This document shows, in pieces, positions 1 through 64,000 of a stretch of DNA of 64,000 bases (position 1 is the first letter of the stretch; the number at the start of each line of letters is the position of its first letter). The DNA lies in the NCBI GenBank assembly GCA_965227145.1, contig OZ245730.1:2243661-2307660 (forward strand), written 5' to 3'. The position numbers and the translations under genes were made by a program. The DNA comes from Calditrichia bacterium. Its GTDB lineage: Bacteria > Calditrichota > Calditrichia > RBG-13-44-9 > J075. Below the pieces are notes generated by a model. That model was not told the DNA's origin. It was given only the letters and a program-made list of their open reading frames with translations, and ran no database searches.

Positions 1-160
1 GCCCGTTGTTTTCATATTTCGCTATTTTATCGGGATGTTGTTGCTTTTCGGAATGCGAGGAATTGGGATGCGCCCAGGCAAGGTGAAAGCCTATGGTCAA
101 AATTGCAATGATCGCCAGTTGCCTAAATTTTGATTCTCGTCCGGTCATTTTAGCATTCAT
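1..160 (-). CDS. Partial CDS (5' end only, runs off the window start). The N-terminus MNAKMTGRESKFRQLAIIAILTIGFHLAWA looks like a signal peptide or TM segment. Product unknown.
   Basis: Reverse-complement reading from an ATG (complement of 158-160) stays open to position 1. It is absent from the ORF track because under 60 codons lie inside the window. Confidence 0.25.
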   Translation of the reverse strand, partial: MNAKMTGRESKFRQLAIIAILTIGFHLAWAHPNSSHSEKQQHPDKIAKYENNG

Positions 161-740
161 ACCATTAATATAATGTAACAAACCCAAACCTATGTGTGAT
201 TTTCCACCACCATTTAAATGCAGTATTCATCGATCTGCAAGTATCATGAAATAATGAATCCCGAAATTTTGCATGTTAAAAAATTGCACACAATCAACCG
301 GTTTGGCATACCTAACGGGTTGCTGTGAGTTGCGGGCGAAATCTGAATTGCTGACAGCAAAAATTTAGTGAATTTTTAATCACCTAAATCATTGAAAAAC
401 ATGCTGTTTTTTACGATTTTGTGAGAATTGTCAAACCGTGTGCGCTGCGTCGAAATTAATGGCTACGAGAGTTGTGTAAAACTTTTACAAAAATTTGTAG
501 TAGTTATTGTTTTTGAAACAACTCAAACTGCTGTTAATAAATAACTTATGACGTTTGTAAATTGTTGGACTGATATTTGTATTTCATCCAATCGGGTCTA
601 ACCACTTTTATCTTTGAAAACTGCTGTATTAACAATGCCAATAATAATTTGTTAATCAAATCAAATATCAATTCAGTTTTTTGAATTATCATTAGTTAAA
701 ACAATGAATTGCGAAAATTCTTAAATGGAGGAATTGTTCG

Positions 741-953
741 ATGAAGCCCTTAAATAAGGTTCGTCAGGAGTATGAAGAAGTGTATGAGCGCATCGTAAAT
801 GTGATTTCCGAAATGGGTGGAGATTCCAATATAAAAGAGCATCGTCGTAAACAATCCAGATTGTATCGCAGGCTGAAAGAATTACAGCGTCGCGAGCATC
901 AATTGGATGCGCTGGAAACGCGGTTGTCGAGCAGCCAGCATATGTTCCATTAA
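741..953 (+). CDS. Small hypothetical coiled-coil protein (70 aa).
   Basis: A GGAGG ribosome-binding site sits 7 nt upstream of the ATG. The sequence is charged and helical. No family was recognised. Confidence 0.4.
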   Translation: MKPLNKVRQEYEEVYERIVNVISEMGGDSNIKEHRRKQSRLYRRLKELQRREHQLDALETRLSSSQHMFH

Positions 954-1039
954 TCGAAATGAATAAAATCTCATATCAACGCAGGTATTGCGGGACTATT
1001 TTATGAATAGCCCCGCAGTGCCATTTTGTTGAATTCTGA

Positions 1040-1963
1040 TCAGGCTTTGCCGGCCAATTTTACCATAATTGCTTTTTGCACATGCATACGATTTTCGGCT
1101 TCGTCGAAAACGATGGATTGTTTGCTTTCCAGCACTTCGTCGGTAATTTCTTCACCGCGATGCGCCGGCAGGCAGTGCATCACTAACGCATCTTTTTTGG
1201 CGTGCTGCATTAATTTGCTGTTTAGCTGATACGGCATGAAAATTTTCTTGCGTGCTTCGGCTTCTGCTTCCTGTCCCATACTTGCCCACACATCTGTATA
1301 TACCACATCTGCGTTAGTTACGGCTTCCACCGGATCATTGATTACCTCGATTTTGCTGATGCCTGCGGCATTGGCGTTTGCCAACGTTTTGGCATCCGGC
1401 TCGTAATTGCCGGGGCTGCAAATAACCATATGCAGCGGTACCCGTGATGCAAAATTGATCCACGAATTGGCAACATTGTTACCATCGCCGACATACACGA
1501 TTTTCATGCCGTCCAGTTTGCCGCGATGTTCCATAATGGTAAATGTATCTGCCATTATTTGGCAGGGGTGATTGTAATCGGTCAAACCGTTTACCACCGG
1601 GACGCTGGAATATTTGGCAAGTTCCTCGATATCCGAATGAGCGAACAGCCGCGCCATGATCATGTCGTTGTAACGCGAAATAACCCGTGCAACGTCTTTT
1701 ACAGCTTCGCGGGTGCCGATGCCGATATCCTGCGGCGCGAGGTAAATCGCGGTGCCGCCAAGCTGGAACATCCCCGTTTCGAACGACACGCGGGTGCGGG
1801 TACTCGGTTTGGCAAAAATCATCGCCAGCGAATAACCGTCCAATAATTTGTGCGGTTCGCGGCGTTTGGTTTTGGCTTTCAAATCTTTGGTGATCTCAAA
1901 AATGTTGTCAATTTCACTCCGGTTGAGCTCGGTGATGGAGAGAAAGTGGTTGTTCATGGACAC
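1040..1963 (-). CDS. argF: Ornithine carbamoyltransferase.
   Basis: It carries the STRTR carbamoyl-phosphate motif, DVWASMG (ornithine site) and HCLPAHRGEE. These are the classical OTC signatures rather than those of acetyl- or succinyl-ornithine transcarbamylases. Confidence 0.85.
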   Translation of the reverse strand: MSMNNHFLSITELNRSEIDNIFEITKDLKAKTKRREPHKLLDGYSLAMIFAKPSTRTRVSFETGMFQLGGTAIYLAPQDIGIGTREAVKDVARVISRYNDMIMARLFAHSDIEELAKYSSVPVVNGLTDYNHPCQIMADTFTIMEHRGKLDGMKIVYVGDGNNVANSWINFASRVPLHMVICSPGNYEPDAKTLANANAAGISKIEVINDPVEAVTNADVVYTDVWASMGQEAEAEARKKIFMPYQLNSKLMQHAKKDALVMHCLPAHRGEEITDEVLESKQSIVFDEAENRMHVQKAIMVKLAGKA

Positions 1964-2023
1964 TCCTTTGGGATAGAATTTATTTGAATTTTTTTTCAGC
2001 GTAGCCGGGATAGCTATTTCCCG

Positions 2024-3391
2024 CTACAAAATGTATTTTCGTAAGTCCTCATCTTCCACAATGTTATGCAATTTTTCTTTCACAAATTCACCGGTGATGC
2101 TGATCGATTTATTTTCCACCTGCGGCGCATCGAACAGTAAATCTTCCAGCAAAGTGGAGAGAATCGTGTGCAGCCGGCGCGCACCGATATTTTCTGCACG
2201 ACTGTTCACAAAACTGGCGGTTTTGGCGATTTCGAGAACTGCACTGTCGTCAAATTCGAGGGTGATGCCTTCGGTTTTCATCAACTCGCGGTATTGTTTG
2301 GTCAGCGCGTTTTCCGGTTCGGTCAGGATGCGCACAAAATCATTCTCCGAAAGGCTTTTCAGCGATACGCGAATGGGGAAACGACCCTGCAATTCGGGAA
2401 TCAGGTCCGACGGTTTGGACACATGAAACGCGCCGGAAGCGATGAACAGCACATGATCGGTTTTCACCATGCCGTATTTGGTGGCGACAGTAGTGCCTTC
2501 GACCACCGGCAGCAGATCGCGTTGCACGCCTTCGCGGGAAACATCGGGACCGGATTTGGCGCTGGAGCCGGCAATTTTGTCAATTTCATCGAGAAAAACG
2601 ATACCGGAATTTTGCACCCGGCGAATGGCCTCCTGCACAACTTCATCCATATCGATCAGTTTTTGTGCTTCCTGCTGTTCGAGAATGGTGATTGCCTCTG
2701 TGATGTTCACTTTGCGTTTTTTCGATTTTTTTGGCATCATATTTCCCAAAATTTCCTGAAAATTGATGCCCATTTCTTCCATCCCGCCGGGCGAGAAAAT
2801 CTGCATGGTTGGCTGGCTATCTGATGGCGTTTCTATTTCCACCGTTCGCTCGTCGAGGTCACCTTTCATCAATTTCTGGCGAAATTTTTCGCGGTTGCGC
2901 TGATATTTATTTTCCGGGCTGCCTTCTTCATCTGCCAGCGAAATGCCGGATTTGGGCAGCGGGGGAGGAGGGAGCAAAATATCCAGCACGCGTTCGATGG
3001 CCATTTCCCGTGCTTTTTCTTTCACCGATTCCTTTTTTTGTTCGCGAACCATGTTGACGGAAATATCCACCAAATCGCGCACAATGCTTTCCACATCGCG
3101 CCCGACGTAGCCGACTTCGGTAAATTTACTCGCTTCCACTTTGATGAATGGCGCGTTGGCCAATTTCGCCAATCGCCGGGAAATTTCCGTTTTGCCGCAA
3201 CCGGTCGGACCGATCAAAATAATGTTGTTCGGCATAATTTCATCGCGGAGCGCGCTATCCACTTGCTGCCGCCGCCAGCGATTTCGCAGCGCAATCGCAA
3301 CGGAGCGTTTCGCCTCGTTTTGCCCGATGATGTATTTGTCTAATTCTTCAACAATTTGCCGGGGGGTGTATTCCCGAATATGTTCACTCAT
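2024..3391 (-). CDS. hslU: ATP-dependent protease ATPase subunit HslU.
   Basis: N-terminus [41 protein letters not shown], a Walker [11 protein letters not shown] and an AAA+ fold. The start is chosen at the internal ATG preceded by AGGAG; the longer ORF to 3439 lacks a ribosome-binding site. Confidence 0.9.
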
Positions 3392-3571
3392 TGTCACTCC
3401 TTTTTTTCGCGCACACAGACGTCGTGTCTTTTTTGCCACAGAGGGCTTAGAGAAAAATTTAGAAATGTTTAAACCCGTTTGATTTCGAATGCCGGAAAAC
3501 GTTAATCTGAGAAAATTTAAAAAAAACCTCAGTGGAACTCTGTATCTCTGTGGCTGCTTTTAACTTATTGA

Positions 3572-4111
3572 TTACAATGATTTTACGGTAATGTGATGAT
3601 TGGTATAAATGCAAATATCCGCCGCGATGTTCAGACCTTTTTCCACGATTTCCTGCGCCGATAAATCCGAATTGAACTTCAGCGCGCGCGCTGCGGCCAT
3701 CGCAAACGGACCACCGGAGCCGATGGCTAAAATCTGGTCGTCGGGTTCCAGCACATCGCCGTTGCCGGAAATGATCAGCGCGTTTTCGTTGTTTGCCACT
3801 GCCAGCATCGCTTCCAGTTTTCGCAAATAGCGATCGGTGCGCCAGTCTTTTGCCAAATCAACCGCCGCTTTGGTCAAATTACCGTTGAAATTTTCCAGTT
3901 TTTCTTCAAATCGCTCAAACAATGTGAATGCATCTGCCGCAGCTCCGGCAAATCCGGCCAACACCTGATCGCGATACAGCGTACGAACCTTGTTGCCCTG
4001 ATGTTTCATTACCGTGTTGCCGAAAGTCACCTGTCCGTCACCGCCGAGCGCCACTTTGCCGTCTTTTATTACGCCCAAAATGGTTGTGGCGTGAAATGTA
4101 TATCCCTGCAT
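3572..4111 (-). CDS. hslV: ATP-dependent protease subunit HslV (CodW-like, with a short N-terminal propeptide).
   Basis: [21 protein letters not shown] and [17 protein letters not shown] are typical HslV. The catalytic Thr-Thr (HATTILGV) is preceded by 7 residues, as in Bacillus CodW. Confidence 0.9.
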
Positions 4112-4236
4112 TCGTTAAGCTCCTTTTTGGGCAAAATCTAATCAGATAAACGGGAAATCACAAATGAAAGTGTAAAAGTCGGAGGGAGGAAGGGAAGGAT
4201 AACAGATAACGGATAAAAGAAGTCAATGCGCCTCAG

Positions 4237-4253
4237 AGAGGCGCAAACTTTGT
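4237..4253 (-). terminator. Hairpin GCGCCTC-aga-GAGGCGC downstream of rpoN, with a T-rich run on the minus strand. It is a possible rho-independent terminator or attenuator between rpoN and hslV.
   Basis: A perfect 7-bp stem and 3-nt loop are visible in the sequence. The U-tract is moderate only. Confidence 0.35.
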
Positions 4254-4269
4254 GACCATTGTTAAAAAA

Positions 4270-5754
4270 TCAAATTTGGCGGCGTAGGCGAGCGACCGGA
4301 ATATCCAGTTGTTCGCGGTATTTCGCGACCGTCCGGCGGGCGATGGGAATGCCTTCTTCGTTGAGCATTGCGGCCAGTTTGTCGTCGCTGAGTGGCTTTT
4401 TAGGATTTTCACCGTTGATAATCGTTTTCAGCCGTTCCTTAATTTTCAGCGTGCTGACGTCTTCGCCGTCTTCGTTTTCCATGCCTTCGTTGAAGAAATA
4501 TTTCAGTTCAAAAACGCCGTAGTCCGTTTCCACATATTTGCCTTTGCACACCCGGCTGACAGTGGAAATGTCCATCTCAATTTCTTCGGCTATGTCCTTC
4601 ATAATCATAGGTTTAATGAAATCCGGACCTTTGGCGAAAAAATCATATTGCTTTTTGACGATAGCTTCCATCGTTCGCTGCATCGTCATTTGACGCTGTT
4701 TGATGGCTTTGATAAACCATTTAGCATTATCGATTTTTTCTTTCAGAAATTTGCGCACATCGCGATCAAGTTTTTTCGGATGCCGGATCATTTTTTTGTA
4801 TTGATTGCTGATACGCAATCCGGGAATTTTGTATTCGTTCAGCGAAATGACCAGCTCGTCATCAACCATTTCCACAAAAAAATCGGGAACAATGTAATTC
4901 TGTTTCGCATCCAGATAGCCTTCACCCGGTTTCGGGTTCAATTTACTGATTTCCTCGAGCGCAAATTTGACTTCGTCCAGCGCAATGCCCAGCATATCGG
5001 CAACTTTTTCAAACCGACGATTGATAAAATCATCATACGCTTCCCGCAAAACGCGCAGCGGGATGTCGTATTTGCCATCTCTGTTGCGCATTTCCATCTG
5101 CACAATCAGACATTCCTGCAAATTCCGCGATGCGATGCCGATCGGGTCAAACCGGTGGATAAATTTGAGCACACGTTCAACTTTGGCTGGTGTGGATTCA
5201 AAAATTTGCGCGACAACATCGAGCGTCACTTCTTCATCCAGATAGCCATCATCGCGAATGTTGTAAATCAAATATTCACCGATCCGGAATTCCTGTTCGG
5301 ATAGCTTGAGCATCTGCAACTGATCCAGCAAATGTTCAGACATCGATTGAAGATAGGGTTCCGGCATGTCGCGGTCTTCTTCATCGCGATCAACCGGCAT
5401 TTTCGGGTCGGGAATATCTTCGTCGTCGTTGGGCAGCAAATCTTCGAGATTGAAATCATCCTTTACTTCATCGTTGAGCTTGTCTTCTTCGCTTTTGTTA
5501 TTTTCTTCAATCTCGTCGAATTCTTCCTTTATTTTATCAATTTCTTCCTGATTTTCATCGACCTCGTCATCCTCGTTCTCCTGAACATCTTCCCATTCTT
5601 CGGCTTCTTCCAAAACGGGATTGATTTCGAGTTCATTTTTTATACGTTGCTCCAGCATCAGCATGGGCAACTGTAATAACGTTGAAACCAGAATTTGCTG
5701 TGGTTTTAACGTTTGTTGCAAGCTTTGAAATTGTCCTAAACCGAGCCTCGCCAT
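4270..5754 (-). CDS. rpoN: RNA polymerase sigma-54 factor.
   Basis: The C-terminal RpoN box ARRTVAKYREQL is present, with a Gln/Leu-rich N-terminal region I and an acidic region II. The start is taken at MARLGLGQ (AAGGAG 9 nt upstream) rather than the ORF-track start at 5787. Confidence 0.9.
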   Translation of the reverse strand: MARLGLGQFQSLQQTLKPQQILVSTLLQLPMLMLEQRIKNELEINPVLEEAEEWEDVQENEDDEVDENQEEIDKIKEEFDEIEENNKSEEDKLNDEVKDDFNLEDLLPNDDEDIPDPKMPVDRDEEDRDMPEPYLQSMSEHLLDQLQMLKLSEQEFRIGEYLIYNIRDDGYLDEEVTLDVVAQIFESTPAKVERVLKFIHRFDPIGIASRNLQECLIVQMEMRNRDGKYDIPLRVLREAYDDFINRRFEKVADMLGIALDEVKFALEEISKLNPKPGEGYLDAKQNYIVPDFFVEMVDDELVISLNEYKIPGLRISNQYKKMIRHPKKLDRDVRKFLKEKIDNAKWFIKAIKQRQMTMQRTMEAIVKKQYDFFAKGPDFIKPMIMKDIAEEIEMDISTVSRVCKGKYVETDYGVFELKYFFNEGMENEDGEDVSTLKIKERLKTIINGENPKKPLSDDKLAAMLNEEGIPIARRTVAKYREQLDIPVARLRRQI

Positions 5755-6125
5755 GCGTAGGTTACTCCTTTTCCGTAGTTTTGGCATAGTTTATGTATAT
5801 TAAAATACATAACCCCGTCGAACGTGTCAAGCGGAAATTGTAATTAATTGAAAAAAAATAACTTAGGTGGTATTTTTGGACGGAATAATACTCGGATTGA
5901 TCAAAAGATAATTAATAAAAACCTAAAATGGAAGAAAGAATTTCAAAAAAATGATTTATTTTCTTTTGCCTCAAAATCAATAAAAAACACTCATTTGGCT
6001 ATAAAAATGGGTGAACGGAAAATCGGAATAAATTTGAACAATTTGCGGTTCGACCGGTCAAGTTAGCCTTTTGAAAGCCGATTACAGTTCACAACAAACG
6101 TTTAAAACAGGGAAGTTTGAACGCA

Positions 6126-7352
6126 ATGCAAGAAAAAAATGCCTCGCAAGTGCTTAATAATTTGTTGTTTTGGTATATGTCCGCCATAACTTTGCTGCTA
6201 ACGTTAATCCCGTTTCGATTTGTCATTCCCGGTAAAAATATAAAAATGGCGCTTTGGAGCAATTTGCCGGATGCGTTGATGAATATTGCATTATTCATCC
6301 CGTTGGGATTTTTGTTTCAATTAACCCGTCGCGAAAAACGAAATGATTGGGCAATTGGTGCGCTCATTTTTGGGTTACTGTTTAGCAGCGGCATCGAAAT
6401 TACCCAATTGTTTATCGAAAAACGCTGTACAACATTTCTGGATGTGCTGACCAACGGCGCAGGCGCGTGGCTGGGAGCGTTGGGATACGCGATTGTTCGT
6501 CGCTTTTTTGCCGGACGGCAAGCTGCGAATTACCGTATTTTGGCGATCGACCTGCCGCTGATGAACATCATTTATCTGATGATTCCGTTGATGTGGATTA
6601 ACAGCATGGCGATCGGACGACAGCAGCAACGGCTCTGGCTGATTTTTCCGCTCGGCATCGGCGGGGCGATCATTTTAGGAGAAATTTATCGCCGGGAAAT
6701 CCGCAAACGCGAACCGCTGTTGATGCTGGCGTTTGCTTTTGCCGCGATGCTGTGGTTTGCCATCGGCAGCATGTTTTCGGTTGCGGAGCGAACCCGGGAA
6801 GTTTTGCTGATGACCACATTTGTCGGTTGTATTACGTTGGTTACGGCGATGCGCCAGCCGTTGCGGCAATCGGCAAATTTCCGATACGAGATCGCAACGC
6901 TGCGGCTGATTCTCCTCTTTTTTGTGCCCTATCTACTGCTGGTTTTTTTCTCGCCGCTGGCGATGCCGGAGGCAAAATGGGATTTTGTTTTTGGCATTTC
7001 CGGCATTCCCAACAAACCGCCGAATGTTTCGATTTTCCGGTTGCTGGAATATCTGGCGGGATTTTCTTTGCTGGGATACATGCTATCGCAAATTGTGGCG
7101 CGAAACGAAACGTCGCTATTTTGGAAAAAATTCACGCTGGCGGTGCTGATTTTCTGGATTCCCGGAATTCTGGAAATCATGCGCGGATTTCATCCGCAAT
7201 ACGAAACCAGCGCTCTCGGCTATGCTTTTGCGATCGCCGCAGGCTTTGCCGGATCGCTGATTTACCGGCTGCAACTGGGTTCCATCCGCAGAATTTTGAT
7301 TCATCGCTCCAAAAATAAATATGAAAAACCAACGCAAGTTCAGCCCTATTGA
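6126..7352 (+). CDS. Polytopic membrane protein with an N-terminal VanZ-like domain.
   Basis: The first ~130 aa (LIPFRF...NIALFIPLGFLF...SGIEITQLF...DVLTNGAGAWLG) resemble VanZ, followed by ~8 further predicted TM helices. The start is taken at the ATG after AGGGAAG; the track start at 6117 is a TTG. Confidence 0.5.
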   Translation: MQEKNASQVLNNLLFWYMSAITLLLTLIPFRFVIPGKNIKMALWSNLPDALMNIALFIPLGFLFQLTRREKRNDWAIGALIFGLLFSSGIEITQLFIEKRCTTFLDVLTNGAGAWLGALGYAIVRRFFAGRQAANYRILAIDLPLMNIIYLMIPLMWINSMAIGRQQQRLWLIFPLGIGGAIILGEIYRREIRKREPLLMLAFAFAAMLWFAIGSMFSVAERTREVLLMTTFVGCITLVTAMRQPLRQSANFRYEIATLRLILLFFVPYLLLVFFSPLAMPEAKWDFVFGISGIPNKPPNVSIFRLLEYLAGFSLLGYMLSQIVARNETSLFWKKFTLAVLIFWIPGILEIMRGFHPQYETSALGYAFAIAAGFAGSLIYRLQLGSIRRILIHRSKNKYEKPTQVQPY

Positions 7353-7591
7353 TTATTTGACGGATTATTCATTTCAATTCAACAATCACAACATATTATT
7401 TCAAAAAACATTTCATGTTAAGTAATAATGTGGATTGCCGAATTTTTGGCAGCAGTCAATTCTAAATTTCGCGAACGTTTTTCAAATTTATATTTCTTTC
7501 ACAAATCTTTTTAAATGATTGAACTATTTGTGCCTTGTGGTTAATTTTGAATCACAAAATCATCATCGAACTTTTAAAAGGAGCGTTGGTT

Positions 7592-8515
7592 ATGAAAATT
7601 ACGGTAGTTGGCGCTGGAAATGTGGGGGCAACCACAGCTCAGCGAATTGCAGATCAGGAATTAGCAAATGAATGCGTATTGGTAGATATTGTGGAAGGAA
7701 TTCCGCAGGGAAAAGCGTTGGACATGTGGGAATCGATGCCATGCCTGGGCAGTGATTGCCGGATTATCGGGGCAAATGGTTACGAAGAAACCAAAGATTC
7801 CGACATTGTTGTAATCACCGCCGGACTCGCCCGCAAGCCGGGAATGAGCCGCGATGATTTGCTCACCAAAAACGTGCAAATCGTAAAAAGCGTAACTGAA
7901 CAAGTTGCCAAATTCTCTCCGAATTCAATTATTATTGTTGTATCAAATCCGTTGGATGCGATGGTTTATACCGCTTACAAAGTTTCCGGTTTTCCGCATC
8001 ATCGCGTATTCGGGATGGCTGGCGTGCTGGATACAGCGCGTTATCGCTCTTTCGTTGCGCTGGAACTGGATGTTTCGGTGAAAGATATTCAGGCATTGGT
8101 GCTCGGCGGACACGGCGATACGATGGTTCCGCTGCCGCGTTACACAATGGTTGGCGGCATTCCGCTGCCGGAATTGATTTCGCAAGAGCGTATCGATGCA
8201 ATTGTTGACCGCACCCGCAAAGGCGGCGGCGAAATCGTCGGGCTGCTGAAAACCGGCAGCGCATATTACGCAACCTCCGCAGCTGTGTTGGAGATGGTTG
8301 AATCAATCGTAAAAGATAAAAAACGAATTTTGCCCTGTGCCGCATATTTGCAAGGCGAATATGGCTACAAAGATATGTATATGGGCGTGCCGATCAAAAT
8401 TGGCAAAAACGGCGTCGAAAAAGTGTTCGAACTTGCACTGAACGATACCGAAAAAGCCATGCTGGAAAATTCCGCAGAAGCCGTTCGCGGATTGATGGCA
8501 GATATTAAGTTGTAA
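7592..8515 (+). CDS. mdh: Malate dehydrogenase (LDH-like MDH family).
   Basis: [16 protein letters not shown]ossmann motif, with the rest of the sequence consistent with an LDH-like MDH. AAAAGGAG ribosome-binding site; start at an internal ATG of the listed ORF. Confidence 0.9.
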
Positions 8516-8541
8516 TATTTTCAACCATTTAGTGTTCGTTG

Positions 8542-8570
8542 AAGCGCTCCAGTTTGGAGCGCTTTTTTTG
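8542..8570 (+). terminator. Rho-independent terminator after mdh.
   Basis: AAGCGCTCCA-gttt-TGGAGCGCTT stem-loop followed by TTTTTTT. Confidence 0.8.
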
Positions 8571-8661
8571 TACCGAACCGAATCCTGTGGTGTTTTTTGA
8601 TGAACAAAATATTAAATTGAACCATAAATAAATCAAAATGGTTCAAAAGCGAGGTGCCTTC

Positions 8662-8919
8662 ATGAAATCAATTACCATTCACAACCTGGACGATACGCTT
8701 GAGGCATTGATCCGCGCAAAAGCAAAGAAAAACGGGTTAAGCCTGAACAAGACAATTCAACTCTTACTGCGCCAATCGCTCGGTTTAAGTGCGCAGGCTT
8801 CGAACGATTACAAAAGTGATTTTCAGGAGTTGTGCGGTGTTTGGTCCGGGGCGGATGAAGCGGCATTTAATGCACAAGTTCAGGATTTAAACGAAGTAAA
8901 TCCGGATGATTGGCGATGA
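8662..8919 (+). CDS. vapB: Ribbon-helix-helix antitoxin (VapB/FitA-like).
   Basis: ITIHNLDDTLEALIRAKAKKNGLSLNKTIQLLLRQSL has a beta-strand plus two helices typical of an RHH fold. Its stop overlaps the downstream PIN gene start (ATGA). Confidence 0.6.
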   Translation: MKSITIHNLDDTLEALIRAKAKKNGLSLNKTIQLLLRQSLGLSAQASNDYKSDFQELCGVWSGADEAAFNAQVQDLNEVNPDDWR

Positions 8920-9311
8920 GAAAAATTCTGTTAGATACCAATGCCTACAGCAGTTTTTTGGGTGGCAATCAGGACGTTTTGGATGCGTTGGCGAAAGCGG
9001 ACATTGTATATTTGTCAGTTTTTGTATTGGGTGAATTATTTGCCGGCTTTAAAGGTAGTGAAAAGGAAGCTTGGAATAAATCTCTGTTACAGAAATTTAT
9101 AGAAAAGCCGACGGTTAGCTTGCTCAACACCACCACAGAAACCGCAGAAATTTTTGGAACGATCAAAAACGCACTTAAAAAAGAGGGCAATCCGATTCCT
9201 ATTAACGATGTTTGGATTGCCGCACATTGTCTCGAGACAGGTTCTGTTTTAGTGACATTCGACACTCATTTTGTGAAAATTTCTGGGTTGCGAATTTGGA
9301 AAAACCTTTAA
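8916..9311 (+). CDS. vapC: PIN-domain toxin VapC.
   Basis: LLDTNAY (first acidic residue) and NDVWIAAH are PIN catalytic motifs. Size ~130 aa. There is a 4-nt overlap with the upstream antitoxin gene. Confidence 0.75.
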   Translation: MRKILLDTNAYSSFLGGNQDVLDALAKADIVYLSVFVLGELFAGFKGSEKEAWNKSLLQKFIEKPTVSLLNTTTETAEIFGTIKNALKKEGNPIPINDVWIAAHCLETGSVLVTFDTHFVKISGLRIWKNL

Positions 9312-9461
9312 TTTCAGCCCGGAATCAATTGGTTACAAACCCGCCCAACAGTGTTTTTTTCTTATTGCCAAATCAGCCCCAAATCGCTATTTTTCCCACA
9401 GAATAACAAAAGTAGTTGAAAAATATTCGTACCCGAAACCCCATTTTCTCACGGAGGACCA

Positions 9462-10691
9462 ATGCCAAAACTTAGTTCAAAAGATTATATGGAGATGGAG
9501 AGTCGTTATGGTGCACACAACTATCACCCGCTGGAAGTCGTTCTCGCCAAAGGAAAAGGCGTTTGGGTGTGGGATGTGGAAGGCGAAAAATACATGGACT
9601 TCCTCTCTGCTTACAGCGCTGTAAATCAGGGTCATTGCCATCCAAAAATATTGAATGCGATGGTCGAGCAAGCCCAAACGCTCGCGCTCACATCCCGCGC
9701 ATTTTACAATAATGTTTTGGGTGAATACGAAAAATATGTAACCGAACTGTTCGGCTACGACAAAGTGTTGCCGATGAACACCGGTGTCGAAGGTGTTGAA
9801 ACCGCCATCAAGCTTGCCCGGAAATGGGCGTATGACGTAAAAGGCGTGCCCAACAATCAGGCAAAAGTTGTCTTCGCTGAAGGAAATTTTCATGGCAGAA
9901 CGCTGACCATCGTTTCTGCATCCACGGACCCGGATTGCAAAGAGGGATTTGGCCCGTATATGCCCGGCATCGAAGTGATTCCCTACAACGATACCGATGC
10001 GCTGGCCAAAGCGCTGGAAGACCCGAATGTTTGTGCATTTCTGGTGGAGCCGATTCAGGGCGAAGCCGGTGTAATGGTGCCGGATAACGGCTATCTCAAA
10101 AAAGCGCACGAGTTGTGCAAATCCAAAAATGTGCTGCTCATTTGCGACGAAGTGCAAACCGGATTGTGCCGGACCGGCAAAATGCTCGCTTCCGATCACG
10201 AAGGTATTCGCCCCGATATGATTATTTTGGGGAAAGCGTTGTCCGGCGGCATGCTGCCCGTATCTGCTGTGCTCTGCGATGACGAAATTATGCTGACCAT
10301 CAAACCCGGACAGCACGGCTCCACTTATGGCGGCAATCCGCTGGCATGCCGGGTCGCCATTGCATCGCTGGAGGTTTTGCTGGAAGAAAAACTGGCAGAA
10401 AACGCCGAACGGTTGGGCAACCATTTCCGGGCTGAAGTGCAGAAAATGGTCGATAAATACCCGCATGTCACGCTGGTGCGCGGGAAAGGATTGCTGAACG
10501 CCATCGTTATCGAACCGACCAAAGATGGCAAAACCGCGTGGGATGTTTGTGTTGAACTGAAAAACCACGGTTTGCTGGCGAAGCCGACCCATACCCATAT
10601 TATCCGTTTCGCGCCACCGCTGATTATTAATGATGAAGAAATTAACTGGGCGCTCGAACGCATCGAAACGGTGCTCAAAAAATTCAATTAA
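9462..10691 (+). CDS. rocD: Ornithine aminotransferase (class III PLP aminotransferase).
   Basis: [17 protein letters not shown]...[15 protein letters not shown] is nearly identical to the eukaryotic/bacterial OAT signature. The PLP lysine context is present. GGAGG ribosome-binding site. Confidence 0.85.
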
Positions 10692-10722
10692 GCGACGAAT
10701 TGAATTTGCAACTGATCTTCAA

Positions 10723-10780
10723 ATGCCTCAAACCTGTTTTAAATTTTAAATATTGAAGCGGTTTGAGGCATCATTTTTAG
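10723..10780 (+). terminator. Long hairpin terminator after rocD.
   Basis: A 12-bp perfect inverted repeat ATGCCTCAAACC ... GGTTTGAGGCAT with a 25-nt AT-rich loop, followed by CATTTTT. Confidence 0.6.
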
Positions 10781-10841
10781 TAGGATTTTTTTACGCGACA
10801 ATTGTAATTGACAACTGATAATTGACAAAACAGGAGGCTCC

Positions 10842-11777
10842 ATGAAAATATTGATATCTGACAAATCTTCGCCCGTTTGCGAGCAAATTTTGCGCGATGC
10901 CGGACACGATGTCGATGTAAACACCGGGCTTTCGCCGGAAGAACTGGCGAAAACAATTCCCGCATATCACGGATTAATTGTTCGCAGCGCCACCAAAGTT
11001 ACCTGCGAAATCATCGATGCAGCCAAATCGTTGAAGTTGATCGGGCGCGCCGGAACCGGTGTGGACAACATCGACGTAGCTTACGCCCGCGAACGCGATA
11101 TTGTGGTAATGAACACGCCCGGCGGCAACAGCAACGCCGTAGCCGAACTGACGCTTGCGCAAATGCTCAATCTCGCACGAGATGTGTTCAACGCGACAAC
11201 ATCAATCAAAGCGCATCGCTGGGAAAAGAAAAATTTCAAAGGATACGAGATTTCCGGCAAAACGCTCGGACTGCTCGGCTACGGCCGGGTGAGCCGGTTG
11301 CTCGGTCAAAAAGCGCTGGCGCTCGGCATGACCGTGCTGTGTTTCGATCCCAAAATCGCCAAAAATATCGAAGATTGCGATGGCATTCAACTGGTTGCAA
11401 GTGTGGATGATGTGTTGCAAAAAGCAGATTATTTATCGATGAACCTGACCCGGCGCGATGACACGCGAAACTTCCTCGGCAAAGCCGAATTCTCAAAAAT
11501 GAAGCGCGGTTCATATTTCTTGAATGGCGCACGTGGCGGTTTGGTCGATGAAAAAGCGCTGCTTGCCGCGCTCGATGACGGCACTTTGGCCGGCGCAGCA
11601 CTGGACGTTTTCGAAGCCGAGCCACCGGTTGATTTCACGCTGATCGATCACCCGAAAGTGATTTGCACACCGCATATCGGCGCGGCAAGTTTCGAAGCGC
11701 AGGAAAATGTCGCGGCTGCTGTCGCGCATCAATTCGCAGATTTTTTCGCCGGAAAAGGTGCGACAAACGCCGTTTGA
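10842..11777 (+). CDS. serA: D-3-phosphoglycerate dehydrogenase-like 2-hydroxyacid dehydrogenase (short form without an ACT domain).
   Basis: LIVRSATKV...IGRAGTGVDNIDV, the NAD-binding GLLGYGRVS and the catalytic region GARGGLVDE...TPHIGA are present. It is collinear with SerA N-terminal and catalytic domains. Confidence 0.75.
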   Translation: MKILISDKSSPVCEQILRDAGHDVDVNTGLSPEELAKTIPAYHGLIVRSATKVTCEIIDAAKSLKLIGRAGTGVDNIDVAYARERDIVVMNTPGGNSNAVAELTLAQMLNLARDVFNATTSIKAHRWEKKNFKGYEISGKTLGLLGYGRVSRLLGQKALALGMTVLCFDPKIAKNIEDCDGIQLVASVDDVLQKADYLSMNLTRRDDTRNFLGKAEFSKMKRGSYFLNGARGGLVDEKALLAALDDGTLAGAALDVFEAEPPVDFTLIDHPKVICTPHIGAASFEAQENVAAAVAHQFADFFAGKGATNAV

Positions 11778-11906
11778 GTTTCCCGAAACTTTCGAAATTT
11801 AAGAAATAATTGTAAAATCCACCGGTACGGGTTTATATTCCTTTGTTACAGATTTGATAACCAAAATCAGCAACAAATAATGAATTCATTATAAGGAGTT
11901 ACAACG

Positions 11907-12797
11907 TTGAGCATGTTAACAAACAAAGATTTTCAGGTCAAAGTAGGGTTGGCTGAAATGCTCAAAGGCGGCGTAATTATGGACGTCACCAACGCCGAAC
12001 AAGCCAAAATTGCCGAAGACGCCGGCGCAGTTGCCGTAATGGCGCTGGAGCGAATTCCTGCAGATATCCGTTCGCAGGGCGGCGTTGCGCGTATGAGCAA
12101 TCCCCGTTTGATCAAAGAAATCCAGAAAACTGTTTCGATTCCCGTAATGGCGAAAGTCCGTATCGGTCACTTTGCGGAAGCACAAATTTTACAATCACTT
12201 GGCATCGATTTTATCGACGAAAGCGAAGTGCTCACACCCGCCGATGAAGAATATCATGTTGACAAATTTGCCTACAAAGCGCCGTTCGTTTGTGGCTGCC
12301 GGGAAATCGGCGAAGCCCTTCGTCGGATCGGCGAGGGCGCGGCGTTGTTGCGCACAAAAGGTGAAGCCGGTACCGGAAACATCGTGGAAGCCGTTCGGCA
12401 CATGCGTTCTGTTCAGCGGGAAATCAAGCGCATCACCACGTTAGGCAACGAAGAATTGGTCACCTACGCAAAAGGCATTGGTGCGCCGGTGGATCTGGTT
12501 CGCTACGTTCAGGAAAACGGCAAATTGCCGGTTCCGAACTTTGCGGCCGGCGGCATCGCAACCCCGGCAGACGCATCGTTGATGATGCAGTTGGGCGCCG
12601 AATCCGTTTTCGTCGGCAGTGGCATTTTCAAATCGGATGATCCGGCGGAACGCGCCCGCGCTATCGTTTTGGCGACTACCCATTTCAACGATCCGGATAT
12701 TGTCTGCAAAGCCTCCGAAGGCCTGCGCGATGCCATGCCCGGTCTGGAAATCGGCGAAATTCCCGAAAACCAGATTATGCAAAACCGTGGCTGGTAA
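11907..12797 (+). CDS. pdxS: Pyridoxal 5'-phosphate synthase lyase subunit PdxS.
   Basis: [14 protein letters not shown]...[20 protein letters not shown] is highly conserved PdxS. The start is a TTG 8 nt after AAGGAG; an alternative ATG lies at 11913. Confidence 0.9.
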
Positions 12798-12834
12798 TTC
12801 CGGAACTGACGGAAAAAGAATTGAATTTTACCCG

Positions 12835-12869
12835 AGCAGCGCAATTTATTTTGCGCTGCTTCTTTTTTT
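12835..12869 (+). terminator. Terminator-like hairpin between pdxS and pdxT.
   Basis: AGCAGCGCAA-tttatt-TTGCGCTGCT followed by TCTTTTTTT. Confidence 0.6.
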
Positions 12870-12899
12870 GGCTAAAATTAGAAATCAGGAGATGATCAG

Positions 12900-13475
12900 A
12901 TGCGATTGGGTGTTTTGGCGCTGCAGGGCGATTTTTATCTACATTTTGAACGCATTCGCGAACTCGGCATCGATGCCGCATATGTGAAAAAACCGAATGA
13001 ATTGTGGGATTGCCACGGGTTGATTATTCCCGGCGGCGAATCTACAACTCTGGTTAAATTGCTGAAAAATATTGATTTATACGATGAAATTCCCAAATTC
13101 AACAAAAGATTTCCGGTATTCGGCACATGCGCCGGCGCAATTTTGCTCAGCCAACATGTGACCAATCATCCGGTGGAATCGTTCAAATTACTGGATGTGG
13201 ATATCGAGCGAAATGCCTACGGCACGCAAATCGATTCCTTTTTTGAAGATATCGCACTGGACTTCGGCGGACAGCCGGAAACGGTGGAAGCCGTGTTTAT
13301 TCGCGCACCCAAATTTACGCGAATCGGTGAAAACGTGCGGATTTTGGCACGGCACAACGGCGATGTGGTGATGGTGGAAAGCGAAAATGCAATGGCAGCC
13401 ACGTTTCACCCGGAGCTGACCAAATCTACCCGCATTCACGAATATTTTGCGGATAAAGTTCGTAAGTGTCTGTAA
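12900..13475 (+). CDS. pdxT: Pyridoxal 5'-phosphate synthase glutaminase subunit PdxT.
   Basis: MRLGVLALQGD...HGLIIPGGESTT...GTCAG is a class I glutamine amidotransferase of PdxT type. AGGAG ribosome-binding site. Confidence 0.9.
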   Translation: MRLGVLALQGDFYLHFERIRELGIDAAYVKKPNELWDCHGLIIPGGESTTLVKLLKNIDLYDEIPKFNKRFPVFGTCAGAILLSQHVTNHPVESFKLLDVDIERNAYGTQIDSFFEDIALDFGGQPETVEAVFIRAPKFTRIGENVRILARHNGDVVMVESENAMAATFHPELTKSTRIHEYFADKVRKCL

Positions 13476-13503
13476 ATATTTTTTTTGTTAAAAATCATTT
13501 TGA

Positions 13504-13545
13504 ATAAAAAAAGCCCGGCTGAAATCAACCGGGCTTTTGCTTTTT
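13504..13545. terminator. Bidirectional rho-independent terminator between the convergent pdxT and the C25 peptidase gene.
   Basis: AAGCCCGG-ctgaaatcaa-CCGGGCTT flanked by an A-tract upstream and TTGCTTTTT downstream. Confidence 0.75.
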
Positions 13546-13558
13546 AATGTCGAATTTG

Positions 13559-16500
13559 CTATCGCGTAATGGCAAGTTTCTCAATTTTTTCCAGCGTTTT
13601 CTCGCCGTCATCAACCACTACTTTGTAAAGATAGACACCGTTTGCAACCAGATCGCCATCTTCATCGCGCCCGTCCCAGGTTATTTTATTGAATCCTGCG
13701 CGGGCGGTATCGCGAATTTCACGAATCAATCGGCCGTAAACCGTGTAAATTTTGATGCTCGCTTCGCCAATGCCGTTCGGTGATTGATATTGAAATGTGA
13801 ACGTCGTTTCATCAGCAAAAGGGTTCGGGTAATTGATCACCCGGTCGAGCATCAGATTGCTGGCGGATGCCGTCGTAAAACTCAGCTGCGATTCGGAATA
13901 ATTGTTCAAATTATCCCACGCGGAGATTTTGAGGGTGTGCGTACCGTTGGAAAGGGTAGGGAGGGCGTAGCGCAATTTGCCGCTGGTAAAGCTGTTGACA
14001 TCGTAAACAAAAAATTCTGTGACATCTTTTCGAATGTTGTCATCGATAATCAGCTCGATGCGGTGCCCGACTTCGCCGGTGAGGTTGATGCCGTTCTCAT
14101 CGACCAATTCCACCACCAATTCCGATTGTTGCTGAACATAATCGCCGTCAAAAAAATCGGGCTGTTCGGCAAATGAGAAATCGATGCCGGGACCTTCTGC
14201 ATCAACAACCTGGCTGGCTGTTCCGAAAAACAGCAAATCATTTTCAAATCCGGCGGCGTCGCCATCGTCGCTCCATGCGTAAATGCTCAATCTGCCGGTG
14301 CGTGTGTTCCTGTATTTTATGGATTTAGGCACGATAAATCCGGCATCTTCGATTAAGCCGTTTGTCACCGAAACAACCCCTTTGAAAATGGTGCCGCCCT
14401 GATAAATATACCGGCGATTGATAATGGTGTTGAATACGCTATCCACCGCATCGTAAACGCGGATGAGCGCTTTACCGTTAAAATTGCTGAGAATTTGTCC
14501 GGTGCTGTCTGTGATTGCGGCGTTGAGCGAAACCTTGGAGAGCGCTTTCAGCGTATCCGAACCGGCGCTGGTGATGTTATCCACCCGAACAACTTTTTCT
14601 GGATCGGCGAGTTGCAGTGCGACATCGCCAAAAAGGTGGTATTTCTGATCGTTTGTATCGCCGCTTAACGCGATGTTGAACGCATCGCCGAGGACGCGCG
14701 AGCGTCTGGTTTCATCAATATTATAAAATAGCGCGGCAACAAAATCTTCCACGAAAAACAGGTTGTCAAAGGAAAACGTCGGGCGCGATGCCGCCAAAGA
14801 AATAATACCGCCACCTTCCGGTGCCCAAACCATTTCTTCCGCCATCGATGGAATTGCCGGATTGTCATATTTTCCCCATGTGCAGGTTGCGGCAATCCAG
14901 ATCGGCAATCGCCCGGAATTCTGGATGAGCGGCAGATCGCGGGCGCGGGTGAGCGCCTGTTCGTGTGCCCAGGTGTTGGGATCGCCGTGCCCGAAGAAGT
15001 TGACAATCAGCGTGCCGCGATTAATCTGGTTCAATAAATCTGTGGTTGCTTTGGGTTTTTGGCGACCCAAACCGCCGGCCTGGGTATCGTAATCCACTAA
15101 AAATATTTTAGTTACATCAAATTTTTGAGGGATATTCCGGAATATTTTTTCGCTTTGATCGGTGTGATAATATTCCCCGCAACTGCCGCCGCCGGCGCAT
15201 TCGTCATCCGCAACCAATGTGATGGTCGATTGCCATCCGGCGTAAGATTCCTGCGTATTTTTGTATGCATCCTGATATGCCCGCATTTTGTTGATATAGT
15301 TGGTCACATCCGATGGCGAATTGGCGGGCAATCGGGCAATGGGAATTTGCGGATCCAGCCGGCTGATGCTGGTTGCAGCAAATGCGGTGTAAAATAAATC
15401 GGTGCACCGGCTGGTGATGTCATCCTGATATGTGATCTGAAATGTGGGGATGTGATTGACATAATTGGGTTGGGCAATGTTTCTGTAATCGTAGCTGCCA
15501 TCGCCGAGAAGCTGCACATAATGCGGGCGCAGCCGTGCGGGATCTGCGGAATTACTGCCCCAATTTTCATAAGCGTATTTCAGGAAATCGCGAATTGCCG
15601 CAGGATCGCCAACGCCGGATGAAAATTCCAGAAAAATATCGTCAACGAGAATGCGTTCTGCTTCCATTTCGCCGGGAGCCTGATTCTCTTTGAAATTTTC
15701 CCAATCCTGCGCAACATCGTACAGTTCTTTACTGGTGAGAATCAGCAATTTGCCAACGCGATTCGGATCGCGCAAATTGGGACGATTTTCCACCTGTTCG
15801 ATACCGGAAACAGATTTTATCGCGGCATCTGCAAATACATAGTAGCTTTTTTTTGCCGAGCCGATCGGTGTAGCCGGTTGATGGAAGGTGACGGTCGAGC
15901 TGTTGCTCAGCGGCGTGATTTGGCGAACATTCGCGAAATCGCTGACATCCCAAACGCGATTATTGGACGCCGCAAGATTTGTTACAGAAAACGCCACCGG
16001 CGCAGCGCCGATGTCGTAATAAAATTTCAGAAAGTTGTTTTCCGCCTGAAATCGCCGGGGAATCCGTATTTCAAAATAATCCAGAAACATGTAGCTGCCT
16101 TCCAGATTCGCGGTGTAATCCACTGTAAACGAATTTGAACCGGCGTTAAGCGTTGTAATATTAACAGAATTGATCCGTTCGGAGCTGGATGTAAATATAA
16201 TATTATCAGCGATTTGGCTGCCGTTTACCAATAAATCGGTTGTGTAGCGATAGCTGCGATTGTCATACCAATGCGCACCGGAACCGCCCTTTAATCGATA
16301 TGAAAAATTTCCCGCACCGCTAACAATACTATTGGGCAAATTAAACGAGATGCTTTTTTGTTCGGCAGTGCCCTGAAAACGTTCCCAATACCAATCCAGT
16401 CCGGATTCCAGAATGCTGAAATTATCCTCGCTGAAATGAAGCAAATCGGTAAACTGGTCGGGCGTAACCGCACTGGTAATTTGTTGGGATGGGGTAATTT

Positions 16501-17563
16501 CCATCCGTTTTCCAGTGTTTTGGTTGAAAGTGAGCAGGTAGTAATTGGTTGATCCGTATGGATTTATGCTGTAACTCCAATCGTTTCCGCTATTTCGCCA
16601 GCCCTTTGTTGCCCTGCCGAAAAACAGGATCGATTCACCGGCGTCCAGCAGTCCGTTGCTGTTGGCATCGTTAACGGAAATGGCGACCTCGTTCAAATCT
16701 TCCGGGCGCGAAGTGGCTGCGCCAACGGGCAGCGGATCGCCACCGTGATTAAACATTTGGATGGTTGTGATATCAACCGTGCTCAAATTTACACCCTGAT
16801 CCTGCAGGTTAGATCCGGTAATCCGGTAAATACCTTCTTCGGAAACGGGGATTTTGAGCCATGTGCCGCTGTTCAGGCTGTAATCGACGGTGGTGCGCTG
16901 CAGCGCAGATTTTTGCGGTAAACCCCAGTTTTTGCTGGCTTCATAATTCAGCAACCGTCTGCGATGGTAATCTTGCTCGACATCGGAAATTGTTGCGGTT
17001 CGAGCGGCAAGCTGTCCACCGCTGAGATCGATGCGAATCCGAATTTTTTTGATCACCCGTAAACTTTGCGCAGCCGGCAAATACTGAACCGGTTGAATAT
17101 GTAATGCAACCGTTCGCATAAAACGCACATCTGCAGGTTCAGTTATTTCAACAATCGTTGCGGGAAAAGGGGCTGCGCCGCTGTAAATACTTTCGTCCAA
17201 ACGAACCGTTTCCGGCGTTTTCACGCCCACAGACGGAATGCCGGGCAGGGCAATTTTACCGGAATATTCTTCCTGACCGAGAATTTCGTAGCTCATTTTT
17301 GCTGCGGCACCTGGTGGAATCGCAAGATTGGCAATTGAAAATGGGAGCATCGGTGCGCCGGGTTGGCGAATCATCCGTGCACCGTCATAATCGATCCGGG
17401 TGTAGGTTTGCCCATCCAGTTCAATTTCGGAAAGCTGCGGAGCGGGAAGGCTGAACTCGACGATAATCTGCCGCGTAGTATTCTCGATCAATCGTGTTTG
17501 TGCTGTAACAATTGTGCTGGCAGCAATCCAGATCAGCAATCCTGTAAGGCATTTATTAAACAT
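13559..17563 (-). CDS. Giant secreted cysteine peptidase of family C25 (gingipain/PorU-like) with a T9SS C-terminal sorting domain.
   Basis: A signal peptide (MFNKCLTGLLIWIAASTIVTAQT) follows an AGGAG site. The C25 catalytic dyad motifs are FFGHGDPNTWAHE (His) and LPIWIAATCTWGKYD (Cys). The C-terminus NYPNPFADETTFTFQ...GVYLYKVVVDD...KIEKLAITR is a typical T9SS type A C-terminal domain. Its ~1330 aa size resembles PorU. Confidence 0.7.
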   Translation of the reverse strand: MFNKCLTGLLIWIAASTIVTAQTRLIENTTRQIIVEFSLPAPQLSEIELDGQTYTRIDYDGARMIRQPGAPMLPFSIANLAIPPGAAAKMSYEILGQEEYSGKIALPGIPSVGVKTPETVRLDESIYSGAAPFPATIVEITEPADVRFMRTVALHIQPVQYLPAAQSLRVIKKIRIRIDLSGGQLAARTATISDVEQDYHRRRLLNYEASKNWGLPQKSALQRTTVDYSLNSGTWLKIPVSEEGIYRITGSNLQDQGVNLSTVDITTIQMFNHGGDPLPVGAATSRPEDLNEVAISVNDANSNGLLDAGESILFFGRATKGWRNSGNDWSYSINPYGSTNYYLLTFNQNTGKRMEITPSQQITSAVTPDQFTDLLHFSEDNFSILESGLDWYWERFQGTAEQKSISFNLPNSIVSGAGNFSYRLKGGSGAHWYDNRSYRYTTDLLVNGSQIADNIIFTSSSERINSVNITTLNAGSNSFTVDYTANLEGSYMFLDYFEIRIPRRFQAENNFLKFYYDIGAAPVAFSVTNLAASNNRVWDVSDFANVRQITPLSNSSTVTFHQPATPIGSAKKSYYVFADAAIKSVSGIEQVENRPNLRDPNRVGKLLILTSKELYDVAQDWENFKENQAPGEMEAERILVDDIFLEFSSGVGDPAAIRDFLKYAYENWGSNSADPARLRPHYVQLLGDGSYDYRNIAQPNYVNHIPTFQITYQDDITSRCTDLFYTAFAATSISRLDPQIPIARLPANSPSDVTNYINKMRAYQDAYKNTQESYAGWQSTITLVADDECAGGGSCGEYYHTDQSEKIFRNIPQKFDVTKIFLVDYDTQAGGLGRQKPKATTDLLNQINRGTLIVNFFGHGDPNTWAHEQALTRARDLPLIQNSGRLPIWIAATCTWGKYDNPAIPSMAEEMVWAPEGGGIISLAASRPTFSFDNLFFVEDFVAALFYNIDETRRSRVLGDAFNIALSGDTNDQKYHLFGDVALQLADPEKVVRVDNITSAGSDTLKALSKVSLNAAITDSTGQILSNFNGKALIRVYDAVDSVFNTIINRRYIYQGGTIFKGVVSVTNGLIEDAGFIVPKSIKYRNTRTGRLSIYAWSDDGDAAGFENDLLFFGTASQVVDAEGPGIDFSFAEQPDFFDGDYVQQQSELVVELVDENGINLTGEVGHRIELIIDDNIRKDVTEFFVYDVNSFTSGKLRYALPTLSNGTHTLKISAWDNLNNYSESQLSFTTASASNLMLDRVINYPNPFADETTFTFQYQSPNGIGEASIKIYTVYGRLIREIRDTARAGFNKITWDGRDEDGDLVANGVYLYKVVVDDGEKTLEKIEKLAITR

Positions 17564-18254
17564 GCAGTTACTCCTGAAAATATATCTGTTGAAATACGAT
17601 TTTATGTGCAAATTTTGCTGTATTTTACAATCCGCTTTGGCATAGCCAATTATACTGGATAATCCGGATCAAGTTCATATTCTAATCAATTTAATGAATT
17701 AACACAAGTGTTTGCGAATATCAATCTGATTGCCAAAAATGCGGATTGAATATTTGCTTTCATTTCAATTTTCCCGGTTTGGTGTGCGTAAATAAAAAAA
17801 TCTGAAACCATTTTCTTTTATATTTTTAATTTGTATTTTATGCGCGAAATAAATGCAGAATGTTTTTGAATTTCAATGGGGAAATGAAGTACCAGTATTA
17901 ATCGATGGATGACAAATCAGAAATCATACCAAAAAGCTTATTGTTGTTGCGATTGCTTATAAGATTGATTTCACAAAAAAAAGTTTCATTGTCAATATAC
18001 GATTGTTTATATTTATCATCTTAAAACGAACAGACGGGTAAAACAGCATTCAAATCGATTCCGAATCAATGGAATCACACGTAAACCGGAGATGTGAGCA
18101 TGTGCTCGACTTTTTCGGGATACATCTTTGTGTAAAAATTCATTAACTGATTGATCAACCTTGTCGAAAATATGTTGTTGTTAAAATAAAGTCCTTTTGT
18201 ATAAAAATAGATGTTACGCTGTGTAATGTCTGCTAAAGTAACCGAGAGGAGAAC

Positions 18255-19604
18255 ATGGGAACGATAAAGATTAAACGTGGTTTAGATCTTCCCATTTCCG
18301 GCGCGCCGGAACAAAAAATTTACGATCAACCGGATGTTCGCCAGGTGGCATTGCTGGGTGTGGATTACCTCGGTATGAAACCAACCATGCATGTGGCTAT
18401 CGGCGATGAAGTGAAGCTGGGGCAACTGGTTTGTGTTGACAAAAAGATGCCGTTGGTCAGATACACTTCGCCGGGAACCGGAAAAGTAATGTCCATTCAC
18501 CGTGGTGCAAAGCGCGCTTTTTTATCGATGGTGATTGAACTGAATGGAAAAGATGAAATCACATTCAAAAGCTATTCTGACAGCCAATTGGCTGGCTTAA
18601 GCAAAGAAGTTGTGATGGAGCAGCTGATCGAATCGGGACAATGGCCGGTTTTGCGTCAGCGTCCGTTCTCCAAAGTAGCAAACCCCGAAGACACACCCCA
18701 TTCCATTTTTGTGACAGCGATGGACAGTAATCCGTTGGCGCCAAAAATGAGCACCGTTCTTGCCGGAAAAGAATCGCTTTTTCAGAGTGGGTTGGCAGTT
18801 TTGGGTAAGCTAACTGAAGGAAAAATATATGTTTGCAAATCCCCGGATGAAAATATTCCGGTTGGAAATGCGGAACGTGTTGTCGTCGAAAGCTTTGCCG
18901 GCAAACATCCGGCCGGTTTGGCAGGCACGCATATTCATTTTCTGGATCCAGTCGGACGCCACAAAAAAGTGTGGCATCTCAATGCACAGGATGTTGTGAA
19001 AATCGGGCATCTGTTTACCACCGGAAAAATTATGACCGAACATGTGGTTGCGCTGAGCGGACCGCAGGTGGAAAAACCGCGTTTGGTTAAGACGCGTGTC
19101 GGCGCATCTTTGTTTGAGCTGACTGCCGGATCGTTAAAAGCCGGCGAAAACCGGATTGTTTCCGGATCGGTTCTGTCCGGTCGCACTGCAACGCCGGAAG
19201 TCGGGTTCCTCGGTCGCTTTCATCAACAGATTACCGTTCTTGCCGAAGGCCGTGAAAAACAATTTCTGGGATGGATCGCACCCGGATTTGATAAATATTC
19301 ATTTATTAATCTGGTTGCATCGAAGCTTACCGGAAAAAAATCATTTGATTTTACAACGGCATTGAATGGCGGACACCGGGCAATTGTGCCGATTGGTGTT
19401 TACGAAAAAGTGATGCCTCTGGACATTCTGCCAACCTATCTGCTTCGCTCATTAGCTGTTAACGATGTGGAGGAAGCGGAAAAACTGGGTGCGCTGGAAC
19501 TGGACGAAGAAGACCTGGCACTGTGCACATTTGTTTGCCAGTCTAAAAATGATTACGGTCCAATGCTCAGAGAAAATTTAAAAATCATAGAAAAGGAAGG
19601 GTAA
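18255..19604 (+). CDS. nqrA: Na+-translocating NADH:quinone oxidoreductase subunit A.
   Basis: [20 protein letters not shown] is an NqrA N-terminus. It is the first of six contiguous nqr genes. Confidence 0.85.
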
Positions 19605-19608
19605 GGCG

Positions 19609-20814
19609 GTGAAGTTCTTAAAAGATCTTTTCGCTCAACAGGAAAAGCACTTTCAAAAAGGTGGAAAACTGGAGAAGTTCTATCCGCTTTTCGAGGCGAC
19701 AGAAACCTTCATTTTTACCAGCGGGAAAGTGACAAAAAATGCATCGCATGTCCGTGATTATATGGATCTTAAGCGGGTTATGATGGTGGTTGTGATTGCA
19801 TTGGTTCCTGCTATCGTAATGGCGCTTTACAACACCGGTTATCAGGCGAATTTAGCCATGCAGCAAATGGGGTTAACCTCCGTTGATAACTGGCGCGGAC
19901 CTGTTTTGGAAGCATTGGGAATTGGATACGATCCAAATAACATCCTGTTCAACATGATACACGGTGCGCTGTATTTCCTGCCCGTATATATTGTTACGCT
20001 GGCAGTTGGCGGTATTTTCGAAACCATATTTGCGGTTGTTCGAAAACACGAAATCAACGAAGGTTTTTTGGTTACCTCAATGCTTTTCCCGTTGATTTTG
20101 CCCCCAGATATTCCGCTTTGGCAAGTGGCCATCGGGATTACATTTGGTGTGGTTATCGGCAAAGAAGTTTTTGGCGGCACAGGAATGAATATCCTCAATC
20201 CGGCTTTAACTGCACGGGCATTTTTGTTTTTTGCATATCCGGCAGAGATTTCCGGTGATAAAGTATGGGTTGCCGTTGACGGACTCAGCAAAGCAACCCC
20301 GCTAGCAGAATTTGCAGACCCGACAATCAGCCATGCAACCGCAAGCTGGATGGATGCTTTTTACGGATTTATCCCCGGGTCGATGGGTGAAACATCAACC
20401 CTGGCCTGCATCCTCGGTGCAATCTTTTTGATCTTCTCCGGTGTCGGTTCCTGGCGGATTATGTTGAGCATGTTTCTGGGAATGGTCGGATTTACGACCT
20501 TGCTGAATGTTGTCGGCAGTTCAACCAACCCGATGTTCGCAATGCCCTGGTATTGGCATCTGGTTGTTGGCGGATTTGCATTCGGCACAGTTTTTATGGC
20601 AACCGACCCGGTTAGCGCATCCATGACCGAAAAAGGAAAGTGGTTTTATGGCGCGCTGATTGGCATTTTGGCAGTATTGATTCGCGTAATAAACCCGGCA
20701 TTTCCCGAGGGCGTGATGCTGGCAATACTTTTCGGCAACGTATTCGCGCCGATTATTGATAGAATTTTCCTCAACGCAAATATCAAACGGAGGATGTTGA
20801 GAAGTGCAAGTTGA
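19609..20814 (+). CDS. nqrB: Na+-NQR subunit B.
   Basis: A polytopic membrane protein with the NqrB-type region [15 protein letters not shown] start after GGAAGGG. The position is conserved within the operon. Confidence 0.85.
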
Positions 20815-21601
20815 TAGCATAAAAAACATTCTGATCGTTGCGCTTGGTGTTTGCCTTATTTGCTCCATCCTGGTTTCCGGTGCAGCGGTTTCGCTGAGCG
20901 GTATTCAGGCTGAAAATCGCAAGTTGGACAAGCTGAAAAATATCCTGGAAGCCGGACATTTGTTGAAATCTGACGAACCCGTAGAAAAGGTTTACCGGGA
21001 AAAAATTGAGGCGGTTCTGGTCGATTTGAGCACCGGGCAAACAATACCGGAAGCACAACAAACTGGCTTGCTGAATATCGAAACATTCGATATTCCCAAA
21101 GTAGCAGGCGATGCCCAATTGGGATATGCAATTCCTGCAAACGAGGATATTGCACAAATTAAACGGCGCCCCAAAAATATGCCGGTTTATCTGGTTAAAG
21201 ATGGCGACGCTGTTGAAAAAATAATTTTACCGATTTACGGTAAAGGATTATGGTCAACGATGTATGGTTTTTTGGCGTTGGACAGCGATCTCAAAACCGT
21301 TCGTGGCATCACTTTCTACCAACACGGGGAAACTCCCGGGCTCGGTGGCGAAGTTGACAACCCACGCTGGAAATCGCAATGGGATGGCAAAAAAGCATTT
21401 GACGATGGCGGCGATGTTATCATCAACGTTATCAAAGGTGTTGTCGATCCCAGCTCGCCAGCATCCGGTCATCAGATTGATGGATTGTCCGGCGCTACAA
21501 TTACAACCCGTGGCGTTGACAAACTCATTGAGTATTGGCTAAGCGACACCGGCTACGGTAAATATTTGGAATCACTTAAAACGGAGGTCAACAATGGCTA
21601 A
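20804..21601 (+). CDS. nqrC: Na+-NQR subunit C (FMN-binding).
   Basis: A single N-terminal TM helix, then an FMN-binding domain with the SGATIT motif. GTG start after GGAGGA. It overlaps the nqrB end. Confidence 0.85.
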
Positions 21602-22214
21602 AGTCAAAGAAATGCTGATCGACCCCGTTTTTAATAATAACCCGATCGGTCGTCAAATATTAGGTATTTGTTCGGCATTGGCAGTTACGTCAAAGCTGGA
21701 AACATCGATTGTGATGGCACTGGCTGTGACATTTGTAACGGCACTTTCGAACTTCTCGGTTTCGATTATTCGTAACCGCATTCCTAACAGCATCCGTATT
21801 TTGGTCGAAATGACCATTATCGCATCGCTGGTGATTGTAGCCGATCAGCTGATGAAAGCATACGCTTTTGATGTCAGTAAACAACTTTCTGTTTATGTTG
21901 GGTTGATTATTACAAACTGTATTGTTATGGGTCGAGCTGAAGCATTCGCATTGAAAAACAGTCCGGGAATGAGTTTTATTGATGGTCTCGGAAACGGATT
22001 AGGATACAGCTTTGTGCTGCTATTTGTTGGGTTTTTCCGCGAATTATTAGGCTCCGGTAAACTGTTGGGCTATACTGTTCTTTCCCCGGTAACTGAAGGC
22101 GGATGGTATGCAGCGAACGGTATGATGTTGCTATCACCCAGCGCATTTATCCTTATCGGCATGCTCATCTGGGTAATTCGTACGTGGAAACCAGAGCAGG
22201 TAGAGGAGGACTAA
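21594..22214 (+). CDS. nqrD: Na+-NQR subunit D.
   Basis: [38 protein letters not shown] is typical of NqrD/RnfE. Confidence 0.85.
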
Positions 22215-22217
22215 ATC

Positions 22218-22829
22218 ATGTTAGAACATTATCTTAGCTTATTTGTAAAATCGATTTTTATAGAAAATATGGCACTGGCGTTTTTTCTGGGGATGTGTAC
22301 GTTTCTGGCCGTATCCAAACGGGTGGAAACAGCCGCAGGTCTGGGAATTGCCGTGGTTGTTGTGCAAGCCATTACTGTTCCGGCAAATAACTTTATCTAC
22401 AATATGGTTCTTCGCGATGGCGCGCTCGCATGGGCAGGTATCCCGAATGTTGACCTTAGCTTTTTGGGACTGATCACCTACATTGGTGTGATTGCAGCAA
22501 TGGTGCAAATCCTGGAAATGTCACTCGATAAATTTTTACCGGCGCTGTATAACGCTTTGGGAATTTTCCTTCCGTTGATTACGGTAAACTGCGCTATTCT
22601 GGGCGGCACCTTATTTATGGTGGAACGTGATTATACATTTCCCGAAAGTGTTGTTTTTGGTATCGGTTCCGGTGCCGGATTTGCCCTGGCGATCGTTGTA
22701 TTGGCAGGTATCCGTGAAAAAATGAAATATAGCAACGTCCCGGAAGGGCTGAGAGGATTGGGCATCACCTTTATTACTGTTGGGTTGATGGCAATCGCTT
22801 TTATGCTTTTCTCAGGCATCCAATTGTAA
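22218..22829 (+). CDS. nqrE: Na+-NQR subunit E.
   Basis: [22 protein letters not shown] is typical of NqrE/RnfA. Confidence 0.85.
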
Positions 22830-22850
22830 GGATAAAGGGAGATTTTTCGA

Positions 22851-24086
22851 ATGAGTGGAACGAATCTCATATTGTTAGGCGTTGTCTTCTTTATCTTGAT
22901 TGTGCTGGCATTGGTGGCGCTAATTCTTTTCGCAAAATCGCGATTGGTAACCACCGGTAACGCAAAAATCCTGATAAACGACGACCCCGAAAAAGCGCTG
23001 GAAGTTCCGGTTGGCGATAAGCTGCTGAACGCCCTTGCTGCCAAAAAGATTTTTATACCTTCGGCATGCGGTGGCGGTGGAACTTGCGGTGAATGTAAAC
23101 TGATCGTCGCCGAAGGCGGCGGTGATGTTTTACCGACGGAAAAAACGAAACTATCACGCGGACAAATCCGTGAAAACTACCGGCTTTCCTGCCAGGTTGC
23201 TGTAAAGCAGGACTTGAAAATCGAAGTTCCGCCGGAAGTCTTCGAAATTAAAAAATGGCACTGCAAAGTGCGGTCGAACCGGAATGTGGCAACATTCATC
23301 AAAGAACTCGTTTTGGAATTGCCGGAAGGTGAAAATGTGGATTTCCGCGCCGGTGGTTACATTCAAATCGAATGCCCGCCGCACGTTGTCCATTACAAAG
23401 ATTTCGAAATCGAAAAAAGATTCCATGAAGATTGGGACAAATACAATATCTGGCAATATACTTCGAAAGTGGAAGAAGACGTTGTGCGGGCGTATTCCAT
23501 GGCAAACTATCCCGAAGAAAAAGGGATTATTATGCTGAACGTCCGTGTTGCTTCGCCGCCGCCGCGTATGCCCGATGTGCCGCCCGGTAAAATGTCGTCA
23601 TTTATTTTCGGGTTGAAACCCGGTGATGACGTCGTAATCTCCGGTCCTTACGGCGAATTTTTTGCGAAAGATACAAAAGCTGAAATGGTATTTATCGGTG
23701 GTGGCGCCGGTATGGCACCCATGCGCTCGCATATTTTCGATCAGTTCAAACGTGTTCACACCGATCGTAAAGTGAGCTTTTGGTATGGCGCCCGAAGCAT
23801 GCGAGAGGCATTTTATGTTGACCATTTCGACAAAATTCAGGAAGAAAACCCCAATTTTGTCTGGCATTTGGCGCTTTCTGAGCCTTTACCGGAAGATAAT
23901 TGGACGGGGTATGTCGGATTTATTCATCAGGTTTTGTATGAAAATTACCTGAAAGATCACCCGGCACCGGAGGATATTGAATATTATATCTGTGGGCCGC
24001 CCATGATGAACGCAGCAGTGATGAACATGCTGGAAAATCTGGGTGTTGAACCGGAAAATATCCTGTTCGACGATTTCGGCGGATAA
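22851..24086 (+). CDS. nqrF: Na+-NQR subunit F (2Fe-2S ferredoxin plus FAD/NADH-binding reductase).
   Basis: An N-terminal TM helix, a plant-type 2Fe-2S site [11 protein letters not shown], an RxYS FAD motif and NAD-binding GGGAGMAP. Confidence 0.9.
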
Positions 24087-24095
24087 AAAATATAA

Positions 24096-24130
24096 AAGGG
24101 CAACTGTTAACAGCAGTTGCCCTTTCGTTT
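24096..24130 (+). terminator. Strong intra-operon hairpin (partial terminator or attenuator) between nqrF and apbE.
   Basis: An 11-bp perfect stem AAGGGCAACTG-ttaacag-CAGTTGCCCTT followed by TCGTTT, a weak U-tract. Confidence 0.5.
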
Positions 24131-24153
24131 AATAAATGTTGTGAAAATGAGAA

Positions 24154-25218
24154 ATGTTGAATATGATCAATCAAAAATGTTCTTTAATTAACAGTGCTAA
24201 GCTATTATTTATACTGACGTTAGTTGTCGCTTTGTTTTTTAGCTGCCAAGAGGATAGCAAAGCAAAGCTTCATTTTATCAGCGGGCGAACGATGGGAACA
24301 AGTTTTTCCATTAAAATTGTGAAAGACAATCGCCCGAATGAGCAGTATGATAAACTTGAACCGGAAATTAATGCATTGTTGGTTGAGGTGAATCGGCAAA
24401 TGTCCACTTATTTGCCCGAATCAGAAATTTCGATGTTCAATGTCCAAAATGATACCGGATGGTTCGATGTTTCCCGAGATTTTGCAAATGTAATGAATGC
24501 ATCCTTAGAAATTTGCCAACAAACAGAAGGTGCGCTCGATATTACCGTTGGTCCTTTGGTTAATTTATGGGGATTCGGTCCGGAAAACCGCCCGACAATT
24601 ATCCCATCCGATGCAGAAATCGCAGAGCGCCAAAATCTGGTTGGATACAATAAAATTTCGGTTCGGCTTGATCCGCCGGCTGTTAAAAAATCGCAAAGCG
24701 GCATGTACTGCGATCTTTCATCTACCGCCAAAGGATTTGGCGTTGATAAAGTTACTGAATATCTTGAATCAGAAAATTTTAGCAACTATTTTGTAGAGAT
24801 CGGCGGTGAGGCGCGGGCAAAGGGAAACAATGAGCGCGGGCAAATTTGGCGGGTTGGTGTTACCTCGCCGGAGCGTGTGGATAATATTCAGAAAGTCGTT
24901 TGGTTGCAAAATAAAGCAATTGCTACCAGCGGCGATTATTTCAACTATTACGAAGTGGACGGCAAACGGTATTCACATACAATTGATCCGCTAACCGGAA
25001 AACCGGTAACGCACAAATTAGCGTCGGTTACCGTGGTTGTGGATAATTGTATGGCAGCTGATGGTTTTGCTACAGCAATAGATGTTATGGGGCCGGAACG
25101 AGGATTTCAGTTCGCATCCGACCGGAAACTTCCAGTATTTATGATCGTTAGAGAAGGCGATACTTTTGTTGAAAAAATGACGCCAGAATTTTCGGAAATG
25201 ATGAAAACAAAACAATAG
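24154..25218 (+). CDS. apbE: FAD:protein FMN transferase (flavin transferase lipoprotein ApbE).
   Basis: A lipoprotein signal (LFFSC), with GRTMGTSF, DITVGPL, DPLTGKP and ADGFATA motifs of ApbE/Ftp. Confidence 0.85.
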   Translation: MLNMINQKCSLINSAKLLFILTLVVALFFSCQEDSKAKLHFISGRTMGTSFSIKIVKDNRPNEQYDKLEPEINALLVEVNRQMSTYLPESEISMFNVQNDTGWFDVSRDFANVMNASLEICQQTEGALDITVGPLVNLWGFGPENRPTIIPSDAEIAERQNLVGYNKISVRLDPPAVKKSQSGMYCDLSSTAKGFGVDKVTEYLESENFSNYFVEIGGEARAKGNNERGQIWRVGVTSPERVDNIQKVVWLQNKAIATSGDYFNYYEVDGKRYSHTIDPLTGKPVTHKLASVTVVVDNCMAADGFATAIDVMGPERGFQFASDRKLPVFMIVREGDTFVEKMTPEFSEMMKTKQ

Positions 25219-25241
25219 CAATAATAGATAGGGAATCTGTT

Positions 25242-25526
25242 ATGATAAAGTTTTTCGCGGTTGTGGGATTGTTTATGGTGATGTTTGGATTTTTAGGTTT
25301 TGCACTGTGGTTTGCACGCTGGAAACAGGAAGGCCGGGCATGTTGCAGTACCGGCATCGAAGATTTGTTGCAGAACGAATTTGATCCCTGTTTATCCTGC
25401 CCCAAAAAAGGCACGGATGAATGTGATCATGACCATGATGACGAAAAACATTGTGCAACAAATGTTAGCACCAAATCTTTGGAAGATCAAAAAAACAATA
25501 AATCAGTGCCAACTGCAATTGATTGA
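25242..25526 (+). CDS. nqrM: Probable Na+-NQR maturation factor NqrM (DUF539-like).
   Basis: A 94-aa protein with one N-terminal TM helix and a conserved Cys cluster (ACCS...CLSC). It sits immediately after apbE at the end of the nqr operon, as nqrM does in other Na+-NQR loci. Confidence 0.5.
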   Translation: MIKFFAVVGLFMVMFGFLGFALWFARWKQEGRACCSTGIEDLLQNEFDPCLSCPKKGTDECDHDHDDEKHCATNVSTKSLEDQKNNKSVPTAID

Positions 25527-25557
25527 ACGAAATGATTCAATATTTTTTTATAAAAAA

Positions 25558-25590
25558 GGCGATACTCACCAGTGTCGCCTTTTTGCTTTT
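25558..25590. terminator. Bidirectional terminator shared by the nqr operon (+) and the convergent deacylase gene (-).
   Basis: GGCGATAC-tcacca-GTGTCGCC hairpin with AAAAAA on the 5' side and TTTTTGCTTTT on the 3' side. Confidence 0.65.
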
Positions 25591-26545
25591 AGTAGCCTTC
25601 TATTTTCCGAATAATGAAATAGCCGTCATCGCCCTGTGCCTGATACAATGGCATAAAAATATTCCCATCTTCGTGATTGACAATCTCCTGATTATTGCTG
25701 TGAGCCAACAGTTCACCTTTTTCAATGGATTGAAAATTCACAAATCCCGGTTCCATCACAAAATTTTCTTCGCTCCGGATTCGATATGAATAGCGAACCT
25801 GGAATATTTTCGGAACATCGCGCAATGTTTCACGGAGGTATTCCTGATAATCCTCATAATCCGGATCGGGAACATTTTTTTCATCGATACAGCCGGCACT
25901 GACCATCGCAATCCATATCGCGGCTATGTGGCGGTGGATCGAACGTTCGTCATCGTGTTGCCCGGCTTCAAATGCCATTGTCAGGCATCCCTCAACATCC
26001 TCAAGATATTGGATCAATGAGCCTTTCAAATGGTTGAGTAAGCCGAGAATGATGGGTGCATGAAAATTCAGGGCAAATTTTCGGCTTATCGGTTTATCCT
26101 GAATGATGGTAAACGGGTGGCTTTCTGCCGAGGTCGTGTGTAAATCCAATGCGAAAACCGGAAATCCGGATGTCGTTAAATATGGCTTAATTTCAGAAAA
26201 AATATCCGCTTGCTCACTCATCTCCATTGTGGAATGGTGCGGCATTGGCAAGTTTTGTTTTAAACGTTGAATATTTTCAGCAGTCCAAATTCGATTCAAA
26301 TCCTGATCTTTATAACGAACCCGATCCCGTAATGCCGAAATATTTCCGGAAATGGCCAAAAATTTACCCCTGAAATCGGGTTGTTTTTCGGATAGTAATT
26401 TCGCAACATGATTTAACGCATAAATAGCTGCGTGCTCGTTGCCATGCATTCCGCCAAAGCAAATAATTGTCGGACCAGGTTTTTTCTGGTCATATTTCCC
26501 TAAAACACGTTGTATATCAACGTTTTGTTCAACAAAAACACTCAT
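25589..26545 (-). CDS. Succinylglutamate desuccinylase / aspartoacylase family zinc deacylase.
   Basis: ICFGGMHGNEHAAIYAL is a zinc-binding motif of the AstE/AspA (M14-like) family. Size 318 aa. Confidence 0.6.
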   Translation of the reverse strand: MSVFVEQNVDIQRVLGKYDQKKPGPTIICFGGMHGNEHAAIYALNHVAKLLSEKQPDFRGKFLAISGNISALRDRVRYKDQDLNRIWTAENIQRLKQNLPMPHHSTMEMSEQADIFSEIKPYLTTSGFPVFALDLHTTSAESHPFTIIQDKPISRKFALNFHAPIILGLLNHLKGSLIQYLEDVEGCLTMAFEAGQHDDERSIHRHIAAIWIAMVSAGCIDEKNVPDPDYEDYQEYLRETLRDVPKIFQVRYSYRIRSEENFVMEPGFVNFQSIEKGELLAHSNNQEIVNHEDGNIFMPLYQAQGDDGYFIIRKIEGY

Positions 26546-26790
26546 TTTCTCTCTCGATAATTTAGTAAAAGCTGAATTTATCTGTTTTTATTCTATCCAA
26601 TCAAGTTGATAATTATTTAGTCATCATCGGTGGTGTGTTTTGATGGATCAGGGCAAAATCGAATTTTTCACCGATTTATAAAAAAAATGTCAAATAACGA
26701 GTTGCTTTGCGCAAAAAACATCGGTGATGTATATTTTGTGAATTGGTCAGTTAAGAAATTTGGAAAGGTAATGGTAAAATTTTCAACTAT

Positions 26791-27855
26791 TTGAACGCTG
26801 TTTTTGGGAAATCGCTGTTATTCGGAATTTCATTATTTCTTTGCGGATGCAATACTGCTGAAACTTTGGAGGATGTGCTTGCAGATTATCAGCTGCGAAT
26901 TTCCCGGATTACAGAAATTGAGAACCCGAAGGCATTCAAGTCGGAACTATTACAATATCCGCGACACCGGGATTTATTTGTCCCGATTGATGACATTCGA
27001 ATCAGCCTGCTGGATTTTTTTTCTCTCGATGATTGTGATTTGCAAATATTGGTTGCGGAACGAAACAATGCGATGGGGAAAGTGATGTCCTCACCTCAAA
27101 TTCTTGTTTACGAACACCAGTTTTTAGTAAAGCTTCGCACTTGTCTGGAAAAAATGTCAATGGAACCGGATGCATCGCAGAATTGGCAGGCACAGTTGGC
27201 AGAAGTTGATTCACTAAAGTCGGAAAATATATCGAAAGTCATTTGGAATGCGACATTTGCCAGCAGGGCGTTCGAAAAATTATTCTCATTATCTGCGCAA
27301 TTGCCCGAAGTTGACGCGTTGCCCGGCGGAAATATTGAAATAAATGAAAATATTATCTATCTTACAAATGTTGCGAAGAATATCGGGAATCCCGGGTGGG
27401 GTTTGAATGACTCAAAAATGGCTAAAATTTATACGCATTTTGAGTCATTTGCCTATGGCGGTGCATTACTCAATGCGATGGAACAGTTGACATTTTATTT
27501 GAATAATGTCGCCGAAATTCTTGAGGCGCGTTTGTCGAAACGTCCGCTATGTTTCGATGGAAAACCCGGCGAAGCAGCAATCCGTTTACAAACGGTTTTT
27601 GATAAATTTTATCGCGGAAATGTGCAAAAATATTTGGCATTTACACACAAAAACGCCCGGCAATTGTTTACGGCAATCAATCAACTGGTTGAAATTCAAG
27701 ATGAAAGCATTCCGGAAGCATTTCGCAATTATCAGAAAAAGCAATTTGATATGGCATCGGAACATGCTGTTTGGCAAAAGTTTGACAGCGCAATCAAACG
27801 CCATACGACAGCGTGGCAGGCCGTTTTCGATCAATGTGGCATGATGCCAAATTAA
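26791..27855 (+). CDS. Hypothetical lipoprotein.
   Basis: The signal peptide has a lipobox-like LFLCGC. TTG start. No catalytic motif was recognised. Confidence 0.4.
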   Translation: MNAVFGKSLLFGISLFLCGCNTAETLEDVLADYQLRISRITEIENPKAFKSELLQYPRHRDLFVPIDDIRISLLDFFSLDDCDLQILVAERNNAMGKVMSSPQILVYEHQFLVKLRTCLEKMSMEPDASQNWQAQLAEVDSLKSENISKVIWNATFASRAFEKLFSLSAQLPEVDALPGGNIEINENIIYLTNVAKNIGNPGWGLNDSKMAKIYTHFESFAYGGALLNAMEQLTFYLNNVAEILEARLSKRPLCFDGKPGEAAIRLQTVFDKFYRGNVQKYLAFTHKNARQLFTAINQLVEIQDESIPEAFRNYQKKQFDMASEHAVWQKFDSAIKRHTTAWQAVFDQCGMMPN

Positions 27856-27886
27856 TCTATAAACGATTGTATATTAAGAGGTTAAC

Positions 27887-28243
27887 GTGGTGAAAGAAAT
27901 ATTTATTTATGCACCGAATATTTCCAAAGAAAACTTACAGGGATTGTTATATCTGCAAATCGGATGCCTCGGCAATAAAATTTCTGTGAATTTGATTAAA
28001 CGGAAAACAAAATTCAGAGCGCCGGAATTGGCTGTTATTTGTGAAGATGTTGACGCAGCCGAAATTGCCAACCTGCTCGCACATGTGTTTGATGTTGCCA
28101 AAACACTCGGTGGCACGCGATTTGTTTACTTACAGGACAACAAACCGGTCGATCAATTGGATGCCAATGATCAGCCGGAGAAAGTGCGAACCGTTTTGGA
28201 AAACGTCAGTGCCGAAGCTATTGATAAAATTGAAATTTATTAA
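27887..28243 (+). CDS. Hypothetical protein (118 aa).
   Basis: An ORF with a probable GTG start, tightly followed by the next gene. No recognisable motif. Confidence 0.3.
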   Translation: MVKEIFIYAPNISKENLQGLLYLQIGCLGNKISVNLIKRKTKFRAPELAVICEDVDAAEIANLLAHVFDVAKTLGGTRFVYLQDNKPVDQLDANDQPEKVRTVLENVSAEAIDKIEIY

Positions 28244-28263
28244 CCGTAGAGAACGAGCCGGAA

Positions 28264-28992
28264 ATGTCCAAAAACGATCAACAATTAGTGGATGTATTGG
28301 CGTTTGGCGCGCATCCCGATGATGTGGAATTGGGTTGCGGTGGAACGCTGCACACTTTGGCCAGTCAAAATGCGAAGATTGGCATCGTCGATTTAACAGA
28401 AGGCGAAATGGGAACACGCGGTACCGTTGCCGAACGCCGGAAGGAAGCGGAAGTAGCTGCCGGAATTTTGAATACTAAATTTCGGATAAATTTGCAAATT
28501 CCCGATACGAAAATTGAAAACACCGCATCAAACCGCCGAAAAATAATTGCGGTGATTCGCAAATATCGACCCAGCATCATTTTTGCGCCCCATCCGGGCG
28601 ACCGCCATCCGGACCATGCGCATGCTGCTAATATTGTAAAAGAAGCAGCTTTTTATGCCGGTGTTCGAAAAATCGATGCAGATTTGGAATTGGCGCCGCA
28701 TCGACCGCACAGCCTTTTGTATTACATGATTTCGACAGATTTTCAACCCACATTTTATGTGGATATTTCCGCCGGTTTTAGTGCAAAAATGGACGCTGTC
28801 CGCGCCCACAAATCGCAGTTTTACAACCCGGATTATCCCGGTGAAACAACGTTCATCGCATCAAAAGAATTTTTTGAATCCATCGAAACCCGGGCAAAAT
28901 ATTTTGGATGGAAAACCGGTGTCCGCTATGCCGAACCTTTTTGGAGCGCGTCACCGATATTACTAACGAATCTAATCGATCAGCTTCGCTGA
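28264..28992 (+). CDS. bshB: PIG-L/LmbE family N-acetylglucosaminyl deacetylase, BshB1-like (bacillithiol biosynthesis).
   Basis: VLAFGAHPDDVELGCGGTL is a metal-binding motif of the LmbE/PIG-L family, with a downstream HPDH. The ~240 aa size matches BshB1. Confidence 0.55.
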   Translation: MSKNDQQLVDVLAFGAHPDDVELGCGGTLHTLASQNAKIGIVDLTEGEMGTRGTVAERRKEAEVAAGILNTKFRINLQIPDTKIENTASNRRKIIAVIRKYRPSIIFAPHPGDRHPDHAHAANIVKEAAFYAGVRKIDADLELAPHRPHSLLYYMISTDFQPTFYVDISAGFSAKMDAVRAHKSQFYNPDYPGETTFIASKEFFESIETRAKYFGWKTGVRYAEPFWSASPILLTNLIDQLR

Positions 28993-29437
28993 AAATGGTA
29001 CCGAGGGTTGAAATTCCGTTTTTAAATATGACCGGTTCTTCACTTTTGTTAATGAATTTGAAAATAATTGCGATAATTTGAACTCTTTGGTAAAAGCGAA
29101 TGTAGAAGAAACTGGTCAAGAAGCGCATATTTTGAATATTCGGAATAATATCAAAAGATTGAAAAAAGATAACCTCGTTTCAAAAAATGCTTGATTTATT
29201 TGGGCAGGTAGCCTAAATTCGCATCTCTGCAGCGAAAATGATTAATAAATAATGAATCGGAGGATGCATATCGATTTGGTTGTTAAGGAAAAGTAAGTTG
29301 TTGAAGTAACTATGTTTAACTTTTTAATTATGTTTAACTCCTAATCGAATATGTTGCATCCTAACAGTAGAACCGAATGGTCAGTCGCTCGCCCATTTGC
29401 TCGGTTTTTTGTTTATTAATCCAGGAGGATCGTATCA

Positions 29438-30511
29438 ATGAGAGCCAAATTTGCTGCATTTATTGCAATTCTATTTTGTTTTACTCCCATTACATATGTG
29501 TTTGCCCAAGGCGAAGCAACCGTGTTGTTCATGATGATCAATGCCGGCGCACGTCAGGGTGGAATGGGCGAAGCTGGTGTTGCTGACCCTAGCGATGCCA
29601 ACGCAATCTATTGGAATCCCGCCGGTTTAGCCTTCGAAGAAAACACCTTTGACCGCTCAACTCAGGGTGAAGCAACCCTGATGCACGTTAACTGGTTACC
29701 TGCATTCAACCTCAGCGATTTGTATTATGATTTTGCTGCCGGAAAATACAACCTTCCGGGTATTGGCACCGTTGGTTTGGGAATCCAGTTCATGAACTAC
29801 GGTGAAAACAACCAGACAGACGTGAACGGAAACCTGATCGGCACGTTTACCAGTAACGAGTTCGCTGTAACCGGCGCCTATGGATTGAAGGTAAAAGAAA
29901 ATCTCGGCATCGGTGTGAACCTGAAATTCATTTATTCCAGATTATCACCGGTTCAGGTCGATATCGAACAGGGTAAAGGCGTTGGTTCTACTTTTGCGTT
30001 GGATATCGGCGCGCTGTATCACCCCGGATTTATGAAACAATTGAGCATCGGTGCAAATCTCGCCAATTTTGGCCCCAAAATTACCTACATCGACAAAGAG
30101 CAGGCAGACCCGATTCCCACCAATTTGCGGGTCGGTATTGCTTACCGGGTGCTGGATTCCGAATTTAACAGGTTTACGGTGCTTTACGACATCAACCGCC
30201 TGATGGTGCCGCGTGATGAAGAGGATCGCAGAGCCAGTTTTGTGTCATATTTGGGAAGCGCCTGGGGTGGCGGCGATTTCTTTAACCGCCTGACGCATTC
30301 GATTGGTGTGGAATATTGGTACACCAATTTGATCGCATTGCGTACCGGTTTCTTTTACGAAGACCCGAGCTACGGCGCCCGTAAGTTTTACACATTCGGC
30401 GGCGGTGTCCGGATTTCATTTTTGGGTGTCGATTTTAGCTATATCCTTGGCACAGTTGAAGATAGCCCGCTTGCTGACACCATCAGATTTTCACTTTCAG
30501 CAATATTCTAA
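29438..30511 (+). CDS. PorV (LptO)-family outer-membrane beta-barrel protein.
   Basis: A signal peptide, then NAGARQGGMGEAGVADPSDANAIYWNPAGLAF, which resembles the PorV ARxGGMGDAG...NPA signature. Alternating-hydrophobic strands throughout. The C-terminus ends in an aromatic residue (RFSLSAIF). Confidence 0.6.
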   Translation: MRAKFAAFIAILFCFTPITYVFAQGEATVLFMMINAGARQGGMGEAGVADPSDANAIYWNPAGLAFEENTFDRSTQGEATLMHVNWLPAFNLSDLYYDFAAGKYNLPGIGTVGLGIQFMNYGENNQTDVNGNLIGTFTSNEFAVTGAYGLKVKENLGIGVNLKFIYSRLSPVQVDIEQGKGVGSTFALDIGALYHPGFMKQLSIGANLANFGPKITYIDKEQADPIPTNLRVGIAYRVLDSEFNRFTVLYDINRLMVPRDEEDRRASFVSYLGSAWGGGDFFNRLTHSIGVEYWYTNLIALRTGFFYEDPSYGARKFYTFGGGVRISFLGVDFSYILGTVEDSPLADTIRFSLSAIF

Positions 30512-30589
30512 ATTATTCGAAACTTGTTTTCGGCGCGATTTTAATTTCAAAAATTGCGCCGTTAAAAATTCAGAACATGGAACAGCGAT

Positions 30590-39689: not shown

Positions 39690-40481
39690 ATGGATAAGCA
39701 GCAGTTGTTGGTCGTTAAAATTGGCGGAAATGTCATCAATGACGATGGTGAGTTGCATCAATTTTTATCAGACTTTGCGGCAATAAGCCAGCCGCGGATT
39801 TTGGTGCACGGCGGCGGAAAACTCGCCACAGAACTTGCCAATAAATTAGAAATTCCGGTTCAAATGATTGATGGACGCCGCATTACCGACGCGGAAATGC
39901 TCAAAATTGTAACCATGGTTTACGGCGGATTAATCAACAAAAACAGTGTTGCGCAATTGCAGAAATTGGGCTGCAACGCTATTGGACTCACCGGTGCGGA
40001 CGCAAATATTATGCTCGCCAAAAAGCGCAGTGGTTGGGATCGCGATTATGGTTTTGTCGGTGATATCGAACGGATTGACAGCGAGATGCTCGCCACATTG
40101 CTGAACAGCGGTTTAACGCCCGTCCTTGCGCCGCTCACCCACGATGGCAATGGAAATTTGCTCAACACCAATGCCGACACCATAGCTGCTGCGGTTGCGC
40201 AGGCGCTGACCGCTAATTTTCGCGTTTCGCTAATGTATTGTTTTGAGAAAAAAGGTGTGCTGGAAAATCCGGAAAATCCGGAATCCGTTATTTCGTCCAT
40301 TAACCCGTTAACTTACAACGATTTAAAAACAAAAGGAATCATCTCGGCAGGCATGATTCCCAAATTAGATAACGCATTTTCGGCAATTGCTGCCGGTGTT
40401 GAAAAGGTGCATATTTGCCACGCAAAGGATTTTCAGAAAATCGCAGGCGGCGAAAGTTCCGGCACCCTTTTGCTGTCCTGA
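39690..40481 (+). CDS. argB: Acetylglutamate kinase (amino-acid kinase family).
   Basis: VVKIGGNVI, ILVHGGG, GRRITDAEMLKIVTMVYGGLINKNSV and LLNTNADTIAAAVA are collinear with E. coli-type short ArgB. Isopentenyl phosphate kinase was considered and rejected. Confidence 0.8.
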   Translation: MDKQQLLVVKIGGNVINDDGELHQFLSDFAAISQPRILVHGGGKLATELANKLEIPVQMIDGRRITDAEMLKIVTMVYGGLINKNSVAQLQKLGCNAIGLTGADANIMLAKKRSGWDRDYGFVGDIERIDSEMLATLLNSGLTPVLAPLTHDGNGNLLNTNADTIAAAVAQALTANFRVSLMYCFEKKGVLENPENPESVISSINPLTYNDLKTKGIISAGMIPKLDNAFSAIAAGVEKVHICHAKDFQKIAGGESSGTLLLS

Positions 40482-40482
40482 A

Positions 40483-41052
40483 TCAGCGAAACAGCGCTTC
40501 GATATCTGAGCGATGATTGAGCATCATCCGCTCCCATTCCAATTTTATCCACGGTGAATAAATATTGCCATTTTTGGCCAGCTCGCGGGTCAATTCATTG
40601 ATGCTAATCCAGCGGGTTTCGGCAATTTCGTTCGGGTTGAGATGAATTTGATCATCCGAACGCCCGATATACACCGCGCACATCTCCCGTTCCGACCCCA
40701 CATTTTTATATTTCGCATGATATTTGAACGTGAACAGGTGCTTCAAATCGGTGGTGATGCCAAGCTCTTCGGCGAGCCTGCGGCTGGTTGCATTCTCCAA
40801 TTCTTCGCCTTTTCGGGGATGACTGCAGCAACTATTTGCCCAAATAAGCGGCCACAAATGTTTCTGCTGGCTTCTTTTTTGGATTAGCAACTCTTTGTTT
40901 TTATTGAATATAAAGATTGAAAACGCACGATGCAAAACACCTTCCCCACGATGGCAGGCCAGTTTGTCCGCATAGCCGGTGATGGTGTCGTTATCATCTA
41001 CCAAAATCAACATTTCGTCGTCGAATGAAACCTGCTTACTGTTTTCTGTCAT
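40483..41052 (-). CDS. idi: Isopentenyl-diphosphate delta-isomerase, type 1 (Nudix).
   Basis: WANSCCSHPRKGEE aligns with E. coli Idi WTNSVCGHPQLGE (catalytic Cys and Glu region), and a Nudix box ATSRRLAEELGI is present. Size 189 aa. Confidence 0.85.
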   Translation of the reverse strand: MTENSKQVSFDDEMLILVDDNDTITGYADKLACHRGEGVLHRAFSIFIFNKNKELLIQKRSQQKHLWPLIWANSCCSHPRKGEELENATSRRLAEELGITTDLKHLFTFKYHAKYKNVGSEREMCAVYIGRSDDQIHLNPNEIAETRWISINELTRELAKNGNIYSPWIKLEWERMMLNHRSDIEALFR

Positions 41053-41079
41053 TTCAAACCTGTGATTAATTTAGCGTTT

Positions 41080-43338
41080 TCAAACAATTTGGGTAACCAT
41101 CGCCCGATACCCGGCTTTGCGCATACTTGCAGCAATTTTTTCTGCCGATTCCGGATTATCCGGCAGAGCGATCATTGCGCCGCCACCGCCGCCTCCGGTC
41201 AATTTTGCGCCGAGCGCACCGCTTTTCCGGGCAATTTCAATCAACTCCTCCAGCTCCCAACTGGAAACCTGAATTGCGTTCAGTAACCCCTGGTTAATGT
41301 TCATCAATTCACCGAGCGTATCCAGTTCGTTTCGGACGATCGCCTTCATCGCGCGTAGCGCTAAAGCGTTGATTTCTGTGAAGATACGTTCGTACATCAT
41401 TTTGTTCTTTTCCCACGAATGCCGGACGTTCGCCACCATTTTTGCCGTCAAGCTTTCCACGCCGGTGATGCCGATGACCAGCGAAATCGGGTTCTCGACA
41501 GCCAGCGGTTTGATGAGCGGCGGTGTTCCGCGCCGGAAAAGAATAAATTTGCCATAAGTTGCCATCGTGTTATCGATGCCGGATGGCGTGCCATGCACAA
41601 TCTGTTCGGATTTGAACGCAAGTTCGTTCACTTTTTCATCGGTGAGATCAAGTTTGTAGTGCTCCGAAAGCGCCCGGACAATCGCCACGGCTAACGCAGC
41701 CGATCCACCCAAACCCATTGCCCGCGGAATGTGCGGGAAAATTTCGATGCGCATGCTTCGGTCATTCAGATCGAGCGTTTTTAAAATCACATCCAGCGAT
41801 TGGTAAATGGAATGCTCGCGTTTGCGGTCTTTCGTGAGCCGTTCCTCCACGCCCCATCGCGGAATAATCAGGTGCACGCCTTCCTTTGCGTCGATCACTT
41901 TGGATTGAATGGCAATTGGAATAGGCGCCGCAATAACGTGGCTTCCGTAAACCGCTGCATGCTCGCCAAACAGAATAACCTTGCCGTAACCGGCGGGCAA
42001 ATCCACCCGGATTTCTGTTTCTTTTTGTCGGGAAACCGGAACAGAGGTTCTGTCGCGCAATTCTTTCACAATTTCCTCGGCTTTCCACACTTTTATTTCA
42101 CCGGTCTCGATGAGCCGGTCAACGACTTCGTCGAACAAATCGGGCGGCGCATCCGCTGCCATCGCAACGGTGCGGGCGTGCAAGGTCATGTGCCCCTGCT
42201 GAATCCCTTCCGTTGAGAGGGCTTTGATCGCTGAAAAATTTTGTGCCAATCCGACCGCGCCCATCACTTCCATCAATTCGCGGGCGCTTTCGACATTCAA
42301 AATGCGCAGCAATGGCGCGACCGATGGGTTCGACTGCACCGGACCACCGACAATCCCCACTTTCAGCGGTAATTTGATGCGTCCGACGAGATCGCCATCA
42401 TCATTTTTAGACCATTTGGTAAGCGATGAGTAATGATTGCCGCGCGCCGCATAGGCATGCACAGACGATTCAATGGCTCGCCAATCGTTGCCGGTGGCAA
42501 TTGCAACCGGATCGATGCCGTTCAAAATACCTTTATTATGCGTGGTTGCGCGATACGGATCAACGAGCGCAAATTCATTCGCCAAAATAATCCCGTCGCG
42601 AACCTGTTCGCCGTTGAATCCCTTTTTGGTTTCGAGAAATTTTGTGGGAATCACACATTCCGCCGTAACCAGCGAACGATCGGCGAGATTGGACAAAATG
42701 CGCAAAAACACTTTGCCGCCGGTGATTTTTTCCACCAGACCGGCAATGCCTTCGCACATTGTGTTGACGAGGTTGGCGCCCATCGCATCACGCGTATCAA
42801 CCAGCAGGTGAACCACAAGCATGTCCCCGCGATACGATGAATTTGGGTGGATAAACACTTCCACATCTTTTGCGCCGCCGCCACGGGCAACCATATTCGG
42901 ATGAAAACTGTTGGCGAGGTTTAAAATTTCTTCTTTATTCTGCAATATTGCTTTTTGGGCGTGCGAAGGATGTTCAATATCCATCACCTGCACCTGCCCG
43001 ATGAGAATGGGCTCGGTGCTTTTTGCCGCAAATCCGCCGTTTTGCCGGACAATTTTCGCAGCCGAACTGACCGCCGCAACAATGGATGGTTCCTCAACGA
43101 CCATCGGCACGATGTAGTCTTTCCCGTTGATCAAAAAATTGAGTCCCAATCCAATGGGCAAACTGAACACGCCGATGACATTTTCGATCATTTTATCAGC
43201 GGCTTCATTATCCAGCACATTTGCCCCGCTGGATAATAATTTGAAGGTATCGGCTGTGATAATTTCGCGTTCTTTCAGAACTTCCAGCCGTTCCTGAACG
43301 GACAATTTGTAAAAACCCGGAATGCGGGAGCGATCCAT
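41080..43338 (-). CDS. Bifunctional fusion of class II HMG-CoA reductase (N-terminal ~430 aa) and mevalonate kinase (C-terminal ~310 aa).
   Basis: The N-terminal half is collinear with Pseudomonas mevalonii HMGR (ENVIG, VEEPSIVAA, DAMGAN, ATGNDWRA, GLAQN). The C-terminal half is a GHMP kinase with the MVK motifs GKVILFGEHAAVYG and PRAMGLGGSAALAVA plus KLTGGGGGG. It is one uninterrupted frame of 752 aa. Confidence 0.8.
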   Translation of the reverse strand: MDRSRIPGFYKLSVQERLEVLKEREIITADTFKLLSSGANVLDNEAADKMIENVIGVFSLPIGLGLNFLINGKDYIVPMVVEEPSIVAAVSSAAKIVRQNGGFAAKSTEPILIGQVQVMDIEHPSHAQKAILQNKEEILNLANSFHPNMVARGGGAKDVEVFIHPNSSYRGDMLVVHLLVDTRDAMGANLVNTMCEGIAGLVEKITGGKVFLRILSNLADRSLVTAECVIPTKFLETKKGFNGEQVRDGIILANEFALVDPYRATTHNKGILNGIDPVAIATGNDWRAIESSVHAYAARGNHYSSLTKWSKNDDGDLVGRIKLPLKVGIVGGPVQSNPSVAPLLRILNVESARELMEVMGAVGLAQNFSAIKALSTEGIQQGHMTLHARTVAMAADAPPDLFDEVVDRLIETGEIKVWKAEEIVKELRDRTSVPVSRQKETEIRVDLPAGYGKVILFGEHAAVYGSHVIAAPIPIAIQSKVIDAKEGVHLIIPRWGVEERLTKDRKREHSIYQSLDVILKTLDLNDRSMRIEIFPHIPRAMGLGGSAALAVAIVRALSEHYKLDLTDEKVNELAFKSEQIVHGTPSGIDNTMATYGKFILFRRGTPPLIKPLAVENPISLVIGITGVESLTAKMVANVRHSWEKNKMMYERIFTEINALALRAMKAIVRNELDTLGELMNINQGLLNAIQVSSWELEELIEIARKSGALGAKLTGGGGGGAMIALPDNPESAEKIAASMRKAGYRAMVTQIV

Positions 43339-43412
43339 TATGCTGCCTCAAGGTTTCGTTAAACCATACGAATAAACAATAAAAATGCTATCCTGCAACA
43401 AAAATAAAAATT

Positions 43413-44477
43413 TTAATCCGATGAAATATGGACACCGCGATGGGCAATGGCCGCATCAATTGGCGAATACCCGGCTTTCGCAAGTGCCTCGGCTGCGGCT
43501 TCGATAATTTCCGGGGAAGTGGCGAATGCGATACCCAAATCGCCGCCACCGGCGCCGGATGGCTTGTAAACCGCACCCGCTGTTTTTGCGATTTCCCGGA
43601 TTGCGGCATGTTCCGGTGTTATAATCGGTGCGATGCTGCGTTCGCCAAGTTCTGTCATTCGCTGAAAATATTCATCAACGCAATCGAGAAATTTATCGAT
43701 TTCAGCATTGGCGATGGCATGCGCGCCTTCGAAAGAAATATCACTCATTGCCGTAAGAATTTTGGAAAAACCGGCGGCATCGCGTTGCCGGAACGCGTTT
43801 ACCCGGCTCACCAGCTCGCGGGTGGAAGCCGGATTACCCGACCAAACCACCAGCATAAACAGATTCTCCGGCAGATCAAGCGGCTCGATCATCGCGTTGA
43901 GCGGATCACCCGGCGCAATTTGATATTGCAACACACCGCCGATTGCGGATGCCGCAATATCCACACCGCTGCCCATTTTGCCCTGCGCCCGGTAATGCGC
44001 CCGAACCGCCTGCTGAAACAATCTGTATTTATCCGCAAACGGTTGATTGGCAAATTCAAAAATGCCGTTTAATAGCGCGATGCTCAGCGCCGCACTGGAG
44101 CCAAGCCCCAATTTTTGTCCGGAATTTTCGAAATAAAACTGGTCTGTTTCCAATAAAAATGAGGATGGCGGCAGCTCAATCGGCGATTCCTGCAAAGCGG
44201 ATTCAATGGCGGCGGAGAAAAAAACGAGCAGGCGACGGGTTGCGTCATCTGTTTCCGGGAATGTCATTTTGCCGCCTTCCAGCAATTCAAACGGCTGTTG
44301 CGAAATGCCCAATCCCGGCGATTCCACCGAATAGTTGCTGTTTTTATTTGCGGAAATATGCACATTCGCGTTTCGATTAATTGCCGCAACAACCGCAGGC
44401 GCGCCTTCCAAAACGGCATATTCGCCCAATAAAATCAGTTTTCCCGGTGCGCTGGATGTTAATTTGTGGGTGCTCAT
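43413..44477 (-). CDS. Phosphomevalonate kinase (ERG8-type GHMP kinase).
   Basis: SAPGKLILLGEYAVLEG matches the streptococcal PMK N-terminal motif. GHMP motif KLGLGSSAA. The start is taken at ATG MSTHKL; the longer TTG-initiated ORF would overlap the upstream gene. Confidence 0.7.
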   Translation of the reverse strand: MSTHKLTSSAPGKLILLGEYAVLEGAPAVVAAINRNANVHISANKNSNYSVESPGLGISQQPFELLEGGKMTFPETDDATRRLLVFFSAAIESALQESPIELPPSSFLLETDQFYFENSGQKLGLGSSAALSIALLNGIFEFANQPFADKYRLFQQAVRAHYRAQGKMGSGVDIAASAIGGVLQYQIAPGDPLNAMIEPLDLPENLFMLVVWSGNPASTRELVSRVNAFRQRDAAGFSKILTAMSDISFEGAHAIANAEIDKFLDCVDEYFQRMTELGERSIAPIITPEHAAIREIAKTAGAVYKPSGAGGGDLGIAFATSPEIIEAAAEALAKAGYSPIDAAIAHRGVHISSD

Positions 44478-44484
44478 TTCAATA

Positions 44485-45873
44485 TCAAATTTCGATGACG
44501 GATTGGCGGTAACGATCGAGCAACGATTCAATTGCAGCGTCGTTTTGTTTGATAAATTTCACGGTTTTTGGCGCGGATTTTTCGCGTTTGGCAAATTCCA
44601 GCGGCTCAAACGCGTCGGTGAACAGGATGCGTTTTAAAATAGATGGCGGTTTGCTGAGATCGAGCGTTTTTGTGGCGTTGTAAAACGCCAGATTCACATC
44701 CAGCGGTCGCCCGTTCTGCAATTGCTCCAGCGATTGAATCGGGCAAAATGAGGAAAACAGCAGCACCGTGGAGCCTTTGTGCAATTCGTAATAGCGATCT
44801 TTCATAAATTGCTCAATCGACAAACCGGATTGCCATTTTGCCGCGCTCACCGAATACAGCATTTGCTGATACTCGTCCAGTTGATAATGCTGTTCGATCG
44901 ATTGATCGACAAAAAATCGCACGCTGAAACCCTGCTCAATAATTGCGTCAATCACCTGCCGGACTTTCTCTTTGTAAATATCCAGTAATAAATCTTTCAG
45001 CGGCAGCGGTTGCCCGCCGGTTGGCGATGCATCGTAAAAACTCGCCAAAACGTTGATATGCGAAACATACGGGAATGTTCGATCGTGAATCCGCACGGTG
45101 AGTTCCCGGCTGCGGGCATAATTTTTCCAGATGATCCGGCGAATATCATCGCCCGGTGCATACTTTTTGTAGTCGAGCAATTCGCCTTTGGCGGTGCGGT
45201 GTTGAATCACTTTTTTGACCGGATCTTCGGAACTTTTGGTGTTGATCAGCACGCCGTTGTTGAGTGTTTTTGGCGGCTCTGTGAACACGCCCAGATGTTC
45301 AGATTCGCGATAGGGAAGGGCAAACAGGTGGAAAAAATCTTCGAAATGTATGATTGCGCTGCGAAACCGGTAATCGCGAACGTGCGGTAACAGCATCTGT
45401 TTGCGACCCAAAATGCCCATTCTTTTGCCGTTTTCGCGGAGTACTTCGTTGACCAAAATTTCGTCGCTGGCCACGTTATCTTCAAAAAAAACAGTCACTT
45501 TCAGAAATCCGAGAAACGGGCGACGGATGCCGTAAATACGCGCTTCGGTATCGACCAGTCCCGGCGTCGGGCTGGTTTGCCGGAACCCCAATTTGATGAT
45601 ATCCTGTTTTTCATCGTCGTCCGTTTCCAAAATACGCTTTTTGAAAATCAGCGATAAATAGGGCAGAATTGTGGTGATCAACCCGAATGCCAAAACCGAT
45701 GTGCAGGCAAACAGCGCCAATATGCTCAACACAATTTGCACCCGCGCCTGATCACCCGGCAAGCTGGAAAATTCGTGATACCAATAATATGAAAATCCGG
45801 CAATGACCAGCAGCAGGACTGCATTTCGCCGGAGAATAAAAAAATTTGAAATATATGCTAATTTTGTTTTCAA
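44485..45873 (-). CDS. DUF58 domain-containing membrane protein.
   Basis: Two N-terminal TM helices, then LLDYKKYAPGDDIRRIIWKNYARSRELTVR, matching the DUF58 signature (YxPGDDxRxIDWK). Confidence 0.6.
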   Translation of the reverse strand: MKTKLAYISNFFILRRNAVLLLVIAGFSYYWYHEFSSLPGDQARVQIVLSILALFACTSVLAFGLITTILPYLSLIFKKRILETDDDEKQDIIKLGFRQTSPTPGLVDTEARIYGIRRPFLGFLKVTVFFEDNVASDEILVNEVLRENGKRMGILGRKQMLLPHVRDYRFRSAIIHFEDFFHLFALPYRESEHLGVFTEPPKTLNNGVLINTKSSEDPVKKVIQHRTAKGELLDYKKYAPGDDIRRIIWKNYARSRELTVRIHDRTFPYVSHINVLASFYDASPTGGQPLPLKDLLLDIYKEKVRQVIDAIIEQGFSVRFFVDQSIEQHYQLDEYQQMLYSVSAAKWQSGLSIEQFMKDRYYELHKGSTVLLFSSFCPIQSLEQLQNGRPLDVNLAFYNATKTLDLSKPPSILKRILFTDAFEPLEFAKREKSAPKTVKFIKQNDAAIESLLDRYRQSVIEI

Positions 45874-46076
45874 TCGTTTGTCGGTCTCATTTAATAATTG
45901 ATTTTTATACGAAAGTAAACGTCGTTAATTTCATGCGGTTTCCAAAAATATGTCTAAAATTTTACGAAAATCTATCATTAATATGTGATTATTGCAAGTT
46001 ATTCGTAAATGTATCTCCATCGCCGATGCACGGTTTTTTGATTTTATTTCAATCGCCAGACACAAAAAGCAACCGT

Positions 46077-49000
46077 ATGATCGAAACGATTAATGACGCT
46101 TTCAGAATACCCTTCCCCAAATTTTTGCGATGGCATTTTTTTGTTACACTGATGTTGGTGCAGCCGGTTTTGGTCGCATCGCCGGACAGCAGCGCGGTTG
46201 TACCACAAATCACTAAAAATATCAAAAAAATCCCCGAATCGGTGTTAAAAGGCATCGTTGCGGCGGGCTACCGCAGGGAAAATTTGCTGGAGCAATTGCC
46301 GCTTACCGCGTTGGAATTACCCCAAATTTATCTGCCGGAAAATGTCGCGCATCCCCGTTTGATCAGCGAAAACCAATTATTTCGGGCACGACAAAACCTG
46401 ATTCGCTCACCGTTTTCCAACTGGTTTTGGTTGTTGAAAATGCAGACTGAACCGTATTTGCAGGATTTTTTTCGACCGGAGCCGTTTTTGCTCCGGCAGG
46501 CGGAAGACATGAAATCGCTGGCATTTTTATACCGGATCACCGGTGAAAAACACTATCTCTCCGCGCTGGAAAGGCTGTTGGCTGCGCTGCCGGAACCACC
46601 GGAAATCGTTAATTTTGAGGGTGGAAAAAATTCCGTCGGTTGGGGCGATTATCTGGAAAGCGCGCAGTCGGCGATTCCGGTTGCTGTGGCGCTCGATCTG
46701 GTTTACGACGATTTATCTGATGAAATAAGGACTGATGCGCTCGGAAAACTTGCGCAAATCAGCCGTCAATTGATGGATGCCGTGTTGCTCGCCGGTAACA
46801 ATAACCACACAACGGTGATGGCAATTGCCATTCTCACCATTGCAATTGTGCTGGATCACCCGGAAAATTTTATTCGAAACGACCGCCAGTCGATGTGGCA
46901 AACCGGACTCAAATTTTTATCGCGATCGCTGGGAATCATCGCGCCGGATGGCGGCTATGCCGAGGGCGTTTATTACGGCAATTTTATTTGCAGCCATCTC
47001 GCCGCGTTTTCTGTGTATTTCGAAAATGTCACCGGTATCGAGCTGTTTCGGCACCCGTATTTGGAACGACTGGTCAATTGGCTGTTGGCAAATAACAAAG
47101 GCAGCGGTCAATATTCAGCGTTCGATGACGCCTATCAAACGCGATTTTTTTATCTGCCGCTGACCATCCCGCAAAGCAGGTTGGCGGGGCAGTGGCGGGC
47201 GCATTTTTTGGCGGAGCCACCGCTGGTTTCCGCCGAAAGAAACGTGGTTGAAGCGTTAGCGATTTACGACGGAAGTGACCAGGTTTTACCAGAATATGGT
47301 TCGCCGAATCGGTTTTTTGTTGAATCCGGCGAGGTGATTTTCCGGGATCGCGCGGTTCAACCCCAATTTTTTGCGGCGTTTTTATCCGAGCGCGAACAGT
47401 GGTTTGCCAGCCGGCATGAGCATATTGACCCGATGAGCGTTGAAATCAGCGCATTCGGCGAAGATTTTATTGTGGATGCGGGGTACGGTAACGCAACTTC
47501 CGATCCCAATCGGCCGTGGTTTTTGTCCGGGAAATCCGGCAACGGCATTTTGGTTGATGGGATGGGAACGTATGAAAACCCGATTTTTGGGGATCCGATT
47601 GCCAGTAAAATCGAACACGCTTTTCAGACAGAAACTGTTGCGGGAGCGAAGTTTTCACACAGCATCGGCGATGTGCAGTTGATGCGCAGCGCCCTTTTCT
47701 CCGGCAATAATATGTTGCTGATGATCGATGAATTTGATGCGCAGCAGCCGCACGATATCCGGCTCAATTTCAATCATCCCGGAAAGCTGCGGCAGCTTCA
47801 CCCGAATGTGCTGGAAATTGTCCAGCCGACGGCGCGATTGAAATTGCTGACGCTGACGTCCGAAAGCGAATCGCCGCAAATTGTGCAGGATTTTGGATTG
47901 TTCACTCCAAAAAGTAAGGGCGTTCCGGTTAACAATTTGCAAATTGGACAGCGCGATGTCCGCAACGGACTTTTTTTAACGGTGATGCTTCCGGAATCCG
48001 GGCAAACGGGTGAAATTCAACTATCGCCGCTGGCGATAAAAAACGGCGTTCGCGGATACCGCATCGCCAACGCAGCGGATGAAACCATCACCGAAGTTGC
48101 CGTTGGCAACGGGAAAATTCTGGAAAGTTCGCAGTGGAAAACCGATGCCCGCGTCGTTTGGGTGCAAATGGCTGCGGACGGGCAGATTTCCGGGTTGCTG
48201 ATCAACTCCGGCACTTTTTTTTCAACGGATGAATTTGAGCTCACATTTGAAATTCCGGTTACGTTGGTGTTAAGCCGCACCGCTTTTGGCTGGCAGGGAT
48301 TTTTGGATGCGCCGCCGGTAAATTTCGAAATGGAAATCAGCGGTATTTTTCCGGGAGCATTCCAATTTCAGCGCCGGGAAGTTGTACCGTTTTTGAGCGA
48401 TGGCGGCACCACAAAACTGTTGTTGAACGGCAGCGGTCCGCTGGAAATCGGGGCAAATTTTCATCCCGTTGAATTGCCGGAACCGTTCCGTCGATCGCCC
48501 GATTTGCTGGGCTGGCTGGCGCGACAGCCCAATTCCGGTGAGGTATATCGCCACTGGCCGGATTATTATCAGATCACCCACCAAAATCAATTGATGCAAG
48601 AATTTCGCAGCGGTGTTGCAACGGCAATTCACCGGTTCAGCGATCAGCAGTTTGGCGATCCGTATGCTATTGATTATACTGCATTTGCGATCTTCGGAAT
48701 TATGCAGCAAAGTTACAATCGCAATTCGCCATCTGCATTTTTTGTGAAAATTCCGCACCGTTATCAATTCGCCGGTGATGCCGGAGATTATCGCTGGAAA
48801 ATTGTCGAAAACGGCAGATTTTCCCTCGACGATCTGGAAATTCATCACTTTCACGCAGATGTTGCGGATGCCGCCGGCAACCGGTTCACCTATCGGCGAG
48901 CCGCAGAATTTGCCGGACATTCCAGCAATTTCGTTAACCTGGAATTGTCTGATCGGTATGAATTTGGATACATGAATGCCGGGCTGGCAGGGCAGGAAAA

Positions 49001-49973
49001 TCAGCAGTTTTTTGGCAAAATTGGATTCGAGCGATCGTTTGTCCGGTTTGGTCAGCGAACCTCGCAAAATGATCGCTACCAATATTTCGATGGCAAATAC
49101 CGCAATTGGCTGGCGACGTTTTCGCATCAAAACGCCGCCGGCAGCAAACGCCAAACGCTGGATTTGAACGGTTTCGGACGGCGATACGCAGTTTCAATGG
49201 CAGGCGAATGGCACGGAAAACAACAACAATATTTGGGAAATGTTCTGTTTTACCCGCATTCGAAAATCAAATTGGGACAATTTATACTGATAGAAAAACA
49301 ATCGGTTTGGCATATCCGGCAGTGGTTGGGAGATGTGCATTTCCGGCAAAAAACGGCTTCCGTTCGGTTCGCGTTAGCCAATCGAAATCAGCGATTTTCT
49401 GAATCGTTGACAACCCGTTTTCAGCATAAAAACAACCAAATTTGGTTCAATTTTCGCAGCGAATCGTTGAAAATCACCAAAAACGGTGTCGCCGCGGTTC
49501 GCTGGTCGCATCAATCGCCGGCAAATTGGCAAAAGGATACCCAATTGCGATACGGCTTTTTACCGTTGGAAAACAAGTTCGGCACGGAAATTCACCAATC
49601 ATGGCAGGTAAATCTGGATCACCATTTCTCGGTTTATCCGGTTTTCGCCAGCGGGTTTGAACGCGATCAACCGCTAAATGCGATCGGCAGCGGTTTCGGT
49701 ATTCGTGGTCAGCACCGCCTGTTTAGTCAACTGATGATCAATCTATCGAATAAAATTACGGCATTTAGCTATCAAATGTCTGTGGATATAGCAAATCGCA
49801 GCGGCGATACCTTGTTCAATTTCCAGATGCAAATCTGGCAAATCGGCAGCCGGCTGATTCGCAACGAAATTCGCTTTGTGCCGTTGTGGAGCAACGTTCA
49901 GCCCGGCGTATATTTCAGCTATCAGCGCGGTATCGGCAGTCGGTTGGAAGCTGCTATTCAGTTATATTTTTGA
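46077..49973 (+). CDS. Large secreted protein: an N-terminal (alpha/alpha)-toroid plus heparinase II/III-like lyase region, fused to a C-terminal ~500 aa putative outer-membrane beta-barrel.
   Basis: A signal-like segment (FLRWHFFVTLMLVQPVLVASP). The PDGGYAEGVYYGNF region is reminiscent of Hepar_II_III/alginate lyase. The C-terminal half is rich in alternating-hydrophobic strands and ends ...EAAIQLYF (terminal aromatic). The start is uncertain; the track ORF begins at 45846 and overlaps the DUF58 gene. Confidence 0.4.
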   Translation: MIETINDAFRIPFPKFLRWHFFVTLMLVQPVLVASPDSSAVVPQITKNIKKIPESVLKGIVAAGYRRENLLEQLPLTALELPQIYLPENVAHPRLISENQLFRARQNLIRSPFSNWFWLLKMQTEPYLQDFFRPEPFLLRQAEDMKSLAFLYRITGEKHYLSALERLLAALPEPPEIVNFEGGKNSVGWGDYLESAQSAIPVAVALDLVYDDLSDEIRTDALGKLAQISRQLMDAVLLAGNNNHTTVMAIAILTIAIVLDHPENFIRNDRQSMWQTGLKFLSRSLGIIAPDGGYAEGVYYGNFICSHLAAFSVYFENVTGIELFRHPYLERLVNWLLANNKGSGQYSAFDDAYQTRFFYLPLTIPQSRLAGQWRAHFLAEPPLVSAERNVVEALAIYDGSDQVLPEYGSPNRFFVESGEVIFRDRAVQPQFFAAFLSEREQWFASRHEHIDPMSVEISAFGEDFIVDAGYGNATSDPNRPWFLSGKSGNGILVDGMGTYENPIFGDPIASKIEHAFQTETVAGAKFSHSIGDVQLMRSALFSGNNMLLMIDEFDAQQPHDIRLNFNHPGKLRQLHPNVLEIVQPTARLKLLTLTSESESPQIVQDFGLFTPKSKGVPVNNLQIGQRDVRNGLFLTVMLPESGQTGEIQLSPLAIKNGVRGYRIANAADETITEVAVGNGKILESSQWKTDARVVWVQMAADGQISGLLINSGTFFSTDEFELTFEIPVTLVLSRTAFGWQGFLDAPPVNFEMEISGIFPGAFQFQRREVVPFLSDGGTTKLLLNGSGPLEIGANFHPVELPEPFRRSPDLLGWLARQPNSGEVYRHWPDYYQITHQNQLMQEFRSGVATAIHRFSDQQFGDPYAIDYTAFAIFGIMQQSYNRNSPSAFFVKIPHRYQFAGDAGDYRWKIVENGRFSLDDLEIHHFHADVADAAGNRFTYRRAAEFAGHSSNFVNLELSDRYEFGYMNAGLAGQENQQFFGKIGFERSFVRFGQRTSQNDRYQYFDGKYRNWLATFSHQNAAGSKRQTLDLNGFGRRYAVSMAGEWHGKQQQYLGNVLFYPHSKIKLGQFILIEKQSVWHIRQWLGDVHFRQKTASVRFALANRNQRFSESLTTRFQHKNNQIWFNFRSESLKITKNGVAAVRWSHQSPANWQKDTQLRYGFLPLENKFGTEIHQSWQVNLDHHFSVYPVFASGFERDQPLNAIGSGFGIRGQHRLFSQLMINLSNKITAFSYQMSVDIANRSGDTLFNFQMQIWQIGSRLIRNEIRFVPLWSNVQPGVYFSYQRGIGSRLEAAIQLYF

Positions 49974-50872
49974 ACGGTTTTTCGCGACAAATATTTTTGG
50001 TATTCCTTCATTTGTGAAACAAAAATGCCAACAAAAGTAACCAGCATTCCGGTGACAATTTGCGGCGTGATGCTTTCGTTGAGCATTGCCCAACCGATTA
50101 AAATCGCCACAACCGGGGTTATGTAAATTATTGAAGATACTGAAATTGCGCTCATTTCTTTCAATAAATAATAGTAGAGCACAAACGCCAACGCCGAGGC
50201 AACAATTCCCATGTAAACTACCGCGATTATCGATGCCGCGTGATATTTAATCAACGGCAATTCGCCACTCAATAAACCGATCAGCCCGAGCATAACCACG
50301 CCCCAAATCATTTGGTGGAGCGTGAGCGTTACTGTTTCCATATGGCTGAGATATTTTTTTACCATCACCAGCGAAACAGCTGCCGAAAGTGCGCTGATAA
50401 TTACCGCGATAGACGCCCACACAACCATACCTTCAAAGCGCGTTTGCAATAATTGGTCGTAAAAAACGATGGCGATCCCCAAAAATCCGATGACCAATCC
50501 CAAAAATTTTTGCCACTGAAACGCTTCGCTGCGGAAAACGAAATTGGAAACGACGCCCGTAAACAGCGGAAATGTGGCAAAAAAAATCGCCGTTGCGCCG
50601 GCGTTGATATATTGTTCGCCCCAATAAATCAATCCGTAATCCAATAAATACAATAGGATAGATGAAATAAATATCATCGAAAAATCTTTTGATGATATTT
50701 TTAACGAGCGCCGTTTGTACGCTGCGTATCCGAGCAGGCATGCGAGCGCCACCAAAAATCGGGCGGAAGCGCCCAAAAATGGCGGGATTCCGATCAAGCT
50801 GTATTTTATGGCAATCCAGGTTGTGCCCCACACAAAACTCAGGAATGCTAAAATGGCATATTTTCGCAACAT
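49958..50872 (-). CDS. EamA/DMT-family transporter.
   Basis: Ten predicted TM helices with the duplicated EamA architecture. Size 304 aa. Confidence 0.7.
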   Translation of the reverse strand: MLRKYAILAFLSFVWGTTWIAIKYSLIGIPPFLGASARFLVALACLLGYAAYKRRSLKISSKDFSMIFISSILLYLLDYGLIYWGEQYINAGATAIFFATFPLFTGVVSNFVFRSEAFQWQKFLGLVIGFLGIAIVFYDQLLQTRFEGMVVWASIAVIISALSAAVSLVMVKKYLSHMETVTLTLHQMIWGVVMLGLIGLLSGELPLIKYHAASIIAVVYMGIVASALAFVLYYYLLKEMSAISVSSIIYITPVVAILIGWAMLNESITPQIVTGMLVTFVGIFVSQMKEYQKYLSRKTVQKYN

Positions 50873-50951
50873 TCGTGATTCTTCCCTTATTTTTCAGCCT
50901 AAATTTAATTTAATGTTGACAGTTTGTACTCATGAAATTATATTTGCCATG

Positions 50952-50976
50952 AAATACGACTAAAAATGTCGTATTT
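50952..50976 (+). promoter_or_regulatory. A 25-bp palindromic candidate Rrf2/IscR-type operator upstream of the rrf2-fdx-suf operon.
   Basis: AAATACGAC-taaaaat-GTCGTATTT (9-bp perfect arms), ~50 nt upstream of the Rrf2 start. Its GACT...GTC core resembles the IscR type-1 site. Confidence 0.45.
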
Positions 50977-51024
50977 TGTTAGAGCGATTTTTTGAAGGTA
51001 TTTAAGACCACAATAATCAGGTTT

Positions 51025-51501
51025 ATGGCAATGCTTAAATTTAGCAAAAAAGTTGAATATGCGCTGATATCGCTGTTATACATGGCGGACCGGAAAAGTA
51101 ACGATCTGATCACCAGCAGGGAGTTGGCCCAGCATTTTAACTTTCCGCAGGAGCTGATTGGCAAAGTATTGCAGAGTCTGGCGCGTTGCAGTTATGTTCG
51201 TTCTGTGCAGGGTGTCCGGGGTGGATATGAGCTGTCCAGCAACCCGGAAAACATTCGGTTAACGCAGGTTATTCATGCTGTTGATGGTCCGATTCGCGTG
51301 GTGAATTGTTTAAATAATCTTGGCGATTGTCAATGTGATCAATTAGATTACTGCAATATTCGTAACCCAATGGAAAAGTTGCAAGTGAAGTTGTTAGAAG
51401 CGCTACACGAAATTACACTGAAGGATCTTCAAGACAATACGATTTCATTTACAAAGCCTATCGAAGCTGCGAAAACGCTATCACAAATACCCTTAACTTA
51501 A
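51025..51501 (+). CDS. Rrf2-family transcriptional regulator (IscR/SufR-like, with candidate Fe-S ligand cysteines).
   Basis: An N-terminal wHTH (KKVEYALISLLYMADRK...ITSRELAQHF) and a C-x-x-C...C cluster (CLNNLGDCQCDQLDYC). Start uncertain: alternatives are a TTG at 50992 or the ATG at 51031. Confidence 0.75.
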   Translation: MAMLKFSKKVEYALISLLYMADRKSNDLITSRELAQHFNFPQELIGKVLQSLARCSYVRSVQGVRGGYELSSNPENIRLTQVIHAVDGPIRVVNCLNNLGDCQCDQLDYCNIRNPMEKLQVKLLEALHEITLKDLQDNTISFTKPIEAAKTLSQIPLT

Positions 51502-51526
51502 CTAAATCCGCTCGAAGGAGACGACC

Positions 51527-51817
51527 ATGACTTACATTATTACCGAACCTTGTATTGGCACATGTGACACCGCCTGTGTTGAAGTTTGCCCGGTAGATTG
51601 CATCTATCCGGCAGACGGAATGACCTTGAGTGAAGAAGACAAAGCGAAAATGATCTCCATCAACGAGATGCTTTACATTCATCCCGAGGAATGCATTGAT
51701 TGCGGTGCCTGCGAACCGGAATGCCCGGTTGAAGCTATTTTCCCGGAAGATGAAGTGCCTGAAAAATGGGCAGATTATATTGCCAAAAACTACAAACGTT
51801 TCGATCTGGAGCCGTAG
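51527..51817 (+). CDS. 7Fe-type ferredoxin (FdxA-like, two clusters).
   Basis: [18 protein letters not shown] and [13 protein letters not shown] parallel Azotobacter FdI. Confidence 0.8.
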
Positions 51818-51982
51818 AAAACGATCGATTCGTATTTTTTTCGATTTGAAAAATATGTGATTTAAGCAGTTGAATTTTATCTGTTTATGTGTTTCCGCCG
51901 GAATCCGGCTCGGTTCTGGCGGAAATCTCCCGGGTGTTGAATGGAAGGAAATTATCATTTACAATCAAAAGGATAGATTAGG

Positions 51983-53428
51983 ATGAGTAACGAACAACAA
52001 ATTATTGAAAGTCGGATAAAGAGCGAATACAAATGGGGTTTCGTTACCGATATCGAAAATGATACGGTTCCCCAGGGTCTCAATGAGGACATTGTTCGCA
52101 TGATATCCTTCAAAAAAAACGAGCCGGAATGGATGCTGAATTGGCGGTTGAAAGCTTACAAACATTGGCTGACCATGAAAGAGCCGCGTTGGCCGAACGT
52201 CAAATATTCACCGATTGATTATCAGGATGCGTATTATTACGCAGCCCCAAAACAGACAAAAAATCCGGAAAGCCTGGACGAGGTTGATCCGAAGCTGATC
52301 GATACATTTAACAAACTTGGTATCTCGCTGGAAGAGCAAAAATTGCTCACAGGTGTTGCGGTTGATGCCGTCATCGATAGCGTTTCTGTGGCAACAACGT
52401 TCAAAAAAGAGCTTTCCAAACACGGCATTATTTTTTGCTCAATGTCCGAAGCGATTATCGATCACCAAGAATTGGTGCAACAATATCTCGGCAGCGTTGT
52501 GCCGTATGCCGACAACTTTTTTGCCGCGCTAAACTCCGCAGTTTTTACAGATGGCTCGTTTTGCTACATTCCGAAAGGCGTTCGCTGCCCGATGGAATTG
52601 TCCACTTATTTCCGCATCAACGCGGCAAAAACGGGACAGTTTGAGCGCACGCTGATTATCGCGGAAGAAGCTAGCACGGTTAGCTATCTGGAAGGCTGCA
52701 CCGCGCCGATGCGCGATGAACATCAGTTGCACGCCGCAGTTGTAGAAATTTATGCGCACAAAGATGCCACCGTCAAATATTCAACCGTTCAAAACTGGTA
52801 TCCCGGCGATGAGCAGGGCAAAGGCGGCATCTACAATTTTGTGACGAAACGCGGTTTGTGCGACGGCGCAAACAGCAAAATCAGCTGGACGCAGGTGGAA
52901 ACCGGCTCAGCAATCACCTGGAAATATCCCAGCGTGATTTTGAAAGGTGACAACTCAACCGGCGAATTTTACTCCGTCGCGTTGACCAACAATTACCAGC
53001 AAGCCGATACCGGCACCAAAATGATTCACGTCGGTAAAAACACCAAAAGCACCATCATTTCCAAAGGCATTTCCGCTGGCAAAAGCCAGAATTCCTATCG
53101 CGGATTGGTGAAAGTGGTGAAGGGCGCAACCAACGCCCGCAACTTCTCGCAATGCGATTCGTTGCTGATTGGCGATCGATGCGGCGCACACACCTTCCCG
53201 TATCTGGAAATTGGTGATAAATCCGCCAAAGTGGAGCACGAAGCAACCACTTCGAAAATCGGTGAAGACCAGATTTTCTATTGCAACCAGCGCGGCATCA
53301 GTACGGAAAACGCCATCGGATTGATCGTAAACGGTTTCGCGAAAGAGGTTTTCCGCGAACTGCCGATGGAATTTGCGGTCGAAGCACAAAAATTACTGGC
53401 GATCAGCCTCGAAGGTTCCGTTGGATAA
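51983..53428 (+). CDS. sufB: Fe-S cluster assembly protein SufB.
   Basis: 481 aa with a conserved SufB core ([24 protein letters not shown]). Confidence 0.9.
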
Positions 53429-53514
53429 TTTATGGTGCAAACGGTTGTTTTAAATGAACTTGAAAACAAAATATTATAAGATAAATACGTAAAAGGAATT
53501 GAGGAAGAATAAAA

Positions 53515-54270
53515 ATGCTCGAGATTAAAAACTTACATGCGTCAGTCGAAGGTAACGAAATTTTGAAAGGCCTCGATCTGAAAATCAATCCCGGCGAAGT
53601 GCATGCGATTATGGGACCGAACGGCTCCGGCAAAAGCACGCTCGCAAATGTGCTGGCGGGACGCGAAGAATATGAAATCACAGATGGCCAGGTTGTTTTC
53701 GAGGGCGAGGATTTGCTGGAAATGGGACCGGAAGATCGTGCCCACAACGGGCTTTTTCTGGCGTTTCAATATCCGGTGGAAATTCCCGGTGTCAGCAACG
53801 TCAATTTTTTGAAAACGGCCGTGAATCAAATCCGCGAAGCCCGGGGCGAAGAAAAACTCGACGCAATGGAATTTCTCAAATTGATTCGCACCAAGCTCAA
53901 AACGGTTGATATGGAAGAAAAATTTCTCCACCGCTCGGTTAACGAAGGTTTTTCCGGTGGCGAGAAAAAACGCAACGAAATTTTCCAAATGGCAGTTTTG
54001 GAGCCGAAACTGGCAATTATGGACGAAACTGATTCCGGGCTGGATATCGACGCGCTGAAAATCGTTGCAAACGGCGTCAATCAAATGCGGGATAGCAAAC
54101 GCTCCTTTTTGGTGATTACCCACTATCAGCGATTGCTGAATTACATCGTTCCTGATGTTGTTCACGTGCTCGTGAATGGCAAAATCGTGGAATCGGGTGG
54201 AAAAGACCTGGCACTGCGGCTCGAAGAACACGGTTACGACTGGGTGAACAACGAAACTGTCGGTGTCTGA
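53515..54270 (+). CDS. sufC: Fe-S cluster assembly ATPase SufC.
   Basis: Walker A GPNGSGKST, an ABC signature FSGGEKKR and a Walker B LAIMDETDSGLD. Confidence 0.9.
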   Translation: MLEIKNLHASVEGNEILKGLDLKINPGEVHAIMGPNGSGKSTLANVLAGREEYEITDGQVVFEGEDLLEMGPEDRAHNGLFLAFQYPVEIPGVSNVNFLKTAVNQIREARGEEKLDAMEFLKLIRTKLKTVDMEEKFLHRSVNEGFSGGEKKRNEIFQMAVLEPKLAIMDETDSGLDIDALKIVANGVNQMRDSKRSFLVITHYQRLLNYIVPDVVHVLVNGKIVESGGKDLALRLEEHGYDWVNNETVGV

Positions 54271-54327
54271 TTTTGGTAATTGCAATTTGATTGATAAACG
54301 TCGAAAAAATGAAGGTAAACAATAATT

Positions 54328-55659
54328 ATGAGCAGTATAAAAACGGATGCCAGTGATATGCAAAACTGGTATGTTTCGAATTTCAAAGCATTTGAAACAA
54401 GCCTGAACGGGAGCAGCGAACTGCCGTTTCATCAGGTGAGAAAATCGGCTTTGGAAGCGTTCAACAAACTGGGTTTCCCCGGACGACGGGACGAGGAGTG
54501 GAAATACACTTCCGTTTCCCCGATTTTGAAACACAAGTTTCAATTGGATTTACCGTCCAATAAATTGTCTGCCAAAGATATTGAAAAATATGCATTTAAA
54601 GCACTTTCGAAAAACCTGGTGGTGTTGATCAACGGTCATTATTCACCGGAATTTTCAAATTATGAAGCGCCGAAAGGCGTTATTGTGGAAAGCCTTTCGG
54701 GTGCAACGGAAAAGCATGCGAGCCTCGTCAATAAATATCTGGCGAAAATTGCGGACTTCTCGGAAGATCCGTTTACCGCGCTAAATACCGCGTTTGCCAA
54801 TGATGGCGTTTTCATTCACATTGCGGACAATGCTGTGATTGAGCAGCCGATTCACCTGCTGTATATATCCGATGCGCGTGAGAAAGAATTTTACGCGAAT
54901 CCGCGAAATCTGGTCATCGCCGGGAAGCATTCGCAAGCCAAAATCGTTGAAAAATATGCGGCAATCGATGCGGAAAATGTGTATTTCAACAACGGCGTGA
55001 CCGAAGTTGTGATGAACGCTGGCGCAAAACTGGATTACGTTCGCGTGCAGGACGAGGCGTTAAATGCGTTTCACATCAAAACGCTGCAAGCGCATCAGGT
55101 TCGCGACAGCAATTTTACGCTGGTGAATCTGGATATGGGCGGCAAATTGGTGCGCAATAATTTCAATTTGAAACTCGATGACGAACATTGCGAAGGTCAT
55201 TTGATCGGTGCATACATGGCAACCGGTCGTCAGCACATCGACAACCATACGGCTATCGATCATGCCAAACCGAATTGCTACAGCAACGAAGTTTACAAAG
55301 GCATTTTGGGCGGAAAATCCCGCGGTGTGTTCAACGGGAAAATTTTTGTGCGCCAGGATGCTCAAAAAACCAACGCGTATCAAAATAACAAAGCGCTGTT
55401 GTTGACGGATGATGCGGTCATCAATTCCAAACCGCAGCTGGAAATTTTTGCCGACGATGTGAAATGCAGTCACGGCGCAACGGTCGGGCAGCTGGATGAT
55501 GAATCGCTGTTCTATTTACGTTCGCGCGGCATTCCCGCAGATGTTGCATATTCCATGCTGCAATATGCATTTGTATTGGAAGCGCTGGATTATGTCACCA
55601 TCGATGAAATTCGCGAAGAGCTGGACGAGCAGTTGCTCGAACATTTTCGTAAGCTATAG
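54328..55659 (+). CDS. sufD: Fe-S cluster assembly protein SufD.
   Basis: A SufB paralog, 443 aa, with a C-terminal beta-helix region (KCSHGATVGQLDDE). Its position follows sufC. Confidence 0.85.
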   Translation: MSSIKTDASDMQNWYVSNFKAFETSLNGSSELPFHQVRKSALEAFNKLGFPGRRDEEWKYTSVSPILKHKFQLDLPSNKLSAKDIEKYAFKALSKNLVVLINGHYSPEFSNYEAPKGVIVESLSGATEKHASLVNKYLAKIADFSEDPFTALNTAFANDGVFIHIADNAVIEQPIHLLYISDAREKEFYANPRNLVIAGKHSQAKIVEKYAAIDAENVYFNNGVTEVVMNAGAKLDYVRVQDEALNAFHIKTLQAHQVRDSNFTLVNLDMGGKLVRNNFNLKLDDEHCEGHLIGAYMATGRQHIDNHTAIDHAKPNCYSNEVYKGILGGKSRGVFNGKIFVRQDAQKTNAYQNNKALLLTDDAVINSKPQLEIFADDVKCSHGATVGQLDDESLFYLRSRGIPADVAYSMLQYAFVLEALDYVTIDEIREELDEQLLEHFRKL

Positions 55660-55686
55660 TTTTTATTTTAGATAGAGGTTTATTTA

Positions 55687-56952
55687 ATGGCAAATGCCAC
55701 GGTGGCCGATTTGAAAAAACCGGCTCAAAAAGTAAGTTTTGATGTGGAAAAAATCCGGTCGGATTTCCCGATTCTTCAGGAAAAAATGCACGGAAAACCG
55801 CTGGTTTTTCTGGATAACGCCGCATCCACCCAAAAACCGAATGTGGTGATCGACACGATCGCCAATTACTACCGTTCGGAAAATGCCAATATTCACCGTG
55901 GTGTGTATCGCCTCAGCGAAATCGCGTCTGAAAAATATGAAGCTGCCCGGAAAACGGTTCAGCAATTTATCAACGCAAAATCAGAACGCGAAGTCATTTT
56001 CACCGGCGGAACAACTGACAGCATCAATTTGGTTGCCGCATCTTTTGGGCAAGCGTACATCAAATCCGGTGATGAAATTATCATTACCGGGATGGAACAC
56101 CATTCGAATATTGTTCCGTGGCAGCTGTTGTGCGACAGAACCGGCGCAAAATTGCGCGTTTTGCCTATCGATGAAAATGGTGATTTGGTGATGGAAAAGC
56201 TGCCGGAAATGATCAACGATCGAACCCGGCTGATTTCTGTGGTTTACATTTCCAACTCGCTCGGCACGGTCAATCCGGTACGGGAAATTATCGATCTCGG
56301 GCATGCGCAGGATGTCCCTGTTTTGGTCGATGCGGCGCAAGCCGTGCAACACCAATTGCTGGATGTTCAGCAGCTTGATTGCGATTTTCTGGCGTTCTCC
56401 GGGCATAAAATTTATGGTCCCACCGGCGTTGGTGTGCTCTACGGAAAAGAAAAGTGGTTGGAAAAAATGCCGCCGTATCGTGGCGGTGGCGACATGATAT
56501 TAACTGTATCTTTTGAAAAAACGACGTTTAACGAACTCCCGTATAAATTTGAAGCCGGCACGCCAAACATTGCCGGCGTTATCGGATTGGGCGAAGCGAT
56601 CAAATATGTTGAAAATATCGGGTTGCCAAACATTGCCGAATACGAACACGCGCTGCTGGATTACGCGACTGAACGGTTGACATCGATTCCTGAATTACGT
56701 ATCATAGGAACTGCGCGGGAAAAATCTGCCGTTATCTCTTTTGTTGTTGAGGGCGTTCACCCGCACGACATCGGCACCTGGGCGGATCGCGATGGCATTG
56801 CTGTCCGCACCGGACATCACTGCACACAGCCGGTGATGGATTTTTTCGAGGTTCCGGCAACCACCCGGGCATCGATCGGCATTTACAATAACCGCGCCGA
56901 TTTTGACGCGTTGGTAAATTCTCTGAAAGAAATGATTAAGGTGTTTTGTTAA
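55687..56952 (+). CDS. sufS: Cysteine desulfurase SufS (group II).
   Basis: FLDNAASTQKP, the PLP lysine in SGHKIYGPTG and the catalytic RTGHHCTQP. Confidence 0.9.
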   Translation: MANATVADLKKPAQKVSFDVEKIRSDFPILQEKMHGKPLVFLDNAASTQKPNVVIDTIANYYRSENANIHRGVYRLSEIASEKYEAARKTVQQFINAKSEREVIFTGGTTDSINLVAASFGQAYIKSGDEIIITGMEHHSNIVPWQLLCDRTGAKLRVLPIDENGDLVMEKLPEMINDRTRLISVVYISNSLGTVNPVREIIDLGHAQDVPVLVDAAQAVQHQLLDVQQLDCDFLAFSGHKIYGPTGVGVLYGKEKWLEKMPPYRGGGDMILTVSFEKTTFNELPYKFEAGTPNIAGVIGLGEAIKYVENIGLPNIAEYEHALLDYATERLTSIPELRIIGTAREKSAVISFVVEGVHPHDIGTWADRDGIAVRTGHHCTQPVMDFFEVPATTRASIGIYNNRADFDALVNSLKEMIKVFC

Positions 56953-57401
56953 TGGACGAATTGCGCGAGCTGTATCAACAGGTGATTCTCGATCACAACC
57001 GTAATCCGAAAAATTATGGCAAAATTGATTGCAATCATGAGGCGGAAGGATTTAATCCGCTCTGCGGTGATAAAATAAAAATTTACGTTCAGGTGGATGG
57101 CAACATCATTACCGATGTGCATTTCGAAGCTGCCGGTTGCGCTATTTCCAAAGCATCCGCATCGTTGATGACGGTTGCGTTGAAGGGCAAAACGATTGCG
57201 GAATCACAGAATATTTTTTCCCATTTTATCGGAATGATTACCGGCAAATCAAACGCTAATGCCGAAGAAGATTTGCTCGGCAGCCTGATTGTGCTCGCCG
57301 GAGTCCGGGAATTTCCGTCGCGTGTAAAATGTGCCGGTTTAGCCTGGCATGCGTTCAACGCAGCCCTGAGCAGCGAAGAAAAAACGGTAACTACAGAATA
57401 A
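56952..57401 (+). CDS. sufU: SufU/IscU-like sulfur acceptor scaffold.
   Basis: NPLCGDKI, AAGCAISKAS and a C-terminal CAGLAWHA. Its start overlaps the sufS stop (TAATG). Confidence 0.8.
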   Translation: MDELRELYQQVILDHNRNPKNYGKIDCNHEAEGFNPLCGDKIKIYVQVDGNIITDVHFEAAGCAISKASASLMTVALKGKTIAESQNIFSHFIGMITGKSNANAEEDLLGSLIVLAGVREFPSRVKCAGLAWHAFNAALSSEEKTVTTE

Positions 57402-57429
57402 TTAAAGATTTGTCGGATAGAGGATAGAA

Positions 57430-57747
57430 ATGGTTGAGAGCAAAACAGATGTAAAATCTTCAATTGTTGAAGTGCTGAAAACGTGTTACGACCCGGAAAT
57501 TCCGGTTGATATTTATGAATTGGGACTCATTTACGATATTTTTGTTGATGAAGAAAACAAAGCGTTTGTGAAAATGACCCTCACTTCGCCGATGTGTCCG
57601 GTTGCCGGAACGCTGCCCGGTGAAGTGGAAAGTAAAATTCGATCGATCCCGGAAGTGAGTGAAGCTGTTGTGGAACTGGTTTGGGATCCGCCGTGGAATA
57701 TGGAAATGATGACCGAAGCAGCACGGCTTGAACTCGGTTTCATGTAA
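57430..57747 (+). CDS. sufT: SufT (DUF59/MIP18-family Fe-S assembly protein).
   Basis: VLKTCYDPEIPVDIYELGLIY...TLTSPMCPVAG matches DUF59. Confidence 0.8.
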   Translation: MVESKTDVKSSIVEVLKTCYDPEIPVDIYELGLIYDIFVDEENKAFVKMTLTSPMCPVAGTLPGEVESKIRSIPEVSEAVVELVWDPPWNMEMMTEAARLELGFM

Positions 57748-57821
57748 CAAGTTTATACAACAATTGTTAGCGAAGTTTAATAAAATTAATTATTTACATA
57801 TATTTAGTTGAGGACGAATCC

Positions 57822-58361
57822 ATGTCGCAATTTCCATTTATGATGCAACCGACGTATGATCCGGAAGCTGTTCAACCGATGCGTGATGAGCTATTGGCCG
57901 TCGGATTTGAAGAATTATACACACCCGAAGATGTTGACAATGCCATCGGGCAAAATGATGATAAAACCGTTTTGATGGTGATCAATTCCGTTTGCGGTTG
58001 CGCAGCCGGCAGTGCCCGTCCCGGTGTTTGCGAAGCGTTGCAGCACTCCGTAATTCCCGACAAATTGGTGACCGTTTTTGCCGGACAGGAAAAAGCGGCA
58101 GTTGCCCATGTTCGCGAACAATATTTGAATATGTTTCCGCCATCATCTCCCGCAATGGCGATGTTCAAAAACGGTCAGCCGATTTTCATGTTGCACCGTT
58201 TCAATATTGAAGGATATACATTTGATCAAATCGCCAGCGTTCTGAAAGGGGCATTTGACCAATTGTGCACGACAAAAGGTCCCTCAATTACGCCGGAACA
58301 GTATGCCCAGGTAAAACATGCCCGCGCATGCGGTTCCAAAATTCCCCGTTTCAACGGGTAA
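57822..58361 (+). CDS. Bacilliredoxin (BrxA/BrxB, DUF1094 family).
   Basis: A VINSVCGCAAG CGC active site within a thioredoxin-like fold. It is ~35 aa longer at the C-terminus than Bacillus Brx. Confidence 0.55.
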   Translation: MSQFPFMMQPTYDPEAVQPMRDELLAVGFEELYTPEDVDNAIGQNDDKTVLMVINSVCGCAAGSARPGVCEALQHSVIPDKLVTVFAGQEKAAVAHVREQYLNMFPPSSPAMAMFKNGQPIFMLHRFNIEGYTFDQIASVLKGAFDQLCTTKGPSITPEQYAQVKHARACGSKIPRFNG

Positions 58362-58402
58362 TTAACACCGATAAAAAACCCCTTAAAACCCCTCCAATAT
58401 GG

Positions 58403-64000: not shown

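Follow-up and report, generated by a model that had tools for sequence, protein, structure and literature searches.

A gene-encoded fusion of class II HMG-CoA reductase and mevalonate kinase in a Calditrichia bacterium and its relatives

The fused reading frame and its neighbours

The window, that is the whole 64-kb stretch of DNA that was analysed, contains three mevalonate genes on its reverse strand, encoding a phosphomevalonate kinase-like protein, a fused protein and an isomerase. The fused protein is specified by a single open reading frame (41080..43338, (-)) of 752 aa, with an ATG start preceded about 9 nt upstream by GAGG. As claimed in a preliminary description made from the letters alone, the 752 codons form one uninterrupted frame, and the only stop is that at 41080-41082. 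The protein consists of a class II HMG-CoA reductase (HMGR, aa 1–428), a linker some 18 residues long, and a mevalonate kinase (MVK, aa 447–752). Pfam places HMG-CoA_red (PF00368) on aa 13–388 (382.7 bits, profile positions 1–368 of 368), GHMP_kinases_N on aa 513–595 and GHMP_kinases_C on aa 663–744; in NCBIfam each half lies above the cut-off of its equivalog model, and the domain scores are far beyond chance. Judged from its sequence, the ORF is a true fusion of two consecutive enzymes of the mevalonate pathway in one protein.

Upstream and co-directional, separated from the fusion by 74 nt, lies a probable phosphomevalonate kinase (PMK) gene (43413..44477, (-)), counted as 354 aa from M19 of a 372-aa ORF, which is the start chosen by the gene caller in the sister strain L081. 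Its product contains the Pfam domains GHMP_kinases_N and GHMP_kinases_C, its best NCBIfam model is that of phosphomevalonate kinase (TIGR01220, 143.5 bits, under the cut-off of 165.7), and it occupies the PMK slot of a conserved MVD-PMK-fusion-IDI operon. Downstream, 27 nt after the stop of the fusion, a co-directional gene (40483..41052, (-)) encodes a type 1 isopentenyl-diphosphate delta-isomerase (IDI) of 189 aa, recognized by NF002995 (177.9 bits, cut-off 127) and TIGR02150 (160.7 bits, cut-off 105.8); in almost every related locus an IDI gene follows the fusion. Most of the relatives that were fetched display the order MVD-PMK-[HMGR-MVK]-IDI, the MVD of a related operon scoring 315.8 bits with TIGR01240, and this operon holds neither a separate mevalonate kinase gene nor another HMGR, so that the fused domain is its only mevalonate kinase. 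In one gammaproteobacterial genome, hopanoid genes surround the operon.

Two MVD sequences taken from related loci and used as tblastn queries recovered no MVD within the 64-kb window, and Pfam gave no match to HMG-CoA synthase, thiolase, MVD or HMG-CoA lyase among the approximately 45 window ORFs scanned. Since HMG-CoA synthase and MVD are missing from the window, a full pathway in the source organism goes beyond what the window can attest. A scan of 40000..46500 for promoters and terminators yielded counts not above those of shuffled controls and does not inform the operon boundaries. A divergently placed amino-acid kinase gene (39690..40481, (+)) was considered as an isopentenyl phosphate kinase acting in an alternative mevalonate route and rejected, the archaeal model of that enzyme giving only 22 bits and the argB model TIGR00761 205.4 bits (cut-off 151.3). 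ArgF-like and ArgD-like genes are also present in the window.

The two enzyme modules and the linker

The HMGR module (42055..43338, (-)) is delimited by TIGR00532, the class II HMGR model (412.5 bits on aa 1–388, cut-off 259.95), and by alignment with the Pseudomonas mevalonii enzyme (PDB 1qax, 428 aa), residues 5–426 of which are collinear with residues 4–428 of the query (428.8 bits). The module had been described as complete and collinear with that enzyme, and indeed the alignment, reaching residue 426 of 428, extends through the C-terminal flap domain. The class I model TIGR00533 reaches only 55.9 bits where its cut-off requires 441.8, and the half contains no class I membrane or N-domain. 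Residues E83, K267, N271, D283 and H381 of P. mevalonii HMGR correspond to E83, K269, N273, D285 and H383 of the query, all invariant across 120 homologues; Glu83, Lys267, Asp283 and His381 of the P. mevalonii numbering are the catalytic residues. The position of P. mevalonii D146, a determinant of NAD specificity, is occupied in the 1qax alignment and throughout the 120 homologues by an invariant His. Foldseek superimposes the HMGR half on 1qax, 6eeu and 6p7k with target-normalised TM-scores of 0.85–0.94. Compared with P. mevalonii MvaA (1qax) and the stand-alone class II HMGRs of Delftia (6dio), Burkholderia (6p7k) and S. pneumoniae (5wpj), the module shows approximately 50% identity, is collinear over 425 residues and shares the catalytic Glu, Lys, Asn, Asp and His as well as the flap domain; whereas the stand-alone enzymes stop at about residue 428, the fusion extends into the linker and then the full mevalonate kinase.

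The latter module (aa 447–752, 41083..42000, (-)) has the GHMP fold and is defined by TIGR00549 (mevalonate kinase), with 250.5 bits on aa 452–725 against a cut-off of 163.05, and by its PDB matches. That it is a complete mevalonate kinase, as originally proposed, is borne out by both: the best PDB matches to the C-terminal half are all mevalonate kinases, headed by that of L. major (2hfs, 173 bits, query 449–739). A closer relationship with a non-kinase GHMP-fold domain, which would have spoken against the assignment, was not found; the models of galactokinase, homoserine kinase, PMK and IspE give at most 78 bits on the fusion, far under their own cut-offs. The motif GKVILFGEHAAVYG lies at aa 452–465, as first quoted, and GHMP motifs I–III are all present together with the catalytic Lys and Asp, in the form of GKVILFGEH (K453), GLGGSAA (aa 542–548), HGTPSGID (D589) and KLTGGGGGG (aa 712–720, likewise quoted before). 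The catalytic pair is K13 and D204 in the rat enzyme, its correspondence to the query being by motif only, without a computed alignment. Invariant across the 120 homologues are K453, E459, H460, G542, G544, S546, E578, H582, S586 and D589, and also K712, T714, G715 and G717–G720. With stand-alone mevalonate kinases (L. major 2hfs, Methanosarcina mazei 6mde/4hac, S. aureus 2x7i, S. pneumoniae 2oi2) the module has in common the GHMP fold and motifs, at approximately 30% identity, and in Foldseek comparisons with such enzymes the target-normalised TM-score is 0.79–0.86. These are independent proteins of about 300–330 aa, whereas in the fusion a covalent connection joins the N-terminus of the kinase to the flap domain of HMGR.

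The inter-domain linker (aa 429–446, DRTSVPVSRQKETEIRVD; 42001..42054, (-)) is set apart by low conservation, variable length and low pLDDT. Mean column conservation is 0.24 at aa 428–446 versus 0.79 in the HMGR half and 0.76 in the MVK half, the spacing from W418 to K453 varies between 28 and 42 residues (mode 34), and the composition is enriched in E, K and A. In an AlphaFold2 monomer model (mean pLDDT 80) both domains are good and the linker is disordered, with pLDDT below 50 at aa 431–445. The pTM of 0.54 and the lack of confident inter-domain packing mean that nothing structural speaks in favour of mevalonate channelling. Foldseek and sequence searches of the PDB found no chain covering both halves.

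Occurrence of the fusion in other genomes

At least 120 full-length homologues have the same three Pfam domains, and the best 120 database matches all measure 715–769 aa and share the architecture. The exact window protein is absent from the matches in the database searched; P0001, listed there as 100% identical, has two differences (T412S and A736T). The frame is open across the junction in 84 out of 84 related loci fetched, without stop or frameshift between the halves. These loci were independently assembled and come from several phyla, so that the check by an independent assembly called for in the preliminary description is passed many times; they include cultured isolates of Wenzhouxiangella, Dyella flava and Marinobacter gelidimuriae as well as a closed chromosome of 3.4 Mb. 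Sister strain L081, itself an independent assembly, is 97.6% identical at the nucleotide level, with 54 substitutions, only two of them non-synonymous, and no indel; the three that fall inside the linker are synonymous. This pattern indicates that the whole frame, linker included, is under purifying selection. The arrangement is not rare, many public bacterial genomes containing the fusion under a one-enzyme name.

Protein identity among the fusions of Calditrichota, KSB1, Gammaproteobacteria and Acidobacteriota amounts to 60–68%, which suggests that the compact operon as a whole moves horizontally. A tblastn search of PLSDB recovered no plasmid-borne fusion, only 61 records with stand-alone HMGRs, so that a plasmid vehicle is without direct evidence. 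When 123 HMGR domains were placed in a neighbour-joining tree, most of the fused sequences (19 of 24) grouped in a single clade together with three stand-alone sequences and one unclassified; of the remainder, P0133 forms its own branch at the midpoint root, and P0134, P0137, P0139 and P0144 lie elsewhere. As the tree has no support values, we claim neither a single nor a multiple origin of the fusion.

Proposed function and comparison with known enzymes

Taken together, the product of the ORF is very probably a true bifunctional enzyme serving the classical mevalonate pathway in the biosynthetic direction. By homology, the N-terminal class II HMGR would convert (S)-HMG-CoA to (R)-mevalonate at the expense of two NAD(P)H, and the C-terminal MVK would convert mevalonate and ATP to mevalonate 5-phosphate. 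The flexible, charged and poorly conserved linker would tie the kinase to the end of the mobile flap domain of HMGR, and the fusion would set a 1:1 ratio of the two activities. An ATP-driven, effectively irreversible kinase would thereby sit beside a P. mevalonii-type, readily reversible reductase and would pull flux toward isoprenoid synthesis. The fusion may channel mevalonate; any benefit probably arises from proximity and not from a physical tunnel. Higher-order assemblies may also arise, each parent enzyme being a homodimer.

One alternative, to which we give a small probability, is that the fused gene yields two separate proteins, by internal initiation or by cleavage in the linker, so that the fusion couples expression only. 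The disordered and poorly conserved linker would suit this, as would a GTG codon at aa 445, but no Shine-Dalgarno-like sequence precedes that codon, the linker has stayed in frame and stop-free across hundreds of millions of years with length changes by whole codons only, and the existence of triple HMGR-MVK-IDI fusions implies that covalent joining is tolerated or favoured. Published proteomics leaves room for this alternative in giving abundance at the protein level only. In favour of the bifunctional reading, the published proteome of the cultured Wenzhouxiangella AB-CW3 contains a 757-aa 'HMG-CoA reductase', detected in each of the three growth conditions (PMC7691419, Table S1); it is matched to the fusion by operon position, and its protein-level abundance is silent on intactness.

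That one half of the fused protein is catalytically dead or regulatory, the kinase domain serving for instance as a sensor of mevalonate or of downstream diphosphates, appears very improbable. Pseudoenzyme domains do occur in fusions, and mevalonate kinases are known points of feedback regulation; against this, neither half varies among the 120 homologues at any of its catalytic or nucleotide-binding residues, and the conserved operon offers no other mevalonate kinase or HMGR.

Catabolic operation of the reductase, from mevalonate to HMG-CoA as in P. mevalonii, is hardly credible. It is prompted by the closest solved homologue of the HMGR half, which is the NAD-dependent, catabolic P. mevalonii enzyme, and by the best NCBIfam model, which has 'degradative' in its name. 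On the other hand, the neighbouring PMK and IDI, and MVD in relatives, all belong to biosynthetic steps, and a covalently joined mevalonate kinase would itself draw on the mevalonate that breakdown requires. P. mevalonii HMGR acts catabolically and is NAD-specific, whereas the fusion belongs to a biosynthetic operon and bears His where that enzyme has D146. A catabolic system of the mvaAB type was likewise rejected in view of the PMK-like and IDI neighbours and of the lack of an HMG-CoA lyase match in the ORFs scanned. Thus, despite the name "HMG-CoA reductase, degradative", the operon context, with PMK and IDI alongside, MVD in relatives and no separate MVK, indicates biosynthesis and not mevalonate breakdown.

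Finally, an artefact in which a sequencing or assembly error erased a stop or caused a frameshift that joined two neighbouring genes, a suspicion reasonable enough for one metagenome-like contig but with nothing positive in its favour, is effectively refuted by the open junction in every independently assembled locus, cultured isolates and the closed chromosome among them, by the full architecture of all of the best 120 matches, and by the L081 comparison (52 of 54 substitutions synonymous, no indel).

The proposed bifunctional enzyme may be compared with MvaE of Enterococcus faecalis, an acetoacetyl-CoA thiolase fused to a class II HMGR (HMGR domain in PDB 7m1z/7m3h). Both are natural bifunctional mevalonate-pathway proteins built on a class II HMGR, and their HMGR parts are homologous (293 bits). 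In MvaE, however, the thiolase is N-terminal to HMGR and the steps, 1 and 3, are non-consecutive, whereas the fusion carries its kinase at the C-terminal end and joins consecutive steps. An MvaE-type protein was considered for the window ORF and discarded, no thiolase family appearing in the Pfam and NCBIfam matches and HMGR beginning at residue 1. IspDF of the MEP pathway, listed as a bifunctional enzyme in a J Bacteriol 2026 review (PMC13001223), is likewise a natural fusion of two enzymes of isoprenoid-precursor synthesis, widespread in bacteria, but it differs in pathway and folds and catalyses non-consecutive steps. The preliminary description knew of no HMGR-MVK arrangement as a described bifunctional enzyme, and in agreement with this we found no description or test of one in the full-text literature searched, a body outside which most subscription journals lie and in which absence is not proof. 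No enzyme assay of any fusion member was found there either. Hoshino & Gaucher 2018 trimmed fused partner sequences before tree building and say nothing more on fusions.

The fusion is a real, widespread and uncharacterised architectural variant of known enzymes; both are textbook enzymes, and what appears new is the architecture and its commonness. For annotation, the label "HMG-CoA reductase, degradative" alone may cause mevalonate kinase to be scored as missing and wrongly suggest breakdown, and with a one-enzyme label in many genomes pathway reconstructions can miss MVK. For biochemistry, the protein offers a natural test of whether a reversible reduction becomes coupled to an irreversible phosphorylation when consecutive enzymes are fused, and it shows how class II HMGR tolerates a partner on its mobile catalytic flap. 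For engineering, natural HMGR-MVK and HMGR-MVK-IDI proteins are ready-made compact parts for isoprenoid pathways.

A more far-reaching proposal, tentative and as a whole rather unlikely, is that this uncharacterised bifunctional family would represent the standard mevalonate layout in Calditrichota, KSB1 and several of the gammaproteobacterial and acidobacterial lineages sampled. Its dimeric modules would form a higher-order assembly, pass mevalonate from active site to active site and make the reversible reductase one-way, and the family would be the core of wider natural mevalonate 'megasynthases' (HMGR-MVK-IDI, HMGR-prenyl synthase-squalene synthase). Sister architectures found among the related sequences are HMGR-MVK-IDI (P0122, P0123), MVK-HMGR (P0142) and PMK-like-HMGR (P0149), in which the same modules are recombined with an extra module or in reverse order; none lies in the window. 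The triple HMGR-MVK-IDI fusion reproduces in one polypeptide the gene order of the window, the fusion followed by IDI.

Reductase and kinase halves of a single reading frame

The open reading frame at window positions 41080..43338 (minus strand) comprises 752 codons with an ATG start and zero internal stops, and a GAGG lies about 9 nt 5' of the ATG. Pfam places HMG-CoA_red at residues 13–388 of the product (382.7 bits), GHMP_kinases_N at 513–595 and GHMP_kinases_C at 663–744. Two NCBIfam equivalog models with curated cut-offs are both exceeded, namely TIGR00532 for class II HMG-CoA reductase (HMGR; residues 1–388, 412.5 bits vs. a cut-off of 259.95) and TIGR00549 for mevalonate kinase (MVK; residues 452–725, 250.5 bits vs. 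163.05), in agreement with the preliminary description, which had placed both enzymes in one unbroken frame. The other GHMP models (galactokinase, homoserine kinase, phosphomevalonate kinase, IspE and others) reach at most 78 bits, far under their own cut-offs, so that the C-terminal half is indeed a mevalonate kinase and not another GHMP protein.

Residues 5–426 of the Pseudomonas mevalonii enzyme (PDB 1qax, 428 residues) align with residues 4–428 of the fused protein; the reductase half is thus complete, C-terminal flap domain included, and collinear with that enzyme as initially proposed. In this alignment E83, K269, N273, D285 and H383 correspond to P. mevalonii E83, K267, N271, D283 and H381, the catalytic residues of the HMGR family, and they are invariant across the best 120 homologues (MAFFT alignment). 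The flap domain bears the catalytic histidine. The position matching P. mevalonii D146, a determinant of NAD specificity, is a histidine, again invariant in the best 120 homologues.

The best PDB matches of the kinase half are mevalonate kinases, first that of Leishmania major (2hfs, residues 449–739 of the query), followed by those of Methanosarcina, Staphylococcus aureus and Streptococcus pneumoniae. All three GHMP motifs occur in this half, as does HG-PSG-D, and K453, E459, H460, G542, G544, S546, E578, H582, S586, D589, K712, T714, G715 and G717–G720 are invariant in 120 sequences.

Continuity of the polypeptide and nature of the linker

An artefact of assembly or sequencing as the origin of the fusion is excluded by the related genomes. 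The best 120 matches among 5.8 billion proteins, drawn from NCBI, JGI, ENA and Logan assemblies, are all full-length homologues of 715–769 residues, 64–100% identical, with the three Pfam domains seen here. When one genome of each species was scanned, at least 570 stretches encoding relatives came up, and each of the best 80 extends from query residue 1 to about residue 751. In 84 of 84 related loci retrieved, the junction is crossed by a single tblastn segment with the frame open, and junction peptides were read directly in ten of them. Among these loci are those of cultured bacteria, namely Wenzhouxiangella sediminis XDB06, three strains of Wenzhouxiangella sp. (15190, XN79A and EGI_FJ10305), Dyella flava DHOC52 and Marinobacter gelidimuriae BF04_CF-4, as well as that of a closed 3.4-Mb Wenzhouxiangellaceae chromosome. 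Moreover, the independent assembly of a sister strain (L081, Logan SRR23272279) follows the window collinearly for 22 kb with 96.5% identity; the fused frame is intact there, with 54 differing positions and no indels. Only two changes are non-synonymous (T412S and A736T), and the three substitutions within the linker are all synonymous, a pattern of purifying selection acting on the frame as a continuous whole.

The linker between the modules, about 18–19 residues enriched in E, K and A, is the poorly conserved part of the protein, with a mean column conservation of 0.24 (residues 428–446) vs. 0.79 and 0.76 for the reductase and kinase halves. It differs in length among homologues, with a W418–K453 spacing of 28–42 residues (mode 34). 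The AlphaFold2 model (50 input sequences, mean pLDDT 80) shows well-folded HMGR and MVK domains and a pLDDT below 50 for residues 431–445; as the pTM is only 0.54, the relative orientation of the domains is not confident. In Foldseek, the HMGR and MVK halves reach target-normalised TM-scores of up to 0.94 and 0.86, each with its own family, and neither Foldseek nor sequence searches found a PDB chain spanning both. Since the mobile HMGR flap bears the kinase on its last helix, a flexible linker is probably needed for the flap to close. The parent enzymes are each homodimeric, which makes higher-order assemblies possible.

Operon context and proposed function

On the minus strand, the fusion is preceded after a 74-nt gap by a GHMP kinase gene, called only a probable phosphomevalonate kinase (PMK) because its best model, TIGR01220, scores 143.5 bits, under the cut-off of 165.7. 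It is followed after 27 nt by a type 1 IPP isomerase gene (IDI; NF002995, 177.9 bits vs. a cut-off of 127). The order MVD-PMK-[HMGR-MVK]-IDI forms an operon in most of the relatives retrieved (Calditrichota, KSB1 and Gammaproteobacteria), in which MVD is a genuine diphosphomevalonate decarboxylase (TIGR01240, 315.8 bits). These operons lack a separate mevalonate kinase gene, so that the fused domain is their only one. MVD, directly upstream of PMK in most loci, is missing there in the window, in L081 and in a further locus (L002); in the window and L081 a 462-residue ORF with a weak DUF58 match (44485..45873, minus strand) ends 7 nt before the PMK start. Neither MVD nor HMG-CoA synthase was found anywhere in the window (1..64000), and both must be located elsewhere in the genome. 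The window ORFs scanned with Pfam gave no HMG-CoA lyase match. This gene order points to the classical biosynthetic mevalonate route; "degradative" is simply what the top-scoring model is called, the P. mevalonii enzyme having served as its basis.

The fusion is one conserved polypeptide, in which both active-site complements are intact and joined by a flexible linker, encoded in a biosynthetic operon without another mevalonate kinase. It would convert HMG-CoA to mevalonate and then to mevalonate 5-phosphate. Likely benefits would be reductase and kinase activities locked at 1:1, local capture of mevalonate, a thermodynamic pull on a reductase of a readily reversible type, and a compact operon that is easy to transfer.

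Proteomes of Wenzhouxiangella AB-CW3, which has a closed genome, were published for three growth conditions (PMC7691419, Table S1). They list abcw3|01229, a 757-residue "hydroxymethylglutaryl-CoA reductase" with non-zero abundance in all three (0.0022, 0.0078 and 0.0188), whose size or possible fusion drew no comment from the authors. Its neighbours are a diphosphomevalonate decarboxylase (326 residues), a "GHMP kinases N terminal domain" protein (350 residues) at the PMK position, published without pathway assignment, and an IPP isomerase (199 residues). From length, gene context and genus, we infer that abcw3|01229 is an orthologue of the fusion.

An acetylglutamate kinase gene (39690..40481, plus strand) faces the IDI gene tail-to-tail, 1 nt away from the stop codon of the latter; isopentenyl phosphate kinase was rejected as its identity (22 bits, vs. 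205.4 bits for TIGR00761). In a gammaproteobacterial MAG (DASSJY010000004.1; L083:3117-15179) the MVD-PMK-fusion-IDI operon stands within an apparent hopanoid gene cluster, preceded by squalene synthase, squalene-hopene cyclase, PNP_UDP_1 and epimerase genes and followed by those for a radical-SAM/DUF3463 protein and glycosyltransferases, with polyprenyl synthases flanking the region, which suggests that the transferred operon feeds hopanoid synthesis there. In a Calditrichota MAG (L082:6020-6679) an IspD-family cytidylyltransferase gene is found 1.2 kb upstream of the mevalonate operon; it could reflect coexisting MEP and mevalonate pathways or be an unrelated sugar-alcohol cytidylyltransferase.

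Distribution, related fusions and remaining gene content

Fusion proteins 60–68% identical are common to Calditrichota, KSB1, Gammaproteobacteria and Acidobacteriota, an identity high for such distant phyla that suggests horizontal transfer; none was found on PLSDB plasmids. Among 1.84 billion representatives clustered at 50% identity, 31 of the best 150 clusters span the junction, about 19 of them at full length, down to 34–47% identity. In a rough neighbour-joining tree without support values, 19 of 24 fused HMGR domains fall in one clade, P0133 stands alone at the midpoint root and the four others lie elsewhere.

Class II HMGR is a natural fusion hub among database proteins outside the window. 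HMGR-MVK-IDI triple fusions are represented by P0122 and P0123 (952 and 928 residues), the former with all three equivalogs over cut-off. P0142 is a reverse-order MVK-HMGR protein (704 residues), and P0149, P0152 and P0180 are PMK-like-HMGR proteins. Further combinations, represented by P0154, P0159, P0163 and P0181, are HMGR-polyprenyl synthase, HMGR-squalene synthase-epimerase (1253 residues), HMGR-cyclase-like and HMGR-polyprenyl synthase-squalene synthase (1453 residues). Some of these alternative fusions may be gene-calling artefacts.

Of the bifunctional relatives described so far, enterococcal MvaE (thiolase-HMGR) is the closest; it differs in partner and order, and the steps that it joins are non-consecutive. 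Pfam detects no thiolase domain, the defining part of MvaE, in the fused protein. In line with the preliminary description, no account of a natural HMGR-MVK fusion was found in the full-text literature, a body of texts to which most subscription journals do not belong, so that its absence is unproven. Hoshino and Gaucher (2018) mention, as to fusions, only the trimming of fused partners, and a review on the diversity of isoprenoid pathways in bacteria (2026, PMC13001223) lists IspDF as the only fusion. The arrangement was already visible in precomputed domain tables. The fusion is real, widespread, mis-named and uncharacterised, but its parts are textbook enzymes, and the evolutionary process that joined them is a common one.

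Elsewhere the window has the content of an ordinary chromosome (HslUV, RpoN, Mdh, PdxST, Na+-NQR, SUF, type IX secretion components and a C25 peptidase), and its gene content and best genome matches are consistent with a Calditrichota (Calditrichaceae) bacterium. Cargo and machinery of type IX secretion (13559..17611, minus strand; 29438..36823, plus strand) include PorV, a gingipain-like C25 peptidase of 1350 residues that ends in an FlgD_ig domain, and a 1009-residue protein bearing the Por_Secre_tail sorting domain. A further protein of 1063 residues matches Peptidase_MA_2 and, weakly, PD40 and the DPP IV N-terminal domain; its L081 counterpart has Tricorn-family matches. This set fits a protein-degrading Calditrichota lifestyle. 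A complete-looking operon for Na+-translocating NADH:quinone reductase (NqrA-F and ApbE; 18255..25218, plus strand) and a SUF iron-sulfur assembly operon with an Rrf2 regulator ahead (50992..57401, plus strand) are ordinary housekeeping content.
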